Shown: in pieces, positions 1 through 64,000 of the stretch
How positions within the stretch are numbered: the stretch's first letter is position 1
Layout: every line of letters begins with the position of its first letter
Assembly: GCA_964635045.1 (NCBI GenBank)
Contig: CAZWMJ010000004.1
Location: 2,205-66,204, forward strand
From: an uncultured Gammaproteobacteria bacterium
Lineage (GTDB): Bacteria; Patescibacteriota; Microgenomatia; Levybacterales; UBA12049
DNA: 64,000 nucleotides
Reading direction: 5' to 3'
Made by a program: the position numbers and the translations under genes
Notes under the pieces: model-generated
Databases searched by the model: none
Seen by the model: the letters and a program-made list of their open reading frames with translations, nothing else
What the model was told of the DNA's origin: nothing

Positions 1-2
1 AT

Positions 3-587
3 GTGGGAGTAAGCGTTGGCACTATTTTCTCCATCTACCATAACGGCGGAGAGTTTTTGCAGCCGGGCATTAAACAGGTGGCTTCGGGCTATATTCTTTA
101 TGGCACCAGTATAATGTTTGTGTTAAGTCATGGAAATGGAGTTAACGGCTTTACTCTGGATCCGGCCATAGGCAGTTTCCTGCTTTCACATCCAAATATA
201 AAAATTCCCCAAAAAGGCAATATCTATTCTGTCAATGAATCCCAGTCTCCGCTCTGGGATAAAAAATTATATCAATATATTAAGAAGCTTAAAGAAAACG
301 GCGCCTATAAACTTCGTTATGTCGGTTCTATGGTAGCCGATGTTCACCGAACCCTTTTGAAAGGAGGAATTTTTCTTTATCCCGAAAATCAAAAAAATCC
401 GCAAGGGAAACTGCGCCTCATGTATGAAGTAAATCCGTTGTCGTTTATCGTTCAACAAGCGGGAGGAAAAGCGGCAAGCGGCTCAAAAAATCCATTGGAT
501 ATAATACCCGAAAGCCTGCATCAGCGAGTGCCCATCGTTCTTGGCAGTCCCGATGATGTAGACTACTATCTCTCCCAAACCCACTAA
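3..587 (+). CDS. fbp: fructose-1,6-bisphosphatase class 1, C-terminal part (5' end lies outside the window)
   Basis: The ORF is open to the window edge. Motifs GYILYGTSIMFVL, KLRYVGSMVADVHRTLLKGGIFLYP and GKLRLMYEVNPLSFIVQQAGG match class-1 FBPase by eye. Confidence 0.85.
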   Translation: MGVSVGTIFSIYHNGGEFLQPGIKQVASGYILYGTSIMFVLSHGNGVNGFTLDPAIGSFLLSHPNIKIPQKGNIYSVNESQSPLWDKKLYQYIKKLKENGAYKLRYVGSMVADVHRTLLKGGIFLYPENQKNPQGKLRLMYEVNPLSFIVQQAGGKAASGSKNPLDIIPESLHQRVPIVLGSPDDVDYYLSQTH

Positions 588-598
588 CAAAAATACTT

Positions 599-1036
599 TT
601 ACTCTTCCTTTTCCAAATTAGAATAGAGATTCCAGAAGTCGTAGATTAGGCAACCGGAGATTAAAAGTACGGCAAGTATTGAAAAAGGAAACATAAGTTT
701 GGGTACCGCCATTACTCCTAACAGAGTTGAAAAAGAAATAGCAAAACAAATAATAGTTAAAAAGATGAAAGTAGCTAAATCAGCTAAAATTCTATGATTA
801 GAAGATTTTAAATTCGTTTCCGAATAGGAAAAGGCAAAATATCCAAACATTGCTCCCAGAGGAAAAATGCTTAAAAACACAAAAATATTAACTATGTCTT
901 TTTCAAGCCCCTGAGTATAAGGTTTTACCCAAAGAGCAAGAACTACTGTTAAAAATACCACCGTAAGATTCTTTAAAATATTTTGCTTTATTATCCAAAG
1001 CCGCATGTCTTTACTTACTTTCATATTATTTTGCAT
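599..1036 (-). CDS. small polytopic membrane protein, unknown function
   Basis: 145-aa ORF with 3-4 hydrophobic helices. It overlaps the stop of the upstream transporter gene by 11 nt, which suggests an operon. Confidence 0.55.
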   Translation of the reverse strand: MQNNMKVSKDMRLWIIKQNILKNLTVVFLTVVLALWVKPYTQGLEKDIVNIFVFLSIFPLGAMFGYFAFSYSETNLKSSNHRILADLATFIFLTIICFAISFSTLLGVMAVPKLMFPFSILAVLLISGCLIYDFWNLYSNLEKEE

Positions 1037-2489
1037 TTGCTAGATTTTTATTAGCTTTAAAAATATAAATGTAAACAATTAATGCAAGTAAAGGAGAGAG
1101 TATTGTTCCTAAACCATCTAAGGAAGGGTCTATAAAATTATTTTGGATGTACAAAGGATTTGGGAGACCAAAAAGTGTTGGAGTAAGGATGGCAAAAATT
1201 ATTCTTGAAACTCCCCCAACAATTATTGCGTAAAGGGCGGCTTGCGCATCATTATATTTGGTGAAAGCGAAAACAAAAGGAACAAGAAGGGCGGCAAATG
1301 TAATATCAAAAGCTATTGAAAGAAGGGCGCCGGGCGATGGCATAAGAATTGCAAAAATCATGGCGGCAAAAGCGATTGGCAGAAGAGACAGTCTTAGAAA
1401 ATATAAGGCTGTTTTTTCCGCTTCCTCTGGTTCCTTTGTATTAGTTTCCGGTTTAATTTGAAGAATATTTCTGGTTAAAATGTTTCCCATGCTTAACATT
1501 CCTCCGTCTACTGTTGACATAGCTGAATTGACTAAGCCTGCGATAAGAACGGCGGCAATTGAAGGTGGTAGAATTTTTGTGGCAAAAGTTATTAGGACAG
1601 GGGTATCAGAAACCACCGAAATATTTAATTGCAGGATATAAAATATAAGAAGTGAAAAAGGAATTCCTAAAATAAGACTAAGAAAACCCCCTAGATAACA
1701 ACCTCTCACTGCGTCTTTTGGAGATTTGGCAGAAAAAATTCTTGAACCGAAATCTATGGCAATTAGATTGCCAAAACCCAATGCTATAATTGTCGCCCAG
1801 TTTATTAAAGCTCCGTCTGTTATTGAAGACAATTGACTTAAGCTAAATTTTTGAAGAGCAATCTGCGAAAGAGAAAAATCAATTAACCCGTAATTCGCTA
1901 TAAGAAAAACAAAGGTCAAAATTATTCCCGCGGTCAAAACTCCCATTTGAAAAAGATCGGAATAAATATCTGATATAATTCCGCCTCTTATAATATAAAG
2001 CAGAATAACCAGTACTATTATTATTACCGCTGTTTCGTATTTTATGGAGAAAAAAAATTTTAATAAAATCCCAACCGTGGCAATGTTCCCTGCCAGCAAA
2101 ACGCCAAATCCAAAAAGCAAAATTATGGAAACTATAAAGGCAATTTTTTGATTATATTTTTTTTCAAAAAGATCAGCCATTGTTGTAAGCTTAAGACTGT
2201 TCAGATGGCCGGCAAAAAACTTTCCCAGGATAAAAAGAGATATTGCAAGTCCAATTGGCAAAGAAGCGCCCGCCCAGAAACCAAAATCAAAAGATAAAGA
2301 AGTATTTCCTAAAGTAGCATTGCCATCTATGCTCTGGGCAAGAAGAGCAAAACCAACCAGAAAAAAGGGCAGACTTCGTCCGGCAACAATAAAGTTTTCG
2401 GTTTTCCCTTTTATACGGTTACCGCCGATTAAGCCCAAAATAATGGCGATGATAAAAGATAGAATAATACCAAGCCCAATCAAGCTCAT
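1026..2489 (-). CDS. sodium:solute symporter (SSS) family transporter
   Basis: 487 aa with about 12-13 TM helices. The N-terminal pattern GRSLPFFLVGFALLAQSIDGNATLG is typical of SSS family permeases. Confidence 0.7.
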   Translation of the reverse strand: MSLIGLGIILSFIIAIILGLIGGNRIKGKTENFIVAGRSLPFFLVGFALLAQSIDGNATLGNTSLSFDFGFWAGASLPIGLAISLFILGKFFAGHLNSLKLTTMADLFEKKYNQKIAFIVSIILLFGFGVLLAGNIATVGILLKFFFSIKYETAVIIIVLVILLYIIRGGIISDIYSDLFQMGVLTAGIILTFVFLIANYGLIDFSLSQIALQKFSLSQLSSITDGALINWATIIALGFGNLIAIDFGSRIFSAKSPKDAVRGCYLGGFLSLILGIPFSLLIFYILQLNISVVSDTPVLITFATKILPPSIAAVLIAGLVNSAMSTVDGGMLSMGNILTRNILQIKPETNTKEPEEAEKTALYFLRLSLLPIAFAAMIFAILMPSPGALLSIAFDITFAALLVPFVFAFTKYNDAQAALYAIIVGGVSRIIFAILTPTLFGLPNPLYIQNNFIDPSLDGLGTILSPLLALIVYIYIFKANKNLANAK

Positions 2490-2550
2490 AATTGTAAATT
2501 ACTTCTCCCCTATTTTATTCATTCTCCCCGTCAATTGCAAATTACGCAAA

Positions 2551-5202
2551 TTATTTTTTGGAGAAGTTGATAAAAATTTCATCGTCCGACAAGAGATATT
2601 GCGACAGAGATACTATCCCCTCTTTTTTGATAATCTCGGGCGAGTTGGAAACAATATTATATGATAAAGGGTAGGACAGGGAAAAAGTAAACGGGTAGCT
2701 ATCTGTTCCCGGCTGCTTAAAAAGCTTAAGATTATAGGAGAAAGAAGAAATATCGGAAGTGATGGTTTTGGGTAAAATGTAGGATATGTTGATGGTCTTA
2801 AGCGTATCCGGCGGAATAATAATCAAAAGCCCATAGATGGTCTTTCCATTCTCTTCCGTTTGCTCCACCTCCAGTTCTTTCGGCGGAGTAAAATTTCTGT
2901 CTTCATAAATAAGAGGGTCGGTGACGGCCGGGGCCAAAGGTTGACTTTTGCCATCAATTATTACTTCGGAAAGTGTGGCCGAAAGAGGGAGAATAAGCCG
3001 CAGGTAATTTTTATAATCTCCTCCAAAGGCAGATGTTTTGGTACTGGTATTTTTATAATAAATAGTGAGAGTGGCCGAGGCGCTCCCCTCTTTATCAAGA
3101 CTTACCTTATAATTCACTTTTCGCTTTACTAAATAATTTACCTTGTTTACTCCCAGATTGGCTTCGCTGACTCCAATAAAATCGTTTATGGAAGAGTTGT
3201 TTGTCTCTCTGTCGTCCCACAAAGTTGAAGACATACCGTTGACGGTAAATAAATTTTGCAAACTTGCATCGGAAAAAGCAAAAAGCAGATGTTTCTCTAA
3301 AATGGCATCGCCAATTGTTTCTAGCAGGGCAAAATAGGGTATCTTTTTCCTTTCTTGAATATTTAACTGCATGGCATTAAAAAGAGAGCGGAGGAATTGC
3401 TTTTTCTGCGACGAACCCGGAAAAAAATCTTTTTCGGCATGCGCTTCGGCAAGCAGAAACAAATTATCCGCATTTACCGTTTCGTTGTAATCCAAAACTT
3501 TAATCGGGCCTAATACCGCCAGCAGTTTTTGCACAAAAGTAAGATCCACTCCAATCACGCCATCTACAATTTTTCCGGTTTCTTGATTCAGTAAAAAAGC
3601 GGAAGCAGAGGCGCTTTTGACAAAATCCACATCAAAATTACTGTCGCGAAGATACCAATGAACTTGAGGCAAATAACGTCTGATGGCAAAAGGCGGCTCC
3701 ACATGTCCCTTAAGCTGTCCATCCGCATCATAAACATCATGGATTAGAAAATCTGTTATTTTCCCCTTGTCCGCAGTCAAGAGTCCATACGAACCGATAA
3801 ATCCTCCGCCTGGCCTAAGCTCGGTGTTGTTTTGAAAAAGAATAAGGTAGTTGCGCGCGCTATCAAATCCCAAAAGCTTTGGAGAAACATCCATCACGCT
3901 TTCAATTAAATTTACGGGGATAGAAAAATTAGTTATGTCTCCTTCTGTTTGTATTTTTTGGAGAATGGAAAACGCATTTTTTACATTATTTAAGCCTCGC
4001 ATATAATCCTCTTTTGGCTTGCTGCTTTTACCCGAAAAAACATCTCTAAAATCCAAGATACCGTCCAGTGAATACCCTGCCGCTCTGGCCACTTCCCCAC
4101 CCATGTCAATGCGTCGCACAAGGGGGACAATAACATCGCTCTTGCCAAAAAATCCAAACTCCGAAGTCAAAATGGCCGATGTTTGTTTTGACAAATTAAA
4201 AAAATTTTGGGAAAGAGTAAGCGCCGATCTTAAACCTGCTAAATCTCCCCTCTCCATATTATCTTTTGCGCTGTTAAACGTTATTAATCCTGCCAGCGAG
4301 AATACCAGCGTTAGAATAATAGGAAAAAGCACGCTTACAAAAAGGGCGTAGGCAATAAAAAGAAAACTTTGTTTAACAAAATTATTATTTTCCCCTCCCT
4401 CTTGTTTTTGTTTTTTAAGATTATGGACAATCGGACCGGTCCAGTCGGATGTAAAGACCTGTCTAAGTTTTCTTGCCAATTGATAATCATCGCCCAATAT
4501 GTATTCCCCTTCCTTGGGTAAAACAAAATCCATTACTTCCCGTCCGTCTTCATAATTAAAATCAATTTTTAGCGTCGGCTCAATTTTTTGCAGCATGTGA
4601 GCTATTCTAAGTCCTGTTGGAGGATGTTTGGGAAAGGCAAAAAAGATGGAAAAGTTTTTAAGTCTGGTAAATGCCGCCTTTATCAGCGCCTCTATGAGAT
4701 CATCGATAAAAACCGGAAAGGTCGGATAAACACCCATGTTGGAAAGTGAGATTTTACCCGCCTTTTTAGCCTGCGCCAGAATAATATTCGCGTTTGATGT
4801 TTGATCGAATGAATAATCTTCCCCAAGTATTTCCCCAAAAATAACAAGACTGATATTTTTATAAGAGGATGCCAAGTCGCTGGCAAAAGAAACATCGTAG
4901 TCTTTAAGGGCAAGTCCGATAATTAATCTGGCGCCGTCTTTTTTGGCCTTCTGAACAAAAAGAGGCAGAAATTCCGATATTACATTCTTTTCATGACTGA
5001 TAAAAAAGATGGTTGAATAGACAAGATCGGGAATGGCGGGAATTTTTTTTCCCAGCTGAAAAAAAAACACCTGCCAGTCGGAAAAATCTTTGGTAATTTT
5101 CTCATTCAGTTTCTCTCCGATAAATTCACCCTTGTCAACAATTAATATTTTCTCTTGACTGCCATTCTTCTTTTCTATAACTTCCAGCATTGGTTTTTTC
5201 AT
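2551..5202 (-). CDS. DUF4012-type large membrane-anchored protein
   Basis: 883 aa with a central TM segment (FLFIAYALFVSVLFPIILTLVF). The block ELRPGGGFIGSYGLLTADKGKITDFLIHDVYDADGQLKGHVEPP is characteristic of DUF4012 proteins common in CPR and Actinobacteria. Confidence 0.7.
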   Translation of the reverse strand: MKKPMLEVIEKKNGSQEKILIVDKGEFIGEKLNEKITKDFSDWQVFFFQLGKKIPAIPDLVYSTIFFISHEKNVISEFLPLFVQKAKKDGARLIIGLALKDYDVSFASDLASSYKNISLVIFGEILGEDYSFDQTSNANIILAQAKKAGKISLSNMGVYPTFPVFIDDLIEALIKAAFTRLKNFSIFFAFPKHPPTGLRIAHMLQKIEPTLKIDFNYEDGREVMDFVLPKEGEYILGDDYQLARKLRQVFTSDWTGPIVHNLKKQKQEGGENNNFVKQSFLFIAYALFVSVLFPIILTLVFSLAGLITFNSAKDNMERGDLAGLRSALTLSQNFFNLSKQTSAILTSEFGFFGKSDVIVPLVRRIDMGGEVARAAGYSLDGILDFRDVFSGKSSKPKEDYMRGLNNVKNAFSILQKIQTEGDITNFSIPVNLIESVMDVSPKLLGFDSARNYLILFQNNTELRPGGGFIGSYGLLTADKGKITDFLIHDVYDADGQLKGHVEPPFAIRRYLPQVHWYLRDSNFDVDFVKSASASAFLLNQETGKIVDGVIGVDLTFVQKLLAVLGPIKVLDYNETVNADNLFLLAEAHAEKDFFPGSSQKKQFLRSLFNAMQLNIQERKKIPYFALLETIGDAILEKHLLFAFSDASLQNLFTVNGMSSTLWDDRETNNSSINDFIGVSEANLGVNKVNYLVKRKVNYKVSLDKEGSASATLTIYYKNTSTKTSAFGGDYKNYLRLILPLSATLSEVIIDGKSQPLAPAVTDPLIYEDRNFTPPKELEVEQTEENGKTIYGLLIIIPPDTLKTINISYILPKTITSDISSFSYNLKLFKQPGTDSYPFTFSLSYPLSYNIVSNSPEIIKKEGIVSLSQYLLSDDEIFINFSKK

Positions 5203-5270
5203 GTCTAACTCATTTTATTGTACCATGAATGAAGAGCCTCCGAGAAGATTTTTACTGCACCATGTAGAAT

Positions 5271-5717
5271 TTACATTTCATTATCCAGCGCTTGGTTAAC
5301 CAGTTTATCGGCCTGTTGGTTTTTTTCTCTGGGAATATGATGATAATGAATAGGCAGTGAAACTTGCGCTTCTTCTTGCCTAATTTGAAAAATTAACTCC
5401 CGCAGTTTGGCATTTTTAATCTTAAAAAGTCCTGTTAGTTGTGAATATACCAATTGTGAATCAACAAAAAAATTAATGCCGGAATACGCGCTAACTATTT
5501 CTTTATTTTCAACTAGCCAGGAAAGCGCCGCAATCACCGCCTCATACTCCGCCACATTATTGGTGGCAATGCCAATGGCGCGGCCAAAAGAAACCAGTAT
5601 TTTACGGTTTTGATTAACAATGTAAACTCCGATAGCCGAAGGCCCGGGATTGCCGCGCGCTCCGCCGTCGGTAAAAACGCTAATCGTGTTCATAGGTGTG
5701 TTCGGGAAATTTTTCAA
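5271..5717 (-). CDS. rnhA: ribonuclease HI
   Basis: 148 aa. Motifs FTDGGARGNPGPSAIG, NNVAEYEAVIAAL and REKNQQADKLVNQAL carry the RNase H DEDD-type residues. Confidence 0.85.
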   Translation of the reverse strand: MKNFPNTPMNTISVFTDGGARGNPGPSAIGVYIVNQNRKILVSFGRAIGIATNNVAEYEAVIAALSWLVENKEIVSAYSGINFFVDSQLVYSQLTGLFKIKNAKLRELIFQIRQEEAQVSLPIHYHHIPREKNQQADKLVNQALDNEM

Positions 5718-5783
5718 AATAATATAGGCTGTTTTTCTAAATTAGGGACACCGTAATAAGAAAACCAGACTGCTCAAAGAATG

Positions 5784-7100
5784 TCAAGCCCCGCCTTTGG
5801 CGGGGCGCAGACCCGTTTTGTTTTTCTTTATAAACGGTGACCAGGCAAGTCCGAAAACTAATGCCAACAAAAGTTGTCCCTGCTGCAGTGTCAAAAAGTA
5901 ATGATCAAACAAACCAAGAATCAAGATTACAAATAAAATGATGAATTTTTTATCCTTAATCCTTAAGTATGTCTTGACAATAAACCAAACAAAAAGTAAA
6001 AAACCCACCAGTCCGGTTTCTGCCAAGATAAGAAGGTAAATATTGTGCGCCGGCTGAATGGACAAGAATCCTGCCGGATATTTTTGATAACGGGGGAGGT
6101 TTACCAGAAAATTATTTAGGCCGACACCAAAAATCGGCGAGCTCTTAAACATTTCCATTGCCGCGCCGTTCAGTTGCTGGCGAAGAATAACCGGTTCTCT
6201 GTCCGTTGTTGCTATTGACGCAAAACGGGAGGGAAGGGGAGTTAACCAAATACTACCAATAAATACCAATACTACCAATAACCCAATAAATAAAAATCTC
6301 CGCCATTTCATTAGAAACCACACGCCGGCAACTATCAACCATAAAATTATTGCCACCCGGCTTAAGGTCAAAAATAAGGCAATTGTTCCAATAATAAGTG
6401 AAGCCGTAAATATTGCCGGTTTGAGGTTTAAGGTTTGAAGTTTAAGGTTTGAGGTTACCATCGCCATGGCGATGGTTAGGTATCCTGCCAGCACATTGGG
6501 ATGGGGGAAAGTTCCGTATGGGCGAAGCACCAACCGTCCGTCTATATTGGCATTGGCGATGCCGGGCGTTTGAGCAGAAAACATCCGCTCTCCGAAAAAC
6601 CATAAAATGCCGCCAATTGATGATTGAGCCACAAACTGCCAGATACTCAAGGCTGACTCAAAAATAATACCTGCCGTGAGTAAAACTATCAGAACAGAAA
6701 AATCTTTTTTGGTGCGCATATTTTTGGCAACCATAAAACCAAAAAAAATAAACTCTAAAATTTTAATAAGTTTATAAATCCCCGCGATAGGGGAGAGGGA
6801 GAAAATAATACTACCAATACTACCAATAAATACCAATACTACCAATAACAAAATTAGAAATTGGAAATTGTCCGCCAGAGGCGGATCCACCTTTGGAGGA
6901 AAAATTGAAAATTTCCTCAGGGGAAAAATAAAAACAAAAAATAATAAAATAATAAATATATCTGTTAAATACAGGGTGGGGGAGAGGTAATCAACTCTTA
7001 CTCCCAACACGTAGGCAAAGCTTGGCCAGAAATGAAGACCCAGTTGGGTAGGCAAAAAAAGAACAATCAGATAAAACAACAGGGTTCTCAAGCGACTCAT
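5784..7100 (-). CDS. O-antigen ligase / Wzy-like polytopic membrane protein
   Basis: 438 aa with at least 10 TM helices and an external loop with G/P-rich turns, the usual layout of O-antigen ligase family proteins. It carries in-frame repeat insertions (see findings) and overlaps jag by 4 nt. Confidence 0.6.
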   Translation of the reverse strand: MSRLRTLLFYLIVLFLPTQLGLHFWPSFAYVLGVRVDYLSPTLYLTDIFIILLFFVFIFPLRKFSIFPPKVDPPLADNFQFLILLLVVLVFIGSIGSIIFSLSPIAGIYKLIKILEFIFFGFMVAKNMRTKKDFSVLIVLLTAGIIFESALSIWQFVAQSSIGGILWFFGERMFSAQTPGIANANIDGRLVLRPYGTFPHPNVLAGYLTIAMAMVTSNLKLQTLNLKPAIFTASLIIGTIALFLTLSRVAIILWLIVAGVWFLMKWRRFLFIGLLVVLVFIGSIWLTPLPSRFASIATTDREPVILRQQLNGAAMEMFKSSPIFGVGLNNFLVNLPRYQKYPAGFLSIQPAHNIYLLILAETGLVGFLLFVWFIVKTYLRIKDKKFIILFVILILGLFDHYFLTLQQGQLLLALVFGLAWSPFIKKNKTGLRPAKGGA

Positions 7101-7558
7101 TTCAAAGCCTGCGGCTTAATAACCAGAGTTCTATCTCTTCCCTCTCCTATGGATTCCGTCATTACTTCTTTATCCTCCTGCAGAAGAAGATGGACTACGC
7201 GCCTTTCCCATGATCGAAGAAGAGGCAGGGGAATTTCCTTGCGCTCTAAAATTGCCCGTTCTTTTGCCTGAATGGCCAAGGTTTTTAAAAATTCCGTTCT
7301 GTTCTTTTTATAATCTCCTACGTCAATCGACACCCGCACAAACCGACCGATGGAGTTGGAAACACACAAAGAAGAAATAAGACCAAGAGACTCCAGCACC
7401 TCTCCATGATATCCGATGACTATGCCGCTATCTTCGGTGGTAAGTACTACCTCGATGCTGTCTTCCTGAAAACTGCAACTAAAATCGCCGTCGATTCCTA
7501 ACAGACGAATCAGATCCGCCATCGCTTCTTTTGTTTTTTTTTGCTCTTTTTTATTCAT
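7097..7558 (-). CDS. jag: Jag/KhpB-type RNA-binding protein (KH + R3H)
   Basis: 153 aa. It has a KH-like segment (VVLTTEDSGIVIGYHGEVLESLG) and an R3H-like C-terminus (SWERRVVHLLLQE). Its position directly downstream of yidC is the conserved one. Confidence 0.8.
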   Translation of the reverse strand: MNKKEQKKTKEAMADLIRLLGIDGDFSCSFQEDSIEVVLTTEDSGIVIGYHGEVLESLGLISSLCVSNSIGRFVRVSIDVGDYKKNRTEFLKTLAIQAKERAILERKEIPLPLLRSWERRVVHLLLQEDKEVMTESIGEGRDRTLVIKPQALK

Positions 7559-8385
7559 TTTTTGAAACGCTCAATCCAGGGCTTTAATCCTCCCAGTCCC
7601 TGTATTCTATATTGCTGCAGTATACCAAAAATAGTAAAGGTGTTCCAATACAAAGACAGGCCTATGGGCAAACTGTATGAAAAAAATCCTATCATGACCG
7701 GAAATATGTACAGAGACTGTGATTGGAAAGCCGAGGCAAAATCACCCTTCCCTGCCTTGCCGGCAGGCAGGTTTTTTTCAGTATCTTTTCCCTCTCCTAC
7801 CGGTTTTGGAACCAGCATCATTTTTGACTGAATAAATTGCAAAAAAGCGGTAACAAGCGGCAGGAAAACAATCAGGGGCACAACCGAAATAAGATTTGAC
7901 GGGTGCTGGCCCAAGGGCAGACCGAAAAAACTCTGATCCCACGGTTTTGACAATTTGAAACTATCTGTATAAACAATTTTATTGATATAGGCCACTATGG
8001 CATTTTGATTAAGAGAAACGACGTTTTGTAAAACACTATACAGCGCCCAAATTAGAGGAAGCTGAATAATAATAGGCAAACAGCCAGCGGCCGGATTTAC
8101 CCCGTGTTCTTTGTAAAGCTTCATCGTTTCCTGCTGAAGTCTTTTGGCATCGCCCTTGTGTTTTTCTTTTAGTTTTGAGATGTGAGGAGCAACTTTTTGC
8201 ATTTTGGATGACATGTTAAGCTGGGCGGATGTCAGTGGGTATAAAATCAGCCGGATTACCACAGTCAGCCCAATAATGGAAAATCCCAAAGGATAGGGAA
8301 GATGAGCAAATAATAATAATTTATAAATTGCCACCAGAACGTTAATTATGGGAAACACCAAAAAAACATCAAAAGGATTATTCAT
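7555..8385 (-). CDS. yidC: membrane protein insertase YidC (short form)
   Basis: The block MQKVAPHISKLKEKHKGDAKRLQQETMKLYKEHGVNPAAGCLPIIIQLPLIWALY is the conserved YidC/Oxa1 core. Synteny with yidD and rnpA supports the call. Confidence 0.92.
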   Translation of the reverse strand: MNNPFDVFLVFPIINVLVAIYKLLLFAHLPYPLGFSIIGLTVVIRLILYPLTSAQLNMSSKMQKVAPHISKLKEKHKGDAKRLQQETMKLYKEHGVNPAAGCLPIIIQLPLIWALYSVLQNVVSLNQNAIVAYINKIVYTDSFKLSKPWDQSFFGLPLGQHPSNLISVVPLIVFLPLVTAFLQFIQSKMMLVPKPVGEGKDTEKNLPAGKAGKGDFASAFQSQSLYIFPVMIGFFSYSLPIGLSLYWNTFTIFGILQQYRIQGLGGLKPWIERFKK

Positions 8386-8386
8386 A

Positions 8387-8590
8387 TCAACTTAACGGCT
8401 GACACTTTAAAAGTCTAACCAGCGACAGATATCCGCCTTTTACCACTCCCTCTTTGACAATCTGCCGCTTGGCATAGTCAGAACAGGTGGGTGAGAAACG
8501 ACAAAAATTCCTAACTCCTAGAATATTTTTTAGAGTTGGGGAAACAACCGCTTGATAAAAAGCAATAAAGATAAGTAATATTTTTTTCAT
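8387..8590 (-). CDS. yidD: membrane protein insertion efficiency factor YidD
   Basis: 67 aa. Motifs FYQAVVSP and CRFSPTCSDYA are the YidD signature. Confidence 0.9.
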   Translation of the reverse strand: MKKILLIFIAFYQAVVSPTLKNILGVRNFCRFSPTCSDYAKRQIVKEGVVKGGYLSLVRLLKCQPLS

Positions 8591-8916
8591 ATCGCCATTT
8601 TTTCTTTATTAAACATTGTCTTTAATGCTCCGCTAATCTTTTCTAGTTTTTGTTTTGAAACGTCTGTTTTTACGATAAAAAGCATATCATAACCTGTTTT
8701 TATTTCTTTTTCCAAAAGCATCAGGGCAGTGCTAAAAAGTCTTTTTATCCTATTTCTGGCTACAGCGTGTTTATTGATTTTTTTAGAAATAACAAAGCCA
8801 TAACGATTATACAATAATCCATTTTCCCTAAAACGAAGTAAAAAAAGAGGGGTGGCTTGGGCGCCGGTAAATCTTATTCCTAAGTCAACGGGCAAACGGT
8901 ACTTTCTTTTGAACAT
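8587..8916 (-). CDS. rnpA: ribonuclease P protein component
   Basis: 109 aa, basic, with the RNR-like motif AVARNRIKRL. It lies between rpmH and yidD. Confidence 0.88.
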   Translation of the reverse strand: MFKRKYRLPVDLGIRFTGAQATPLFLLRFRENGLLYNRYGFVISKKINKHAVARNRIKRLFSTALMLLEKEIKTGYDMLFIVKTDVSKQKLEKISGALKTMFNKEKMAI

Positions 8917-8924
8917 CTCTTTGA

Positions 8925-9062
8925 CTAAACAGCCAGCTTTTTTCTCCCTCGATCTCTTCTGCGTTTAATTAATTTTTGTCCGTTATGAGTTTTCATTCGG
9001 CCTAAAAAACCGTGTTTTCTTTTTCTCTTTATCTTTTTAATCTTCGCCCTCATCTTTTCCAT
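8925..9062 (-). CDS. rpmH: 50S ribosomal protein L34 (not in the ORF track because it is under 60 aa)
   Basis: Manual translation of the minus strand gives MEKMRAKIKKIKRKRKHGFLGRMKTHNGQKLIKRRRDRGRKKLAV*. The block KRKHGFLxRMxTxxGxxxIxRRRxxGRKKL is the L34 signature. Start 9053 (MRAK) is an alternative. Confidence 0.9.
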   Translation of the reverse strand: MEKMRAKIKKIKRKRKHGFLGRMKTHNGQKLIKRRRDRGRKKLAV

Positions 9063-9094
9063 GAATAAAGTATAGCAGAAAAAACAACACCTGT

Positions 9095-11176
9095 CTATTT
9101 AGACTTGCCGAAAACAAGTCCCGTAAAGAATTCTCCCGGTTTCTTTCCCTGGGCCAAAACCGTATGCAGTTCCATGGCAAAACCTACTCTTTGCAGTTGT
9201 CCTTCACTAATATAGTTTTGTAAATAGAAAATTTTTTCAAATTCAGAAACGCTCATGCTTTTTATACGATCCGCTGCTTGCTGGTTACCAGCTCTTGTTA
9301 GTCCTTCCGCATAAATACTTTTTAATTGTGTTTGGTCTGGTAGAAGAACGTCTGTATCAAATTTATCTTTTGTAATACCTGTTTTCCCTCTATAAACGGC
9401 TTTTAGCATGCTTTCTGCCAAAATGCTTTTCATTTGATCGCTGCTAATTTCCTTTGGCCACATTCGACTATCAAGATATACTTCTCTAAAATACTGGGCC
9501 TCCGGCGAGACTAAAAAATCAGCTTCGTTTGGATATTTTGAGAATGCATCCAACACCTGCGCGTTTAATCGTTCTCTCATCGCCTGATCGATTCTCTGAG
9601 CGTTTATCTGTCCACCTGTCTTTCCATGCCCCGTAGCTGGGTTTTTCTCTCGATCTTGATATGCCAAACCAATACCGTCTCCTATTATAACTCCGCTGCT
9701 TCCCGGCACTGCTTTTCCCTGAAAAATTTCTGGATGTGTTTTGGCATGGATTGTTATAAAATCCAGAACCTGATCAACGTTGTCGTCTGAAAGATAGATA
9801 ACAATTTTGTCAAGGCGCCAAAGATCGTAGGGAGATTGTGTATCTGTAATTTTAAAATACAGCGGATTTGTTTTACCCCAATCAATCAGGGCTTGCACCA
9901 TGGCAGGATAATGTTCGTAATTAGGATTAAGATATATTCGATAGGTAGTATTCTCATGTTTTTTTTGATACTCGGGCGATTTATAATGAAGCCAGGGTAA
10001 ATCAGGTTCTACACTAAATCCATCTTTAGGCGCTGCCTGTTCAATATTCGCAAGACCCGTGCGGATGTTAGCTATGTGGGCGTTTGCTTCTTGAATATTC
10101 TCTGCCCGTTCAAATTCTTTTGGTCCAAACATCTGCTGTTCTACGATGCGTTGATAAAGACTTACTGAAAAGAAGTTTTTGGAAAGGGCAAGCACCAAAT
10201 CTTGCGGGGAAGTAGTCCCCTGTTGCTTAAAATGTTCGGCCGCTCTGTCAATTTGATCTTTTAAAATCCTGACTGGCGGGTCGGCGTCTGGAGTAAAACC
10301 TTTCTCCAAAATTTCTTTTGCTTTTAATCTCCTTTTCTCTATTACTGGTTTCGTTTCCCCCTCTGGGGGTTGAGTGGGAGTTGGGATGGGCTTGATGGTT
10401 GTTTGCGCTTGCCCGTCTGGCAACAGGAAGGTCAATAATTCTTTTTCTTTCTCTGTTAAGTTGTTAACACGAAGCGTCTCTTGTCCGTTACTGCTTGTGA
10501 CTTGATTTGCCCCCTCAATCAGAACTTGCGGTTGAGTTTTAAGTTTTGCTTCCGCCTCAGTCAGTTGGGCAATGACTTGGGAGGATTTATCACCAAAAAT
10601 ACCGGCCAGCCATTGCCAGGCAGGGAGGTCTTCATGAAGTCTTTGGTAGTCTATAGTAAATTCTGCTGTTTGGTAAGATTGCAATATGGTGGCGATGAAG
10701 CGCTGTACTCCCGTCTCTTGGGCTTGGGAGGCAAAGAAGACGCTATACAATTGTTCCGCCTGTGTTTGGGTAAACTCATGGGTATTGATATTGATGCGGG
10801 CAAACGCCTGTTTCCACAACTTACCTTTATCTGATGTTTCAAAAAATCGCTGGGCATTCTGAAATGTGGCGGTAGTTTGTTCCACCCACGCTTTTTTTTG
10901 CTCGTCAAATCCCTGTATTTCCTGTCTCTGCCACCACTCTTTCCGTTCATTGATAGAAGCATGATTGAGAAGCGAGTAAGCTCCATTGGGCTTAGTGATT
11001 CTTTCGGCAAGAGGGTGAAACATCTTCTCATCGATTTGGGAAAGCTGTACCTCATGATTTAAGGCATCCCCGTTAATCAACAGTCTTACTTGTAAACCAA
11101 CCAATCCTTCCTTAAAGGCAAGATGTTCATGGGAAACCGGAGGTTCTGTGGTTATGGCTGAGGGTGTTTCACTCAT
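9095..11176 (-). CDS. modular effector-like protein, family member A (shared N-module, unique C-module)
   Basis: 693 aa. Residues 1 to about 230 are roughly 80 percent identical by eye to the N-terminus of the 41134..42696 product and more distantly similar to 42712..44757. A Pro/Thr linker (PIPTPTQPPEGETKP) follows, then an unrelated C-terminal half containing YRIYLNPN...LDKIVIYLSDD. No signal peptide is present. Confidence 0.75.
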   Translation of the reverse strand: MSETPSAITTEPPVSHEHLAFKEGLVGLQVRLLINGDALNHEVQLSQIDEKMFHPLAERITKPNGAYSLLNHASINERKEWWQRQEIQGFDEQKKAWVEQTTATFQNAQRFFETSDKGKLWKQAFARININTHEFTQTQAEQLYSVFFASQAQETGVQRFIATILQSYQTAEFTIDYQRLHEDLPAWQWLAGIFGDKSSQVIAQLTEAEAKLKTQPQVLIEGANQVTSSNGQETLRVNNLTEKEKELLTFLLPDGQAQTTIKPIPTPTQPPEGETKPVIEKRRLKAKEILEKGFTPDADPPVRILKDQIDRAAEHFKQQGTTSPQDLVLALSKNFFSVSLYQRIVEQQMFGPKEFERAENIQEANAHIANIRTGLANIEQAAPKDGFSVEPDLPWLHYKSPEYQKKHENTTYRIYLNPNYEHYPAMVQALIDWGKTNPLYFKITDTQSPYDLWRLDKIVIYLSDDNVDQVLDFITIHAKTHPEIFQGKAVPGSSGVIIGDGIGLAYQDREKNPATGHGKTGGQINAQRIDQAMRERLNAQVLDAFSKYPNEADFLVSPEAQYFREVYLDSRMWPKEISSDQMKSILAESMLKAVYRGKTGITKDKFDTDVLLPDQTQLKSIYAEGLTRAGNQQAADRIKSMSVSEFEKIFYLQNYISEGQLQRVGFAMELHTVLAQGKKPGEFFTGLVFGKSK

Positions 11177-11219
11177 GCTGGTTTGAGTATATCATAATTA
11201 TTGTAACTCAATTTGCCAC

Positions 11220-11249
11220 TTGACAAAAAGTTATCCACATCATTAAACT
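11220..11249 (+). promoter_or_regulatory. putative sigma70-type dnaA promoter (TTGACA, 18 nt spacer, TAAACT)
   Basis: TTGACA lies at 11220-11225 and TAAACT at 11244-11249, 16 nt before the dnaA ATG. A consensus DnaA box sits inside the spacer. Confidence 0.45.
11231..11239 (+). promoter_or_regulatory. perfect consensus DnaA box TTATCCACA
   Basis: Exact 9-mer read directly in the sequence. It is embedded in the putative dnaA promoter spacer, the classical autoregulation layout. Confidence 0.7.
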
Positions 11250-11265
11250 TGAGGAACGAAAATCT

Positions 11266-12618
11266 ATGGATGCTAATCTTGCCAACATCTGGAAAACCGT
11301 TTTGGGAGAAATAGAGATCGAAGTCTCCCGCGCTAATTTTTTGACACTATTCAAAACAACCACCCTTTTATCTCTGGAGGAAAATGCCGCCACCATCGCC
11401 GCCCCCTCCATCATTCTCATTGACCTTCTTAAAAAACGATTTTTGGGAATTATAAAAAAAGCTCTTGACAAGCAAACCGGTAAAGATATCGAAATTATTT
11501 TTGTGCCAAAATCCATCCCGCCCGCTCAACGGGGAGAAAAACAGGAAAAAAACGGACCGTTGTTTGATCTGAGCGATAAGCAAAAGCCCACCGTTGGCCA
11601 TCTCCCCAGGGTCAGGGCGGATTTTACCTTTCAAACAATGGCCGTTTCATCAAGCAACCAACTGGCCTATGTGTCCGCCCAAACCGTGGCCAAAAATGTT
11701 GGCGGCGCGTACAATCCTCTTTTTATTTACGGACCGGTGGGGGTTGGCAAAACACACCTGATGCAGGCCATCGCCAATGAGGTTTATCAAAAAAACCCGG
11801 CTCGCAAAATCGTCTACATCACCAGCGAGGAGTTTACCAACGAAGTGGTTGAAGCCATCCGTTCAAATCAAACCGCCTCCATGAAAAAGAGATTTCGCAC
11901 AGCCAGCCTTTTGATTTTGGACGACGTCCAGTTTATAGCCGGCAAAGACAAAGTGCAGGAAGAGCTTTTCCACACTTTTAATATCTTGATTGATAACGGC
12001 TCACAGATTGTTTTATCCTCCGATCGGCCGCCCGAAGAAATAAAAAAACTGGAAAAGCGGCTGACTTCCCGCTTTTCCGGAGGGTTAACGGTAGACATAG
12101 AAATACCCGATTTTGAATTAAGAACGGCCATCCTTCTTATCAAGGCCAAGAAATACAACGTTAATCTTCCCATAGATATAGCAAAAACCATCGCCTTAAA
12201 AGTCCAGGATGTGAGGGCGCTGGAAGGAACATTGCTTAGGATAATTACAGAAATAGACAGACAGGAAGGCATTATGACAAGTGAAATGGCGGAGCAGATC
12301 CTTAATAATAAACAAAGCGCGGTTTCCGATCGCCTGCATCCAGACGACATAATAAAAAATGTCTGTTCTTTTTACGATGTAAAACCAACCTTGATAAAAG
12401 GGCCCAAGAGAGACGCTTATTTAGTGAAAGCAAGACAAACCGCCATGTATTTTTTAAAAAAGGAGTTGGGGATGACATATGTGGAAATTGGCAATTTACT
12501 GGGGGGAAGAGATCATACCACCATTATGTATGGTGTAGAAAAAGTGGAAAAGTTTTTATCTATAAATAAAGTCTTGGCTGACGATATATCAAGATTAAGT
12601 CTTGTCATTAATAAGTAA
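11266..12618 (+). CDS. dnaA: chromosomal replication initiator DnaA
   Basis: 450 aa. Walker A is GPVGVGKTHLMQAIAN and Walker B is LILDDVQFIAGK. The C-terminal DNA-binding helix region is DHTTIMYGVEKV. Confidence 0.97.
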   Translation: MDANLANIWKTVLGEIEIEVSRANFLTLFKTTTLLSLEENAATIAAPSIILIDLLKKRFLGIIKKALDKQTGKDIEIIFVPKSIPPAQRGEKQEKNGPLFDLSDKQKPTVGHLPRVRADFTFQTMAVSSSNQLAYVSAQTVAKNVGGAYNPLFIYGPVGVGKTHLMQAIANEVYQKNPARKIVYITSEEFTNEVVEAIRSNQTASMKKRFRTASLLILDDVQFIAGKDKVQEELFHTFNILIDNGSQIVLSSDRPPEEIKKLEKRLTSRFSGGLTVDIEIPDFELRTAILLIKAKKYNVNLPIDIAKTIALKVQDVRALEGTLLRIITEIDRQEGIMTSEMAEQILNNKQSAVSDRLHPDDIIKNVCSFYDVKPTLIKGPKRDAYLVKARQTAMYFLKKELGMTYVEIGNLLGGRDHTTIMYGVEKVEKFLSINKVLADDISRLSLVINK

Positions 12619-12656
12619 AATTTGTTTCAACATTTTATTCCCAATGTTTTCAACTT

Positions 12657-12719
12657 GTTTTCCACATTTTTTAACTCATTAATTACTTGCTGCTGCTTGC
12701 CCTATTGCTTTTTTCCACT
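12657..12719 (+). promoter_or_regulatory. DnaA-box-like motifs in the AT-rich dnaA-dnaN spacer (candidate oriC segment)
   Basis: TTTTCCACA at 12657-12665 has one mismatch to consensus and TTTTCCACT at 12711-12719 has two. The 139-nt intergenic region is AT-rich. Confidence 0.3.
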
Positions 12720-12757
12720 TTTCCCATTACACTACTACAACAACTAATGTAATATAT

Positions 12758-13897
12758 ATGAAATTAGATCTTCTTTCAGAAAATCTGCAAAAAAAATTAT
12801 CTTTTGTTAACCACGCCGTCTCTCCAAGAAGCCAGCTACCGGTATTATTAAATATTTTACTCGTTGCTAAAAACGGAAAGTTGATAATCAGCGCCACCGA
12901 TTTAGAAATAGGAATACAAACAGAAATACCGGCCAAAGTGGACGAAGAAGGAGCGGTGACCGTTCCGGCTAAAATATTCACCGAGCTTATCTCCACCATT
13001 TCAACCGGTAAAATAACGCTTCGGACAAAAGAAAAAACACTAGAGGTACTTAGTCAAAAAACGCAAAGTTCTTTTCAAACAATCGCCGCAGAAGAATTCC
13101 CCAAACTATATGAAGACAAAGGAGAAAACATACTTGTTTTGGACAAACAAATAATACAAAAAGATTTCTCTTTGGTGGTTTTGTCAGCTAGTCTTGATGA
13201 CGGCAGGCCGGCCCTTTCCGGCGTTCTTATCAAAACAGGAGAAGCAGGAAGCGATGAATTGTTATTTGTGGCAACGGACGGGTTTAGATTGTCTCTTAAA
13301 AAAAAGAGCGTTCATCTTAAAAAGGCCGAAAACAAAGAAATATTTGATAAACTGATAATCGTTCCGGCCAGAGTTATTAAAGAGATTGCCCTGATGAAAC
13401 AGGCGGAAGGCGAGGTAGGGGTGGCGATATCGAAAAAAAATAATCAAATCTTATTTTTTCAGGAAGATACGGTTTTGGTGGGAAGATTGATAGACGCGGA
13501 TTTCCCTCAATTTGAAAAAATTATTCCGGCCGATTTTAACACTCAAGTTTTTTTTGACCGGGAAGAGATGCAGAAGGCGGTAAAATTATGCGCTATTTTC
13601 GCGCTGGGTTCAGGCAATGTTATAAAACTTTCTTTTCAGAAAGAAAAAATCAAAGTATGGGCTAAATCTCCCTCTGTGGGGGAAAACGAAGTATGGATTG
13701 ATGCTAGGCTAACAGGGGAGGAAAACGAGATTGCTTTCAACGCCCGCTATCTTTTGGATATTTTGGCAAACGTGGAAGAAGGGGAGATGGTTTTTGAAAT
13801 GACAGGGCCGTTAAACCCCGGAGTTTTTAAGATAAAAGACGACCCCGCATTTCTACATCTAATCATGCCCATCCGCATCCAGGCGGAGACCACATAA
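12758..13897 (+). CDS. dnaN: DNA polymerase III beta sliding clamp
   Basis: 379 aa directly downstream of dnaA. The length fits three clamp domains, with typical blocks LIISATDLEIGI, FVATDGFRLS and FNARYLLDIL. Confidence 0.93.
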   Translation: MKLDLLSENLQKKLSFVNHAVSPRSQLPVLLNILLVAKNGKLIISATDLEIGIQTEIPAKVDEEGAVTVPAKIFTELISTISTGKITLRTKEKTLEVLSQKTQSSFQTIAAEEFPKLYEDKGENILVLDKQIIQKDFSLVVLSASLDDGRPALSGVLIKTGEAGSDELLFVATDGFRLSLKKKSVHLKKAENKEIFDKLIIVPARVIKEIALMKQAEGEVGVAISKKNNQILFFQEDTVLVGRLIDADFPQFEKIIPADFNTQVFFDREEMQKAVKLCAIFALGSGNVIKLSFQKEKIKVWAKSPSVGENEVWIDARLTGEENEIAFNARYLLDILANVEEGEMVFEMTGPLNPGVFKIKDDPAFLHLIMPIRIQAETT

Positions 13898-13912
13898 GTT
13901 AAGATATAGTTT

Positions 13913-14398
13913 TTATTGTTTGTTTTCACAAAAACTCAAACGGTATATTGTTCCAGCATAATCCGGATTGGCAAAATAAGGCGTGGTTATATCAACACCT
14001 AACCGGCAGGCATCTGGTTGGCTAACCCCCAAAAACTTAAGAAAGTCCCCTTCGGCCTCACTTCTGACCTCAGAAAACGGAGAAGAGAGAATGGAAATTA
14101 AGAATTTATTCTCCGGGGAAAAATAAACAAACTGATAGAGTCCTTGATCCTTGATAAGGATATCACCCCTGTTGGTGGTTTCTTTTGCTGACAGGAAAAA
14201 ATTGTTGACTAAAACACCGGAAATATTAATTTTCCCCCCAGCTGGAAGAGTTAAGGAGGGAGTCGGGATTGGGGTGAGGAGGGGAGGAACGGGCGCTGGT
14301 TTATTTTTTGACTGCGATAAAAAAAATATAGTAATAATGCTTATTATAAAGACAAACAAAAGAACCAAAAACATTTTTTTTCTCATATCGTGTTTCAC
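13913..14398 (-). CDS. membrane-anchored exported protein, last gene of the T4SS-like operon
   Basis: 161 aa with an N-terminal TM anchor, a Pro-rich linker (PAPVPPLLTPIPTP) and a small globular domain. Its start overlaps the stop of the upstream gene by 4 nt. Confidence 0.6.
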   Translation of the reverse strand: MKHDMRKKMFLVLLFVFIISIITIFFLSQSKNKPAPVPPLLTPIPTPSLTLPAGGKINISGVLVNNFFLSAKETTNRGDILIKDQGLYQFVYFSPENKFLISILSSPFSEVRSEAEGDFLKFLGVSQPDACRLGVDITTPYFANPDYAGTIYRLSFCENKQ

Positions 14399-16209
14399 CT
14401 AATAATACCACACACGCGCGCGGCTGACCAAGCAGACCAATTGTTACCGCTACCTGAAATTGCTACAGCCTTGTTAATATTGTTATCGGAATCTTTAAGG
14501 CCTATTTCGCATGTGTTTAGCTTAGCTTGATCACTAATTTCACACCATGGAGGCTTAAGACCATAATCCTTGAATGCCCCGGGGCAACGAGTTGAGGGCA
14601 AAAGATTTATTTGAAAAAGACCAACGCTATAGTCTGCGGTCGCCCCCTTCCTCTTGGTGTCTTCTTCTTTATCGTTGGGATCTCCTCTTAGGCATCTATT
14701 ATTGAGAGCAAAGGGATTACTCCCGCTTTCTCTTTGACAAATCATCGAGGCATTCTTGACTGCTGTTTCATCCGGGAAATATTTCCTTAAATTATCAACA
14801 GAGCAAGGTCCTGATCCCACAGGACAAGTCCCTATCTGTGGATTAGGAGGTGTTGTGGTTGGAGAAGAACCGCCGCCTCCGGGAGTGAGAGGGGAGGAGC
14901 TAGGGAGGATATCCCTTGGGGCAAAGCCGACAATGGCAAAAGTACCGGTAAGGATAAATATAATAATAAGAATTGGGGTGGAGGCAGCTAAAAACGTCAA
15001 TAGAGTTCTGATAAATTGCATCAATAGTTTATTACGCAACTGATTAAGAGGATTACCGGGGGTTTTGGGCAGCGGCGGTTTCTTTTTCTTTGGCAGGAAA
15101 CGATTGGCCAGATCCATGCCCCGCGACCGCCCGCCATGCCCTCCTCCTTGTGGCGGTGAAGGTTCTTGCGGTTGTTCGCCGCCGCCATCATCACCGCCAA
15201 GTCCTGAAGGAATTGATTGGCCGGAGGGCATGACCAAGCCGCCGGATGGGGCGGTTGGCTGTTGGCTTAGGGCTTGCTGTAAACGTCGGTCAATCTCTTC
15301 TCGTGAGATTCCTGAATAAGCGGGGCGCGTTCTTTCCGCCACCCTGATTTGCCTTCCTCCGGTACTAGCCATTTGTTCGGTCTCTTTGATATCTTGAGCG
15401 GCTTTTATTTGGTCGTTAGACATGGCGTATTGTTTGGCCTTGTCTTCGTATTGATAAGCAAACTTTAGATATGATCTTCTTTCAACGGCCCGGCGGACAT
15501 CCTCTAGTCTGGTTGCGGGGTTAATTTTTTGTAAGTGGGCAAATCTTGCTTGTGTGTGTTCGTCAATTTCCAAGCGCAGTCTTTTAACTTGCGGGTCATC
15601 GTCGGGATTTTTGTAAATTTTCGCTTTCTCTTTATCATAACGTTTAACTCTGCCGGCAAATTTTTTATTATTCCTAAATTCTTCTTCCGTCTCTTGATCT
15701 ATCGGCGGTTTATCGCTGTTATCTAAAGAGCCATAGAGGTAATCCAAGCCTTCTTTGGAAGTGAAATCTTTGCCCGGATTTTTTTCCAGCCATTCTTGTT
15801 TTTTTCTCTCCAAAATAGCCCGATAATCTTCATCGTCCTGCATGATTTTTGGCCGGTTGAGGAACATGGCGGCTAAAAAAGGAAGCATGGCTAGATCGGA
15901 AATAGCGGAAGGCGCGCCATGTGAAGGAAGCCCCAGTTGCTTATCGAGTTCTTGTCTTTCTTCTCTTTGCTCCCGAACGTAAGAATAGGCCTCTATGACT
16001 TCTTTGCCCACCCAAATGCTGGTATCAACATGAAGTTCGGGATGTTTCTGCGCCCAAGCGAAAAATCTTTCTCTGGTGGTAAAAAACATTCTATCCTGAG
16101 GATGCATTTCTGCAAATTGATGCCAGGAAGCGGCCAGTTTATCCGCTTCTTTGGGTCTTTTTCTGATGAGGTCTTCCAGCTCTTGGAAATTTCTGATATC
16201 TGGTTCCAT
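14395..16209 (-). CDS. bitopic protein with C-terminal lysozyme-like (VirB1-type lytic transglycosylase-like) domain
   Basis: 604 aa. The layout is a charged helical N-region of about 380 aa, one TM helix (LLTFLAASTPILIIIFILTGTFAIVGF), a Gly/Pro/Thr linker, then a Cys-rich domain. That domain has QRESGSNPFALNN (candidate catalytic Glu-Ser) and ADYSVGLFQIN, which resembles the lysozyme/SLT motif DYGxxQIN. Confidence 0.6.
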   Translation of the reverse strand: MEPDIRNFQELEDLIRKRPKEADKLAASWHQFAEMHPQDRMFFTTRERFFAWAQKHPELHVDTSIWVGKEVIEAYSYVREQREERQELDKQLGLPSHGAPSAISDLAMLPFLAAMFLNRPKIMQDDEDYRAILERKKQEWLEKNPGKDFTSKEGLDYLYGSLDNSDKPPIDQETEEEFRNNKKFAGRVKRYDKEKAKIYKNPDDDPQVKRLRLEIDEHTQARFAHLQKINPATRLEDVRRAVERRSYLKFAYQYEDKAKQYAMSNDQIKAAQDIKETEQMASTGGRQIRVAERTRPAYSGISREEIDRRLQQALSQQPTAPSGGLVMPSGQSIPSGLGGDDGGGEQPQEPSPPQGGGHGGRSRGMDLANRFLPKKKKPPLPKTPGNPLNQLRNKLLMQFIRTLLTFLAASTPILIIIFILTGTFAIVGFAPRDILPSSSPLTPGGGGSSPTTTPPNPQIGTCPVGSGPCSVDNLRKYFPDETAVKNASMICQRESGSNPFALNNRCLRGDPNDKEEDTKRKGATADYSVGLFQINLLPSTRCPGAFKDYGLKPPWCEISDQAKLNTCEIGLKDSDNNINKAVAISGSGNNWSAWSAARVCGIIR

Positions 16210-16224
16210 AAATTAATGATAACA

Positions 16225-18108
16225 CTAAATGACGACCGGTTTTGCCGATTGAGGTGGTTGAGCTGTAATCGGGGGAGTTTTTAAGGGAGCCGTAGGTGTG
16301 GGCGTGGGGGGAGGAGGGGGTTGGACTGCTTGTTTTTGCATTTCCGCAGGATTGGTGGTGATCATCTCGTGTTCAAAAGGAGCGGCCACCACCCGAATGG
16401 CCACGTGATTTTGTCCGGCGAAAAACAGTCCTTCTCCAATGTTTGCCGAAAGAAGAAGCTCTTTTTCCCCCTCTGTCAGATAAAATGTTTTGGCTACCAG
16501 ATCAACTTCGGAAGTGCCCTGTTTTAACAATAATTGCAGCGAGGAGTTGGACAAAACCGCCTTGCCGTAATCCGTGGAGAGAAAATCTTCCACGTCTTGG
16601 GTGGCGGTGGTTAGCCCCAGATAATACTTGCGCGCCCGCTTGGCGATGCCATAGACAAAAGAGGCGGAATCTTCATATTTCATCATGTACCAAGCCTCGT
16701 CCAGCACCAACAGCCGTTTTTTGAGGGTTTTTCTAATTCTTGTCCAAACAAAATCCAAGATGATATGCATGGCAATAGGACGAAGTTCTTCCTCTAAGGC
16801 CTTAATGGAAAAGACGGTTAGAGGATTTTTGATGCTAAAGTTTGACTGCTGATTAAAAATGCCGGACAGACTGCCTTTGATAAATTTTTCCAAACGCAAA
16901 GCCAGATCTTTGGCGCTGTTATCTTCCATACCCAGCAGCGTTTTGTAAAGATCTTCCATCAGGGGCGGTTCTTTGCTTTGTGTTGCCGGATCCAGAGTGA
17001 TGCCTTTTTGCTGATAAGTTGAAACTAACGCCCTGTCTAAAATTGCATCCTGCCCCGCATCCAGCTCTCCCAAAACAATTCGCAGCAGGCCGTGAAGGGA
17101 GAGAATTTTAATACCAAGCTCATTTTCTCCCTCTTCATAAAGAGCTGACAGATCAAACGGATTTATTTTTATCGGGGCAGAAGGAGTAAAAGCCACATGT
17201 TCTCCTCCCAGCGTTGTGCAAAGAGCCTCATATTCTCCTTCCGGATCCACCACGATAACCTCAGTCCCAAACATTAGTTGTCTGGTAACTTCCAGTTTGA
17301 TAAGATACGATTTTCCGGCACCGGATTTTCCCAAAACCACCTCATTGGCATTTTCCAGTGAGAACCGGTCAAAGATAATCAGGGAATTGTTTTGGGCGTT
17401 GATGCCGTATAATACTCCCTTGTCTTGAGTGAGGGTGGCCGAGGTAAAGGGAAAGGTTGATGCCAAGGACGTGGTATCCATGTTTCTGGTAATAAAAAGT
17501 TTATCCTGCCCCATTGGCAGACTTGACTTAAAGCCTTCTTCTGTTTGAAGAGTGGCTGTTTTGGCCACCAGCAGAAGAGAAGAAAGTGTAATAGTTAATC
17601 TTTTTGACGCTTCTTCCAGCTCCTGTTGTGTTTTGGCAATGATGGTGACATACAAACTAAATTGAAAAAAACGCTCCACTCCTTTGGCCAGTTCGTCTTG
17701 AAGACCCATGGCATCTTCCAGGGCCGCTCTTACTTTTGGATCAATCACCTGATTTTCTTCAACCTGAGAGGATAGGGTGGCTTCCATCTCGGCGATTTTC
17801 CGTCTCAGGTCGGATAAAACATCGGCCGAGGTGGCAGGATAGATAAACATGGAAACATACAGTTCGTGATCAAAATCAATAACGGGAGATAGCCAGTTGG
17901 GAGACACAAATCGGGGATAACCGACCACAAAAAATGTTTTGTAAAATTTCTCTCCTACCCGAATAGAGCGAAAGTCAACCTCGATAGAGGATGGAGCGAT
18001 CACGTCGGTAAGCCCCACCATGCCTTTTTCTATGGGGACTGAGGCCGCGTTTGACGGGGTGGCCTTTTTCTCGGGTTGGTTTTTGTTTTTTTTAGAGCCA
18101 AAAATCAT
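16225..18108 (-). CDS. virB4: type IV secretion ATPase, VirB4/TrbE/PrgJ family
   Basis: 627 aa. Walker A is VLGKSGAGKSYLIK and Walker B is LLVLDEAWYMM. The N-terminal domain is typical of Gram-positive VirB4 homologs, and the tail is Pro-rich. Confidence 0.88.
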   Translation of the reverse strand: MIFGSKKNKNQPEKKATPSNAASVPIEKGMVGLTDVIAPSSIEVDFRSIRVGEKFYKTFFVVGYPRFVSPNWLSPVIDFDHELYVSMFIYPATSADVLSDLRRKIAEMEATLSSQVEENQVIDPKVRAALEDAMGLQDELAKGVERFFQFSLYVTIIAKTQQELEEASKRLTITLSSLLLVAKTATLQTEEGFKSSLPMGQDKLFITRNMDTTSLASTFPFTSATLTQDKGVLYGINAQNNSLIIFDRFSLENANEVVLGKSGAGKSYLIKLEVTRQLMFGTEVIVVDPEGEYEALCTTLGGEHVAFTPSAPIKINPFDLSALYEEGENELGIKILSLHGLLRIVLGELDAGQDAILDRALVSTYQQKGITLDPATQSKEPPLMEDLYKTLLGMEDNSAKDLALRLEKFIKGSLSGIFNQQSNFSIKNPLTVFSIKALEEELRPIAMHIILDFVWTRIRKTLKKRLLVLDEAWYMMKYEDSASFVYGIAKRARKYYLGLTTATQDVEDFLSTDYGKAVLSNSSLQLLLKQGTSEVDLVAKTFYLTEGEKELLLSANIGEGLFFAGQNHVAIRVVAAPFEHEMITTNPAEMQKQAVQPPPPPTPTPTAPLKTPPITAQPPQSAKPVVI

Positions 18109-18746
18109 ACGTTTCCACCGGTTGTAATAATTGACGGTTTTTCATCGGTTTCAATATGGACTTCCTGATAATCGTCGTTATAGAAACTATAAAAAAGCGA
18201 AACCAGCTCTTCTCTTTTTAAGATTTTTGACCGAAGACCAAGTCTGCCGAATTGTTCACTAAGAGAAGTGGCTTTGGTGTGAAGGCCGGTTTTGGCCGAA
18301 GATCTAAAATCGTTCCTGCCAAACGCTCCGCCAACGCCTTTCTCCAAAGAGGTGTAGGGCAAAACAATATAGAATTTTTTATCTAAAACAGCGTTAACGC
18401 TGACCAGATTTTCCACGAAATCTTTATAAAGTGTTCTATAAGATTTTGTCTTTTCGTCTTGGGCTTTTTCCAGTTCCTCATTCAGCAGTTTAACATAAGA
18501 GCCGATGCTGACCCGTTTATTTTTAATCAAAATTTGAATAGGGAACGGCAGGGAGTTTAAAAGCGAGGCGTAAGCATAAATTTTGCTGTTTTGTTCTTCT
18601 CTGGAAAGAAGAGCAAAATTGGCCGCCTGTATTTCGATGATTAAGCAGGCGTTGCCGGAGGAAAAAAAGACCATATCTTCCACGATGTCTTCTATTTCCG
18701 TAAACTTTTGGGTTGATGATTTAGTTTTTTGAATTTTATCTGCCAT
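18105..18746 (-). CDS. T4SS operon protein, possibly a VirB4 N-terminal-domain-like accessory protein
   Basis: 213 aa and soluble. It overlaps the virB4 start by 4 nt. The segment IEDIVEDMVFFSSGNACLIIEIQAANFALLSREEQ resembles the opening of VirB4 N-domains. This is a weak by-eye call. Confidence 0.5.
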   Translation of the reverse strand: MADKIQKTKSSTQKFTEIEDIVEDMVFFSSGNACLIIEIQAANFALLSREEQNSKIYAYASLLNSLPFPIQILIKNKRVSIGSYVKLLNEELEKAQDEKTKSYRTLYKDFVENLVSVNAVLDKKFYIVLPYTSLEKGVGGAFGRNDFRSSAKTGLHTKATSLSEQFGRLGLRSKILKREELVSLFYSFYNDDYQEVHIETDEKPSIITTGGNV

Positions 18747-18749
18747 AAT

Positions 18750-19964
18750 TTAATTAAAAAGCGACCTGCGCAGTTCCTCCCGCTCATCCGTTGAAATAAC
18801 CTCCAGCGGCAACATAGCAACGCCTTCGGCGATTATTTCCACAGCGTCGAATTTATGCTGGCCTTTGGGATCTTCAAAAACCACGGTGTAGGTGCCATTG
18901 CTAAGAGAAGTTGCCGAGGAGAATTGGCCTAAGGCGTTGGTCTTAAAAGCCCTGACCGCATTGCCGTCTTTGTCTTTTACCTCAACTAAAATATTGGGCA
19001 GGACATTATTTCGAGAATCCTTGATGATCCCGCTTATCAAGTTGGGAAAGTCCGCTCCGGCGATGATTGGCGCGCCGACAGTTTTACTTAAGTCTTTGGG
19101 CACGGTTCTGACATTGGGAGTGACTGTTTTGGTGGGGGTAAAACCTGTTTGTTTTTGCAGATTAAATTGTTTCTGCAAAGTCAGCATCTGATCTTCAAGC
19201 GCTTTTTTCTCCGACAAAGTTTGCTGCAACTGCGCTTCCAGCTCCAGCACTTTTTCATGAATACCGGGAGCGGAGACGACATCCTTTTTTTCTTCCTCTT
19301 GTTTTTTGGCGGCCTTAAGCGCTTCTTTAATAAGGTTTGTTTCCTTTTCTAGCTCTTCGCTGGTTTTTTGCTCCATGACATTAGTCGGTTTTTCTTCTTC
19401 AAATTGCGGCTCTGTTTGTTCTGTTGGTAATTGATTCCCTATTTCTTTAATTGTTAATAATCGGGGTTTGTCGTTAGCTGGCTGTTTCGTATTCTTACCG
19501 GGAGAAAAAAGCGAGGAAATGCTGCTAAAAAAAACCGTTTCTTTTTCATCGAGTTTGCCGGCCGGTTTTTTAGCGGTAGCGCTTAAAAAACGTTCCAGCT
19601 TTTCTTTGCTTTCGGGAGCGGTTGTTTTTGCTTTGGGATGAGATTTTTTGGGTGGAGGAGGAAAAGACAGGCTCACTCCCGCTTTTTGAAAAAGATATTG
19701 ATTGGGGCTAAACATGGCTCTTAAGAAATAAGAAACCATGGTATCCAATGGTCGTCCGTCAATGGGAACGAAAGATAGGGAAAAACCAAAGCCGGCGCAA
19801 AAAAACGAGATAAAAATTTTTATAAAAAATGGCAAAGGAGAGATAAAAAACAAGTAGGCCAAAAATGCGCCGCCGGCCAAATAAGCAAACTGCTTAATGG
19901 TCATATCTCCGATCAGCTTAAACTGAAAGCCGGTGATGTCTTGCGGAATGGGATGATTTTCCAT
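18750..19964 (-). CDS. PrgI/VirB3-like membrane protein fused to a coiled-coil and a CarboxypepD_reg-like beta-sandwich
   Basis: 404 aa. The N-terminus PIPQDITGFQFKLIGDMTIKQFAYLAGGAFLAYLFF plus two TM helices matches the PrgI family pattern. The C-terminus ISGIIKDSRNNVLPNILVEVKDKDGNAVRAFKTNALGQFS...GTYTVVFEDP is a typical carboxypeptidase-regulatory-like fold motif. Confidence 0.65.
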   Translation of the reverse strand: MENHPIPQDITGFQFKLIGDMTIKQFAYLAGGAFLAYLFFISPLPFFIKIFISFFCAGFGFSLSFVPIDGRPLDTMVSYFLRAMFSPNQYLFQKAGVSLSFPPPPKKSHPKAKTTAPESKEKLERFLSATAKKPAGKLDEKETVFFSSISSLFSPGKNTKQPANDKPRLLTIKEIGNQLPTEQTEPQFEEEKPTNVMEQKTSEELEKETNLIKEALKAAKKQEEEKKDVVSAPGIHEKVLELEAQLQQTLSEKKALEDQMLTLQKQFNLQKQTGFTPTKTVTPNVRTVPKDLSKTVGAPIIAGADFPNLISGIIKDSRNNVLPNILVEVKDKDGNAVRAFKTNALGQFSSATSLSNGTYTVVFEDPKGQHKFDAVEIIAEGVAMLPLEVISTDEREELRRSLFN

Positions 19965-20002
19965 TACAAACAGTGTACCTCGTGAAAAATCCTATTGCAA
20001 GA

Positions 20003-20083
20003 TTATCAAAATAGGTCAAAATCGCGTCTGACGCGATCAAAACCAAGTCCGACTTGGTCAAAACCAAGCTGAGCGTGGTAAAA
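20003..20083. repeat. array of three short stem-loops separated by TCAAAA (copy 1 of an intergenic repeat)
   Basis: The three stem-loops are CGCG-TCTGA-CGCG, CCAAG-TCCGA-CTTGG and CCAAG-CTGAG-CGTGG, each followed by (G/A)TCAAAA or TAAAA. About 45 nt are identical to 21070..21130. Confidence 0.75.
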
Positions 20084-20102
20084 CGGGGTTAAACTAATAG
20101 TA

Positions 20103-20768
20103 CTAAAACGGTGGTTTTGCCTCAAGAAGAAGTTTATGAGCTAGAGATACGAAGTAATGCTCAAGCGCTCTTTTTTGTAACGGTACAAGCATTTCTGGAA
20201 AGTTTTGCAGCGTTTTTACTTCAAGAAATAGGTGCGCGAGGTAAAAGTTTGAAAGTCCCAAGTCTTTTTTCTTCGCGTCTTGCAAGAGCCTGTTAAAGGT
20301 AAGCTGATTTTGTTTTTTAAGGATAAAATAGAGATCAATGAAGTCCTTGGCCTCGGTTCTGCCGAATATGGCGGTAATTTTATTGCTTCCAATATTCTCA
20401 ACGGAATCAACGCGAATCTTGCCGAAGGTTTTTATGCGGCCAAAGTGCACAGGCTGTTCTCTTACAAGGTCTATTTTTAGTTCTTCACTTTTGTTAATAA
20501 GGAAAAATTTGTGGTATCCCTCTGTTGCCAGACGGTGATCAAGTTTTGTTTTTGTCTTCTCTGCAACGGATGTTAGCATTTGTTTTACAGGAGCAATCTC
20601 GATATCCTCAAAAGTAAAGAGGTCAAGGTCAACGCTTTTTCTGTGGTGAAAATAAAACCCGGCAAGGGCGGTACCACCAGTAAGAAAGTACGTTTGGCCA
20701 GCCGGCCATTCGAAGAAGTTTTGGAGAACCTCCTCTTGAAGCCTAGTGAGTGGATTTTTCTTTTTCAT
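20103..20768 (-). CDS. AbiEii/AbiGii-type nucleotidyltransferase toxin (type IV TA family)
   Basis: 221 aa. The motif FLTGGTALAGFYFHHRKSVDLDLFT matches the AbiEii (DUF1814) nucleotidyltransferase core. It is paralogous to 40219..40851. Confidence 0.7.
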   Translation of the reverse strand: MKKKNPLTRLQEEVLQNFFEWPAGQTYFLTGGTALAGFYFHHRKSVDLDLFTFEDIEIAPVKQMLTSVAEKTKTKLDHRLATEGYHKFFLINKSEELKIDLVREQPVHFGRIKTFGKIRVDSVENIGSNKITAIFGRTEAKDFIDLYFILKKQNQLTFNRLLQDAKKKDLGLSNFYLAHLFLEVKTLQNFPEMLVPLQKRALEHYFVSLAHKLLLEAKPPF

Positions 20769-21018
20769 ACTTGCTCCAGAGATTAAGCGTATACTGCCAG
20801 ATTTTTTTAATCTTTGGGCGTAGGTGAACAGAGGAGAATAATTCGCGAAGCTGTGGGAGCGTTATATACTTCCAGAGCGTATCGAAAGGAAGATTCTCAA
20901 GCATTCTCCCAATAGCCCAAGCCTTCTCCTTCCTTGTTCCTCTTTGAAGTTTCGCCAGAAGTTCCTTTTCGCTAAAATTGTAGTCCCAAAACGCCTGTTT
21001 TAACAACATATGTTTCAT
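20743..21018 (-). CDS. small partner protein of the AbiEii-like toxin (putative antitoxin)
   Basis: 91 aa. It overlaps the toxin start by 26 nt and shares the FWDYNFS motif with 40803..41102 (FWDIDFS). Confidence 0.55.
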   Translation of the reverse strand: MKHMLLKQAFWDYNFSEKELLAKLQRGTRKEKAWAIGRMLENLPFDTLWKYITLPQLRELFSSVHLRPKIKKIWQYTLNLWSKYEKEKSTH

Positions 21019-21069
21019 AAGAGTAGTATAGTGAAAAAATGAGAAAATCGCAAGCGAAGGGCGGTTTTT

Positions 21070-21130
21070 TTAGAGAAAATATCAAAATAGGTCAAAATCG
21101 CGTCTGACGCGGCCAAAACCAAGCTGAGCT
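21070..21130. repeat. stem-loop array, copy 2 (two units)
   Basis: The sequence ATCAAAATAGGTCAAAATCGCGTCTGACGCG..CAAAACCAAGCTGAGCTTGGTCAAAA repeats the 20003..20083 element, so the TA pair is flanked on both sides. Confidence 0.75.
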
Positions 21131-21163
21131 TGGTCAAAATTAGGCAAAAGAAACAATTATAAT

Positions 21164-24058
21164 CTAAGGAGCAGAGGAGACAATTTCCACCCCTTGTTTT
21201 TTCGCTTCTTCCAGGGCTCTTCCATCTGTGAGGTAGACAGCATTTTGACTAGTAAAATCAACTTTATCAAGATCGGTTATTCTAGGGGCAAGATGCGAAG
21301 CGCTAGATCTGTCAATCGCGGGATAGAGGGTTGCTGTCGGAAAATATAATACTTTGTCTGGTTTTCCTTCCCCCACCATTGATAATCTATCTCTTTTTAG
21401 CAAGAGAGCTCCTGATACTTGATTAATCATTGCCTCCCTATCAACATAGGTGAAACTACCATCGTCACGATATACCCCTTGACCTTTAATATTCCATCCC
21501 CAGGCCATAATCATGCCAAGCTTTCCTCCGTTCTGTCTTGAGAGATCGTTGACAATATCAATATTTTGTAGCGCTTCATTTACCCCTCCCTTATTTGTAG
21601 ACTGACCCGCCAAACCCCAGCTATTGGCAGAGGTCCAAAGCATAAGGGGTTTTTCATAGGTTTTTGATAACCAGCCCAAGGTTCGCACCATGCCGGACAG
21701 GAGATTAATATCCTGTTTGGTTAATGGCCAATTAGAAGGATTGTCATGCAAGTGGGTATCGGCAGAAAAAATGAATGTATCTGGTGTTTCTCTAAAAATC
21801 CGTTCAACATCGGGGAAAAATGGGGTATCACGTTGTATGTGAAAAGTCATCATGGTTCGCAAGCTGGGATTTAACTCCTTCCATAAATTTGCACTCCAGG
21901 CTGCATAGTCGGCAATAACTCCCGATGTAAACTCTCCGCGTTGATATGGGGAGGCTTCTGCAAACTTTACACCGTACCGTTGTTCAAATGCGGCCATTGC
22001 ATGGGGGGAGAAGTCAGAACCCATTGGTTCGTCAGCCAAATTGATAGCAATAACATGAGGATATTTTTTAATAATAGTTTCGTTAACCCAACGATAGTAA
22101 TCGCCAATGTCTTTCTTGTACTCTAGTGAATATGGGCTGGTTGTTTCTCCGCTTTTCCATTGGTTCATCAGATTGCCATTTACGTCTCTCCGTAATTCTC
22201 CAGGATGTTTGTCATTCCATTCCTGACCCATTTGTATTTGATAGCCAATTGGTAAAACAACATTTAAACCAATTTCAGCGCTAGCATCGAGCGCATTAAC
22301 AATTGCTTGATGTATCTTTTCAGCATTCTCTTTATTGGGAGTATTTTTTTGCAGAGCAAACCAGACGGCAGGAGCAAGACCTGGTTCACTGCCATTTGGA
22401 TCTGTATTACCCGGATTATTATGTCCAATGTAAATAACATTTGCTCCTAAATCTTTCATTCGACGCATGTCTTTAGCCATCTCTTCCTTTGAGGTTCCGG
22501 GTATTGCGGTGTAGGCCCAGCCCACTTTATTTTCGAAGGGAATCAATCTCTCCCTGCCTTCTGCTTTCATTTCTTCCATGACATACTCCAGAAGCGGTCC
22601 AATTTGGGCTGTCATCCAGGAAGCTTGTCCGCTTTTTTCGTCAAGATTGATATAGCCCCATTTTTCGGGCTCACCCTCATTCTTTAATTCAAATCCTTTG
22701 TCTCTTAACTGAAAAACAATTACCGCCTGGGCGCCATATTTTCTGGCCTCCTTTATAATTTGAACGGTTCTTTGGCCCCTATCTTTGGGATCATTTGACC
22801 CGCCTTCGGAAATAATAAAAGGAACGCTGTCGCCAAATTCTTTTTTAAGAGCCTCAACCTGTTTTTTTATCCGAGAGGGATCATGAAAGACGTGGAGGGA
22901 AAAAACAAACTGACTAAGATCAACACCCTGATTTCTTAATTGTTTAGCAAGTTCTGCTGTCCTCCCATTTATCTTCTCATCTTCCCAATAGTCGAGGAGA
23001 CTTCCTATGATTAAATTTACATTTACTCCTTTTCTTTTTAAGATGTCGGACGTCTGTGAAATAAACTTGGCAAAACTTTCCAGAGTTCTATCTTCCTGTA
23101 TTTCTTCCTCCCAGAATTTAGGTAAATCCGGCTCGTTACCCAGTTCTAAAGCAAAATTTTTGTAATTTCCCATTAAAGATAAAATCCGATCAAGTCTTTT
23201 AGCGGCTTCCTCATCCGGCAATAATCTGGTGGGATTGTAGGCGATGATAATTTTTAAGTTTAGCTGCTTGGCTTTATTGATGGTTTTTAAGGCCTCGGAT
23301 TTTCGTTGGAAATCTTTTTCATTGGCTTGATCAAGGGAAAGTCTGACAATACCCGCTCCTATTTGGGGGATTTTTTCAACAAGCTGCGGGTATTCGGAGT
23401 CAAAACCAAGCCAGGAAAGAGCTTGTTTACCCTCAATCCAGAGGACCTCTTTTAGCTGGATATCGCCGAATGGAACTTCGAAATCTCCGTTTTCTGTTCT
23501 GACTAAAAATCTGCCATTGCCGGCCGGTCCTAAAACCTCTAAATCTTTATTGGTAATTTCAACTTCTGCCGGCGTATTGGCGCCGGGAAGAAAAAATGTC
23601 GGTTTTTCCACGGCAATAGTGGCCTGTGACAGCCGTGTTGGGTTTGTTTCCTTTTCTTCATGGATAGTTTGGGCGCTCAAGATAGCAGGGGTTAACAGCC
23701 CCGCCGCTACTTTTGGCAATACATCTTGAGCTGCCGTGCCTGCCATTAAGGCCGCCATGCCCGCCGCCGCCAACCGCTTAGCGTTCCTTTGTTTCCAGGA
23801 AAGCATTTTGGTTGGTTTTTTTCCGATGACCCTGACAAGTTCATCTGCCGGAACATACTTTGGAGTTTTTTGAGCGGTTTGTGATTCTCTAAAAGCCGCC
23901 AATGTCGTAGTTAGCGTGTCAGGATTAACACGGGAAAAATCAGGAGCGGTGGGAAATTCTCTGAAAGCTGCTAATGTTGTATTTAGCGTGTTGGGGTTAA
24001 CACGAGAAAAATCGGGGGTAGGAGGCGAACCAGAAATTATTTCTGTCATTATTATCAA
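21164..24058 (-). CDS. bitopic protein with two TIM-barrel glycoside-hydrolase-like domains (clan GH-A signatures)
   Basis: 964 aa. The N-terminus holds a tandem 20-aa motif (PDFSRVNPxTLxTTLAAFRE, two copies) followed by one TM helix. Domain 1 has ALELGNEPD and IISEGGS. Domain 2 has AINLADEPMG. NEP/DEP acid-base motifs are typical of GH5/GH42-like enzymes. Confidence 0.6.
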   Translation of the reverse strand: MIIMTEIISGSPPTPDFSRVNPNTLNTTLAAFREFPTAPDFSRVNPDTLTTTLAAFRESQTAQKTPKYVPADELVRVIGKKPTKMLSWKQRNAKRLAAAGMAALMAGTAAQDVLPKVAAGLLTPAILSAQTIHEEKETNPTRLSQATIAVEKPTFFLPGANTPAEVEITNKDLEVLGPAGNGRFLVRTENGDFEVPFGDIQLKEVLWIEGKQALSWLGFDSEYPQLVEKIPQIGAGIVRLSLDQANEKDFQRKSEALKTINKAKQLNLKIIIAYNPTRLLPDEEAAKRLDRILSLMGNYKNFALELGNEPDLPKFWEEEIQEDRTLESFAKFISQTSDILKRKGVNVNLIIGSLLDYWEDEKINGRTAELAKQLRNQGVDLSQFVFSLHVFHDPSRIKKQVEALKKEFGDSVPFIISEGGSNDPKDRGQRTVQIIKEARKYGAQAVIVFQLRDKGFELKNEGEPEKWGYINLDEKSGQASWMTAQIGPLLEYVMEEMKAEGRERLIPFENKVGWAYTAIPGTSKEEMAKDMRRMKDLGANVIYIGHNNPGNTDPNGSEPGLAPAVWFALQKNTPNKENAEKIHQAIVNALDASAEIGLNVVLPIGYQIQMGQEWNDKHPGELRRDVNGNLMNQWKSGETTSPYSLEYKKDIGDYYRWVNETIIKKYPHVIAINLADEPMGSDFSPHAMAAFEQRYGVKFAEASPYQRGEFTSGVIADYAAWSANLWKELNPSLRTMMTFHIQRDTPFFPDVERIFRETPDTFIFSADTHLHDNPSNWPLTKQDINLLSGMVRTLGWLSKTYEKPLMLWTSANSWGLAGQSTNKGGVNEALQNIDIVNDLSRQNGGKLGMIMAWGWNIKGQGVYRDDGSFTYVDREAMINQVSGALLLKRDRLSMVGEGKPDKVLYFPTATLYPAIDRSSASHLAPRITDLDKVDFTSQNAVYLTDGRALEEAKKQGVEIVSSAP

Positions 24059-24145
24059 TTATATGTCTTTTTATTTTTTAAGCAAACGCGATACAACAGG
24101 CGTCAGTTACCGCTTTTAAGGCTGTAAGGTTTCTATCAAAGTCAC

Positions 24146-26527
24146 TCAGCGACCTTCTTTTCTTGATAAATTTCGATCCAGTTTGGGTGAACCCAGGGCA
24201 ATATAGGGACCTTTCACACTGTCGGAATTTTCAGCTGGCTGCCTTTTATCCGGATCTACTTTGGCTCCCCGGTCAATTGCCTCGTAACCTTCTTCTTTCA
24301 AAGCTTGAACAATTTCCTGCTGCAGCAGTCTAGCTAAAGCTTCGCTGGAAACCCGATGCTTTGCATCTGCCATGGCATACTCATTGGGAAAGTACGTTTC
24401 AGCTCCCACTGCATTGGGATTATCCAGGCCGTTAAAATGGAGCGACACGTAAGCCACTTTTCGATCTTCTCTCTCATCAGGAATTCGCAGGGCTTCGGCC
24501 ATGGCCAAGAGCAGAGCTTTTCTTTTTTGCAGTCTTTCAATGTTGGAGACCAAACCGTCTCCGTCAATATCTTCATCATTGGGGTTTTCGGGGCGTAACA
24601 CGACAATATCATATCTGCCTTTGCTTTCCCTTAATAATTCCTGTGCTGTTAGTCGGGCTAGCTCCCACGTCATATCTTTTTCCGCCAGCTTTTCCCCTTC
24701 GACACTGGTAGTCCCTGCTCCTATGTCTGCGGCCCCATGCCCGGGATCCAGGCCGATAACTGCGTGAGAGTCTCCGTAATGCTCTGCTATGGCTTTGGCA
24801 TGAGCCCTGGCCAGACCGTATAAAATCTTATTTCTTCTGTCCTGGGGAAATTGGGCCAGCTCTTTTAAGAATAAGCTTTCGGTTAAGACCGCATCGTGGC
24901 TTCCTCTCAACATACCGATCCATGGAGCCACTTCCCCGTAACTTAACTCCCGGGGGTAATAGATCTTTGATTCGGGCAATTTGGGTATTTCCTCTTCTTC
25001 TCTGTCTTGGGTCATTTTGAGAAGCTGCCTTCGTACCTCCTCCCTGATCGGTTTCCAATAATTTTCTCTGGGATTTGATGATCCGGGATTACCGCCTCGG
25101 ATCTTGGTAATGGCTACTCCTTCTATGCCGGCGCCGACCACAAAATTGCGATTGTTAATAACTAACCCGGCCATTTCCGGAGTGCCCAGCTCCCAACCGC
25201 CCGAAAACTGTTGTAAAATACCCTCTCCTGTCATTTTGACAATTTCTTCCAAAGCAGGCGAGAGCATACCCTCCAGATCAAAATCCGGATTGAGTCTGCC
25301 TTGTTTGATTTTCGCAAGCACTATATCTCGCAAGGCTAGCGCCAGACGACCTTTATTAAAAGGGTTTTTCTGAGATTCTTCTACCAACCTTTTGAAAAAT
25401 GCCACTAAAACTTCCTGCTGGCGGCCGGCCCTGACATAATCACTGCCTCCCTGGTGCGTACGGCTGCGCGAATATTTTAAGGCAGTGGCTCCGTTTAGTT
25501 TCTGTCTGCCTTTGGCCAGATAAAAAGGGTCAATGCCGGCCCCTTCTTTGGTGGGATATTTTTTATCATCAATTGTGCTTTCAACATCAACTTCCACATA
25601 CCCCACTGTTTTATCAATCATATCCTCCAAAACATCGAAACGCGATACGCTGGCGAGATCTATGGACAAACCGGTGGCATTTTCCAAGACTTCTTTAACC
25701 AGATTAATGCCACCCAGTTGATGAGCGAAATTAATGCGCGACCAGGCCTCGTTTTTACCCTCCCGCCACACTTCCGGGGACTGCAAATCGCGTGGAAGAG
25801 AAAGAAAAAAAACAGTGTTGGTGGGCAAATGATAAGAAAAAACCATCATGGAATCTGTCATGGTGCCTTCCTTGCCAATCCCCAACAACACTCCATTGAT
25901 TCTACTTTCATTAAGTTCCTTATCAATTCTTTTTAAATAATCCGGGTCTTCTTTGACTCTTTTATCTCTAATTTGTCTTACTTCCGATATGATCCTGGGC
26001 AAAATCATTTCCCGCAAAATTTCCCTCTTGGTTGGCTCAACTTTGGCCGCTTCCAGGAGCACTCCCCCTACAGGCGCAGCTTCTGCCTCAAGATGTTTGA
26101 TGATTTGAGGTATTTCCGGAGTGGGTAAAACTTCCCCCGCCTCCGCGGCCGGCACTCCCATCATCATGGGCTCGGCAGTTCTAACAGGAGCAGGAGCAGG
26201 CGCCAAAAGCGGCCCCATCAATCTCTGGAAGACTTGATCTGCTGCTAATCCGGCTCCCACACCGGCCGCTATTGCCAGAAGCTTTCTTCTGGAAATACCT
26301 TGTTTTCTGACCTGCGGAGACAGGGGAAGTTCTTCTTTGGTTGGTTTTCGAGCGGCTGGCTTTTCTCGAACAGCGACTAAGGTTGTCCTTAGCGTGTCAG
26401 GATTAACACGGGAAAAATCAGGATCGGCTGGGGGTTCTCTGAAAGCTGCTAATGTTGTAGTTAGCGTGTCAGGATTAACACGGGAAAAATCAGGAGTAGA
26501 AGGTGGAGCGGAAATTGTTTCTGCCAT
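24146..26527 (-). CDS. bitopic LytR-CpsA-Psr (LCP) domain + N-acetylmuramoyl-L-alanine amidase (amidase_3) fusion protein
   Basis: 793 aa with the same tandem N-terminal motif and a TM helix. LCP blocks are MTDSMMVFSY...LSLPRDL, GGINLVKEVLENATGLSID and LNGATALKYSRSR...RAGRQQEV. Amidase_3 blocks are GLDPGHGAADIGA, VSLHFNG and GAETYF. Confidence 0.75.
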   Translation of the reverse strand: MAETISAPPSTPDFSRVNPDTLTTTLAAFREPPADPDFSRVNPDTLRTTLVAVREKPAARKPTKEELPLSPQVRKQGISRRKLLAIAAGVGAGLAADQVFQRLMGPLLAPAPAPVRTAEPMMMGVPAAEAGEVLPTPEIPQIIKHLEAEAAPVGGVLLEAAKVEPTKREILREMILPRIISEVRQIRDKRVKEDPDYLKRIDKELNESRINGVLLGIGKEGTMTDSMMVFSYHLPTNTVFFLSLPRDLQSPEVWREGKNEAWSRINFAHQLGGINLVKEVLENATGLSIDLASVSRFDVLEDMIDKTVGYVEVDVESTIDDKKYPTKEGAGIDPFYLAKGRQKLNGATALKYSRSRTHQGGSDYVRAGRQQEVLVAFFKRLVEESQKNPFNKGRLALALRDIVLAKIKQGRLNPDFDLEGMLSPALEEIVKMTGEGILQQFSGGWELGTPEMAGLVINNRNFVVGAGIEGVAITKIRGGNPGSSNPRENYWKPIREEVRRQLLKMTQDREEEEIPKLPESKIYYPRELSYGEVAPWIGMLRGSHDAVLTESLFLKELAQFPQDRRNKILYGLARAHAKAIAEHYGDSHAVIGLDPGHGAADIGAGTTSVEGEKLAEKDMTWELARLTAQELLRESKGRYDIVVLRPENPNDEDIDGDGLVSNIERLQKRKALLLAMAEALRIPDEREDRKVAYVSLHFNGLDNPNAVGAETYFPNEYAMADAKHRVSSEALARLLQQEIVQALKEEGYEAIDRGAKVDPDKRQPAENSDSVKGPYIALGSPKLDRNLSRKEGR

Positions 26528-26529
26528 TA

Positions 26530-29500
26530 TTATTGCGCGGTAGATTTAGCTCTTTCAAGAAGTTCTACGCTTTTTATAATAGCTAGGAGCTCGCCCTGTC
26601 TGCTCCCAATATATTCGTCTAATCGGTGGGGAAATCCTGCCTGCGATCCACTAGCAAACATCACATATATTTGTCTGGCTCGAACTTTGGGTTCTTGAAT
26701 ACCTGCTTCTGCAAAGAATGTTTCCAAAGCTTCAACCTTAGTCCTATCACCGCTAAACATTATACGACGATTGGGGTCTGATACTTCTTCGGCTTCCCTA
26801 GCTTGTTGAATAGTTCTCAATGAATTACTTGATAGTTCCAAGATGCTTCTTAAGGTTCCTTTGTCAACGGTTGCTAACGACGGGTCACCGTAATAGGCTG
26901 TTTTTAGTTCTTCTCCCAGACGGTTTATTTCAACATTTGTTAATCCGACCTCATGTCTAACAGAAGAAAGCAGACTGGCCGGAATTTCTGCAGTGGGCGT
27001 AGCGCGCGGGGCTGGTGTTTCAGTTGTCGCCGGCGCCGGTGCAGCCGGAGCGGTTGGAGCTGATGGTTCTGGGAGTGGGGGAGCTTGAGTTTTCTCATTT
27101 AATATTCCATTAACAATTTCTACTTCGGCCGCTTCTGCCAGTTTTCCAAAATAGTCTGCTCTTTTTTCTGCAACATTATTGACAGCCCTCAAATGTGTCA
27201 CCTCGGCTTGGTTTCTTGCCAAAAGAGCATCCAAAAACAGCGTGTCTGATACTGATTTTCCTTCTTTAAGTTGAGTAATAAGTTTAGCAAAAGTTGTGTT
27301 TTTTTCTTTCAATGTCTTCCGCAATTTATCTATCTGTCCTCTGTCTCTAGAATCTATTCCAGCTTGACTATCAAAGAGCCCAGTAAACGCATCGAATGCT
27401 TGGTCGCGTTTATTGTAATCTCTGTCGTTTTTCTTGCTCTGCAGATAGGTGTCATAGGCAGTGCAGGCTTTTTGAAACGCATTCTGTAAAGGGGTATTGT
27501 TAAAAACTCTTTGAGCTAACAACTGTTGGTGATACACTAAGTCCCAAGTGGCGAAATAGTCAGCTGTATTATAGGGCAGACGAGAGGCTATAACACTCTT
27601 ATTCTCTTGCTCTTGTTGAATAGTCGTCCTTCTTGCTTCTTCGGGATGATTTAGTTGTTCAGCTAATGTACTTTCTAGAACGTCAGCAGTATCTGCGGCC
27701 CCTCTCATATAGGTTTGTTTGAGTTGAGCGATAAGCGGTTCTGCCGCCCTAAGTTCTTCTTCAAATGGAGTCGGTGGTTTTTCCCGGCGGCCAAAACTCG
27801 GTTTTGGAACTTGAGCTCTTAGGCTTTCCCAACGCTCTCCCGCCGTTTTTCTTGCTTGAGCCAGTCTTTCCCCCATACCTGCAAATGGCCGTCTTGGTGA
27901 TGGTGGAGAAGATGGTGTAGCCGGAGGCGCTTCGGCTGCTCCCGGTGCAACAGGAACTGCGGCTTCCAGCGCTTCGGTTGGTATTGCTACTCCCACTCTT
28001 TGAAGAGGTTCTAAATAGATGATTCTACTTATTTCCAATCCCGCTCTTTGTGCGGCGCCAAGTAATAATTCCAATTCTTTCTGTGCCCAACTATTAGTTG
28101 CCCTTTGATAAATAATCATTTTGCGATTTTTTTCAGCAAAATCCCGGGATAAATCTAAAATTTGCGCCTCGGGGATGCTTTCTTCGGATATTCTTTTAAG
28201 GAGAGATTGAAAGTTAACAACCCTAAGGTTAGCGTCCGAGGAAAGTCTATTAGTTTCATCTTTGTCTATACCGAGAACATCATCGAGCGTTGTGAAGAAG
28301 GCGGCGTTGGCTTGATTATATCTAGCCTCATTAGTAACGTCAGCGATTGAACCCGTTCTATACGCCCTGTCGGCATCTTTTAGTTCTTGAAACACTGTTT
28401 GCAATTTTTCTGACTCCGGAAATATTTGAGCCGGGGTGATTCCTTCAAGACCAATAATCGCACCAAGAATAGTGCCCGCTTTAAACCGGAAACCCAGAAG
28501 CATCCCTCTTTCTTCTTCCTGAAGTATAGTTTCTATCGTCTCATCTTCTCCAAGGCCTAAAGTCTTCCCTATCTGCATTTGTAATTCATCGGTTCTTTTC
28601 TCTGTCTCTAATGCTGTTTCCATAGGTTTTTCTCTGTATGCGTCACGGAGTTGGCCAAATAATTCTTGAGCGCGCGTTGTTTGCTCGGCAGTTAATGCGG
28701 CCGCTTCAGCCGTCACAGGAACTGCTTCAGCCGCTCCAGCAGCCGGTTCAGCCGGTGGGGGAGTTGCTGGCGCAACTGCCGCTTCAGTTGCTGGGGGTGG
28801 TTCTGCTGCTGCCACTGTACTTTCAACAGTTTCAGCTGCTGGTTCAGTTACTGTTGATACTGGAGCAGTTGCAGCCGGGGTTGCCGGTTGTGGGGGCCCA
28901 GACGAGGGTCTCCTCATGGCCTCTTCCATGTCCCGATTTAACCTTTCAAGGTCTCCTCCTGCGGTTGTTTGTATTTGTTCTGTCCTCTCTCGTAATCTGT
29001 CAAGCGCTCCGGCCGTATCTGCGGGAGGTACTACCCCGGCCGCGGGCGCGGCTGGAGGTTCTCCACTAGTCGCGGGCGGAATTGCTGGCCTAGCAGATGG
29101 GAGAGGTGGAAGGGTTAATTCTGCCTGTTCTATCCCCTCCGGCTGTCTGGGAGTTGATTCTTCTTCGGTGGGAATGCCTGCTTCTGCTCTTGTCCCCGGA
29201 TAATCTTTCCAGTAGTTAAGTTCTTCAGCTGTTTTTGGTTCTACTACAGGTGGTTGACCAACTGCCTCAGGCTCAATTGTAAATGGAATTGTCGTTGGTA
29301 TAACCCCCGTTGCAGCTTTATAAACATCCTCATCTGGTAGTTTTATCTCTCCCGCCGGTTTGCCGCTTTCCCCCCAGAGATCAATTTCCGGTTGAGGTTT
29401 TCGAGTAATCCCCCCCAGTCTATCTGCCGCCTGTTCGGCAGTCATTGGCCCGGTGGGTGGTTGCGGTAATTCCTCGGCAGAGGGTATTGGTTGGCCTTGT

Positions 29501-32049
29501 TCGTTTACTAATCCGCTGGGGTGTTCAGCTTGTTGAAGACGCAAAGCCGCCTCAAGTCTTTGCTCTATTTCCGCCGGCGATATTTGTGGAGCGGGACGAT
29601 GGGTTTTATCCGGTTCTCTTAAGAAATAATCGTCTAGCCATTTAGTGATAAGCTCTTCTCCAGCAGACCTTGGTACTAGGGGCTCTTCCTTGCCGAACGC
29701 TCTTTTTATTATGGTATTGTAATCTTTTTCTGAAAGAATACTCTGGAGTTTTTTCAGCAGAGGATTATCAGGAGTCACTTTAGCCGACACAAGAGAATTA
29801 GCGATGAGGTCATGGCTTAACAATGTTCGATCGTTTACATACTGTTCGGGATTGTCTAGGCTTCTTATATAATCTGCTTCGTGGTCTCTGACAAAGTCTT
29901 TGATATCAACTTTTTCACCGGTTTTTTCTTGCCATTGTGCGAAGGCCCGTAAATTATTCTCCAAATAATCTCGTGCCTGTTGCATCTCGGCTTCTCTTCT
30001 AAGTTTGGCATTTTCCATCGCGTGTGCCGAAACCACAGCATCTAGATTTTCTTTGGGGATTTCTGTCGGTCGCGGTTCATGAACTATTCTTTCTCTCAGC
30101 CCCGGCCCGCCGGGAGGAATTATCAGTTCTTCCGGAGGAGTGGTCGGTGGAGTAATCCCCCCAAGTCTATCTGCCGCCTGTTCGGCAGTCATTGGCCCGG
30201 TGGGTTCTGCTGCTGGCTCTCCAACTATGGTGGAGGGGATTTCCTGACCTTGTTCGGTTACTAATCCGCTTGGATGTTCAGCTTTCTGTTTTTCCAAAGC
30301 GTCTTTTAATCGTTGATCTATTTCTTCCGGCGGTATTCCGGAAAAAGGCGGGTGTACTTTTAGTGGAGGAGCCGGAGAAAGAGTCTCATCTAATAGTTTT
30401 TTCCCTTCCGCCGGTTTACCACTCTCCCCCCAGAGATCAATGGTGGGTTCTTGTCCGGTTGGTGGCGTCGGCGCAGGCGTAGTTGTCTTAACCGGCGTAA
30501 TAGTTTCTGCCTCTTGTTCTATTCCTTCCATATCCCTGCGAATAAATGGTTCTTTAGTAGTGGCAGCAGGCTCTCTTGGACCAAAATCTTTCCAATAACC
30601 AATCTGTGGAGGAGCAGTTCCTGCCTCCTCTTTTATTCCCTCCGGCTGTCTGGGAGTTGGTTTTTCTCCGGCAGAAGTATCAGCGTCCGCTCTCCACCCC
30701 GGAGAATCTTTCCAATAACCAATCTCTGGTTTTTGTCCGGGCGGTGGTGTTACTACTGTTGGTTCCGTTGGCGGCTTGACTACTGTTGGTGTTCTTCCTC
30801 CCCCCGTAGGTTCCTGTGTCCCTCCCTCAATGAATCTTTTTCTGGTAACCTGGGGGTTTCTCTCCAGTTTGATGGGGGTTTTCACCCCTCTCTCAAACCG
30901 CTCTTCTCCTTTGAGGGCCAGAAGAAACAGGTGGAGGCTTAAGGCATCTATCTCTCCTTTCATCTGTTCTTGAAGTTTTTGTTTGCCAATATCCTGGTTA
31001 AATCCCTGGTAGTTATCAATCATAGTTTCAAGACCGGGTTTGCTGAAATCTATCTCTTTTAAGATGTCTGCCATATCTAAAGCTACCGGGGTGAGAGTTG
31101 ACAGATCTGCTGTTGATGCTCCAGCTGGTGCCGTATCCACATTTCTTTTATGCTGAAGAGCTTCTTTAATGTTGCGGTAGAATCTGCCTCTGACTTCCGC
31201 ATAGGTTAGTTTGGTGGTAAATCTATCTTCCGCTGATTGAGGCTTGGCCAGTCTTTCTCTAAGAGACTGGATCATATTTCTATAGGAGGGAGGTTTACCT
31301 TCCTGTTTGAGAGTATTGGCAATATCCGTAATGACAATACCTACTCCCGGATATCGTTTCTCCGGAAAGGCAGTCATCAGGGTGGGGTCTTCCACATCTG
31401 CCAGCCTATCTTCAATTAGTCTAAAGGCCAGGAAATCCTGTCTGGCTTCCCTTAACATCTCTCTCGGTTTGCCTTCATCATCCAGATAGTAGGCCACATA
31501 AGGTCCTTCTGCCTGATCTCTCACTCCCAGTTCTCCCACCTGGGTAAGTACGGTATTAGGCCTGTTCTCCGCAAATTGAGTACGCAGATCCTCAATCATT
31601 CTTTGTTGTTCTTCCTGCCGCATGGTAGTAAAGTGAGCTTCAATTGTGCGGGCCAGTTCTCTCAGATCAGGATGATTTTCCCCCATCAGAATCTGTTTCA
31701 CCCAATCATCACCGGAATATGCTTCTGAATCCCTAACTCTCTTATCTATCTCTCCCAGCTTTCTCTTTCGATACTGATCATCATTCTCCCCCGTATTCTT
31801 GGGAAGATGAGAGGCAATCTTATCATCGGCAAACTTATCTCCCAGATAGGCATCTGCCCTTTTAAATTCTGCAGACTTTTTATATGCCTCAAGGGGAATA
31901 CCTAAATCTCTTCTCTCATCATGAATTTTTAAAGAAGCCGGTCTTCCCTGTTGGGCAGGAACTGTGTCTGGTTGGGGAGAGGTTTGGCTTCCCTCTCCTG
32001 AGGGGGCGGGGGGAGGGGAAGTTGGTTGTTCTGGTGTCGGATCTGCCAT
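26530..32049 (-). CDS. giant protein 1 (1839 aa): shared N-module + repeat-rich Pro/Ala/Glu body + helical C-region
   Basis: One uninterrupted ORF. The N-terminal region of about 420 aa is identical to giant protein 2. There is no signal peptide and no TM helix. It contains internal repeated linear motifs (see findings). Its stop is 2 nt from the start of 24146..26527. Confidence 0.8.
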   Translation of the reverse strand: MADPTPEQPTSPPPAPSGEGSQTSPQPDTVPAQQGRPASLKIHDERRDLGIPLEAYKKSAEFKRADAYLGDKFADDKIASHLPKNTGENDDQYRKRKLGEIDKRVRDSEAYSGDDWVKQILMGENHPDLRELARTIEAHFTTMRQEEQQRMIEDLRTQFAENRPNTVLTQVGELGVRDQAEGPYVAYYLDDEGKPREMLREARQDFLAFRLIEDRLADVEDPTLMTAFPEKRYPGVGIVITDIANTLKQEGKPPSYRNMIQSLRERLAKPQSAEDRFTTKLTYAEVRGRFYRNIKEALQHKRNVDTAPAGASTADLSTLTPVALDMADILKEIDFSKPGLETMIDNYQGFNQDIGKQKLQEQMKGEIDALSLHLFLLALKGEERFERGVKTPIKLERNPQVTRKRFIEGGTQEPTGGGRTPTVVKPPTEPTVVTPPPGQKPEIGYWKDSPGWRADADTSAGEKPTPRQPEGIKEEAGTAPPQIGYWKDFGPREPAATTKEPFIRRDMEGIEQEAETITPVKTTTPAPTPPTGQEPTIDLWGESGKPAEGKKLLDETLSPAPPLKVHPPFSGIPPEEIDQRLKDALEKQKAEHPSGLVTEQGQEIPSTIVGEPAAEPTGPMTAEQAADRLGGITPPTTPPEELIIPPGGPGLRERIVHEPRPTEIPKENLDAVVSAHAMENAKLRREAEMQQARDYLENNLRAFAQWQEKTGEKVDIKDFVRDHEADYIRSLDNPEQYVNDRTLLSHDLIANSLVSAKVTPDNPLLKKLQSILSEKDYNTIIKRAFGKEEPLVPRSAGEELITKWLDDYFLREPDKTHRPAPQISPAEIEQRLEAALRLQQAEHPSGLVNEQGQPIPSAEELPQPPTGPMTAEQAADRLGGITRKPQPEIDLWGESGKPAGEIKLPDEDVYKAATGVIPTTIPFTIEPEAVGQPPVVEPKTAEELNYWKDYPGTRAEAGIPTEEESTPRQPEGIEQAELTLPPLPSARPAIPPATSGEPPAAPAAGVVPPADTAGALDRLRERTEQIQTTAGGDLERLNRDMEEAMRRPSSGPPQPATPAATAPVSTVTEPAAETVESTVAAAEPPPATEAAVAPATPPPAEPAAGAAEAVPVTAEAAALTAEQTTRAQELFGQLRDAYREKPMETALETEKRTDELQMQIGKTLGLGEDETIETILQEEERGMLLGFRFKAGTILGAIIGLEGITPAQIFPESEKLQTVFQELKDADRAYRTGSIADVTNEARYNQANAAFFTTLDDVLGIDKDETNRLSSDANLRVVNFQSLLKRISEESIPEAQILDLSRDFAEKNRKMIIYQRATNSWAQKELELLLGAAQRAGLEISRIIYLEPLQRVGVAIPTEALEAAVPVAPGAAEAPPATPSSPPSPRRPFAGMGERLAQARKTAGERWESLRAQVPKPSFGRREKPPTPFEEELRAAEPLIAQLKQTYMRGAADTADVLESTLAEQLNHPEEARRTTIQQEQENKSVIASRLPYNTADYFATWDLVYHQQLLAQRVFNNTPLQNAFQKACTAYDTYLQSKKNDRDYNKRDQAFDAFTGLFDSQAGIDSRDRGQIDKLRKTLKEKNTTFAKLITQLKEGKSVSDTLFLDALLARNQAEVTHLRAVNNVAEKRADYFGKLAEAAEVEIVNGILNEKTQAPPLPEPSAPTAPAAPAPATTETPAPRATPTAEIPASLLSSVRHEVGLTNVEINRLGEELKTAYYGDPSLATVDKGTLRSILELSSNSLRTIQQAREAEEVSDPNRRIMFSGDRTKVEALETFFAEAGIQEPKVRARQIYVMFASGSQAGFPHRLDEYIGSRQGELLAIIKSVELLERAKSTAQ
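30786..32040. repeat. 1255-bp direct repeat, copy 1 (5' coding module of giant gene 1)
   Basis: The offset to copy 2 is exactly 7667 nt. Protein sequences and even off-frame shadow ORFs are identical (31237..31419 = 38904..39086; 31307..31489 = 38974..39156), which implies DNA identity wherever it was checked. Confidence 0.9.
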
Positions 32050-32073
32050 AGCAATAATTATGGTTACTAATTT

Positions 32074-32102
32074 ATTGTGAAGGAAGAAAAACCAAAAGTC
32101 AA
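32074..32102 (-). promoter_or_regulatory. putative promoter of giant gene 1 (minus strand TTGACT, 17 nt spacer, CACAAT)
   Basis: Read on the minus strand. The same hexamer pair and spacing occur upstream of giant gene 2. Confidence 0.35.
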
Positions 32103-32119
32103 ATAGCGTGTTGTTCTCA

Positions 32120-33118
32120 TCACGTCTCGCGAATTACATCATACCCTTTCACGTTCCCTACCAGAGCAAATGCGATAATATGTTTTGCTATTTTTGCCGC
32201 TTTTATCTTCTTGGCCGTCTCGTTAAAAGAAGCGCCTGATCCTACCACGTCATCAATAAGTAAGATATTTTTGTAATAAGGCCCGGCGATACTTTTTAAA
32301 TAAATTGAATCCCGGGCATTAATTATTCTTTCTTCAAGACTGGCTAATGTTTTTTGTGGAATGGGAATATCTCCGGGAATAACTTTTACCAGAGCAATTT
32401 TGGGTGTTGACAGATCAAGCTGCCTGGCAAACTCATCCATAAACTGTAATGGTCTGGGCACTGTGGGAGGAATATAGGCAATTGCAGAAATTGAATAGGC
32501 CTTGATAACCTTTTCTATTACCGGTTTAGCTATTGCCGCTGTTTGATCAATAAGCGTTCTTGTTCCTGTCTGTTTGGCATACATAACCAGTTTTGCCAGC
32601 TTCGTTCTCCCAAATACTCGGTAGCTGTAGATATCCTGGAACAACAAATGATCAATATATGATTTGGTAAAGGCATTTTTAATCTTTTCCCCCGCGTCAA
32701 TCCATCCCCCTTTGGCGAAATGCTTTTTTTGTTCCTTCCAAACAGCGGCATATTCTTCCGCCGCTTCTATATAAGACCTTCTCTTCCCGTATTGCCCTAC
32801 CCAATAATTAAATCCTTCTATTCCATATAGCAGTCTTCCGTTGGGAGTAATTGAGAGAAAATTTTCCGAGATGATACGTTGGGTATGTTCCAATAATTTT
32901 TCAGTATCAATGGAGCGAAATTTTTCTTTCGCGGGAAAGGTGTAAAAAACAATTGGTGGTTTGCCTTCCCTTTTAATAAGCCCATCATCAAGCAATCTTT
33001 TTAATTGCTTATGAACAGCTACATTACTAATACCCAGCAAGCGCACCAAATCATGCGCTCTTGCTTGTCCATGATAGCCAATATAGTTGAGAATTTTATC
33101 TCTTGTGTCTGTTAACAT
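32120..33118 (-). CDS. winged-helix HTH + type I phosphoribosyltransferase-domain protein (ComF/PurR-like architecture)
   Basis: 332 aa. The N-terminal HTH is ARAHDLVRLLGISNVAVHKQLKRLLDDGLIKREG. The C-terminal PRT motif is NILLIDDVVGSGASFNETAKKIK. Confidence 0.7.
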   Translation of the reverse strand: MLTDTRDKILNYIGYHGQARAHDLVRLLGISNVAVHKQLKRLLDDGLIKREGKPPIVFYTFPAKEKFRSIDTEKLLEHTQRIISENFLSITPNGRLLYGIEGFNYWVGQYGKRRSYIEAAEEYAAVWKEQKKHFAKGGWIDAGEKIKNAFTKSYIDHLLFQDIYSYRVFGRTKLAKLVMYAKQTGTRTLIDQTAAIAKPVIEKVIKAYSISAIAYIPPTVPRPLQFMDEFARQLDLSTPKIALVKVIPGDIPIPQKTLASLEERIINARDSIYLKSIAGPYYKNILLIDDVVGSGASFNETAKKIKAAKIAKHIIAFALVGNVKGYDVIRET

Positions 33119-33200
33119 AGTTTATGGTTAGTAGTTTACTATAAACTATTAATCATGTCAAGTGAGGTTAGTGGTTGGGAAAAAAACCAAAAGTCAAATA

Positions 33201-36200
33201 CTAAGCGGTTTTTAGGTACTCCTGAATTACTGGGATTTTACTAAGATAATTCGTAAACATATCCACATATTGGCTTGACCTGTCGGCCTCGTTTCCATAG
33301 CCACCTGTTTGATCGACATCGGCTGTTTTATATTCATAAGCGGGCGTTGTTAAATCACCGGCTTTAATCCATGTTTTTCTTAGGCCAACTGTCTGAATCT
33401 CACTGTCATCCTCAACTCCTCCTATCCAGGCCCGTCCTTTTCCGTCACGGCAAAACATATATTGCAGTTTTCCATCTTTTGAAGGAAACACCTCTATGGT
33501 TACATCTCCATAAAGACTTGTTTTCTGTTTCCAACTGGTTAGTTTTTTATTAAAGTCAGGCGACATAGAGGGATTTGTAAACTGAAGTTGTTCTGGTTTG
33601 TTTTTACTATCTTCAGTCGGAGGATAAAAATCACCCTCTAATTTTTTCGGTTCTGCTTCTACTGTCAGCACTAATGTGCCGGGAGAATTTCTATCTCTGG
33701 CTGTACCGGCAAAAATCAGATTTGGATTACTAACATTAAGTATTGGAGCGCTTTCTTTAGAGAACTCTGCCAGCGCTTGTTGAAGCATTATTGGTAAAGT
33801 AACGCTTTCCTCACCATACCCTTTGTCATACCAATCGATATCCCCCTTGTTTTTACCGGGCGTGTAATTAGGTAAATATCTCCAAACACCCTGTGAGTTG
33901 CTGCGGTAGAATGTTCTAGCAACAATTTGTCCCTCTTTTTCTACATAACCAACTACGGCAATTCTTCCATCTGCTAAATTATAGGGGGTAGAGGATAGGA
34001 AAACAGTCGTATTGCCAAGTTTTATTTTGTGTTTAGGAGCTAAACCTTCTTGTTGTAAAATTTGAGCAGTCAGCATGTCGCCGTGGAAGGAATGACCGTG
34101 AATTGCTACCTTACCCATAATCTCCTGACTTTCCGCATCGCTAACTTGTTCTATGGGAATCCGTCCGGTCGCCAGTCCCGCTTCCAGGGCGGTAAGTTCG
34201 GGGAAGACCGAGTGGGCGGCCTCTTTGGTTTGATTAAAGTACTGTTCCAGCTTGGCCGGATCTCCCAAACCATAAACTTTACCGTTTGCAATAAACTTTT
34301 CCCTTAATTCAGGCGTGAGAGTTTCCGGCAGAAGAACTGTTTTTAGAGTTTTCCCAACCTCGGTTTTTTCCTCAGGCGTAAGCTGATCATACCAAACTTT
34401 TACTCTACGCAGTCTGTCGGTAAAACCTTTAACGGTATCTGCATATATTGAACCGGCCATATCTCCCTGTTTTTCATAAATGGCAAGATCAAGTTCGCGA
34501 TCAAGTTTCATTAACTGGGGAATTTCTGGCCTGTTTTCAACCTTTTGATAGAGAGGATAGGGACGTGGCCGCGGCACACCGGTGAGTTCTCCTTCAGCTG
34601 GCGGGACAGTGATAAGTTGATTAAATCCGACTGCTTCAGGAGGGAGAATTTTGGCTGGCGGTCGATGGATGAATCCGCCCACAGCCAGATTTCCCCAAAT
34701 AGTGCTTAATGCTTCAGGAGAAAAAATCTCTCCGGGGATATTTTCGATGGCATCACCATCTCTGGCAAAAGGAGTCGGAGCTTTGATGACCACAAAAGCC
34801 GTCCCGTCTTTTAATTCTTCAGGGTGGAACTTGGTGGCATCCTCGGCATACAAAGTGACGGTTCTTTCCTTTCCCGCCCAGTCAAACTTAATGACTCTTT
34901 TACCCCCCTTGCCAAGTACGCCCGTGTCAGTTGTTGATTTTATATTGCCGCCAATGTCTTTAATTTCGTTTTCAACACTTTCGGTTGTAGGTTTACCATT
35001 TTTATCTACATAACCGGCATAGTCCACAAAAACAAAATTAGCACCATTGGTAAAGGCTAGAGGATAGGTGATATCAAAAAAAGCTCCTGGATAATATATT
35101 GGAAGTCCGCGTTTAATAACTTCTGAATTAGCGGCAATTTGGCGAATTTGCGACAGATTATCCCATATCTCTTCTGTTCCGCGGCTTTTTTTTAATTTTT
35201 CCCAATCCGGATGGGCAAAAGCGATCTGCGATTCCAGTTCTTCAGTCTTCTTTTTTTCTTCTTCCTTCTTTTTTTCTGTAGCTTTTTCTGTTTCGGCGGG
35301 TGTTTTCCCCTTTCCTTGTTCAATTGCCGGTTTACCCGCGCGCTCCGGGGCCTCCGGAGGACGGCGGCGCCAGGGAATGGGCAGGCCCCAGTCAACTCTG
35401 GTAAAGGTTAGTTCTGTAGGCGGAATGTATTCGGTGGCGGTGGGGGGAGTGAAATGAAAGAGAAACGGATTTTTGAGCGGATCTGGTTGATCAATACCCC
35501 ATGCTTCCGTATCCATCAACTGAAGCATGTTTTTAATAGGAGTATTGGGAGTATTACTTAGACCGAGATCAACATTGCCGTAATGATTAAAATCCACGTC
35601 AAATGTACCATCCGGTCTCATAAATCCATGAAGCATGGTGCCGTCGGGAGCGGTAATTGACATTTTTCCAATCTCGGTAAGTCCGGTGGCAGGGTCAATT
35701 CTGCCTGCTTCCTGAGCCCACACATCGTATGGTTTGCCCTCGGGGTTTAGCCAATTAGACTGGGTGATGTCATGGGTGTTAACCAGGAAACTTCCTCTGA
35801 AATCGCCCCCGCCCAGCACCTCATCCGGAGTTTGTCCCACCCCGCCCCGGGTGATATCCTGCATGTGGTTTAAGAAATTGTGGACATCTGTTAGTTGATT
35901 CCGCCAGTTGGCCAGGGCGGTTTGGATGTCTGAAGGTAAATCTTTGGGTTCGCCGGCAATAATCAGATTAGTCTGTCCATCAGCTTGCTGATGAAGCCAC
36001 ATGGGAGGAGCGGGCAGAGGCACTTTATTGCCGTTGGGGTCAGTTTGGATAATCGTGAGGACCCGATCGCCGCCGCTTGCTACCCCTACCTCTAGCTCCT
36101 GACCCGGTCCAATAGAAATGTTTTGGGGATTTGGATCAGCGGAGACATTTTTCAAATCAACACCAAACAGTCTTCTGACAGGAGTTCTGGCCACCCAGGC

Positions 36201-39200
36201 TCCGATATCGGCCAGCCGATCGCCGATACCCAAGGGATTATATTTGGTGGCCACTTCCAGCGCTAAATTCATCGCTTCCCGGGTAGCAAAAGCCCCGGCT
36301 CCTCCCAAAACTAACGTTGTGACTCCGGCTTTGGTCGCCCTAAGTATTCGCTGATTTCGCGCTCTCTTGATGGTGTTTTTGACTGCCTCCCTTCGATTGG
36401 CTATCAGCCGATCTCCCAGGGCTGTCTGAAGATTTTGGGAGATATTATCGGCGCCCGTTTCCAGATTGGCCGCCAAAGTATCGGTTAACAGATTAACTCC
36501 TGCTTCCACCAATTGTTGGCTGGTTAAGTTTTGGGTGGTTACTCCTAATCCAGACAACTGCTGGCGCATGGTATCAAGAGCTGGCTGGTTGGCGTTAAGA
36601 TAATCAACCAGTTGCTTCTGCGCTCCCGCGCTGGAGCTTTCCATGTCTGTTTGTAAACGCTGATAACCCTGGGTATTGCCATTATCTACTTTGAAAAGAT
36701 CAATGCCCCTCTCGCCCATCAGGCGAAATCTGGCGTTCACATCTGAGATCAGGGCCATCACCCGCATTGAGTCTTGCGGCGCTGTTGTTTCAAACTGTTG
36801 AGTTATCTCAGCCATGCCGCGTTTGCTAAAGGCCACCCGGGCCAATTCATTTCTTCGTCTGGCATCGGGAGCAAAGGTATATCCCAAGGCCTCCTCCACA
36901 TTGTGGTGCTGTATTTCCACTCCCGATCTTTCCCACTCCTGGGCTCCTCGCATCAGGGCAAATGCTCCAATACCTCCCATCATGCCTCCTGCACCTGCTA
37001 CCAAACCTCCGCCAATAAAGCTGCCGGCGGTTTTTCCTCCCCATTCTCCCAGCTTTGTACCCAGGAAGACACCACCGGCCCAGCCAATGGGTTGAGCTTT
37101 TATAAGTCCCTGCAAAAGAAGAGCCCGGTTCCCCGCCGTGCTAAGATACATATCGGGTACCACGGCGCCCGTTCGGCCATCTCTTATCTGCTGATACAAT
37201 TGCAATACCCGTTCGTGGGTGGGACCGCGTTGGGCGGCGAGGCGCTCCAGCAGGGTATGGCCCAGTTCGCCTCTGGTTTCCGCCAGCAGTGTTCCCACGT
37301 TTACTTTTAATACCACATCTTTAAGATAATTATCGATGTCAGCATTGGTTTGGAGAACCTCCTTCATCTGGGACAGTTGCGGTTCGTACACCTCTTGAAA
37401 CACTTTTACCAGATCGCTGCCGTAGCTTAAGGACAAGCGAAAATTCTGTGCAAAATCCGGATTTTTGCTTTGGGCATCGTACCAATCTAAAAACTTCTTG
37501 CTGAAGAAAAATTCCTGCATTTCTCGCTGGACGCCAAGATAGGTGTTGTTGTTGAGGGTGCCGGCGATGCCCTCTCTCAGCAGGGGAGTGAGGACGCGAT
37601 CTATGTAAAAGTCTCGCATGGGGCCTTCCAGCACCAGTTGTTGAGCCAGACGGCTTTCTCCGGCATCGGTATGGACTTCAAACTGTTGCCTGACGCTGTC
37701 TGTTAATCTCTTGGCCACTGCCTGTGAAGCGGCGTAGTCGCCTGTCACAATGGTTTTAAGCTGATTATAGAGATCTGTCATGCCGTTTTGATTTAGTAAA
37801 TCTTGTGATTGCTGTGAGAGTTGAGGTTGGTTTATCTCCTCCTCCTCCATAACCTGCCGCAGCTGCCCGACCAGTTGCACTCGTCTTTGCTCCCGTTCTG
37901 TTTCGGAAGAGGTGATATCGTGAAAGCGGTCTCGCGCCCAGCCGGTGGCTCTTCTTAAACCTCTTCCTCTTTCTCCCCTGACTCGGGCGTCAATCACGTC
38001 GTCAAGCTGATGAATAAACTCAACGGGTAGGGCAGTGGTATTTATGCCTGTTTGGGCCATCAGCTTCATGGCATTTTTGCGGTCCTTGTCATACAGGCCT
38101 GCGGCTGCGAATGTACTTTGCCATAAACGCCTGATGATGCGGTTGGGTCTAAAACCTTTTGCTTCCCATTCTTTTCTTCGTTCTTCGCCAAGTTGGACGG
38201 CCACCAGGTCTGCCAAAAAGGCCATAACTTCCTGTTGATTTTCTTTCCCTTTTTCCCCTGCCTCTTTAATTTTTTGCTTTTCTGAAACAACGGAAGATAC
38301 GAGTTCCGTAGGAAGGGTGGGCGGAGGGGGTTTCTCTCCATCTTTTGTTGGCCCGGGCGGTAAGTCTCCCGGCGGTCCCTCTTCTTTAATCGGCGGTTCT
38401 ACCGGTCCCGTCGGTGGTTCTGTGGTATCCGGCCCCGGCCCCTTTTTCTCCGGTGGTGTTCTTCCTCCCCCCGTAGGTTCCTGTGTCCCTCCCTCAATGA
38501 ATCTTTTTCTGGTAACCTGGGGGTTTCTCTCCAGTTTGATGGGGGTTTTCACCCCTCTCTCAAACCGCTCTTCTCCTTTGAGGGCCAGAAGAAACAGGTG
38601 GAGGCTTAAGGCATCTATCTCTCCTTTCATCTGTTCTTGAAGTTTTTGTTTGCCAATATCCTGGTTAAATCCCTGGTAGTTATCAATCATAGTTTCAAGA
38701 CCGGGTTTGCTGAAATCTATCTCTTTTAAGATGTCTGCCATATCTAAAGCTACCGGGGTGAGAGTTGACAGATCTGCTGTTGATGCTCCAGCTGGTGCCG
38801 TATCCACATTTCTTTTATGCTGAAGAGCTTCTTTAATGTTGCGGTAGAATCTGCCTCTGACTTCCGCATAGGTTAGTTTGGTGGTAAATCTATCTTCCGC
38901 TGATTGAGGCTTGGCCAGTCTTTCTCTAAGAGACTGGATCATATTTCTATAGGAGGGAGGTTTACCTTCCTGTTTGAGAGTATTGGCAATATCCGTAATG
39001 ACAATACCTACTCCCGGATATCGTTTCTCCGGAAAGGCAGTCATCAGGGTGGGGTCTTCCACATCTGCCAGCCTATCTTCAATTAGTCTAAAGGCCAGGA
39101 AATCCTGTCTGGCTTCCCTTAACATCTCTCTCGGTTTGCCTTCATCATCCAGATAGTAGGCCACATAAGGTCCTTCTGCCTGATCTCTCACTCCCAGTTC

Positions 39201-39722
39201 TCCCACCTGGGTAAGTACGGTATTAGGCCTGTTCTCCGCAAATTGAGTACGCAGATCCTCAATCATTCTTTGTTGTTCTTCCTGCCGCATGGTAGTAAAG
39301 TGAGCTTCAATTGTGCGGGCCAGTTCTCTCAGATCAGGATGATTTTCCCCCATCAGAATCTGTTTCACCCAATCATCACCGGAATATGCTTCTGAATCCC
39401 TAACTCTCTTATCTATCTCTCCCAGCTTTCTCTTTCGATACTGATCATCATTCTCCCCCGTATTCTTGGGAAGATGAGAGGCAATCTTATCATCGGCAAA
39501 CTTATCTCCCAGATAGGCATCTGCCCTTTTAAATTCTGCAGACTTTTTATATGCCTCAAGGGGAATACCTAAATCTCTTCTCTCATCATGAATTTTTAAA
39601 GAAGCCGGTCTTCCCTGTTGGGCAGGAACTGTGTCTGGTTGGGGAGAGGTTTGGCTTCCCTCTCCTGAGGGGGCGGGGGGAGGGGAAGTTGGTTGTTCTG
39701 GTGTCGGGCTTTCTCCGGCCAT
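33201..39722 (-). CDS. giant protein 2 (2173 aa): shared N-module + unique body with glycine-zipper hydrophobic segments
   Basis: One uninterrupted ORF. The N-terminal region of about 420 aa is identical to giant protein 1. The body is non-repetitive. Gly-rich hydrophobic stretches are GGLVAGAGGMMGGIGAFALM and GVTTLVLGGAGAFA, and there is a K/E-rich spacer. I recognise no catalytic domain by eye. Confidence 0.8.
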   Translation of the reverse strand: MAGESPTPEQPTSPPPAPSGEGSQTSPQPDTVPAQQGRPASLKIHDERRDLGIPLEAYKKSAEFKRADAYLGDKFADDKIASHLPKNTGENDDQYRKRKLGEIDKRVRDSEAYSGDDWVKQILMGENHPDLRELARTIEAHFTTMRQEEQQRMIEDLRTQFAENRPNTVLTQVGELGVRDQAEGPYVAYYLDDEGKPREMLREARQDFLAFRLIEDRLADVEDPTLMTAFPEKRYPGVGIVITDIANTLKQEGKPPSYRNMIQSLRERLAKPQSAEDRFTTKLTYAEVRGRFYRNIKEALQHKRNVDTAPAGASTADLSTLTPVALDMADILKEIDFSKPGLETMIDNYQGFNQDIGKQKLQEQMKGEIDALSLHLFLLALKGEERFERGVKTPIKLERNPQVTRKRFIEGGTQEPTGGGRTPPEKKGPGPDTTEPPTGPVEPPIKEEGPPGDLPPGPTKDGEKPPPPTLPTELVSSVVSEKQKIKEAGEKGKENQQEVMAFLADLVAVQLGEERRKEWEAKGFRPNRIIRRLWQSTFAAAGLYDKDRKNAMKLMAQTGINTTALPVEFIHQLDDVIDARVRGERGRGLRRATGWARDRFHDITSSETEREQRRVQLVGQLRQVMEEEEINQPQLSQQSQDLLNQNGMTDLYNQLKTIVTGDYAASQAVAKRLTDSVRQQFEVHTDAGESRLAQQLVLEGPMRDFYIDRVLTPLLREGIAGTLNNNTYLGVQREMQEFFFSKKFLDWYDAQSKNPDFAQNFRLSLSYGSDLVKVFQEVYEPQLSQMKEVLQTNADIDNYLKDVVLKVNVGTLLAETRGELGHTLLERLAAQRGPTHERVLQLYQQIRDGRTGAVVPDMYLSTAGNRALLLQGLIKAQPIGWAGGVFLGTKLGEWGGKTAGSFIGGGLVAGAGGMMGGIGAFALMRGAQEWERSGVEIQHHNVEEALGYTFAPDARRRNELARVAFSKRGMAEITQQFETTAPQDSMRVMALISDVNARFRLMGERGIDLFKVDNGNTQGYQRLQTDMESSSAGAQKQLVDYLNANQPALDTMRQQLSGLGVTTQNLTSQQLVEAGVNLLTDTLAANLETGADNISQNLQTALGDRLIANRREAVKNTIKRARNQRILRATKAGVTTLVLGGAGAFATREAMNLALEVATKYNPLGIGDRLADIGAWVARTPVRRLFGVDLKNVSADPNPQNISIGPGQELEVGVASGGDRVLTIIQTDPNGNKVPLPAPPMWLHQQADGQTNLIIAGEPKDLPSDIQTALANWRNQLTDVHNFLNHMQDITRGGVGQTPDEVLGGGDFRGSFLVNTHDITQSNWLNPEGKPYDVWAQEAGRIDPATGLTEIGKMSITAPDGTMLHGFMRPDGTFDVDFNHYGNVDLGLSNTPNTPIKNMLQLMDTEAWGIDQPDPLKNPFLFHFTPPTATEYIPPTELTFTRVDWGLPIPWRRRPPEAPERAGKPAIEQGKGKTPAETEKATEKKKEEEKKKTEELESQIAFAHPDWEKLKKSRGTEEIWDNLSQIRQIAANSEVIKRGLPIYYPGAFFDITYPLAFTNGANFVFVDYAGYVDKNGKPTTESVENEIKDIGGNIKSTTDTGVLGKGGKRVIKFDWAGKERTVTLYAEDATKFHPEELKDGTAFVVIKAPTPFARDGDAIENIPGEIFSPEALSTIWGNLAVGGFIHRPPAKILPPEAVGFNQLITVPPAEGELTGVPRPRPYPLYQKVENRPEIPQLMKLDRELDLAIYEKQGDMAGSIYADTVKGFTDRLRRVKVWYDQLTPEEKTEVGKTLKTVLLPETLTPELREKFIANGKVYGLGDPAKLEQYFNQTKEAAHSVFPELTALEAGLATGRIPIEQVSDAESQEIMGKVAIHGHSFHGDMLTAQILQQEGLAPKHKIKLGNTTVFLSSTPYNLADGRIAVVGYVEKEGQIVARTFYRSNSQGVWRYLPNYTPGKNKGDIDWYDKGYGEESVTLPIMLQQALAEFSKESAPILNVSNPNLIFAGTARDRNSPGTLVLTVEAEPKKLEGDFYPPTEDSKNKPEQLQFTNPSMSPDFNKKLTSWKQKTSLYGDVTIEVFPSKDGKLQYMFCRDGKGRAWIGGVEDDSEIQTVGLRKTWIKAGDLTTPAYEYKTADVDQTGGYGNEADRSSQYVDMFTNYLSKIPVIQEYLKTA
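38453..39707. repeat. 1255-bp direct repeat, copy 2 (5' coding module of giant gene 2)
   Basis: See 30786..32040. The copies diverge only in the first few codons (MADPTPEQ versus MAGESPTPEQ) and downstream of ...GGGRTP. Confidence 0.9.
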
Positions 39723-39745
39723 AAAAATATTCCTATTCTATATTG

Positions 39746-39774
39746 ATTGTGCTTAATGTTGGACAAAAAGTCAA
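39746..39774 (-). promoter_or_regulatory. putative promoter of giant gene 2 (minus strand TTGACT, 17 nt spacer, CACAAT)
   Basis: The hexamers and spacing match 32074..32102, although the surrounding sequence is not part of the 1255-bp repeat. Confidence 0.35.
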
Positions 39775-39822
39775 GGCCTTTGAGGGATTGACAAACAGGC
39801 GGGAGTTATCTATCATCAAATT

Positions 39823-40212
39823 ATGGATGATCAAAGTATCGAACAAAACAAATCCATAGAGGCTTTTGTGGACAAGCTGATTGAAGAAAAGGGATTTGTC
39901 GATCTTTTGCCCGAAGTAAGAGACCAGCTCAAAAAGGATATTTTACAAAGACTTGATGATTTTATCACCGCCCGCATTATTGCCGCTCTTTCAGATCAGG
40001 ATATAGTCATTTTTGAAAATATGCTGAAAGAAGGAAAGCCGCAAGAAGAAATACAGCAATTCACGTCAACGCATATTGCGGATTTTGCCGATTTTCTTAC
40101 AAATGTTTTACTAGAGTTTAGGGGAGTATATTTGGGTATTCTGACAGCGCCAATCGGCGGTAGCGCTCCCCCTCCAACTCCCCCCGCCCCGGTAGCAGAA
40201 GAGAAAAATTAG
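39823..40212 (+). CDS. small acidic helical protein with Pro-rich tail, unknown function
   Basis: 129-aa ORF divergent from giant gene 2. No family recognised by eye. Confidence 0.5.
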   Translation: MDDQSIEQNKSIEAFVDKLIEEKGFVDLLPEVRDQLKKDILQRLDDFITARIIAALSDQDIVIFENMLKEGKPQEEIQQFTSTHIADFADFLTNVLLEFRGVYLGILTAPIGGSAPPPTPPAPVAEEKN

Positions 40213-40218
40213 AGATTT

Positions 40219-40851
40219 TTAAATCTTTAATTTAGTCCTTGCAAGTTTAAGGGCTTCGCTTTGGAAAAATTTTTTAATCTCCTCCCAGGAAGTTGAGATT
40301 AACATTTTAGGCATCTGGTCCATTTCTGCATCTGCAAAATAATTTAAGCTCCTGATTACCGAGTATATATGCTCTTTTAAAACGCCATATTTTTGATCAT
40401 AAAATTTAAGCATCTCCTCTAAAGAAAACTCTTTTGCTAGAAAAAATAAATCAATAAAATCTCTTTTAGTTCCTCTATCTTCTAAGGCATGAACTTTCAT
40501 AGCTGCAATGTCTTCTTTTTGGAGAATTTGAATGCCCTCAAAATCTACAGTTTTTTTGATGAGCTGGTACTGATAATAAAACAGGCTGAATTTTGTCTGC
40601 CCAACCTTACCCCAGACAGTTCTCCATGCCGTGCCTTCTTCCTTGTATTCTGGTAATTGATCAAGCTCTCCGGACAATGTTTTTTCATCAAAAACTTCCC
40701 GGGTAAAAAAATCCAAATCAACAGAAATTCTATGGTTTAAATGTAGAGCCAATGCGGTACCACCAGCCAGATAGCTTTTTTTAACAATGCTTATTTTAGA
40801 TACTAGCTTGAGAGCCCGAATGGTATCCGGGAGTAAGGCTTTTGTAAGCAT
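40219..40851 (-). CDS. AbiEii/AbiGii-type nucleotidyltransferase toxin, second copy
   Basis: 210 aa. The motif YLAGGTALALHLNHRISVDLDFFT and the C-terminal DFIDLFFL block parallel 20103..20768 (DFIDLYFIL). Confidence 0.7.
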   Translation of the reverse strand: MLTKALLPDTIRALKLVSKISIVKKSYLAGGTALALHLNHRISVDLDFFTREVFDEKTLSGELDQLPEYKEEGTAWRTVWGKVGQTKFSLFYYQYQLIKKTVDFEGIQILQKEDIAAMKVHALEDRGTKRDFIDLFFLAKEFSLEEMLKFYDQKYGVLKEHIYSVIRSLNYFADAEMDQMPKMLISTSWEEIKKFFQSEALKLARTKLKI

Positions 40852-41102
40852 GGCACTTTTTTATGATCTAACCTCAAATAATCCGCCCAAAAATTGGCTG
40901 TTTTTCGCGAGATATCTCTGCTTGTTAAAATTAGCCGTTTAATCTCCTCTTTGGTATAATTTTGGAGTAACCAGTTTAATGCTTTAGTGTCGCCTCTGTC
41001 CAATACACGTTTCAGAATAAATATCTTGGACTCTTTCAAATTGAGCAGACTAAAATCAATATCCCAAAAATATTTTTTTAAGAACTTGGGCACCTTTGCC
41101 AT
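40803..41102 (-). CDS. small partner protein of the AbiEii-like toxin (putative antitoxin), second copy
   Basis: 99 aa. It overlaps the toxin ORF by 49 nt and carries the FWDIDFS motif, like 20743..21018. Confidence 0.55.
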   Translation of the reverse strand: MAKVPKFLKKYFWDIDFSLLNLKESKIFILKRVLDRGDTKALNWLLQNYTKEEIKRLILTSRDISRKTANFWADYLRLDHKKVPCLQKPYSRIPFGLSS

Positions 41103-41133
41103 AAAGTAATTATATCATAGCAGAAGAGAAAAA

Positions 41134-42696
41134 TTAAGCTTTTTCATTTAGTATTTCTTCCAAAGTTCTTATTCTTATGCCAAAATCTTGGGCAAATTGA
41201 GGAATACCAATTCGTTTAAATTCACTATCACCGGGTTTTAGAGCATTGAGCAATGCTCCCACAAAATGACAGTAGGGGATGCAATTTTTGGCGTCCTGCT
41301 GTAAATGTGCCAATTTACCTTGCATAAACATCTCTTGGTAGGATTTTAGTTTTGGATTGCCGGAAACGGAAATATCGTATTGTCCTTGGTGAATTTGGGC
41401 AACTGCCAAATCATTAGCGCGAATATTATTAAGTTCTAATCTATGTTTAGTTTTATATTGCTCCGGCACTTGCGGATCGGTTAGTATATCATCTGTTTGT
41501 TCATAGTTTGGCAAAATTCTTTCCTCCTCACCTTCTTTGAAGGGATTGTATATTAGTATTCTCCAGTTTCCGTCAGGGCTTTTATAAGGAGTTTTTAGCA
41601 GAAGCATGGCGTGATTTGCCTCAATCAGCATTGCCAAGGGTAATTTATGTCTCTGCCCTGCCACTTCTAAAGATTGGGTAGAAAACCAGACATTCTCAAG
41701 AGGGGTGGACTTATCCACTCGATAGCCCAAATTATGTATGATAAAATTGTTGTCGTTGGGATCTTCTTTGTAGCGACTCGGATCTCTTAACACCTGAATA
41801 AATTGATTGGCGGCCCTTATATTTTCTCCCACATTAACATTGGGAATCTTTTGCTCTTGTTGAGGTTTTGTTTCCGCCTCTGGGGTTTGGGTGAGAGGCG
41901 GGGTGGCGGTTTCAGCGGTGGCTGGCGCTTGTCCGTTTGGCAACAGGAAGATTAATAATTCTTTTTCTTTATCTTCTAAATTGTTCACGCGAAGTATTTT
42001 CTCTCCCTCCCGATCGGCAGCCTGATTAGCCCCATCAATCAATATCTGCGGTTGGGTTTTAAGTTTCACTTCCGCATCGGTGAGTTGAGCAATAATTTGG
42101 GAGGATTTGTCGCCAAAAATACCAGCCAGCCATTGCCAGGCAGGGAGGTCTTCATGAAGTCTTTGGTAGTCTATGCTATTTTCTCCTGTTTGGTAAGATT
42201 GCAATATTGCGGCAATGAAATGCTGCACTCCTGTTTCCTGAGCTGGGGAGGCAAAAAAGGTGTTATACAATTGTTCCGCCTGTGTTTGAGTAAACTCATG
42301 GGTATTAATTCCAATGCGGGCAAATGCTTGTTTCCAGTGAATTCCCTTATCTGATGTTTCAAAAAATCGCTGGGCATTTTGAAATGCGGCAGCAGTTCGT
42401 TCCGCCCATGCTTTTTTTTGCTCGTCAAATCCCCGGATTTCCTGTTTCTGCCACCAGTCTTTTCGTTCATTGATAGAGGCGCGGTTGAGAAGAAAGTAGG
42501 TTCCATCGGGTTCAATGATTCTTTCGGCAAGAGGGTGAAACATGCTTTGCTCGATTTGGGGAAGTTGTGTCTGATGATTTAGGGCATCTTTACTAATCAA
42601 TAGTCTTACCTGCAAACCAACCAATTCCTCTTGAGGGGCAAGATGTTCGTGGGAGACAGGAAGTTCTGTAGTTACAGATGGCGGTGCTTCGCTCAT
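41134..42696 (-). CDS. modular effector-like protein, family member B (shared N-module + CE-clan-like cysteine peptidase pattern)
   Basis: 520 aa. The N-module is near-identical to member A, including at the DNA level (10560-10640 versus 42090-42170). The linker is PPLTQTPEAETKP. The C-module carries ANHAMLLL...WRILIYNPF...LQQDAKNCIPYC, which follows the His / Asp-or-Asn / Gln / Cys order of Ulp1/adenain-type (clan CE) peptidases. Confidence 0.7.
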   Translation of the reverse strand: MSEAPPSVTTELPVSHEHLAPQEELVGLQVRLLISKDALNHQTQLPQIEQSMFHPLAERIIEPDGTYFLLNRASINERKDWWQKQEIRGFDEQKKAWAERTAAAFQNAQRFFETSDKGIHWKQAFARIGINTHEFTQTQAEQLYNTFFASPAQETGVQHFIAAILQSYQTGENSIDYQRLHEDLPAWQWLAGIFGDKSSQIIAQLTDAEVKLKTQPQILIDGANQAADREGEKILRVNNLEDKEKELLIFLLPNGQAPATAETATPPLTQTPEAETKPQQEQKIPNVNVGENIRAANQFIQVLRDPSRYKEDPNDNNFIIHNLGYRVDKSTPLENVWFSTQSLEVAGQRHKLPLAMLIEANHAMLLLKTPYKSPDGNWRILIYNPFKEGEEERILPNYEQTDDILTDPQVPEQYKTKHRLELNNIRANDLAVAQIHQGQYDISVSGNPKLKSYQEMFMQGKLAHLQQDAKNCIPYCHFVGALLNALKPGDSEFKRIGIPQFAQDFGIRIRTLEEILNEKA

Positions 42697-42711
42697 GTTG
42701 GTTTAAGTATA

Positions 42712-44757
42712 TCATGCAGCCCTGGGGAGTTGTAGTCGCAGTTTTTCGGCAAGGTGTTTTATGGCGGCGGGGGAGAGGGAGATTGCCTGGTCGTTTTCAA
42801 GAATTGAACGTTGAATTATTTCTCTCATGGCCGCCTTTTCCACATTAGTCAGGTTCTCGACCTGCCCTTTGTTTTGAATAACGGACAATGTTAAGCCATA
42901 GTCCGGAAAGCGATTTTGGTTTTTTGCTTTTTCCGCCTCATAATTCATCGTGGCATAAATAATTTGCATAAAATAGGGGCGAGTGTTTCGAGGGGCGAGT
43001 GTCTCGTTTAAGTGGCGAAAACCATGACGGGTAAAATAGCCGTTGACAAAATATTTAAAAGCCTCATGGGGCGTGATTTGTTGCTCTTGGGCGATAAGAC
43101 TAATAAGTTTATGAAGGACTACTCGTTCCTCAGAGTAGGCCGGATTATCCAGTCTGGCATTAAAACTTTTTACCCACTGGTTGGTTAATTCAACAGTCAC
43201 CGCCTCCATCAAACCCCGGCCTCTTTCTTTAATTGTCAGGTTTTCTTCGGGAGTAAAGTAGGGCGGAACCGGTTTGGTCGTCATCAGCCCTATTCTACCA
43301 GGCCTCCGATCGATAGTTCTTCCCTGGTGTTGTAGCTGCCAAAAGGTCAATTCGGCAGAAAGGTGAGTGAGTTCGTGGGGATTAGTTTCCATCAGCAGTC
43401 GCTCTACCAAACCACCGATTTGATCCTTAGTCATGGCGCGAAGTTCCTGTCTGCCAATTTGTCTGGCTAATTGTTCCATCACTCCCATATCCAGAAAAAT
43501 AACCGAGAATTTTGGATTAACAAAGGCCAGGGCTCCTTGGGGATTGAGAAGCTGGGCTGTTTTACCACGGAAGATGACCAGCCGGAGTGGTCTGACTGCT
43601 GGCAGGTCAAGCTGATACTGCTGCCGCAAAAAACCTTCATAGTGCTCCAGATTTTTCCCAACAATTTGACTAAGGTAGGTATCATTTAAACCGACACTCC
43701 TCATCCATTGCTTAAGCGAGTCGTCCTCTTGCCTGATTTGTTGAGCTAAATCCTGCTTGGAAAGAGCGCCATATTGATGAGGGTAAATTCTTTTCAACTC
43801 TGTGGCTATTAGTTCGGGGTTTAAGTCTTGATCAACATTGACTCCTTCCGGAAAGACCCGCGGTCGGCCGAGGCGCTCATAATGAATCTCCTGTCCGGCT
43901 GGTAAGTGGCGGGAGCCATGATCGCCCATTTGGGTAGGGTCATGGCGCTGCCAGGCTGGTTGTTGTCTCCTCTGCCGAGTTCTTCGCGGAGTTGGTCCGG
44001 TTGGTTCTGGTTCTACCGGTTTTTCAGTTGTTGTTTGTCTTCCTGACCAGAGGAAAGTAAGTAAGCGCTGTTCATCGGAATTAAGATTATTTATTCGATT
44101 TTCTTGATTGGCTTGTTCAACTAGAGTCTGCGGTTGGGTTTTCAGTTTCACTTCCGCATCGGTGAGTTGGGCAATCACCTCCGAGGAGGTTCCCCCAAAG
44201 ATGTTGGCCAGCCACTGGACTGCCTCAAGGTTATCCGAGGTGTTGGAGGGGGAGCTGACAAAATCTTTGACGAACTGTTTGATGTTTGATTGTTTTTCTC
44301 CGGTGGTAAAATATTTACCATACAATTGCTCTGCCTGTTGTCTGGCCTCATCCTCTGTGGTAAACTCATCGGTGTTTATTCCTACGATGGCAAGGGTTTT
44401 ACTCCACTTTCTTCCTTTGTCTGTTTCTTGAAAGAATTTATGAGACTTATTAAAAACACTTGTCGTTTCCCTAATCCACGCTTCTTTTTGTTTGTCAAAG
44501 TCATCATCTTCTTTACCTCTCCAGTGATCTTTCCTTTCTCTGGCTGAGGCCCCATTAAAAACACCATAGTCTCTTCCTTCAAAACTGCCTAAAGATTCCG
44601 GAGTGACCGGTGGCAGATCTATTTTGGCGGGGTTGAGGGTGTCGCCTGTCATCAAAAGACGCGGATGAAGTCCGGCCCAGTGATGCGGCGGCAATAATTG
44701 TTCTTTGGCCGAGTCAGACTCGGCCGGTATGTGAGGAGGGCTCTCCGAGTTTTCCAT
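42712..44757 (-). CDS. modular effector-like protein, family member C (diverged N-module + HExxH metallopeptidase-like C-module)
   Basis: The ORF track gives 42712..44781. The start at 44757 (MENSESPP) aligns with the paralog N-termini. The N-module is recognisably homologous (ERKDHWRGKEDDDFDKQKEAW...QQAEQLY...VQWLANIFGG.SSEVIAQLTDAEVKLKTQPQ). The C-module has NPHELTHL (coordinates 43363-43377) and a downstream GLMEAVTVE. Confidence 0.7.
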   Translation of the reverse strand: MENSESPPHIPAESDSAKEQLLPPHHWAGLHPRLLMTGDTLNPAKIDLPPVTPESLGSFEGRDYGVFNGASARERKDHWRGKEDDDFDKQKEAWIRETTSVFNKSHKFFQETDKGRKWSKTLAIVGINTDEFTTEDEARQQAEQLYGKYFTTGEKQSNIKQFVKDFVSSPSNTSDNLEAVQWLANIFGGTSSEVIAQLTDAEVKLKTQPQTLVEQANQENRINNLNSDEQRLLTFLWSGRQTTTEKPVEPEPTGPTPRRTRQRRQQPAWQRHDPTQMGDHGSRHLPAGQEIHYERLGRPRVFPEGVNVDQDLNPELIATELKRIYPHQYGALSKQDLAQQIRQEDDSLKQWMRSVGLNDTYLSQIVGKNLEHYEGFLRQQYQLDLPAVRPLRLVIFRGKTAQLLNPQGALAFVNPKFSVIFLDMGVMEQLARQIGRQELRAMTKDQIGGLVERLLMETNPHELTHLSAELTFWQLQHQGRTIDRRPGRIGLMTTKPVPPYFTPEENLTIKERGRGLMEAVTVELTNQWVKSFNARLDNPAYSEERVVLHKLISLIAQEQQITPHEAFKYFVNGYFTRHGFRHLNETLAPRNTRPYFMQIIYATMNYEAEKAKNQNRFPDYGLTLSVIQNKGQVENLTNVEKAAMREIIQRSILENDQAISLSPAAIKHLAEKLRLQLPRAA

Positions 44758-44804
44758 ACGGCAAACTATATTATATCCCATTTTTTGCTATACTCAAAAC
44801 AGTT

Positions 44805-45476
44805 ATGATTTTTCTTATCTTATTTTTAGCGGAGATCTTGATGCTTTTTTTCCTGTCCCGTTTTGTAACGCGTTTGCTGTCGCAGGTTTTTTTCCGCCTA
44901 AGCCGCAGTCAAACAAAAACCATCTATCTTCTGTCTTTTCTTTTTCTGCCGGGTGTAGTTATTCACGAATTAGCCCATTTGTTAACGGCGGCGGTGTTGT
45001 TGGTGCCGGTGGGAGAGGTGGAGTTTATACCAAAAGTCACTGATGGGGGAGTCAAGCTGGGCAGTGTAAACATCGGCAAAACAGATCCGTTTAGAAGAGC
45101 TATTATCGGGGTGGCGCCGGTTTTGATCGGGATGATGATACTGTTGGGAATTGGCTACTATTTTATACAGAGTAATTCCATTATTTATACTATCGAGTCG
45201 GGAGCTTTAAGAGTATTTTTATACGCGATAATTGTTTATTTCCTGTTTGCTATTAGCAATACCATGTTTTCCAGCAGGAAAGACGTGGAGGGATTGTTGG
45301 AAGTGGGTTTGGTGGTCATTATTCTTTTTATAGCTCTTTATTTTACCGGTTTTCGCGTCAACTTTTCACTATCTGAAAATTTATCCCAATTCTTGAAAAC
45401 ATCGGATGTTTTCTTACTAATACCTCTTTCTATAGATGTGGTCTTGTGGGGAATTATCAAAATTTTCCGTGGATGA
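44805..45476 (+). CDS. polytopic membrane protein with HExxH motif (M50/DUF3267-like putative metalloprotease)
   Basis: 223 aa with 5-6 TM helices. The motif VVIHELAHLLTA lies within or next to a TM segment. Confidence 0.55.
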   Translation: MIFLILFLAEILMLFFLSRFVTRLLSQVFFRLSRSQTKTIYLLSFLFLPGVVIHELAHLLTAAVLLVPVGEVEFIPKVTDGGVKLGSVNIGKTDPFRRAIIGVAPVLIGMMILLGIGYYFIQSNSIIYTIESGALRVFLYAIIVYFLFAISNTMFSSRKDVEGLLEVGLVVIILFIALYFTGFRVNFSLSENLSQFLKTSDVFLLIPLSIDVVLWGIIKIFRG

Positions 45477-46272
45477 TTGGTCCATGACCTTTGCCAATTT
45501 TTAATGTTTGGCCTTTTTTAATAGCAACGTTTACATAATTTTTGGCAGTTCCCACCGCTTCTTTAATATTTTTTCCTTTGGCCAACTCGGCGGCGATGCA
45601 AGAGGCTAGTGTACAGCCCGTGCCGTGTGTGTTTTGAGTATTAATTTTTGGCGCGGTAAACTCATGAAAGCGCTTACCGTCAAATAAAATGTCGATAACA
45701 ATCGAATGATGAATGATAAGTGATGAAGGATGAATTTTTTCAAGGTGGCCGCCTTTTATCAATACATTTTTAGCGCCCATTTTATGCAGGATGACAGCGG
45801 CCTTTTTCATCTCGTTAACATTTGTAATTTTTAGACCGGTTAACTCCTTTGCTTCGTCAATGTTGGGGGTAACAATAGCGGCCAGAGGCAGTAATTTTTT
45901 AACCAATGATTTAAGCGCCTCTTTTTCCAAAAGCCGCCCGACTGTTTTGGAAACCATGACCGGATCAACCACCAGTTGTTTTATTTTGTAACGCGCTGCT
46001 TCTTCAACCACTGTTTCCACAATTTTTTTGTTAACCAGCATGCCGGTTTTCCAAACGTCGGCTCCGATATCCGACATCACCGAGCTAATCTGCAGTTTAA
46101 CAAACTCCGCCGGCAGCGGAAACACGCCGTCCAAACTGACCGTATTTTGGGCGGTTACCGCCGTTACAGCGCTTAGGCCATAAACTCCTCTGGCAAAAAA
46201 GGTTTTCAAATCCGCCTGTATTCCTGCCCCTCCGCAAGGGTCGGATCCGGCAATAGTGAGAACTTTATACAT
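45457..46272 (-). CDS. thiD: hydroxymethylpyrimidine/phosphomethylpyrimidine kinase
   Basis: 271 aa. Motifs are [22 protein letters not shown] and [17 protein letters not shown]. Confidence 0.93.
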
Positions 46273-46358
46273 AAAATATAATTTTCAATTTACAATTTAT
46301 AATTCTCAATAAATTTACAATGTTTCAATTTGAAAATTAGGTCATTGAAAATTAATAA

Positions 46359-47270
46359 TTAAAAATTTTTAAGATGGTTGAAGCCTCTTGCCTCTAACCG
46401 TTTTTTTCTTCCTTTGACATCCACAATCCACCACCCATCCTTTTTATCAATAATTTCTCCAATCACAGTAATCTTTGTTCCGGTTTTCTTAAATATTTCC
46501 GTGATTAATTTCTCTGTACTTGCCGGCGATGCGGTAAAGCACAGTTCGTAATCTTCTCCTCCATTGAGAGCCGCATCGAAGGAGGCAGAAGGAGCAATGG
46601 GCAGTTTATCGGCAAAAATACGAACTCCGACAGCGCTTTCCTCGCAAATATGAAGCAAGTCCGAAGACAATCCATCGCTTAGATCAATCATGGATGTAAC
46701 AACGCTGCTTCTCGCAAGAATTTGTCCTTCTCTTATCCTTGCCGCCGGCACTACCGCTTTACGTCCCAGCGCACCTGTTAACAATACCGCATCTCCCACC
46801 TTTGCCCCATTTCTTAAAACCAAATGTTTTTTATCAATTTCTCCCAAAACAAAAATATCAATCACGAGTTGTTTACCTGATGAGATATTCCCGCCGATAA
46901 GTGAGACGCCGTAGTCCTTGCACGCCTTCCCAAAACCTTCATAAAGTTCCTCCAGAAAATCTCTATTTTTCGGAATCACCAGCGAAACCAGAATATGTTT
47001 TGGTGTTCCTCCCATGGCCGCAATGTCGGAAAGGGCCACCGCCACCGCCCGCTGTCCCAATTGTTTACCCGAACCCGCGCAAATTTTGTTAAAATTTGTT
47101 CGGGCGCGGGTAAAATGCACTCCCTCAACCTGAGTGTCTGTTGTGACTAAAAGATATTTATCACTTCTGCAAAGCAAAACAGCCGCATCATCGCCTATAC
47201 CGACAATCACGTCGTTGCCATAGGCAGGTAATAACTTTTTGACTTTTTCAATAAAAGAAAACTCGTTCAT
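46359..47270 (-). CDS. thiL: thiamine-monophosphate kinase
   Basis: 303 aa. Motifs IGDDAAVL, TTDTQVEGVHF and GGNIS are AIR-synthase-like ThiL signatures. Confidence 0.9.
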   Translation of the reverse strand: MNEFSFIEKVKKLLPAYGNDVIVGIGDDAAVLLCRSDKYLLVTTDTQVEGVHFTRARTNFNKICAGSGKQLGQRAVAVALSDIAAMGGTPKHILVSLVIPKNRDFLEELYEGFGKACKDYGVSLIGGNISSGKQLVIDIFVLGEIDKKHLVLRNGAKVGDAVLLTGALGRKAVVPAARIREGQILARSSVVTSMIDLSDGLSSDLLHICEESAVGVRIFADKLPIAPSASFDAALNGGEDYELCFTASPASTEKLITEIFKKTGTKITVIGEIIDKKDGWWIVDVKGRKKRLEARGFNHLKNF

Positions 47271-47899
47271 TTAATTAATTCCCGTAATCTGCGCGTTGCC
47301 TCTCTGGGATTCTCCGCTGCCATCACTGCCGAGATGACGGCAATTCCCCCCGCTCCGGCTTCTATCACCGAGGCGGCGTTATCAGTATTGATGCCGCCAA
47401 TGGCAATGACAGGGATTGATACTGCCTCCGCGATTTCTCTTAATCTCTCAAGTCCGATCGGCTCTCCGGCGTCTTGTTTGCTATTAGTTGCAAAAACCGG
47501 ACCAACTCCCAGATAATCCGCTCCATCTTTTTGGGCTGTTAGCGCTTCGGCAACAGTGCTGACCGATACCCCCAAAATTTTATCCTGCCCCAACTTTATT
47601 CGCGCTTCTGCTACCGGCATATCATTTTGCCCAATGTGCAAACCCGCGGCTCCAATTAAGAGCGCCACCGTCAGATTATCATTGACAATCAGGGGAACGG
47701 CAGAGGGCTGAAGGACAATAAGAAGTTTAAGTCCCAGCCTAACAAAATCTTTTTCCTGAGCTTCTTTTTCCCGCAACTGCACCATGGTAGCCCCGCCTTC
47801 TACCGCCTGTTTGACAATGTCAACCAGCGGGCGATTTTGGGCGGCGGCGCGGTCGGTAATAACACAGAGACGAGGGTTAAATTCTTTCATTATCCGCAA
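47267..47899 (-). CDS. thiE: thiamine-phosphate synthase
   Basis: 210 aa. Motifs are LCVITDR, MVQLREK, YLGVGPVFATNSK and IAIGGI. It overlaps thiL by 4 nt. Confidence 0.92.
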   Translation of the reverse strand: MRIMKEFNPRLCVITDRAAAQNRPLVDIVKQAVEGGATMVQLREKEAQEKDFVRLGLKLLIVLQPSAVPLIVNDNLTVALLIGAAGLHIGQNDMPVAEARIKLGQDKILGVSVSTVAEALTAQKDGADYLGVGPVFATNSKQDAGEPIGLERLREIAEAVSIPVIAIGGINTDNAASVIEAGAGGIAVISAVMAAENPREATRRLRELIK

Positions 47900-48210
47900 T
47901 TATCGAAGCCAAAAACGGTAATACAGTTGGCGCCGGTGACAAAACCGATGAGATTAATTATCAGAAAAGAAAGCAGAATTATCAGCAGTCCAAGAATGGC
48001 ATACATAATAGTATGTCTGGCCGACTCGATTTTTTTGGGGTCGCCTCCCGAGGTGATAAATTTTATACCGGAGAAGATGATGAAAAAAACAGCGGCCGCG
48101 CTGGCAAAAATCAATGCCGCCTTGACCGCGTTTTGAAAGACGGCGGGGATGCAATTAAGCGTGGCAACGCCGTTGACAACGCAACCTTTAACAATATCGT
48201 TCCAGTCCAT
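47890..48210 (-). CDS. VirB2/TrbC-like T4SS pilin-type mini protein, paralog 1
   Basis: 106 aa. It has a two-TM hairpin with a conserved turn (IIFSGIKFITSGGDPKKIESARHTIMYAILGLLIILLSFLI) and Cys pairs at both ends. Its stop overlaps the thiE start by 10 nt. Confidence 0.65.
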   Translation of the reverse strand: MDWNDIVKGCVVNGVATLNCIPAVFQNAVKAALIFASAAAVFFIIFSGIKFITSGGDPKKIESARHTIMYAILGLLIILLSFLIINLIGFVTGANCITVFGFDNCG

Positions 48211-48282
48211 AATGTAAGATTATCAGAGAAGCGCCGAAAAGGCAAGAAAGAAGAGGGTTTAGAGAACTAGGACCTAGAGGAA

Positions 48283-48636
48283 CTAAGGTAAGGTAGGAAG
48301 CTTAAGATCAAAAATTGGACTTCCAGTGAAGAAGAAAACCAACAGGTTCAGAATGAAAAAGACTAAAAATACTATAACCAGTCCAACGATGGCCGCCACC
48401 ACGTGATTGCGGGCTTCTTCCAGAGCTGTTTTATCTCCGCCCGACATAATCCATTTGATGCCTCCCCAGATTAGGAAGATCAGGGCAACGACGATTGCGA
48501 GGATAAAGGCCAAAGTGATAAGACTGCCAAGGGTTGATCCAAAATTGCTTGATGTCAGTCTGCAAAGCTTTTCAAACTGTCCCGGCGGACAGGCCAGAAC
48601 ATTGCCGGTTGTAACTGGTATAGGTGTAGGCGTCAT
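48283..48636 (-). CDS. VirB2/TrbC-like T4SS pilin-type mini protein, paralog 2
   Basis: 117 aa with the same hairpin core: IFLIWGGIKWIMSGGDKTALEEARNHVVAAIVGLVIVFLVFFI. Confidence 0.65.
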   Translation of the reverse strand: MTPTPIPVTTGNVLACPPGQFEKLCRLTSSNFGSTLGSLITLAFILAIVVALIFLIWGGIKWIMSGGDKTALEEARNHVVAAIVGLVIVFLVFFILNLLVFFFTGSPIFDLKLPTLP

Positions 48637-48653
48637 ATTTTTTCGTTATCACT

Positions 48654-48682
48654 ATAATATTCAGAATTTCCCCGTTTGTCAA
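48654..48682 (-). promoter_or_regulatory. putative sigma70-type promoter for pilin paralog 2 (TTGACA, 17 nt spacer, TATTAT)
   Basis: Minus-strand reading gives TTGACA aacggggaaattctgaa TATTAT, ending 17 nt before the ATG at 48636. Confidence 0.45.
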
Positions 48683-48709
48683 GAGGCAACTAGTTAAAAT
48701 TGTTGCCTC
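48683..48709 (-). terminator. 8-bp stem-loop between pilin paralogs 3 and 2 (weak terminator or attenuator candidate)
   Basis: GAGGCAAC at 48683-48690 pairs with GTTGCCTC at 48702-48709 across an 11-nt loop. No clear U-tract follows on the minus strand. Confidence 0.3.
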
Positions 48710-48783
48710 GCAGACCCGCCATAAATCGCAACATGAGCCGCGCTACGAATAGTAGGTAAGGCGAATGCTAAGATTAGGCTGGG

Positions 48784-49104
48784 TCAAACCAGCGGGATGC
48801 CAAAAAAGTAATTGATGATTCTCACCAGTAAAAATGACAGCAGTATGACTACCAATCCAAAAATGGAGTAAATTAGCGTCTGTCGGGCTTTCTGCAGATT
48901 TTCTTTGTTTCCCTGCGATGTGATCCAGCCAATTCCTCCCCAAATCAAAAAAACAAGCGCCAGCGCAATGGCGGAGAGAAACAGAATTTCAACGCCTAGT
49001 TTAAGAATATTTTGACCGAAAGGCCCGGCCTTATCGGACAACTGTTTTACGCCGGTGGGAACGGGAACATCAAAACCCGGTATGGACAAAGATATATATT
49101 TCAT
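48784..49104 (-). CDS. VirB2/TrbC-like T4SS pilin-type mini protein, paralog 3
   Basis: 106 aa with core VFLIWGGIGWITSQGNKENLQKARQTLIYSIFGLVVILLSFLL. Its start overlaps the stop of 49101..50630 by 4 nt. Confidence 0.65.
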   Translation of the reverse strand: MKYISLSIPGFDVPVPTGVKQLSDKAGPFGQNILKLGVEILFLSAIALALVFLIWGGIGWITSQGNKENLQKARQTLIYSIFGLVVILLSFLLVRIINYFFGIPLV

Positions 49105-50630
49105 TTAAATCCCGGAATATGCAAAATATCCACTCCTATCACTTTTAATATTACCACGGAAAAGATGATAAATAACAGCCCTACAATGGCGGAAGTCAGC
49201 GTTTCTCTGGCTCCCTGAATGGCCTCCGGATTGCCCTGAGCCAGCATCAGCTTGTAGCCGGAGTAAATAATAAGTATTAAGGCGATGCCGCCGGAGATAC
49301 CTAATAGAATTCCAAAAATTCTGCCGATAAATTTAGCCGGATCGACATTAATTTGGCCTAGAGCAGTATCCACCGCCTGACATTTTCCATTACTGATTGT
49401 TTTGCAGGGTGGAGGGAAGGGGCTTAGGGTAGGATTGCCGCTGGGGAAGATAATTGTTGGGATTGCCGGGACTAGCGAGGATGCCGAAACAACTGTAAAA
49501 GTGGGTCTGGGGGTACACACTTCGCCATTTGAATCTTTGCCTATGGCCGTATATTGTCCGGCAGGAAGATTATCCCCCAGCTTTAATATGACAGTTCCGT
49601 TAGCGTCTGCCTGTTTTCCAGGTTCGATGATTTCTGGGTTTGGATCGCCCGGTTTTATCAACTGACTTTGGTATTGAGCATTAGGATTTGCATTTATGAT
49701 AACCAAACTTACCGGTTTATTTATTTCAGGCTGGGTAGGCATGATTTTGCATGATAAATTCTTAGTGGGAGAAGTGAGGACAAACTTAAACTTAGAATTT
49801 AATCCGACTCTAGTACAATCAAGCCCGAATTGGTTACCAGGGTTTTTGCCGGTAATAAAAATATCCATACATAATGTCTGTTCTTCTTTGTATTCGTTGG
49901 GTTTATTGAGAGAGACTATGACAATATCGTTGGAGTTTGCACTTGGATAGATGGCTGCAAATCCGGGTCCATATGGCGGTTGTTTTTCTCCATGCCACCA
50001 AAAAACATAGTTGTTACCGGTTTTTACGTCGTTAAGAATAACTTGGGGCGTGTCGTTCTTTCCAAACTGTGGGTCTGTGGGTGTTTGCTCTGCCCGACCT
50101 CCGCCTACTTGTTGGACAACAAGTAGGCTATTATAAATCACTTGGCCCCCCTCAAATTTTCCCTTGCCTGCACTTATGCCGAACATTATTTTTTTTGTCC
50201 CAACTCCTTGACATTTTGGACCTAGTCCATAGGGAGTTAATAAAGTAGCATTTATTTCATCTTCTGAAGAACGAATAACTTCGCCCTCATTTTTTTGACC
50301 TTGGTTGGGATTGGATAATGATGCAACACATGGATCTTTAGAACCTTGATCCGCGGTAGTCAAGTCAAATCTATAACGATTAGTTGGGTCTTTTGAGTAA
50401 TCGGGAAAATGATCATTGATATCGCTATTAGTGAGCTTCATGGATATTTTCGCAGTATCCAGTCGGGGAGTGTCGGTTGTTTGACCTTGAGCATCTTCAT
50501 AGGTAAATTTGGCAGTTACCGCCACAGCGTAAGCGGGGGATTTGAGAAACAGGGGAGAGAGAAAAATACTACCAATCCCGCTAAGCGGGACCAATACTAC
50601 CAATAACCCAATAAAGAAAACTTTGTTCAC
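49101..50630 (-). CDS. large exported protein ending in a pilin-type two-TM module (adhesin-pilin fusion candidate)
   Basis: 509 aa. The layout is an N-terminal signal anchor, a Thr/Asn/Gly/Pro-rich domain of about 400 aa that looks beta-rich, then LILIIYSGYKLMLAQGNPEAIQGARETLTSAIVGLLFIIFSVVI. That last block is homologous to the three mini pilins. Confidence 0.65.
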   Translation of the reverse strand: MNKVFFIGLLVVLVPLSGIGSIFLSPLFLKSPAYAVAVTAKFTYEDAQGQTTDTPRLDTAKISMKLTNSDINDHFPDYSKDPTNRYRFDLTTADQGSKDPCVASLSNPNQGQKNEGEVIRSSEDEINATLLTPYGLGPKCQGVGTKKIMFGISAGKGKFEGGQVIYNSLLVVQQVGGGRAEQTPTDPQFGKNDTPQVILNDVKTGNNYVFWWHGEKQPPYGPGFAAIYPSANSNDIVIVSLNKPNEYKEEQTLCMDIFITGKNPGNQFGLDCTRVGLNSKFKFVLTSPTKNLSCKIMPTQPEINKPVSLVIINANPNAQYQSQLIKPGDPNPEIIEPGKQADANGTVILKLGDNLPAGQYTAIGKDSNGEVCTPRPTFTVVSASSLVPAIPTIIFPSGNPTLSPFPPPCKTISNGKCQAVDTALGQINVDPAKFIGRIFGILLGISGGIALILIIYSGYKLMLAQGNPEAIQGARETLTSAIVGLLFIIFSVVILKVIGVDILHIPGFK

Positions 50631-50671
50631 TCTTTCATGGTAAACGACCTGGGAAATTTTTGCAACATCTA

Positions 50672-51802
50672 TTATCTTCTTCCCGTGGCTATTGGCTCCA
50701 GAAATTGATCGTACATGGGTTTCATCACGATATATCCTAGTATTGCCAGCAATCTAAAAATCAAACCGAGAGGTCCTTTTTGGTCTTTTAATCTTAAGTA
50801 TTCCGCCAAACGAGCCAGTTCTTGGAAATCTTTGAATTCTTGGCTGTTTTCGTCAAGACCTCTTTTTTGGGCTTCTTCTTTAATGCTGTCAGAAATTTTT
50901 TTGTTGTTTTCAACATTTTTCCACAGTCTGTTTTTTTTCATATCTTCATTAACCTGCCCCATGTCGCGGGTGGCCTCCGCTTTTTGACGGTAGTATTCTG
51001 TTTCCGTTTGTCTACCTATTTCTTTTTCATTAAGGGTTATTCCTTTTTCTGCCATCTTAATTCGTATCCGATCTCTGATCAGGCCCCGATAATACCGGGG
51101 ATCTATTTTGTCATTCTTTAAGAAAATATTTGCTCTCTCTCTTTTTACTTCATCAGTTAGTTGTTGAGCGCCTGCCGGTTGTTCTGGGCCATCAGCCGAG
51201 TCAGGCTTGGCTTCTGCTGCGTCTGGCGCGGGTTCTTCGGGACGCTCGGCATCGGCGGCCTGAGCGGTTGACGCAGTTTCACCATTTGCTGGGGTTTCTC
51301 CCTCGGCAGCAGTGGGGGATGCTAGTCCGCCTTCGGCAGGTGTTGATGATCCTACTGGTTCTCTAGAATCTGCTGGTCTAGCCTGAAGATCTTCTCTCAT
51401 TTGCGCCATATCACCGCCTACAGGAAAAGGAGGTCTTTCTGCGGCAACGCTCGCGGCTGGTTGTGGCACTTCTCCATCTGTTGGCGCTTGGTCGCCGGCT
51501 ATCTCGTGTAGGGCGGCATCAGCGCCTTTTCCTTCAAGATTTCTCGCTGTACCATCCGCAAAAATTTGGTTTGCTTCCGCTACCGCCGCCGCTTTTTCTG
51601 CGTCCGATGGTCCGGCGCCGTCTTTTTTTCCTCCCTCCGCGTCTGTATCTGTTGATTGTTCAGCCCCGCCGGCGACTGGGGCGGGTTTTCCGCCTTCTGC
51701 CGCAGTCCCGCTTAGCGGGGCGGCTGGCGCTCCTCCGCCTGTATCTACTGCCGCTGGCGGCGGTGGAGCTCCTGTATCTGGTGATGCTACTCCTGCTGCC
51801 AT
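50672..51802 (-). CDS. tail-anchored protein with Ala/Gly/Pro/Glu-rich disordered N-half
   Basis: 376 aa. The C-terminal 150 aa, including the TM tail (AEYLRLKDQKGPLGLIFRLLAILGYIVMKPMYDQFLEPI), are paralogous to 53641..54354. Confidence 0.6.
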   Translation of the reverse strand: MAAGVASPDTGAPPPPAAVDTGGGAPAAPLSGTAAEGGKPAPVAGGAEQSTDTDAEGGKKDGAGPSDAEKAAAVAEANQIFADGTARNLEGKGADAALHEIAGDQAPTDGEVPQPAASVAAERPPFPVGGDMAQMREDLQARPADSREPVGSSTPAEGGLASPTAAEGETPANGETASTAQAADAERPEEPAPDAAEAKPDSADGPEQPAGAQQLTDEVKRERANIFLKNDKIDPRYYRGLIRDRIRIKMAEKGITLNEKEIGRQTETEYYRQKAEATRDMGQVNEDMKKNRLWKNVENNKKISDSIKEEAQKRGLDENSQEFKDFQELARLAEYLRLKDQKGPLGLIFRLLAILGYIVMKPMYDQFLEPIATGRR

Positions 51803-51810
51803 ATTTTTAA

Positions 51811-52146
51811 TTAATTATTTGTTTGCAACGATTTAGCCGTTGTAATAGCTCCTTCCATATTGCCTTGTTTAATATAATCTCGCATGGAATTTAAGGCGTC
51901 GTCTCTTTTTTGATCGCTGATTTTTCTAAATTCTTCCACATACAATTCTTGCGCCTCTTTATATTTTCCTCCCAGCGTCTTTAATTTATTTAACAAATCC
52001 TGCCAGTCCGTAATGGGCAGAACCGCCAAAAAATCCGCCGCCAGCTGACGGCTTTTATCAACATCAATTTTATTTTCCCGCAGATGAACAATTATTAATT
52101 CCACCAATTCTTTTTTGACCTGTTCCACTTCCTGCTGAAGATCCAT
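51811..52146 (-). CDS. small helical protein, unknown function
   Basis: An internal Met (MDLQQEVEQVKK...) is chosen as the start. The longer track ORF (to 52305) would overlap the upstream regulator gene by 113 nt. Confidence 0.5.
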   Translation of the reverse strand: MDLQQEVEQVKKELVELIIVHLRENKIDVDKSRQLAADFLAVLPITDWQDLLNKLKTLGGKYKEAQELYVEEFRKISDQKRDDALNSMRDYIKQGNMEGAITTAKSLQTNN

Positions 52147-52192
52147 CAATTTAATGGTGGCACAAAAGAGAAGTTGTGTCAATGTTTGCGAC

Positions 52193-53425
52193 TTACGGTA
52201 AAAATCTAAATCCCCGACCCTTGACGGTGAGAAGATGTTTGGGGTTGTCCGCTTCATCCTCGATTTTTTTGCGCAGTCTGTGAACCATCTGATCCAGCGC
52301 CTCATCGCTGACTCCGGTTTGGGTTTTACTGTCTGTCCAAACAGTATTTATGACCTCATCCCGCTCCACCACCCGATTGGGATGACCAATTAAAAATTTG
52401 AGCAGTTTGAATTCTTGGGCTGTCAGGTCAACAATTGGATCATCTCCAAAATAAATCTCGTTGGAAGAATCATTAAGTCTGATTGTTTTTGGCACCAGCG
52501 TTTGGGGAAGACCAAGTTTGACAAATTCATTGTAAAGAGGCGGGGCGGGCTTATTTCTATCTTGGGTGGGCAGCGACTGCCAAATTTCCAGCAAAGAGTT
52601 TTTGATAAGATTATGGGAAAGTAAAAAGTCGGTCAACCCTTCGACTCCCTTCGGTCGCTCAGGATTGCCTAGGGCAATTTGCGCTGACAGTTTCATCAAT
52701 TTGCTGTGGCCGCCGGTTAATCTAACAATTTCTTTTTTGACCGTTTCAGGAAGCGATTTACCATATTCTTTTTCTAAAACAGCAAGCCTAAAGTTATTGG
52801 CGACTTCATCGTAGGGTTCAAGATAGATCAGATTTTCCGCAAAAAATTCATAGAAGGCCTTCATAACATTTTCCGCTAACAGCTCTTTCATAGGCCTATG
52901 AGTGGAGAAAACAATCGGTATTTTGCCGCCTCTAACTCGCAGGCTATAGAGACCGGCATAAAAATCGGGGGGAATTTTATCGGTAAATTCGGAAAAGCGG
53001 TCGAAGAGAAAAACGACGGTCAACTGCTGGATGGCCTTTTTGAAGTTTTGGAAAAGAACCAGGGGGTCAGCCAGTTTGAGCGCTTCTCTGAAAAGCGGAT
53101 ATATTTGATTGTGTAGTTTTTTATCTTTCTCAACACCGGTAAGTAAAGCTAAGAATAAAAATTTGATTAATTCCACAGTTTCAAAGCTGGGGATTTCGGC
53201 AAAATTGACATAAACAAAGAGATAGCCTCGAAAGGCGTCCCCTTTTGAAGCTAAATGATAGTTTCGTAGTTTCTGATGGTAAGCGAGGAGGCGCAGCACC
53301 GTTGAGCGGCCGGCGCCGGGAGGGGAGATGAGTTGGCAGGACTGACCATGGATGACAAAGCCTAAAATCTGGCTTATTTCCTTTTCTCGGGCAGTGATGG
53401 GATATTGTGTTTCGAAATGGTCCAT
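52193..53425 (-). CDS. AAA+/STAND-like ATPase fused to an OmpR/PhoB-type winged-helix DNA-binding domain
   Basis: 410 aa. The P-loop is ISPPGAGRSTVLRLL and a Walker B-like motif is VVFLFDRF. The C-terminal trans_reg_C pattern is LTAQEFKLLKFLIGHPNRVVERDEVINTVW...LDQMVHRLRKKIE...LLTVKGRGFRF. An in-frame mini-repeat is inserted (GNPERPKGVEGL). Confidence 0.75.
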   Translation of the reverse strand: MDHFETQYPITAREKEISQILGFVIHGQSCQLISPPGAGRSTVLRLLAYHQKLRNYHLASKGDAFRGYLFVYVNFAEIPSFETVELIKFLFLALLTGVEKDKKLHNQIYPLFREALKLADPLVLFQNFKKAIQQLTVVFLFDRFSEFTDKIPPDFYAGLYSLRVRGGKIPIVFSTHRPMKELLAENVMKAFYEFFAENLIYLEPYDEVANNFRLAVLEKEYGKSLPETVKKEIVRLTGGHSKLMKLSAQIALGNPERPKGVEGLTDFLLSHNLIKNSLLEIWQSLPTQDRNKPAPPLYNEFVKLGLPQTLVPKTIRLNDSSNEIYFGDDPIVDLTAQEFKLLKFLIGHPNRVVERDEVINTVWTDSKTQTGVSDEALDQMVHRLRKKIEDEADNPKHLLTVKGRGFRFLP

Positions 53426-53430
53426 AATGA

Positions 53431-53553
53431 TAGACGGTAGAAGATTGAAAATAGAAGGTAGATTTTTGAAGGTAGAAGCTGGAAGATAGACAAATCAGAT
53501 CTAACTTCTATCATCCATCTTCAAATTACCATCTTCTACTTTCTACATTCTAT
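53431..53553. promoter_or_regulatory. purine-tract / pyrimidine-tract motif array in divergent intergenic region (candidate operator array)
   Basis: GGTAGA(AG) occurs at 53436, 53457 and 53471, and GATAGA at 53485. Inverted counterparts follow: CTTCTATC at 53505, CATCTTC at 53516, CCATCTTCTAC at 53529, and further TTCTAC/TTCTAT repeats. Confidence 0.4.
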
Positions 53554-53640
53554 AGTCTTTCTTAATTATCGTCAATCTGTAATCTATCTGTCATGTAAAT
53601 ATCAAGCACTTCGGCTTCGTTCAGGTTAAACTGCCCTCAT

Positions 53641-54354
53641 ATGGAAAAAGCAGCAGTAGAACAGCAAATTTATCCGGCGGCTCAACCCGTCTCTGACGCG
53701 GTTGTAGCTTTGCCTTTAACAGCAGAACAACAAAGAGCGGAAGAACAGCAAGCCGTGATGGAGGCGGAGCGATTATTGAGAATGGAGCCGAAGAATGCTT
53801 TGGAAGAGATTAGAGGGGAACTTCGGCGCTCGGCATTGGACAAAAATCAAACTCCCGATGAAGAAGAAATCGGTCAAGCGGCGGAAGGTGAATTAAGTCA
53901 AAGAACAAAACCGGCAGTAGAAAAGCGCGAGGCGGAAGCTTTCCTAAAAATGCCCAAAGAAGCGGCTTTGCAGGTGATAAAAGAGACGCTTAGAAATAAA
54001 TATCTGCTGGAAGGTAAAGGGGTGGTAAGCGATGGGCAGTTGTTGAAGGAGGCGGAAGACCAGTTTTACTACCAAAAAGCGCAGGCTCTCACTATATTGG
54101 GAAAGGTTAATCGGAAAATTACCGAAGACAAGCTATACCGAAAATTGACCAAGGATACAAGACTGATGGGCAGAATTGCCAAAGAGGCTAAAGAGGGCAA
54201 AGATCCTAACGTACTTCTTTTGGCCGAGTATCTGAAGAAAAAAGATAAGAAAGGATTAACCATGTGGCTGATGCTGGCTATCTTGGCAATATTCGGCAAG
54301 GTTATCTACGATAATCTGTTTGAACCAATGACTTTGGGAAAGGACAAAATATGA
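53641..54354 (+). CDS. tail-anchored helical protein, paralog of the 50672..51802 C-half
   Basis: 237 aa. The C-terminus is AEYLKKKDKKGLTMWLMLAILAIFGKVIYDNLFEPM. Its stop overlaps the next start (ATGA). Confidence 0.6.
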   Translation: MEKAAVEQQIYPAAQPVSDAVVALPLTAEQQRAEEQQAVMEAERLLRMEPKNALEEIRGELRRSALDKNQTPDEEEIGQAAEGELSQRTKPAVEKREAEAFLKMPKEAALQVIKETLRNKYLLEGKGVVSDGQLLKEAEDQFYYQKAQALTILGKVNRKITEDKLYRKLTKDTRLMGRIAKEAKEGKDPNVLLLAEYLKKKDKKGLTMWLMLAILAIFGKVIYDNLFEPMTLGKDKI

Positions 54355-57300
54355 AAGAGGAAAAAGCACTTGCAAATCATGGTCAAACCGTATACTCTGA
54401 AAGGGGAAAGGATAATATGGCAGAGCCGGTAGCAACTTTAGAACGACCTAGCGGGCGGGTCTCCAATGGAGACTCCAATGGAGAAGCGCGTGCAGCTTTA
54501 AGAGTCACGAATAAAGCCGTTTCGAAGGAGGAACAAGCAAAAGAAGAAATTGGGAAAGCGATCAAGCAGTTTGTCAAAGAAGAGGTTGATAGAGAGGAAG
54601 CTCCACGTTTAATTGAGCAGGAGGCGCAAGCCGCCACAGTACCGGATGGCGTAAAAAATTATTTCCCCCATATTCCTGCGGGAATGGGAGGCGCTGTTTC
54701 GGATTTTTACCAAGAGCTGGGAAAATTAACAACCAAAGACGCCTATATCTACTATAAATATATCCCCGCCGAATTTTTCATCAGACACTATCTTAGGCTG
54801 AGAAAGCAGGCGGAGGAAAAAGGTCAGGACATTTCCTTTCTGTCGGAGATTAAGAAAGAACTGGCAGACCGCAAGATAAACGCGGACAGCTTATACAGTC
54901 AAGCTAAGGGATCCCTGACCATGGAGCGGCAGAGGAGAAGGCATTGGAGAGGGGAGGTAAAGGCGGGAAGAGTCAGCGCGCAGGATGCGGCATTTGCCAT
55001 CGGTCGTGATGTGGCCATGGCAGGCGGAGGGGCGAGCGGACTTGATTTAAGCGGCATCACCGACCCCATACTTCGGGCAAAAGGAGAGGAAATAAATGAT
55101 CAAATAGCCATACTGGGTGAGCAATATAACGAGCTTCGTAGCCGTTGGGGTGAAGTAAGCGGCCTAAACGGGACAGTACCCCACGATCAAAAAAAGCTTC
55201 TTCTTAATCAGATAAATGAGGCGATGAAAAGAGCGCGGGAAGAACAGCGTAAAGAGGAAGAAAAATATCGATATACCAAGCCGGGAGTAGGTATTAGCGG
55301 AGAACGTACCCTTTTTCCAGAAGATATTGCGAAGATTGAAGCGGATATAGATGAGTTGACGAAAAAAGCAGTGGAAAAAGCCAAACTTCCCGATGGCAGA
55401 GAGCTTAAAGGAGAGAATATTGATTACTATTTTAATCGCATATTTAACAGGGTAGATTCATTAAGAAGCTTAGAGTTTGACAAGGCGATGGGTTATGGAG
55501 CAAACAGAGAGCATGAGGATTTTACCAGAGAACTTAGTAGCATGAAAAATGAAGCAAGCAGAAAGTATCAGGAAGCAACTGATCCCAAAGAGCGTAAGCA
55601 TCAGGAGTATAAACGGGAAATAATTCAGCGATTTCTGGATAAATATTCGGAGGAGACTGATGTGAGAAGACTTTTACATAATGCCTTTTTTATCGCAGAT
55701 ACAGAGGGAGAATTCAAGGATTTTGCCGGGTATTGCAAGTCTTTTGCTTCAAAGTATGCCGATCAGGCCTTTTTGGACAAGCCGGAGGTGGCGGTGGCCT
55801 TGCGTGTTCGGGAATATATACTGTATGAAATAAAACGGGAGAATAAGGGGCTGATACCGCCGGAGCTGGTTAGTTATTCGCCAGAAAGAGGAGAGAGTGT
55901 TTGGGAACAGCGCTCAAAAGAACTGCTTACAATAGAAAATAATAATGGCACATTTGGCAGAACACTTGATGATTGGGAGATTGACAGAGCTATGTCTCTT
56001 TCCCGGGGCCTGGGTATGGTATTTTTGCGTTTTCCGGAGATTATAGCGGAAATAGCCACTCCCACCCCCACAGGAACGATGCAGTCTAAAAAAAGTATAG
56101 TTTGGGAAAAACTGGCTTGGGATTTAAATCCGCTGGATCATCGCATCAAGCGCTACGAAACCCAGTTTGGGTTAAGAGCTATTCTTTACGCGGCCAAAAA
56201 AAGGATGCAAGGACAAAAGCTGTGGAATCAAGACGAGCTTCATAATTTTGTGGCGCTGGATGCCGTGGCCACCATGGTTGGGAGGATTATTGACTTTAGA
56301 AATATCTTCAGAAACGGCGGACCTTTCACTTGGGTACCATGGAGACCATTTGTGGCCGCCATAGATGAAGGTGTAGATATAGACGGATCTGCCGGCGATG
56401 CCATCGAAAAATATCGGGGTTTTTTGGGCACAGATCCCGGTATAGCGGCCAAAATGTTTTTTAACAGATATAAATATAAAAATATGACTTTCGATAAACT
56501 TGAGTTTATGAGGGATGCCCCAAAACAACAATACTCAAGTGATAAGGCTAAGCTTGAGGCGTGGCAGGGTAAAGACGGTAAAGGTGGAAAAAAGAAAGAG
56601 CTGGAAGGTAAATATAAAGGAGAATGGGGAAAGGCAAACGAAGAAATGTGGAAAGGCGCCGCCAACAGAGTGCCTCATGTGATCTTAAGACTGATGCTGG
56701 ATGAGCATAACGGACTTTTATCGGAAAAAGAGCGGTTAGATTTAATTGAAAAAATATCTGGCAACTTGGGGGTAAGCTATTTTTCTACGGACTTCTCTAA
56801 AATTGAAAGAGATTTAGTCGCTGCCAAAGAAAATATGATGAAGCGAAGAAGAGAAAAGGGAAAGGATTTTACAGAGGCCGAAAACCAGTTGTTGGAAGAA
56901 GATTTTAAGATTATAGGAAAAGGTGAGGAGCCAGAGCAAGATCCAGCAAAGGAACAGAGGCGACAAGAAGAAATAAATAGACGAATAGAAATGGCCAAAG
57001 AGCTGCGGAAGATGGTGGTAGACCGTCTTGACAAGGATGATGATTTAATGAAAAAGCTTTTGGAAAGAGACGGAGTTGACCAGGATGTCAATACCAACTG
57101 GTCCTATTGTCCAACCCTGGAAGACACCGCTTTGGACGAATATCGTTATGAGCAGACGGGAGCAAGAGGGTTTTTCTCCAGAAAAATCACCGACGCCTTT
57201 TCGGTGTCCGAGGCTGGAGATGAGCTTCTTAATTTAATTAAGCAGATGCCCAATTTTCGCAATGCCGAGGATATTGTGGAGCAGCTTAAGAAAATTTATT

Positions 57301-57719
57301 ACAAAGTGGAAGGCTATAACAAAGAGGCGGCTCAGGATGCTATTGGCACCATAGCTATTGGCATTATTCGCTTTTTTGAGAAAGACGGCATCTTGAAAGT
57401 GCCCATTTATGGAGAAATGAAGCAGTTTCTGAACGCATGGCGTCCTGGAGACAAGGCCAGAGGCAATTCTTTTGCCCAAACCATCTATGGGGGCAGGGCG
57501 ATGGCGTGGGACTCGGACGATATTTATAATTTTACCGAGATGCTTAAAACCATGCTGGTGGATAAAGACCTAGGCGCCAAGCTTATTAAAAATATAAGGA
57601 ATGAAACAGGAGGGACGGCCCTGAAGGGATTTTTCCGAAAAAGCAAATTGGCCATATATCTGCTAATTCTTTTTGGTTTCTACGAATTTGCCAGTAAACT
57701 GATGACGGAGAAACAGTAG
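54351..57719 (+). CDS. large (1122 aa) charged helical protein with a single C-terminal TM anchor, unknown function
   Basis: One uninterrupted ORF, translationally coupled to 53641..54354. The C-terminal TM is KLAIYLLILFGFYEFASKLM. No nucleotide-binding motif seen. Confidence 0.65.
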   Translation: MKEEKALANHGQTVYSERGKDNMAEPVATLERPSGRVSNGDSNGEARAALRVTNKAVSKEEQAKEEIGKAIKQFVKEEVDREEAPRLIEQEAQAATVPDGVKNYFPHIPAGMGGAVSDFYQELGKLTTKDAYIYYKYIPAEFFIRHYLRLRKQAEEKGQDISFLSEIKKELADRKINADSLYSQAKGSLTMERQRRRHWRGEVKAGRVSAQDAAFAIGRDVAMAGGGASGLDLSGITDPILRAKGEEINDQIAILGEQYNELRSRWGEVSGLNGTVPHDQKKLLLNQINEAMKRAREEQRKEEEKYRYTKPGVGISGERTLFPEDIAKIEADIDELTKKAVEKAKLPDGRELKGENIDYYFNRIFNRVDSLRSLEFDKAMGYGANREHEDFTRELSSMKNEASRKYQEATDPKERKHQEYKREIIQRFLDKYSEETDVRRLLHNAFFIADTEGEFKDFAGYCKSFASKYADQAFLDKPEVAVALRVREYILYEIKRENKGLIPPELVSYSPERGESVWEQRSKELLTIENNNGTFGRTLDDWEIDRAMSLSRGLGMVFLRFPEIIAEIATPTPTGTMQSKKSIVWEKLAWDLNPLDHRIKRYETQFGLRAILYAAKKRMQGQKLWNQDELHNFVALDAVATMVGRIIDFRNIFRNGGPFTWVPWRPFVAAIDEGVDIDGSAGDAIEKYRGFLGTDPGIAAKMFFNRYKYKNMTFDKLEFMRDAPKQQYSSDKAKLEAWQGKDGKGGKKKELEGKYKGEWGKANEEMWKGAANRVPHVILRLMLDEHNGLLSEKERLDLIEKISGNLGVSYFSTDFSKIERDLVAAKENMMKRRREKGKDFTEAENQLLEEDFKIIGKGEEPEQDPAKEQRRQEEINRRIEMAKELRKMVVDRLDKDDDLMKKLLERDGVDQDVNTNWSYCPTLEDTALDEYRYEQTGARGFFSRKITDAFSVSEAGDELLNLIKQMPNFRNAEDIVEQLKKIYYKVEGYNKEAAQDAIGTIAIGIIRFFEKDGILKVPIYGEMKQFLNAWRPGDKARGNSFAQTIYGGRAMAWDSDDIYNFTEMLKTMLVDKDLGAKLIKNIRNETGGTALKGFFRKSKLAIYLLILFGFYEFASKLMTEKQ

Positions 57720-57722
57720 TTA

Positions 57723-59495
57723 TTATGATTGTTGACCCCCGCCTCCTCCTTGGCTTGGATAAGGAGCCACACCTCCGCCCCCTACTGCCGCATTGAGGGC
57801 GCCGCTCCAATCTCCTTTTTTCAAAAACCCAAAGGCCGAACCGGCCCTTTTCATACTGACCAGACCGCCATAGGGAGAGAAGACATTATGGGCGATATCT
57901 TTTCCCATCATCGGAGCGATCATCGCTCCCTGACCGATGCTGGCTCCGAACTTGAACTGGGGGGCTTTAAGGGCTTCTTTCATCATGTTCACTACCTGGG
58001 GAGTTAAAAGCAGTATGGCAAGACCAATCAAAGAACCGAGAGGACTGAATTGCGCTCCCGATGGATTGCCAACAAGGGGAGGCACAAATATTTCCTTAGC
58101 CGTACCCGGTTGGTTGAAGGCTTCCATAAAAACCTTTCCCAGAAGCAGCATGCCGATGGTGACCGGAAAAGCGGACAGATTGGCCAGAATGTCTTTCAGC
58201 CAGGCCCCAAAACCGACCGGACTGCCCGGTATCAGCCCAAAAACAATCCAAAAAGGAGCCATCACCACATCAATCAGGATAAAAACATAGGCCTTGAGAA
58301 GCTCGAAGCCAAGCCGAACAAGGGCAAAAAAAATAGCTATGAGCATAAATATAAATACAATTAGAAATGGTAGTCCCCATCTCAAAATCGTTTGCATAAG
58401 TGGATACATTACACCTGCGGCAATCCAGCCCGCAACGGGTCCAGTGGGTATTTTAACCCCAAGCCATGTTCCAGTGTCCGATAAATCGTTAATATGACTT
58501 CCAAACGCGAAGGCTGAAAATAAACTAATCAGATTCACCATAGTATCTACGATACTAAAATCTCCACTGCCAGTAACAAACTGCCCAATATTTCCTATGA
58601 AACTGAGAGGATTAAAGACAGCACCAAAATCCGTCTTTAAATTCAAAGAACTGGCTATAATTTCCCGAAAAGACAGGGCTAGGTCTTTACTCATACCGGA
58701 AATGCTTATCAAACCGCCCATTCCGTCTACAGGGTTTTTCCCCTGTAAGTTCGCAGGATTTAAATCCTTGAAAACATTAGGATCAAGTTTCATAAGCGGC
58801 GCGCTGCCCGAAATGATATTAAATACCAGATAAATCATCACCCACATCAAGTCAATCAAAAATCCGGCAATGGCAAAGGAAAAAGTGACCAGGATAAGAC
58901 CGATAATTATTTTGGGGATTTGATTTTCAATGGTCATGACAGTTCTGGGATCAATTTTGACTCTCAGCATAATGGCCAAACCGATAAAAACAAAAGCTAC
59001 CACAAAGCCCAGATAGACGATGTTTCTGAATGTTGACCACAGACCCATCAACGGAGAAAGAGAAGTAAAGCCGGTTCCCTGAGCATAGGTTTTTTTGACG
59101 AAACCGAAGTTGTCAGCCAGATAGCGGAAATAATCGCCGCTGTGAAGCGGCGGAGTAAACAGGGTACTCATTAATTGGGTTGTAACTCCAATTGCCCCTC
59201 CACCCTGTCCTGAGTTTGCCGAAGGGACAAATCCTATATTGCCTGTTTGTTGATCTATTCCCAGACATGGTTGTTGGGGATTGGTGGGGTCAATGCCGGC
59301 CAGCTGGCAACTCATGGCTGCCATGACTTCAATCATCACGTTTTGAGTCCAATTGTGCAGATTATTGGGTACATTGGGGGGAGCGTAGGGATTGGGTGCT
59401 TGGGCTGACACCGGCAGGGCGGCTAGTAACAAGTAACAAGTAACAAGTAACAAGGAGGCGAGAAAAAATAATTTTATTCGGGCAGGAAAACGCAT
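57723..59495 (-). CDS. polytopic membrane protein, VirB6/TrbL-like T4SS channel candidate
   Basis: The start is chosen at MRFPARIKLFFLASLLLVTCYLLLAALPVSAQA, a signal peptide. At least 8 TM helices follow, with a Gly-rich C-tail. The track ORF extends to 59609 through a mini-repeat. Confidence 0.5.
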   Translation of the reverse strand: MRFPARIKLFFLASLLLVTCYLLLAALPVSAQAPNPYAPPNVPNNLHNWTQNVMIEVMAAMSCQLAGIDPTNPQQPCLGIDQQTGNIGFVPSANSGQGGGAIGVTTQLMSTLFTPPLHSGDYFRYLADNFGFVKKTYAQGTGFTSLSPLMGLWSTFRNIVYLGFVVAFVFIGLAIMLRVKIDPRTVMTIENQIPKIIIGLILVTFSFAIAGFLIDLMWVMIYLVFNIISGSAPLMKLDPNVFKDLNPANLQGKNPVDGMGGLISISGMSKDLALSFREIIASSLNLKTDFGAVFNPLSFIGNIGQFVTGSGDFSIVDTMVNLISLFSAFAFGSHINDLSDTGTWLGVKIPTGPVAGWIAAGVMYPLMQTILRWGLPFLIVFIFMLIAIFFALVRLGFELLKAYVFILIDVVMAPFWIVFGLIPGSPVGFGAWLKDILANLSAFPVTIGMLLLGKVFMEAFNQPGTAKEIFVPPLVGNPSGAQFSPLGSLIGLAILLLTPQVVNMMKEALKAPQFKFGASIGQGAMIAPMMGKDIAHNVFSPYGGLVSMKRAGSAFGFLKKGDWSGALNAAVGGGGVAPYPSQGGGGGQQS

Positions 59496-59539
59496 TCTGT
59501 TTTGAGTATGAAGATTTTTTAATCGGATGTCAAGCGTAA

Positions 59540-59601
59540 GCGCCGACACTGAGCCCTGAGCCTGCCTGCCCTGAACCTGCTGAATGGGTCGAAGGGTCGA
59601 A
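59540..59601. repeat. GC-rich mini-repeat of the CCTGAGC...GTCGAAGG family
   Basis: The sequence CCTGAGCCTGCCTGCCCTGAACCTGCTGAATGGGTCGAAGGGTCGAA has related copies at 52637-52663 (minus orientation), 60705-60722 and 62416-62434. Confidence 0.6.
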
Positions 59602-59620
59602 TGTGTCAAGTAAAGCGTTT

Positions 59621-60322
59621 TTAGCGGATTCGTTGAAGATGGGTAACGCCGGCTTTGGCCAAATCAGCTATTTTTTTCATCCGGGTTCCTTGATCGTTAT
59701 CCGTTGCTCCCATCACAAATGCCAAAATAGTAATATTACCATGTCGAGTGATAGCGAGAGCACCAGACTCGAATATACTAATAGGCTCGCCAGGAGGATT
59801 TGGTACAGTGGCGATAGATGGCGATGGTGGAGAAGCATTAAGGCTTGCGGTTGCATCTGCTTCATTACGATAAACTACAAATGCAATAAATATTCTGTCT
59901 AAATCACCAAACATTGAACCGGGTTCTGAAAAAGCCGCATTAACTTGACCGACAGCGCCTAGCGCTTTAGCGGCAGGAGAAAGATTGTCAGGGGATCGTC
60001 CTTTTATTTTCAAACCTGACACCGATCTTAGTTCATCAGGTGTAAATGGCGTTGCTAACAAAGCATCATATAGTTGTTTTGGAGATTTTTCTGGAGCGGT
60101 TGCCCTGAATCCGCCATCTGCAGCTCTTGTTGGAGTAGCTGTCGGATTTAGTGGAGGAATTGGTCGGCCATCCGGTGTTGCAGTTACAACTATTACTATT
60201 CGTTGAGGTGTTGGTGGGGGAGGTGATGCCAAATCGCATCCGGCTGTGCCTATAGCGGTAGTAGCAAGAAGAGCGGCTGCCATTCTTAATCGTGGTCGAG
60301 CCTCTTGTATCGCGCTCATCAT
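59621..60322 (-). CDS. putative lipoprotein, unknown function
   Basis: 233 aa. It has a lipobox-like signal (LLATTAIGTAGC) followed by a Pro-rich linker. Confidence 0.55.
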   Translation of the reverse strand: MMSAIQEARPRLRMAAALLATTAIGTAGCDLASPPPPTPQRIVIVVTATPDGRPIPPLNPTATPTRAADGGFRATAPEKSPKQLYDALLATPFTPDELRSVSGLKIKGRSPDNLSPAAKALGAVGQVNAAFSEPGSMFGDLDRIFIAFVVYRNEADATASLNASPPSPSIATVPNPPGEPISIFESGALAITRHGNITILAFVMGATDNDQGTRMKKIADLAKAGVTHLQRIR

Positions 60323-60402
60323 TTACAGGATAAAGATTTTTTATCCGCTTGTCAAGAGTGTTGCGGCAGGTATAATTATATACCTGCCAGCCAAGTTTGA
60401 CT

Positions 60403-60487
60403 TGGCGGAGGAAGAGGGATTCGAACCCACATGTCCTTTCGGACCCCAGTTTTCAAGACTGGTGAGCCACCATTGCTCAATTCCTCC
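60403..60487 (-). tRNA. tRNA-Ser (anticodon UGA), CCA encoded
   Basis: Manual fold. Acceptor GGAGGAA pairs with TTCCTCC. The anticodon arm is CCAGT-CTTGAAA-ACTGG. There is a long variable arm and T-loop TTCGAAT, with one U-U mismatch in the T stem. Confidence 0.8.
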
Positions 60488-60520
60488 AATGTTTACACTG
60501 AGGAGTGAAACGACGAAGTG

Positions 60521-60608
60521 CGGAGAGTACAGGATTCGAACCTGTGCGAGCGAATTTACGCTCAAGGGGTTAGCAACCCCTCGCTTTGGACCACTCAGCC
60601 AACTCTCC
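60521..60608 (-). tRNA. tRNA-Ser (anticodon GCU)
   Basis: Manual fold. Acceptor GGAGAGT pairs with ACTCTCC. The anticodon arm is AGGGG-TTGCTAA-CCCCT. There is a long variable arm and T-loop TTCGAAT. Confidence 0.85.
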
Positions 60609-60683
60609 CTGACTTGATTATACAATAAAATCCATCTGGTGAACATCTTGACTCCCACAACAATATGTTATACTGTAAAAGCA

Positions 60684-61304
60684 ATGACTGTCCAAAATCA
60701 AAATCCTGAGCTTGTCGAAGGACAAACATATTTACCCAAAGAACCTCTCGACCTGCCCAGAGAACCGTTGGATTTACCAAGTCCTTCATTCAACAGCCCA
60801 AACGAAGTAAAAACTCTTCTTTCCTGGAGCGCTCCCGGGCGGCCTTTTAGAAAACGGGGGAAGGAATATTATTTAAGCAGTCTTCTGATTATGTTTTTGG
60901 TGGAAATTATTCTTTTTCTTTTTTCGCAGTACGCTTTGATGGCGGTGGTTCTTAGTTTGGTTTTTGTGGCATTTGCCTTGGTGACTGTGCCGCCGCACGA
61001 TTTCCGCTATCGGATCAGCACGGAAGGGATAACAATTGAGGATCATTTTTTTCTATGGCAGGAACTGTATGATTTTTATTTCAAAAAAAGAGACGGAGTT
61101 GAAGTTCTTCATATCCGAACAGAGGCCTTTCTTCCGGGAGAGCTGACGCTGACGTTGGGAGAGGCAGACAAAGAGCGGATAAAGTCTGTTTTGCTTTCTT
61201 ATCTTCCTTACCGGGAAGTAGTCAGACCGACTTTTATGGAGAAATCCGCCAACTGGCTGTCCCGCAATTTTCCCCTGGAGCGGCAAACCTCTCAGCACAG
61301 TTAG
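60684..61304 (+). CDS. membrane protein, unknown function
   Basis: The start is moved to MTVQNQ. The N-terminus contains the mini-repeat-encoded NPELVEGQ and a PREPLDLP duplication. A two-TM hairpin and a soluble domain follow. Confidence 0.55.
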   Translation: MTVQNQNPELVEGQTYLPKEPLDLPREPLDLPSPSFNSPNEVKTLLSWSAPGRPFRKRGKEYYLSSLLIMFLVEIILFLFSQYALMAVVLSLVFVAFALVTVPPHDFRYRISTEGITIEDHFFLWQELYDFYFKKRDGVEVLHIRTEAFLPGELTLTLGEADKERIKSVLLSYLPYREVVRPTFMEKSANWLSRNFPLERQTSQHS

Positions 61305-61360
61305 TAAAATTTGTTTAGTGCGCCCGAAACGGCATCAGTAGTCCGAGTCTCTCTTCGCAC

Positions 61361-61804
61361 TTAGATTTTTGTAACATCTGTTCTTTTTGGATTTGATTTA
61401 TCTCCGAAAGCATCAGCTATGATATCATACAATTTTGTTTTGAAGGGAGCAGCGTGTGTAGCTACAAAGTCAACAAACGTTTCAGGTTCCGTAGGCCACC
61501 CGGCCTCCAAAAGAATAGAAGCATTAAGCGATAGCAGTCTTGCAAGAGCATCTTTATCTGCAACAAAGAGAGTATCACCAGGTCCGTTAAGTGACCCATC
61601 TTCTATTCTGAAAGATTTAACTAATTGACCTTTTCTTTCTGCTTCCCGTCTAATCATTTCAGGATCTCCGCCCAGAGTTTTTATTCTTTCTACGACTAAA
61701 TAACCCAAGGGTTTTTCAGGTCCAACGTTTAAATCGGCAAGAGAAGGTATTCGAGTTAGTGGATCTGCATATTCTCCTGTAATACCGGAACCGGCTTCAG
61801 CCAT
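61361..61804 (-). CDS. hypothetical soluble protein
   Basis: 147-aa ORF with non-repetitive, protein-like composition. It lies immediately downstream of tRNA-Arg(CCG) on the same strand. Confidence 0.5.
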   Translation of the reverse strand: MAEAGSGITGEYADPLTRIPSLADLNVGPEKPLGYLVVERIKTLGGDPEMIRREAERKGQLVKSFRIEDGSLNGPGDTLFVADKDALARLLSLNASILLEAGWPTEPETFVDFVATHAAPFKTKLYDIIADAFGDKSNPKRTDVTKI

Positions 61805-61845
61805 AATTTATTTTAGGAAAAAAATGAAAGGTTTGTCAAGAATTG

Positions 61846-61920
61846 TGTCCTCGGAGGGATTCGAACCCTCAAGTCTTCAGGTTCGGAACCTGACGCTCTA
61901 TCCAGTTGAACTACGAGGAC
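61846..61920 (-). tRNA. tRNA-Arg (anticodon CCG)
   Basis: Manual fold. Acceptor GTCCTCG pairs with CGAGGAC. The anticodon arm is TCAGG-TTCCGAA-CCTGA and the T-loop is TTCGAAT. Confidence 0.8.
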
Positions 61921-61925
61921 AGTTG

Positions 61926-62007
61926 CGGAGGGTAGAGGATTTGAACCTCTGAGGGATTACTCCCACTGGTTTTCGAAACCAGCGCCTTACCGCTCGGCCA
62001 ACCCTCC
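61926..62007 (-). tRNA. tRNA-Ser (anticodon CGA)
   Basis: Manual fold. Acceptor GGAGGGT pairs with ACCCTCC. The anticodon arm is CTGGT-TTCGAAA-ACCAG. There is a long variable arm and T-loop TTCAAAT. Confidence 0.85.
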
Positions 62008-62226
62008 ATTGCCCCCAGCTGGAGGCTTCTGTTCACTTACAAAAGTCTTTAATGCCTGCATGGCGCCATCTAAAGTTGAAAAAGGATTTCCTGGTAAAAA
62101 TTGCATTTCATAATCACCATCAACGTCTAAAGCCACTGTTCCAAAAACTTGAACAGGGCGAAACCCTTCATTTGTCCTAACAGTATCAAAACCAGATGGA
62201 ATTGGACCTTCTTTTAGATTTGCCAT
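61987..62226 (-). CDS. hypothetical 79-aa protein filling the gap between two tRNA genes
   Basis: The ORF spans the whole inter-tRNA spacer. Its ATG abuts the CCA end of tRNA-Arg(GCG), and its last 21 nt overlap the 5' end of tRNA-Ser(CGA). Composition is protein-like, but coding status is unproven. Confidence 0.35.
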   Translation of the reverse strand: MANLKEGPIPSGFDTVRTNEGFRPVQVFGTVALDVDGDYEMQFLPGNPFSTLDGAMQALKTFVSEQKPPAGGNGGLAER

Positions 62227-62302
62227 TTGGCGTGCCCGAGAGGAATCGAACCTCCAACCGCCTGGACCGCAACCAGGTGTTCTATCCGTTGAACTACGGG
62301 CA
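62227..62302 (-). tRNA. tRNA-Arg (anticodon GCG), CCA encoded
   Basis: Manual fold. Acceptor GTGCCCG pairs with CGGGCAC. The anticodon arm is CCTGG-TTGCGGT-CCAGG and the T-loop is TTCGATT. Confidence 0.75.
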
Positions 62303-62367
62303 CAAGATATTACTATTTTATCTTATTGCCAACTTTGAAGCAAATGCAGTACAATTGCACCATCTTT

Positions 62368-62865
62368 ATGAAATTTGAATTTTCAGCAGGTGGGGTTGTC
62401 TTCCGACAAGCCCATCCTGAGCGAAGTCGAAGGATACAAGATAAATTTACCAAAGATAATATTGTAGTTTTAGTTTGCCAACATTCTCAGCATCATGGCT
62501 GGGTATTTCCCAAAGGCTTGATTGGTGATAAGCAAAAAGGCGAGAAAAAGGAAGATACGGCTGTTAGGGAAGTAGAGGAGGAGACCGGCGTGGTTGGCAA
62601 GATAACAAAAGAATTGGACCCGGTCAGTTATTGGTATAATTTTTCCGGGGAAAAAGTTAAAAAAACTGTCTATTATTTTTTGATGGAATATGTATCGGGC
62701 GATATTAAAAATCATGATTGGGAAATGGAAAATGTGGAATGGCTGCCGGTTGAGGAAGTTGAAAAGAGGTTGACCTATAAGTCTGATAAAGAAGTTTGGA
62801 AAGAAGCGAAAAAGCTATTAGCAACCCCGGCCTCGCCGAGCAAAGCGGGGCGGGCTAGCCATTAG
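62368..62865 (+). CDS. Nudix hydrolase
   Basis: The Nudix box is GKQKGEKKEDTAVREVEEETGV. The start is chosen at MKFEFSAGGVVF. An in-frame mini-repeat (AHPERSRRIQ) interrupts the N-terminal strand. Confidence 0.8.
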   Translation: MKFEFSAGGVVFRQAHPERSRRIQDKFTKDNIVVLVCQHSQHHGWVFPKGLIGDKQKGEKKEDTAVREVEEETGVVGKITKELDPVSYWYNFSGEKVKKTVYYFLMEYVSGDIKNHDWEMENVEWLPVEEVEKRLTYKSDKEVWKEAKKLLATPASPSKAGRASH

Positions 62866-62883
62866 CAATTAGCTACCAGCTTT

Positions 62884-62967
62884 GGAGGAGTCGCATAGCG
62901 GCCCATTGCACGTGCTTGGAAAGCACGCGAGCGCAAGCTCACGTGGGTTCAAATCCCACCTCCTCCG
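62884..62967 (+). tRNA. tRNA-Ser (anticodon GGA)
   Basis: Manual fold. Acceptor GGAGGAG pairs with CTCCTCC. The anticodon arm is CGTGC-TTGGAAA-GCACG. There is a 15-nt variable arm and T-loop TTCAAAT. Confidence 0.85.
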
Positions 62968-63009
62968 CTTAGATAATGGCAAAAATCGCCAAAGCATTGG
63001 GCATTTCAT

Positions 63010-63636
63010 ATGGAAAACCTCGTCTTAATCAGCACAATTTTAGCTATTCATGTTTTTGTATGGTTTACACCTGGCCCTCTTTTTGTGTTAATCGTTAGAA
63101 ACTCGTTGATGTATTCGCGCAAGACCGGCATATGGACGGCAGTTGGAATCGCGGTGGGAAATGTTATTCATATCACATACTCTGTTACTGGAATTGCGCT
63201 CATTATTTCAACGTCCGATATAGCATTTAGCATCATCAAATTTCTGGGAGTTGGGTATCTTACCTATCTCGGTATAAAAACGATATTTTTAAAAATTAAA
63301 TTACAAAAAACAGACGCCGCATTTAACGAACATAAAAATATTTCGCCCTTTAGTGCTGTCAAAATCGGGTTCTTAACAAACATATTGAGCCCAATGGCGT
63401 CGCTATTCTTCGCAAGTATTTTTGCAACGGTAATGGGGTCAGGCGCGCCATTTTGGGTTGTCGTGTTCTTATGGATTGCAATGCCGCTCAATTCGTTTGT
63501 GATGGCCTCACTTCTTTCAGTGTTTCTCACACAGAAAAGCATCAGATTTATTTACGCAAAATATGAAAACATCGTTAACAAGTTCCTTGGAGCGGCATTG
63601 CTAGTATTTGCAATAATAATTGCACTTCACAAATAG
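63010..63636 (+). CDS. LysE/RhtB family amino-acid exporter
   Basis: 208 aa with 6 TM helices. The N-terminal PGPLFVLIVRNSL...G pattern is typical of the LysE family. Confidence 0.75.
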   Translation: MENLVLISTILAIHVFVWFTPGPLFVLIVRNSLMYSRKTGIWTAVGIAVGNVIHITYSVTGIALIISTSDIAFSIIKFLGVGYLTYLGIKTIFLKIKLQKTDAAFNEHKNISPFSAVKIGFLTNILSPMASLFFASIFATVMGSGAPFWVVVFLWIAMPLNSFVMASLLSVFLTQKSIRFIYAKYENIVNKFLGAALLVFAIIIALHK

Positions 63637-63685
63637 AAATAATTTGCCGCCGCCTCATCAGCAGGAATTGGTTTATAATATAGTT

Positions 63686-64000
63686 ATGAGATTTGTTTTG
63701 CGCTCAAAAATTCACAAGGCAATTGTGACTGAAGCTGATTTGGATTACATCGGCAGTATCACCATTGACGAAGATCTCATCGAAAAAGCCGGTTTTTGGG
63801 TTGGGGAGAAAGTGCTGGTGGTCAGCAATACCACAGGCGCCCGTTTGGAAACTTACCTCATTATTGGTGAGCGTCACAGCGGAATTATCTGCATGAATGG
63901 GGCCGCCGCCCATCTTATTAAGAAAAATGAGGAGATTATTGTGATGGGATTTGAACTGACAGACAAACCTATAAAATCTAAGAATATATTGGTTGACAGA
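63686..64000 (+). CDS. panD: aspartate 1-decarboxylase (3' end outside the window)
   Basis: Manual translation gives MRFVLRSKIHKAIVTEADLDYIGSITIDEDLIEKAGFWVGEKVLVVSNTTGARLETYLIIGERHSGIICMNGAAAHL. It includes the self-processing G-S site (YIGSITID). It is absent from the ORF track because no stop codon falls in the window. Confidence 0.88.
   Translation, partial: MRFVLRSKIHKAIVTEADLDYIGSITIDEDLIEKAGFWVGEKVLVVSNTTGARLETYLIIGERHSGIICMNGAAAHLIKKNEEIIVMGFELTDKPIKSKNILVDR

Follow-up and report, generated by a model that had tools for sequence, protein, structure and literature searches.

We found that four adjacent open reading frames (ORFs) in a 64,000-nucleotide stretch of DNA (the window; features lie on its minus strand unless stated otherwise), at 47890-48210 (106 aa), 48283-48636 (117 aa), 48784-49104 (106 aa) and 49101-50630 (509 aa), run directly into the thiamine salvage genes thiE, thiL and thiD. 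This arrangement is probably best explained by a conserved T4SS pilin module of Microgenomates-like CPR whose operon was broken after its last pilin gene, with capture of the pilin promoter by the thi genes and loss of their riboswitch. The ancestral order would have been regulator, large pilin, pil3, pil2, pil1, prgI, x and virB4, beside dnaA. In the window lineage the operon appears to have been broken just behind pil1, with the secretion core prgI-virB4 now located elsewhere, probably under its own promoter. The thiE-thiL-thiD salvage cassette would have taken over the former prgI position. Elsewhere this cassette occurs as a stand-alone operon under a TPP riboswitch, which the window lineage seems to have lost. 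Transcription of thiE-thiL, and perhaps thiD, is most likely from a conserved promoter ahead of pil2. If this is true, thi expression would track pilin expression and would no longer respond to TPP.

Judged by profile matches, the four ORFs are VirB2-like T4SS pilins. All of them exceed the gathering score of PF18895 (T4SS_pilin; 26.6 bits), with 35.4 bits for pil1 (47890-48210), 37.0 for pil2 (48283-48636), 33.8 for pil3 (48784-49104) and 32.1 for the large pilin (49101-50630), in which the domain spans residues 434-498. The aligned pilins are 28-34% identical to pil1 and share invariant G48, G56, A64, R65 and G74-L75, in keeping with the hairpin motif recognized in the initial annotation, and the inter-helix loop is conserved as SGGD/QGN-x5-AR. 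A helical hairpin with a short charged loop was modelled by AlphaFold2 in both pil1 (helices 23-53 and 58-91) and the large pilin. The four tandem pilin-type proteins of the initial annotation, for which it had proposed a T4SS pilin profile search, are thus upheld as pilin homologs. They are not a loose set of paralogs, however, but a fixed four-gene module with positional orthologs in many CPR genomes.

The order large pilin, pil3, pil2, pil1 is orthologous by position in CPR loci, and exactly one large and three small pilins were found in 16 loci. Among 80 related metagenome loci, 26 were informative in extending at least 2.5 kb past the pilin array. Downstream of pil1 these contain prgI on the same strand (21 loci), thiD (one) or nothing recognised (four). 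In related CPR loci the pilin module is directly upstream of prgI-virB4, near dnaA; in the window, thiE sits at the usual position of prgI, and prgI-virB4 is 28 kb from the pilins. This displaced T4SS core (14395..19964, beside dnaN/dnaA) comprises a prgI/VirB3-like gene (18750-19964), a 213-aa ORF, a VirB4-like ATPase (16225-18108) and an SLT_3 lysozyme-like protein (14395-16209), with matches to PF12666, PF19044 (98 bits) and PF18896 (24 bits, under the 27-bit cut-off). No relaxase was seen in the window. The pilin-thi adjacency that had been called unexpected is real, but it is probably explained by a broken pilin-prgI-virB4 operon.

Upstream of the pilins, the first gene of the conserved module encodes a regulator (52193..53425) with a P-loop NTPase-like N-terminus and a C-terminal OmpR/PhoB-type winged helix (Trans_reg_C, PF00486, 74 bits). 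It is 76% identical in the related locus L084, and 27 of the 80 loci have a homolog ahead of the large pilin. A small conserved protein (51811..52146; 111 aa from MDLQQ, the mechanical ORF extending to 52305) is 92% identical in L084. It matched no family above thresholds and, in its 111-aa form, none in NCBIfam; the long form gave a sub-cutoff match to Pfam LPD39 (E 0.007, 16.4 bits against a cutoff of 27). The third gene (50672..51802) encodes a variable protein rich in Ala, Pro and Glu, with a hydrophobic tail at its C-terminus, which is 36% identical to its L084 counterpart and only 63% identical between the near-identical strains L084 and L088. It is a paralog of a divergent 237-aa ORF at 53641-54354 (30% identity over the C-terminal 137 aa, E 6e-15).

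The thi genes were identified by NCBIfam equivalog cut-offs as thiE, thiamine-phosphate synthase (47267..47890; TIGR00693, 210 bits against 145), thiL, thiamine-monophosphate kinase (46359..47270; TIGR01379, 251 against 184), and thiD, HMP/HMP-P kinase (45457..46272; TIGR00097, 326 against 205), in agreement with their initial assignment. Gene callers choose a 207-aa thiE from the ATG at 47890, which yields MKEFNPRL, an N-terminus conserved among related ThiE proteins, and by sequence this is almost certainly the start. Because of this start, the pil1/thiE overlap is 1 nt: in the junction sequence TGC GGA TAA TG AAA GAA, the pil1 stop and the thiE ATG share one base (TAATG). The 10-nt overlap given initially is true only of a TTG at 47899. 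The gene string is nevertheless as tight as had been described, with further 4-nt overlaps between the pil3 start and the large-pilin stop (49101-49104) and between thiE and thiL (ATGA). An 86-nt gap with weak promoter-like sites at 46328-46281 separates thiL from thiD, whose 3' end faces that of a membrane-protein gene on the plus strand.

L084 and L088 have the same pil1/thiE junction, there with a 4-nt overlap of the two genes, and a stop/start overlap is kept in three genomes. Past thiE, the DNA of L084 and L088 is AT-rich and does not start thiL; the full cassette downstream of pil1 is confirmed in the window only. In the more distant relative L136, thiD lies behind pil1, and thiE-thiL are on the opposite strand, convergent to the pilins and preceded by an upstream region of their own. 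Transcription of thiE from the pilin genes is thus not something that all lineages require. The ThiE proteins of the window, L084/L088 and L136 group with other CPR-like ThiE, apart from those of Chloroflexota-type operons. In a concatenated pilin tree the sister status of the pil1-thi lineages has 19% bootstrap, and one origin is not separated from two. This value and the missing start of thiL in L084/L088 count against the broken-operon explanation, as does the occurrence of thi genes behind pil1 in at least two arrangements (led by thiE in the window clade and by thiD in L136), which could reflect selected linkage.

No TPP riboswitch was detected in the whole window at the gathering score, in 45000-54000 at E<=10, or in L084, L088 and L136. 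With the same tool, four control loci scored: Kaiserbacteria L007 (55.6 bits), L086 (57.3), L087 (78.6 and 76.0) and L170 (63.4), the last a sister lineage with the riboswitch immediately ahead of thiE. The statement of the initial annotation that thiE has no TPP riboswitch upstream thus holds.

A promoter-like site of apparently leaderless type, P_pil2 (48654..48682; TTGACA-17-TATTAT), is the best promoter match in 45000-53700 (11/12 positions) and forms a conserved island inside diverged intergenic DNA. TTGACAA-17-TAnnAT precedes the pil2 ortholog in 15/15 related loci as well as in the window, with a spacer of 17 nt in 14 of the 15 and of 18 nt in L118. The pil2 ATG follows the -10 box by 7-10 nt in 11/15 loci and by 19 nt in L105; in L084, L088 and L136, ATG codons start 1 nt past the -10 box, the called pil2 start in L084 being 8 nt past it. 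Relative to L084/L088, window pil2 has its ancestral ATG changed to ACG and 62 nt deleted. Adjoining the -35 box is the terminal hairpin, GAGGCAAC-N11-GTTGCCTC, of a structured intergenic spacer (48683..48783; MFE -35 kcal/mol, z -3.8). Hairpins that are analogous without being homologous occupy the same position in L084 (z -3.2) and L136 (z -5.4), and none is present at the equivalent position in L109. The hairpin may act as a terminator or insulator of the upstream unit. Given the missing riboswitch and the single base common to the pil1 stop and the thiE start, we infer that thiE-thiL are expressed from P_pil2, which now most likely drives pil2-pil1-thiE-thiL. Co-transcription of thiE with the pilin genes, as suggested initially, is the most likely reading, and translation of thiE-thiL would proceed by coupling to pil1.

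The arrangement could instead be adaptive: the pilus or secretion apparatus would serve host contact or metabolite uptake, and thiamine salvage would be co-expressed upon host engagement. The tight pil1/thi junction does persist between lineages as diverged as the window, L084 and L136, whose ThiE proteins share 64-65% identity, two different thi genes are found at it, and riboswitch feedback has been lost. Moreover, tblastn with L007 and L087 queries gave no match for ThiM, NCS1, TenA or ThiW in L084, L088, L136 or the window, which covers only 64 kb of genome; thiazole phosphate would therefore come from elsewhere, and a review has speculated on the CPR T4SS and pilus as an uptake conduit (PMC12857230). 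We nevertheless consider this account unlikely. Any thi gene follows the pilins in only 1/26 informative loci, with thiE-thiL there on the opposite strand behind an upstream region of their own, so that the vitamin-to-filament link proposed initially is not general. Other CPR-like thi operons stand alone under riboswitch control, and within the clade ThiE diverges much faster than the pilins (65% against 85-89% identity between the window and L084), which does not suggest tight co-adaptation. Thiamine salvage and the filament are probably not linked biochemically, and the adjacency looks like promoter capture rather than a designed connection of vitamin and pilus.

It also seems doubtful that the genes are adjacent without being co-transcribed, the thi genes being read mainly from a promoter towards the 3' end of pil1, with thiD read from the gap behind thiL, in a compact genome. 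Unrelated genes are tightly packed in CPR genomes, two more promoter-like sites lie in the 86-nt gap, and CTGATA-17-GATAAT occurs within the pil1 coding sequence at 47985-47957, some 67 nt ahead of the thiE ATG, a match that counts against the broken-operon explanation. However, it agrees at only 9/12 positions, in a scan that gave 25 sites against a shuffled mean of 14.5, and its conservation is uninformative because the coding sequence there is conserved for a pilin transmembrane helix. The pil1-thiE junction has no room for a terminator, and its stop/start overlap recurs in the three genomes.

It is very improbable that the small ORFs encode generic membrane proteins with two helices and that no pilus exists: none of the pilins matches PF04956 (classical TrbC/VirB2) at E<=0.1, a PDB profile search gave nothing better than an unrelated transducer at E 0.4, pil1 and pil3 start about 30 residues ahead of helix 1 with no signal peptide, window pil2 has lost the MKK... 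signal peptide of its orthologs, and monoderm T4SS are generally without pili according to PMC12102498, but all four pass the curated PF18895 threshold, all four give sub-threshold matches to NF045849 (Mycoplasma ICE pilin-like; E 2e-6 to 1e-4 over the two-helix region, 21-27 bits against a cut-off of 40), their orthologs lie directly upstream of prgI/VirB3-virB4 in 21/26 loci, the top Foldseek match of the pil1 model, though not significant (E 2.3), is the Aeropyrum pernix conjugation pilus 8dfu, and an equivalent array is essential in Southlakia epibionticum according to PMC10633639. Even for cultivated CPR, the pilus has only been inferred (PMC12857230). Orthologs of the small pilins in L084 are 85% (pil1) and 89% (pil3) identical, and pil3 has positional orthologs in the related loci.

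The large pilin has an N-terminal hydrophobic, signal-like segment, three predicted Ig-like domains, a Pro-rich linker and a highly conserved C-terminal VirB2-like hairpin. The structure prediction proposed initially, made with AlphaFold2 (pLDDT 76), gave three beta-sandwich domains (strands 38-381, pLDDT mostly 70-93) and a helical hairpin (helices 431-463 and 468-502). Together with the C-terminal PF18895 match, this supports the view of a pilin carrying a beta-rich ectodomain of about 400 aa. The protein thus models as a conserved pilin anchor bearing three Ig-like domains in a putatively surface-exposed ectodomain. More than 100 CPR proteins of 280-700 aa share the C-domain at 60-77% identity, and the ectodomain is hypervariable, even between near-identical strains. 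Foldseek matched the ectodomain to FN3/Ig arrays, an S-layer protein and the FdeC adhesin (E ~1e-8 but TM 0.13-0.28). As these are generic Ig/FN3 arrays, the adhesin or tip-subunit role put forward initially would follow from fold class only.

Like VirB2/TrbC/TraA of diderm T4SS, the window pilins are about 100 aa long with two hydrophobic helices and a short basic loop, and orthologous loci encode them at the head of a VirB3-VirB4 operon. Unlike them, they match neither PF04956 nor, significantly, any solved pilin, most are without a signal peptide, the host is monoderm, and the filament is putative. They are related to, but not members of, the Mbov_0395-family pilin-like proteins of Mycoplasma ICEs (NF045849), a similarity consistent with the monoderm origin proposed for the CPR system. 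The large pilin possibly plays a role analogous to that of the pilus-tip or surface adhesins VirB5 and PrgB in presenting a diversifying multi-domain ectodomain tied to a secretion apparatus; it has no homology to them, and carries its ectodomain in one polypeptide with a pilin-type membrane hairpin. The thi genes share enzymes, the order thiE ... thiL, thiD and 54-59% ThiE identity with the riboswitch-run thiE-thiM-thiL(-thiD) operons of Kaiserbacteria L007 and Chloroflexota-like L086/L087. In contrast to those, the window has no riboswitch, thiM, transporter, TenA or ThiW, and its thiE is joined to the end of a pilin gene with no 5' leader.

CPR pilin arrays as such are already published and not new. 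According to Quinonero-Coronel et al. 2025 (PMC12102498), PF18895 arrays of 2-11 genes occur in 383 assemblies, especially of Microgenomates. Like the Patescibacteria/CPR arrays of that paper and of Wang et al. 2023 (PMC10633639), the window has tandem, sequence-divergent PF18895 genes and a PrgI/VirB3-VirB4 system of monoderm (MPF-FATA-like) type near dnaA. An Ig-like ectodomain of about 400 aa on the first pilin was not found in passages of either paper, and a passage of one of them reports no adhesins detected. The four genes of the window are positional orthologs in many genomes rather than a freely varying array, and, unlike the published arrays, they lie 28 kb from prgI-virB4 and are followed by thiE-thiL-thiD.

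The unbroken string of minus-strand genes at 45457-53425, as given by the ORF listing of the window, opens with a P-loop/winged-helix regulator (Trans_reg_C; 52193-53425), a conserved small protein (51811-52146), a variable tail-anchored protein (50672-51802) and the 509-aa protein, called here the large pilin (49101-50630). They are followed by three small VirB2-like pilin genes, pil3 (48784-49104), pil2 (48283-48636) and pil1 (47890-48210), and, 3' of pil1, by the thiamine salvage genes thiE, thiL and thiD, which end the string. Each thi gene scores above its NCBIfam equivalog cut-off, and the motif that the initial annotation had described is common to all four candidate pilins, all of which exceed the curated Pfam threshold for T4SS_pilin (PF18895). 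The overlap proposed at 49101-49104, between the large pilin and pil3, was recovered. That between pil1 and thiE exists, but its claimed length of 10 nt is valid for a TTG start only. Because the ATG at 47890 gives the N-terminus MKEF, as conserved in ThiE, and is also the start chosen by gene callers, the real overlap is one base (TAATG, within the junction TGC GGA TAA TG AAA GAA). thiE and thiL overlap by ATGA. The 3' end of thiD converges, with a 20-nt overlap, on that of a plus-strand gene for a 223-aa multi-pass membrane protein (44805-45476) that has a HELAH motif and no Pfam match. The tail-anchored protein (376 aa) is a paralog of a divergently encoded 237-aa protein (53641-54354, plus strand); their C-terminal 137 residues are 30% identical (E 6e-15) and have in common an ...AEYL+KD+KG... 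motif and a hydrophobic tail.

Eighty metagenome loci were fetched with an alignment of large-pilin homologs and then searched with the window proteins. The recurrent order is regulator, large pilin, pil3, pil2, pil1, prgI, x and virB4, with dnaA on the opposite strand (an example is the 863-kb contig Ga0209514_10000010), and the best match of every window pilin falls at the same position in related loci (identity 45-59% for pil1, 47-57% for pil2, 30-48% for pil3 and 53-65% for the large-pilin C-domain). Exactly one large and three small pilins are present in 16 loci. For 26 loci the sequence extends 2.5 kb or more past the array; same-strand prgI comes next in 21 of them, thiD in one and nothing recognised in four. 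Judged from gene order and orthology, the four pilin genes form a fixed module that heads a Microgenomates-type T4SS operon. Small four-helix-bundle genes (23S_rRNA_IVP/bAvd-like, PF05635/PF22296) are repeatedly inserted in or beside the arrays of relatives (L084 4974-5348 and 1545-1907; L088 8924-9298 and 5573-5935; L089 2641-3006; L136 10867-11244), and the window array carries none.

The window, which contains yidC, jag, dnaA and dnaN, spans a chromosomal origin region from a CPR/Patescibacteria organism that also occurs in SRR12113383/84 and SRR12113420. The named homologs of the large pilin belong to Candidatus Microgenomates, Levyibacteriota and the "Patescibacteria group". A T4SS core adjoins at 14395-19964, comprising a PrgI/VirB3-like protein, a 213-aa ORF, a VirB4-like ATPase (PF19044, 98 bits) and an SLT_3-like lysozyme (24 bits, below the 27-bit cut-off). 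This prgI-virB4 core lies 28 kb from pil1, and the segment in between holds first thiE-thiL-thiD, then two giant ORFs, two AbiE-type toxin genes, a LytR-amidase protein and others. The simplest reading of this layout is that a canonical operon has been split right after pil1. As an account of the 28-kb segment, a mobile island of recent origin with the two AbiEii genes at its borders is not supported: these proteins share just 27% identity, and a search for long flanking repeats gave none. Upstream of the displaced prgI, a TTGCAA-17-TACACT match, read by eye, is followed 7 nt further on by an ATG; this site may now drive the displaced core genes.

Several other features of the region were recorded. 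An AbiEi/AbiEii-type toxin-antitoxin cassette (20103-21016) sits directly upstream of the displaced prgI, flanked by 60-nt direct repeats of 88% identity (20004-20084 and 21080-21139). These repeats are made up of short palindromes with TTTTGA spacing, for example CGCGTCAGACGCG and CCAAGTCGGACTTGG (minus strand), and may be a footprint of the insertion of the cassette. The giant ORFs (1839 and 2173 aa) have one perfect 300-nt direct repeat in common (30787-31086 and 38454-38753), and more repeats, of 56-189 nt and 74-98% identity, occur within the 1839-aa gene and between the genes for a 964-aa and a 793-aa protein. A 693-aa protein adjoining dnaA (9095-11176) matches the HopA1 effector family with a score that narrowly exceeds the Pfam cut-off (PF17914, 23.9 bits; cut-off 22.7). 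Six tRNA genes, four for Ser (tga, gct, cga, gga) and two for Arg (ccg, gcg), lie within 2.6 kb (60403-62968) with small ORFs in between.

Among 5.8 billion proteins, the closest ThiE shares no more than 64% identity with that of the window and is encoded on contig L084, in the order regulator, small protein, variable protein, 513-aa large pilin, three small pilins and thiE, the last overlapping pil1 by 4 nt. L088 is arranged as L084 and its ThiE is 98% identical to that of L084; in both, the 60-70 nt 3' of thiE are AT-rich and without a thiL start. In L136 (contig Ga0082335_1000209, 157 kb), a more distant relative (pil1 54% and ThiE 65% identical to the window), the order is large pilin, pil3, an inserted gene, pil2, pil1, a 32-nt spacer and same-strand thiD; thiL and thiE are on the opposite strand, and no prgI was found within 8 kb. 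The full thiE-thiL-thiD cassette 3' of pil1 is documented in the window only. Elsewhere, a transporter precedes thiE-thiM-thiL-thiD (Kaiserbacteria L007) or ECF components precede thiE-thiM-thiL-tenA-thiW (Chloroflexota-like loci), and on two short CPR-like contigs thiE is preceded by an intergenic region. When GTDB genomes were scanned with ThiE, the best 80 loci were mostly non-CPR (Bacteroidales, Clostridia, Methanobrevibacter) at 39-55% identity; among them L007 was the only useful locus, and no close species representative appeared. In a neighbour-joining tree of ThiE, the sequences of the window, L084/L088 and L136 sit on long branches among the other CPR-like ones. In a concatenated pilin tree, built to see whether the thi-bearing lineages are sisters, bootstrap support was 19% and the topology varies with the distance method; the linkage may have arisen once or twice.

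The expected absence of a TPP riboswitch was confirmed by scanning the window, and L084, L088 and L136 gave none either. The same scans detected one upstream of the L007 operon, one in L086 and two in L087 (both Chloroflexota-like), and one directly before thiE in L170, from a sister lineage (63.4 bits). As these scans detect TPP riboswitches in such control loci, a stand-alone, riboswitch-controlled thi operon is likely the ancestral state, the riboswitch having been lost in the clade of the window.

The best promoter-like site in 45000-53700 lies upstream of pil2 (TTGACA-17-TATTAT, 48682-48654). The site stands out by its conservation from the spacer around it, which has diverged. An equivalent element, TTGACAA-17-TAnnAT, occurs before the pil2 ortholog of each of the 15 related loci that were examined, with an 18-nt spacer in L118. 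An ATG is found 7-10 nt past the -10 box in 11 of the 15, and 19 nt past it in L105; L084, L088 and L136 have ATG codons 1 nt past it, and the called pil2 start of L084 is 8 nt past. Short distances of this kind are typical of leaderless or near-leaderless mRNAs. Since the 7-10-nt spacing recurs at pil2 orthologs and at the window prgI (19965-20040), it suggests that such transcripts are usual for the T4SS/pilin operon. Next to the -35 box, the window, L084 and L136, but not L109, have stable hairpins, which may end the upstream transcription unit. We infer the following units: 1) regulator to pil3; and 2) pil2-pil1-thiE-thiL, with thiD possibly having an extra promoter in the 86-nt gap. A TTGCCT-15-GATAAT block conserved before pil1 was discarded as a promoter, falling below the promoter-scan criteria in the window and other loci. 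The window pil2 is without the signal peptide of its orthologs (48637-48682; compare L084 5767-5870): the ancestral ATG has become ACG and 62 nt encoding an MKKASGF...AQA leader are deleted, so that translation must use a new ATG, 17 nt past the -10 box. This 117-aa form is also present in the independent assemblies L001 and L002. Conserved in distant genomes, the candidate pil2 promoter offers a testable operon map, and the apparatus so mapped is essential in the sole genetically tractable CPR species.

Taken together, we consider it probable that an operon break, riboswitch loss, reading from the pil2 promoter and coupling to pil1 explain the position of the thi genes. The break would have put the salvage cassette at the usual prgI position, where it would then have lost its riboswitch; it would now be transcribed from the conserved pil2 promoter and be translationally coupled to pil1. 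A cassette without a riboswitch, read from that promoter, would make expression of the salvage enzymes TPP-independent and tie it to pilin expression. A vitamin operon once under riboswitch control would in this way have become the passenger, now without a riboswitch, of a structural operon in a genome that is reduced. That the thi genes are instead transcribed independently, from a promoter within pil1, is unlikely. We are equally doubtful of an adaptive coupling of salvage to host contact, which a recurrent linkage would favour. The link between vitamin and filament, which the initial annotation had regarded as unexpected, has a simple structural explanation and is limited to one small clade and one differently arranged relative. 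The observation itself is borne out, its interpretation is supported in part, and a functional vitamin-to-pilus link is weakly supported. Very improbable, in our judgement, is a stronger version in which the CPR secretion apparatus and pilus are a host-to-epibiont route for thiamine precursors and the wiring behind the pilins was selected because it couples processing to host engagement. If true, the selected wiring would be thiE-thiL-thiD (thiD in L136) behind the last pilin gene together with TPP riboswitch loss, and imported precursors would possibly be phosphorylated (for example thiazole phosphate), as no thiM was seen. Should the fusions be independent and recurrent, they would bear on what the CPR secretion system transports. 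Also very improbable is that the small proteins are not filament subunits at all. In favour of this reading, the pilin profile against PDB sequences and Foldseek with the pil1 model gave no significant match; the Pfam scores speak against it.

The proposal that the 509-aa protein is a pilin carrying a beta-rich ectodomain agrees with its AlphaFold2 model (pLDDT 76, pTM 0.62). An N-terminal hydrophobic segment is followed by three predicted beta-sandwich domains (about 38-175, 181-285 and 293-381), a disordered Pro-rich linker, a small beta hairpin and two long helices (431-463 and 468-502). Foldseek returned generic tandem Ig/FN3 arrays only (E about 1e-8, low TM-scores), including contactin FN1-3, LILR, a Haloferax S-layer protein, the FdeC adhesin and alpha-2-macroglobulin domains. 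Over 100 CPR proteins, 280-700 aa long, share the C-terminal 100 residues at 60-77% identity; their N-terminal parts are mutually unrelated, some with FN3 or CarboxypepD_reg domains. The ectodomain alone has 26 relatives among 1.84 billion cluster representatives by exhaustive search (two by word-indexed search), none of them informative on function. Between the two strains L084 and L088, regulator, small protein, pil1 and ThiE are 94-98% identical and the pilin anchors 87%, whereas the large-pilin ectodomains are 41% identical (genes at L084 3401-4942 and L088 7387-8892). The tail-anchored proteins upstream are 63% identical (L084 2394-3404; L088 6422-7384). This pattern suggests that alleles were replaced, or that strong diversifying selection acts, at the large pilin and the upstream tail-anchored protein. 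A diversity-generating retroelement (DGR), considered as the source in view of the bAvd-like genes of relatives, was rejected: ectodomains that are about 41% identical across some 370 aligned residues differ far more than DGRs would make them, and the window array has no such gene. A conserved anchor with a fast-exchanged, exposed ectodomain would fit a host- or phage-facing recognition protein.

The CPR context of the pilin array and its place near dnaA are already published. VirB2-like PF18895 arrays of 2-11 genes are reported from 383 CPR assemblies (PMC12102498), proximity of the CPR T4SS to dnaA is described (PMC12102498, PMC10633639, PMC12857230), and the pilin array of Southlakia epibionticum is essential (PMC10633639), so that the array of the window is, in itself, of a known kind. 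Linkage of pilins to thi genes was not found in titles and abstracts on Patescibacteria thiamine salvage. As far as our literature searches reach, the following are new: 1) the fixed four-gene orthology headed by a large Ig-like pilin; 2) the conserved promoter upstream of pil2; and 3) the capture of the thi cassette with riboswitch loss. A survey of CPR T4SS reports a host-recognition component as missing (PMC12102498), and the large pilin, with its conserved anchor and hypervariable Ig-like ectodomain, is a concrete candidate for it.

Follow-up and report, generated by a model that had tools for sequence, protein, structure and literature searches.

What does a strikingly symmetric repeat mean when it lies immediately upstream of a regulator gene: is it the operator of that regulator, or a sequence that came to the site independently? 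The question is raised by a 215-nt divergent spacer (53426-53640, from the regulator ORF to the 53641 ATG) in the 64-kb stretch of DNA analyzed here in its entirety (the window). A first-pass annotation had delimited this spacer correctly and had proposed that its repeats are bound by the adjacent 410-aa AAA+/winged-helix protein for control of both divergent units. The features on which the argument depends are as follows.

52193..53425, minus strand: 410-aa regulator, in which an ORC/Cdc6- or STAND-like P-loop module (N-terminal) precedes an OmpR/PhoB winged helix (C-terminal)
53429..53491, plus strand: regulator-proximal arm with nine heptamers, GATAGAC GGTAGAA GATTGAA AATAGAA GGTAGAT TTTTGAA GGTAGAA GCTGGAA GATAGAC
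53431..53558, no strand: probable ORF-less IVS-type heptamer-array element of ~128 nt, delimited from the inverted repeat, the homologous ORF-less copies, and the termini
53492..53499, no strand: central loop AAATCAGA, the site of the ~360-nt IVP gene in full-length relatives
53500..53562, plus strand: distal arm with nine complementary-sense heptamers, TCTAACT TCTATCA TCCATCT TCAAATT ACCATCT TCTACTT TCTACAT TCTATAG TCTTTCT
53565..53605, minus strand: promoter-like region of the regulator (TTGATA, 53605-53600; TACAGA, 53581-53576; GATAAT, 53570-53565; from a consensus scan)
53606..53640, plus strand: conserved segment adjoining the divergent gene and containing, 8 nt upstream of the 53641 ATG, a -10-like TAAACT (53627-53632)
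53641..57719, plus strand: divergent gene pair (237 aa, 53641-54354; 1,122 aa, 54351-57719)

Sequence and geometry of the heptamer array

The spacer holds two head-to-head arms, each composed of about nine imperfect heptamers that follow GRTAGAA in the first arm and its complement in the second. A conserved T-N-G-A core recurs every 7 nt in the proximal arm, the end of which lies 3 to 5 nt from the regulator start codon. GGTAGA starts at 53436, 53457, and 53471, GATAGA at 53429 and 53485, and AATAGA at 53450; the first-pass annotation had thus counted GGTAGA correctly at three copies but had listed GATAGA once rather than twice. It had also placed inverted motifs in the tract that follows, and TCTA cores do occur at 53500, 53507, 53535, 53542, and 53549. 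All six TAGA motifs share a single 7-nt phase, as do all five TCTA motifs of the array, and the in-phase motif count of either arm was reached by none of 100,000 shuffles, confirming that the symmetric array is real. Self-match values were 0.62 at lag 7, 0.61 to 0.67 at lag 14, and 0.57 to 0.67 at lag 21, versus ~0.25 at other lags, and at lag 7 both arms fall within the top 0.02% of the window. Tandem Repeats Finder reported period 7 with 8.9 copies and the consensus GATAGAA, along with period 21, and an inverted-repeat search recovered a single imperfect palindrome with 67-nt arms (53424-53490 and 53500-53566) that are 70% complementary and 9 nt apart, giving looser limits of 53424-53566 for the element. 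The description of an almost pure purine tract was overstated, the purine content being 73% in the left arm and 30% in the right.

A search for further operator copies in the window with GGTAGAAG and GAAGRTAGA recovered only isolated matches inside genes. The 8-mer GGTAGAAG is weakly enriched across the window (5 matches against 1.5 expected, a count reached by 2 of 100 shuffles), and the signal is that of a local phased cluster, unique within the 64 kb. Other heptamer arrays are scattered across the window.

A family of arrays associated with IVP genes

Related copies of the array occur in two forms. Full-length members (~520 to 560 nt) consist of an arm of 8 or 9 GRTAGAA heptamers, a gene of ~120 codons, and a complementary arm; the gene encodes IVP, the four-helix-bundle "IVS (intervening sequence) protein" (Pfam PF05635; TIGR02436), and the IVP of the full-length relatives scores 79.8 bits against TIGR02436 (cut-off, 24). 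Short members (~115 to 140 nt) are reduced to the two arms, with a small loop between them. Full-length copies were found at loci L081, L084, L033, and L087-L166, and a metagenome scan seeded with the IVP of L081 returned 80 loci, nearly all with 3 to 9 TAGA motifs in the 120 nt upstream of the IVP gene and 3 to 9 TCTA motifs in the 120 nt downstream. Among the collected locus sequences, 24 inverted arrays of this family are ORF-less and 58 contain an ORF. The window copy aligns with the family along invariant T.GA and TC.A columns at 7-nt spacing, its termini TAGACGGTAGA … TCTATAGTCT match the family consensus GACGRTAGA … TCTAYCGTC, and its arms are 74 to 77% identical to those flanking IVP genes (null maximum, 52%). 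Across the family, arms are ~75% identical where the host proteins are ~35% identical. Many of these relatives lie at gene boundaries of a pilin cluster. Others are inside 23S rRNA (L130, L123, and L110) or just after 16S, in 16S-23S spacers (L128, L109, L122, and L136); in the 23S rRNA of L130, insertions of 820 and 181 nt are explained by an IVP copy together with ORF-less copies. The left arms of full elements, as read from the sequences, include a promoter-like site for the IVP gene (TTGAAG-N17-TACAAT). In the window itself, tblastn detected no IVP homologue, and only 8 to 9 nt separate the arms; no consistent target-site duplication was evident at 12 inspected junctions. We conclude that the symmetric array is most probably an ORF-less member of a family of small palindromic repeats of the rRNA IVS type.

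ORF-less rRNA IVSs are a known form. The rRNA IVSs with an S23p/IVP ORF (e.g., those of Leptospira, Coxiella burnetii, and Brucella) resemble the present family in being palindromes with terminal inverted repeats around a four-helix-bundle gene of ~120 codons, in having short ORF-less forms, and, in the Coxiella IVS, in having heptameric tandem repeats; moreover, members of the family of the window array are themselves inserted in 23S rRNA and the 16S-23S spacer. In contrast to these IVSs, the window copy lies in the probable leader of a protein gene rather than in an rRNA gene, has no ORF between its arms, and consists wholly of 8 to 9 phased heptamers per arm with an invariant TNGA core; RNase III cutting would apply to it by analogy. 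The one relevant precedent recovered from the literature is the Coxiella 23S IVS, with its S23p/IVP ORF, RNase III-cut inverted repeats, and tandem heptamers (GACAGAT) before the ORF, and excision by RNase III is documented for the IVSs of Coxiella, Salmonella, and Leptospira (PMC4990558). In our full-text literature search, we encountered no account of inverted heptamer arrays around IVP genes at sites other than rRNA. Elements of the IVS type have been regarded as oddities of rRNA genes; in bacteria of the candidate phyla radiation, they are also found in mRNA leaders and at gene ends, with and without an ORF, and are made up of phased heptamers.

Two other classes of repeats invite comparison. 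Like miniature inverted-repeat elements (MITEs), which derive from larger elements and are non-autonomous, the window element is short (~130 nt), ORF-less, bounded by terminal inverted repeats, and multicopy, with ORF-bearing full-length relatives and presence/absence differences between related loci; its full-length form, however, has no transposase, no consistent target-site duplication was seen at the junctions inspected, and its arms are tandem heptamer arrays in place of unique terminal inverted repeats. The short tandemly repeated heptanucleotide (STRR) sequences of heterocystous cyanobacteria are likewise tandem heptamers located between genes, and a genome has several sequence families of them, whereas the arrays described here are inverted pairs tied to an IVP gene.

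Domain architecture of the regulator

Pfam and Foldseek searches bore out the first-pass reading of the 410-aa protein as a P-loop NTPase (PPGAGRST) joined to an OmpR/PhoB-type winged helix without a receiver domain. The winged helix spans approximately residues 312 to 410, with a Pfam Trans_reg_C match (PF00486) at 332-408 (E = 9e-21; 74.2 bits against a gathering cut-off of 26.2), a match to the PhoB DNA-binding domain (E = 7e-12), and Foldseek TMt values of 0.69 to 0.75 to the DNA-binding domains of YycF, OmpR, and PhoB. No Response_reg match to the regulator was obtained, and NCBIfam response-regulator models align by their C-terminal parts only, far below their cut-offs. In the N-terminal module, the Walker A sequence GAGRST has Arg in place of Lys, with Arg40 invariant in the family, and further motifs are FLFDRFSE (FLFDRF being Walker-B-like) and TGGHSKL; the residues invariant in the alignment are G37, G39, R40, D142, R143, F144, and G239. 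No Pfam ATPase model matched the 410-aa query, and a few homologues gave weak matches to PF13191, PF13401, or PF24883. The AlphaFold2 model (pLDDT, 87.6) recovered ORC4, Orc1/Cdc6, 2qen, 2fna, MuB, and TnsC as top Foldseek matches, which indicates an ORC/Cdc6- or archaeal-ATPase-like fold.

The regulator shares with Orc1/Cdc6 and ORC4 the order of AAA+ base, lid, and winged helix, and the structural matches span the whole chain, but TM-scores are only 0.30 to 0.43, identity is 11 to 15%, and the sequence of the winged helix places it in the OmpR/PhoB type. With the STAND/AAA_16 regulators (MalT, the LAL LuxR family, and AfsR-type SARP-STAND proteins), it has in common an oligomerization-type P-loop NTPase combined with a DNA-binding domain, and in our reading of the alignment its TGG..L resembles their TGGNPLFL; it differs from them in having no sensor repeat domain, in its length of only 410 aa, and in a Walker A of GAGRST rather than GxxxxGK[ST]. 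AfsR and the SARPs carry an N-terminal DNA-binding domain followed by a BTAD, to which AfsR adds NB-ARC and TPR, whereas the winged helix here is OmpR-type and C-terminal, and searches for BTAD, NB-ARC, and TPR gave no matches in the regulator. The proposed SARP/AfsR-like logic therefore stands only as an analogy, the BTAD being absent and the domain order reversed.

Homologues of the regulator come mostly from Levyibacteria/Patescibacteria, although some record titles are labelled with other phyla. The regulator gene is conserved in Levyibacteria and is linked to a pilin cluster of the type-IV-secretion type. The divergent gene pair is syntenic in L081 and weakly conserved outside close relatives, and profile searches gave no family assignment for it. 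PADLOC returned no match for the regulator or the divergent genes, and we therefore rejected an anti-phage defense system, be it Avs-like STAND or another PADLOC system.

Promoter and probable leader of the regulator gene

A promoter motif (CTTGATATTTAC…TACAAT) is kept in 55 of 87 upstream regions of the regulator gene. Its distance from the ATG is 31 to 58 nt in ~20 orthologues, 175 to 181 nt in the window, L081, and L082, and 414 to 684 nt in loci with an IVP gene. Since the promoter is upstream of the whole array, the array is most likely transcribed as the 5' leader of the regulator mRNA. On the other side, the position of the -10-like TAAACT suggests that the divergent transcript would be nearly leaderless; its counterpart AGTTTA(A/C) is conserved by the divergent start codon in most orthologous loci. 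The real operator of the regulator more probably lies within the conserved promoter block at 53565-53640 than in the array. At Rfam gathering thresholds, the window yielded only tRNAs, with no known RNA family in the spacer.

On either strand, the array is predicted to fold into a long hairpin (-45.8 and -44.2 kcal/mol; z of about -5, with -5.5 for the former). Folding of 51 IVP-flanking arm pairs was not biased toward the sense or antisense strand (27 versus 24; Wilcoxon P = 1.0), which leaves strand-specific RNA selection unsupported. Co-evolution of the arms was likewise rejected: own arms pair only slightly better than arms of other elements (identity, 0.55 versus 0.50; -49.6 versus -44.0 kcal/mol), only 7 of 60 elements had their own arm ranked first among 16 (P = 0.08), and RNAalifold on 18 ORF-less copies gave an unfavorable covariation term (+1.24), with compensatory change in only 5 of 24 pairs. 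The equivalence of the strands and the weak own-arm pairing together indicate that conservation acts at the level of the motif, and the T-N-G-A strictly kept at 7-nt spacing points to recognition by a protein.

Under the preferred reading, an insertion of this kind could be accommodated as follows. The short form of the element sits between the regulator promoter and the ATG in this genome and its closest relatives, its two arms would pair into a long imperfect stem as in rRNA IVSs, and RNase III might cut this stem, leaving a very short regulator leader like that of insertion-free orthologues. If so, cleavage would restore the near-leaderless mRNA of these relatives and provide a simple route by which insertions are tolerated.

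Distribution of arrays among regulator orthologues

In the closest relative, L081 (regulator 76% identical), the same ORF-less array occupies the same site, its proximal arm having strongly diverged from that of the window, and an IVP gene flanked by GGTAGA…/…TCTACC arrays directly follows the regulator gene; in the window, this 3' site is empty. Elements at the regulator site vary among relatives: there is none in L083 and one of a different family in L085 and L084. About 20 orthologous regulators have no array at all, with the recognition helix almost unchanged, and the helix is near-invariant throughout (GV[ST]D[EQ]ALDQM[IV].RLR.K[IV]E). Other orthologues carry unrelated heptamer arrays (CTAGTCG, AAAGTTC, or AATTTCA), and in L010, L053, L057, L070, and L073 the heptamers differ on the two sides of a single regulator gene. 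Hence, the motif is neither conserved upstream of orthologous regulators nor co-varying with the recognition helix.

The type of array follows the IVP instead. IVP clades match heptamer types (e.g., cluster 10 with GGTAGAA and cluster 14 with CTAGTCG), a Mantel test of IVP against array type gave a rho of 0.19 (0 of 2,000 permutations as high), and cluster-10 IVPs are 83 to 92% identical in genomes whose regulators are only 35 to 56% identical. For related IVPs, array distance drops from 0.76 to 0.54; for related regulators, the drop is only from 0.76 to 0.73. The corresponding Mantel test for the regulator was weakly positive (rho, 0.17; 41 of 2,000 permutations as high) and hence cannot count as a clear negative result; common descent of entire loci is a probable contributor to this correlation. 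Both ends of the regulator gene are recurrent sites of insertion, and IVP elements occupy 21 of 108 regulator-adjacent gaps versus 8 of 271 other gaps (odds ratio, 7.9; P = 4e-7); among the 80 metagenomic IVP copies, 12 are within 2.5 kb of a regulator homologue, 10 of them directly adjacent. In view of this ~8-fold enrichment, the elements may have a functional link with the regulator.

Alternative explanations for the array

The proposal that the head-to-head arrays are an operator at which the adjacent AAA+/winged-helix regulator oligomerizes, thereby controlling both divergent units, draws on the position of the array in the divergent spacer, 3 to 5 nt from the regulator ATG, on its retention in the 76%-identical relative, on the established binding of repeated half-sites by OmpR-family domains, on the enrichment of IVP/array elements beside the regulator gene, and on the resemblance of the T-N-G-A phasing to a protein-binding code. 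We nevertheless regard it as very unlikely, given that IVP genes at unrelated sites, rRNA genes among them, are bordered by the same arrays, that the array-free orthologues keep their recognition helix, that near-identical helices occur with unrelated heptamers, even on the two sides of one gene, and that the type of array is more closely tied to the IVP than to the regulator. In addition, direct-repeat spacing at OmpR/PhoB sites is typically 10 to 11 bp, as in the pho box, and the period here is 7 bp. The 80 IVP loci, the 24 ORF-less copies, and the rRNA sites largely amount to the common repeat, unrelated to the distribution of the regulator, that the first-pass annotation had itself named as evidence against an operator. 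More generally, a striking symmetric repeat by a regulator gene should be checked for being a dispersed element before it is called an operator. A replication-origin-like module, in which an ORC/Cdc6-like AAA+/winged-helix initiator would lie beside inverted iterons as at archaeal origins, is the least credible reading and is scarcely tenable. ORC4 and archaeal Orc1/Cdc6 are the best Foldseek matches, and the arrays separate divergent genes close to where cumulative GC skew reaches a local minimum (46 to 52 kb), but this skew change coincides with a switch in gene orientation, there are only 8 to 9 nt between the arms and no AT-rich unwinding element, arrays of this type are also present in rRNA genes and at numerous other positions, the Walker A lysine is replaced by arginine, and the array is absent in L083 with the chromosomal position of the gene unaffected. 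We reject this reading because canonical dnaA (11266-12618) and dnaN (12758-13897) are present 40 kb away in the same window.

The remaining alternatives accept the kinship with IVP elements or treat the array as debris. A neutral relic, i.e., a decaying insertion or a slippage-generated microsatellite palindrome tolerated without function in a noncoding leader, would account for imperfect arms with 70% complementarity, the divergence of the proximal arm between the window and L081, the coming and going of elements among L083, L085, and L084, and the other heptamer arrays in the window. It is improbable, however, in the face of a T-N-G-A that is invariant at 7-nt spacing over copies from very different genomes and contexts and of arms conserved well beyond the proteins of their hosts; further, the 23S rRNA copies must at least be compatible with ribosome function. 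Somewhat less unlikely, though still doubtful, is a domesticated cis-regulatory module, an IVS/IVP-derived platform on which an IVP encoded elsewhere would adjust how both the regulator and the divergent operon are transcribed or translated. The co-variation of IVP clade and heptamer type, the invariant TNGA without position-specific pair covariation (suggestive of protein recognition rather than a fixed stem), the extent of the array from promoter to ATG and its retention in L081, the recurrent insertions at both ends of the regulator gene, and the promoter-like site in the left arms of full elements are all compatible with it. Against it, the window has no IVP gene, the co-variation is equally explained by inheritance of protein and arms as one unit, and no IVP is known to bind nucleic acid sequence-specifically, the function of the family being unknown (PMC4990558).

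Candidate role of IVP

If the arrays of the IVS-type element are recognized by a protein, the co-variation favors the element's own IVP, acting in trans, over the neighboring regulator as the best candidate; any such trans-acting partner would have to be encoded outside the 64-kb window, which has no IVP gene. A bolder extension, which we put forward as speculation with the odds clearly against it, is that IVPs bind their own phased T-N-G-A arrays by a clade-specific heptamer code and that the modules home to, or stay at, both ends of the Levyibacteria ORC-like AAA+/winged-helix gene, the product of which would be a host partner; alternatively, IVPs might control the regulator via the arrays. 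In the host-partner version, the regulator would select targets, e.g., like the structurally similar ATPases MuB, TnsC, and IstB. Either version would, if true, provide the first function for a family unexplained since rRNA IVSs were described. Handles on that function are provided by the clade-heptamer co-variation, the invariant TNGA core, and the ~8-fold enrichment of the elements beside the pilin-linked AAA+/winged-helix gene.

A heptamer palindrome in the divergent spacer

The regulator gene is separated by a 215-nt spacer from the ATG (53641) of a divergent 237-aa ORF. All of the motifs listed for this spacer in the first-pass annotation were found upon inspection of the sequence, and the symmetric array that it described is confirmed and sharpened, being more regular than that description. 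The relevant features are as follows.

52193-53425, minus strand: regulator ORF (410 aa)
53429-53491, plus strand: proximal arm, nine heptamers (GATAGAC, GGTAGAA, GATTGAA, AATAGAA, GGTAGAT, TTTTGAA, GGTAGAA, GCTGGAA, GATAGAC)
53500-53562, plus strand: distal arm, nine heptamers in the complementary sense
53605-53565, minus strand: promoter-like block (TTGATA, TACAGA, GATAAT; two also flagged by a consensus scan)
8 nt 5' of the divergent ATG: TAAACT, within a conserved block at 53565-53640

One 7-nt phase is common to all six TAGA cores, and likewise to all five TCTA cores. At lags of 7, 14, and 21, the self-match of the arms is 0.62, 0.61-0.67, and 0.57-0.67, respectively, versus ~0.25 at other lags; at lag 7, both arms fall within the top 0.02% of the window, and the phased motif count of either arm was reached in 0 of 100,000 shuffles. 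Tandem Repeats Finder reported a period of 7 with 8.9 copies (consensus, GATAGAA) as well as a period of 21, and a repeat search returned a single imperfect palindrome with 67-nt arms that are 70% complementary and 9 nt apart. The "almost pure purine" tract was overstated, purines making up 73% and 30% of the two arms, and GATAGA, counted once before, occurs twice.

The array probably belongs to a dispersed family associated with IVS proteins

In the closest relative (L081), where the regulator is 76% identical and the locus is syntenic, a similar ORF-less array occupies the same spacer. There, a gene for a PF05635 "23S rRNA IVS protein" (IVP; IVS, intervening sequence) lies directly 3' of the regulator stop codon and is flanked by AGACGGTAGATGATGGAAGGTAGAAGATGG on one side and by TTTCTACCATCTACCTTC and TCTACCGTCTAT on the other. 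The window has an empty version of this 3' site (a 46-nt gap, 52147-52192, versus L081:5492-6046). Across 86 regulator-centered loci, we recovered 52 IVP ORFs, most of them between inverted tandem-heptamer arrays whose heptamer varies by IVP clade (GGTAGAA, CTAGTCG, AAAGTTC, AATTTCA, AAAGATT, TTGTTAT, and others). IVP distance correlates with array composition (rho, 0.19; 0 of 2000 permutations as high). IVPs of the GGTAGAA-associated clade (cluster 10) are 83-92% identical across genomes in which regulator identity is only 35-56%, and their insertion sites differ.

A metagenome scan with the L081 IVP yielded 80 cluster 10 loci, in nearly all of which the IVP gene is preceded (120 nt) by 3-9 TAGA and followed (120 nt) by 3-9 TCTA. 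These elements have in common the outer termini GACGRTAGA…TCTAYCGTC, a T-rich mid-arm unit, and a TACAAT ~10-15 nt 5' of the IVP start. The inner, IVP-proximal part of their left arms (e.g., L096:770-868) contains a σ70-like TTGAAG-N17-TACAAT, and the heptamer array would therefore double as the IVP promoter region. Among all of the sequences examined, inverted arrays of the GGTAGAA family comprise 24 ORF-less and 58 ORF-bearing copies. The former have loops of 3-54 nt and total lengths of ~115-140 nt, and the window array is a typical member. Alignment of independent ORF-less copies reveals columns that are invariant at a 7-nt spacing: T.GA in one arm and TC.A in the other. Identity between the window arms and IVP-flanking arms reaches 77%, versus a null maximum of 52%. 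At five metagenomic loci (L107, L108, L113, L130, and L132), three to four ORF-less palindromes of this family lie within 2-4 kb beside an ORF-bearing copy, which suggests local proliferation; the clusters of L130 and L132 are in or beside 23S rRNA.

rRNA operons host several of the 80 metagenomic loci. An Rfam LSU alignment of L130 delimits insertions of 830, 820, and 181 nt, of which the 820-nt one contains an IVP gene and one ORF-less array and the 181-nt one another ORF-less array of the class found in the window; further family copies occur just 3' of 16S. The IVP scores above the TIGR02436 "four helix bundle protein" cutoff. The 23S IVS of Coxiella is described as selfish; it carries an S23p ORF, its ends are inverted repeats forming a stem that is cut by RNase III, and tandem heptameric repeats (GACAGAT) in variable number lie just 5' of the ORF (PMC4990558); in CPR bacteria, 23S_rRNA_IVP ORFs are recorded within rRNA insertions (PMC11270868). 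Together with the IVP/array copies in rRNA, these precedents indicate an element of a known kind in an unusual place: the window feature is very probably an ORF-less IVS-type heptamer palindrome located in an mRNA leader.

Position in the putative regulator leader and the operator reading

Of 87 regulator upstream regions, 55 have a conserved promoter-like block (CTTGATATTTAC…TACAAT). It begins only 31-58 nt 5' of the ATG in ~20 orthologues, for which we infer a very short or absent leader. The block-to-ATG distance is 175-181 nt in the window, L081, and another relative's locus (L082), with the array as the extra sequence, and 414-684 nt where an IVP gene is present. Because this block is situated beyond the array's distal arm, transcription from it should include the entire palindrome in the 5' leader of the regulator. 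A locus with a regulator only 36% identical (L120) has a full-length cluster 10 element at the same leader position.

The first-pass annotation had proposed the array as a plausible operator for the regulator, which would control both divergent units. Its description of the protein as a P-loop NTPase with an OmpR-type winged helix and no receiver domain is confirmed by the Pfam, structure-match, and family alignment results. The operator reading itself is not supported, because arrays of this kind are part of a dispersed element also present at rRNA, pilin, RpiB, and other loci, many orthologous regulators are without any array, orthologues with near-identical recognition helices have unrelated heptamers, array similarity follows the IVP far more closely than the regulator, and the array period is 7 bp versus the 10-11-bp spacing of OmpR/PhoB boxes. 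The two sides of one regulator gene also often differ in heptamer family. For any regulator operator, the conserved block at 53565-53640 is a better candidate than the array.

Folding and possible recognition of the palindrome

A strong hairpin is predicted for both strands (-45.8 and -44.2 kcal/mol; z, ~-5). If the leader palindrome folds in this way, its stem could be cut by RNase III, as in rRNA IVSs, and the cut would leave the mRNA with a short leader resembling those of orthologues that have no insertion; we place such processing somewhat short of an even chance. Comparative evidence does not back RNA pairing: sense and antisense folding of arm pairs showed no bias, an element's own arms pair just slightly better than arms taken from other elements, and covariation across aligned copies gave no net signal. 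As judged from the alignments, conservation acts on the phased TNGA motif, which fits either a multiregister stem or protein recognition. Since IVP clade covaries with the heptamer, the IVP is the leading candidate for a recognizing protein, its putative binding to the array being rated as rather unlikely. RNase III processing and IVP binding are not mutually exclusive.

The regulator and the enrichment of IVP genes beside it

Pfam searches with the regulator detected Trans_reg_C at residues 332-408 (E = 9e-21) and no other domain, and its best sequence matches among solved structures are the PhoB and OmpR DNA-binding domains. In a confident AlphaFold2 model built on 27 homologues (pLDDT, 87.6), Foldseek placed the whole chain nearest to ORC4, archaeal Orc1/Cdc6, the archaeal ATPases 2qen and 2fna, MuB, and TnsC, and the modeled C terminus resembles OmpR-family domains. 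G37-x-G39-R40 is invariant, giving a Walker A PGAGRST with Arg at the canonical Lys position in 27/27 aligned members. A Walker B-like FDRF is likewise invariant, and a conserved TGGHxKL is presumably the counterpart of the TGGNPLFL motif in AAA_16/STAND regulators. The Arg-for-Lys Walker A and invariant FDRF suggest a switch that binds nucleotide but hydrolyzes it in an altered way or not at all. The protein does not qualify as a SARP/AfsR regulator, as BTAD is absent and its domains are in the opposite order. The family has >380 detectable members, and none is characterized among the source names, all of which are generic; where the organism is named, they are mostly from Levyibacteria/Patescibacteria, with other-phylum labels in some record titles. 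T4SS-type pilin genes lie within 4 kb of the regulator in 54 of 55 complete loci.

We counted IVP genes in the gaps of the 55 complete genome loci: they occupy 21 of 108 regulator-adjacent gaps (14 upstream and 7 downstream) versus 8 of 271 others within 4 kb, an ~8-fold enrichment uncorrected for shared ancestry (odds ratio, 7.9; p = 4e-7). Twelve of the 80 metagenomic copies have a regulator homologue within 2.5 kb, and 10 are its immediate neighbors, mostly 1-15 nt 3' of its stop codon in either orientation; at one such locus (L121), the element terminus opens with the regulator's own TAG stop (TAGACGATAGA). Regulator-flanking elements come from several IVP and heptamer families, which implies several independent insertions or long retention. 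The enrichment could reflect a preferred site, tolerance of insertions at these positions, or a functional link to the ORC/MuB-like ATPase. The heptad code of this element family and its affinity for the regulator gene give testable leads on the IVS proteins, which have long lacked an explanation.

Other repeats and genes in the window

46280-46345: second ORF-less inverted heptamer array, (AATTTNC)n … (GAAAATT)n, of a different family
11266-13897: dnaA (450 aa) and dnaN (379 aa)

The second array lies in an 86-nt gap between minus-strand genes for a phosphomethylpyrimidine kinase (45457-46272) and an AIR-synthase-related AIRS-domain protein (46359-47270) and looks like the flanking sequences of IVP clusters 3 and 4 at other loci. 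Five tandem heptamers (GGTTTGA/GGTTTAA) followed by a perfect hairpin, ACCATCGCCATGGCGATGGT, occur at 6411-6461, all within a Wzy_C (O-antigen-ligase-like) ORF (5784-7100, minus strand). Heptamer-like repeats (TAGTTTA/GGTTAGT) occupy 33093-33180, between a MarR-like ORF (32120-33118) and a 2173-aa ORF (33201-39722). The latter and another giant ORF (26530-32049; 1839 aa) have a common duplicated segment in the same register, with identical short matches exactly 7667 nt apart (31222/38889; 31917-31789/39584-39456). Four perfect tandem copies of GTAACAA (59420-59455) lie within the 5' end of ORF 57723-59609 (minus strand) and encode part of its predicted signal/TM segment (…LLLVTCYLLL…). As slippage of a 7-nt coding unit shifts the frame, this may be a phase-variation site, or the true start of the ORF may lie further downstream.

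The window is chromosomal, containing thiamine genes as well as dnaA and dnaN at 11.3-13.9 kb; the last two probably place the chromosomal origin at about 11 kb. Cumulative GC skew reaches its minimum at 46-52 kb, where gene orientation also switches. A listed 164-aa ORF (51811-52305) shares 113 nt with the 3' end of the regulator gene. Judged against L081, this ORF probably begins at the ATG at 52146 (MDLQQEV…) instead, 5' of which there is a conserved promoter-like TTGACAC…ATTAAA. Toxin-antitoxin-type genes (AbiEii; DUF6922 with AbiEii; RHH with PIN) occur at 40219-40851 in the window, ~11.3 kb from the regulator, and directly beside regulator homologues elsewhere (L083:4326-5241 and L086:2337-3004).
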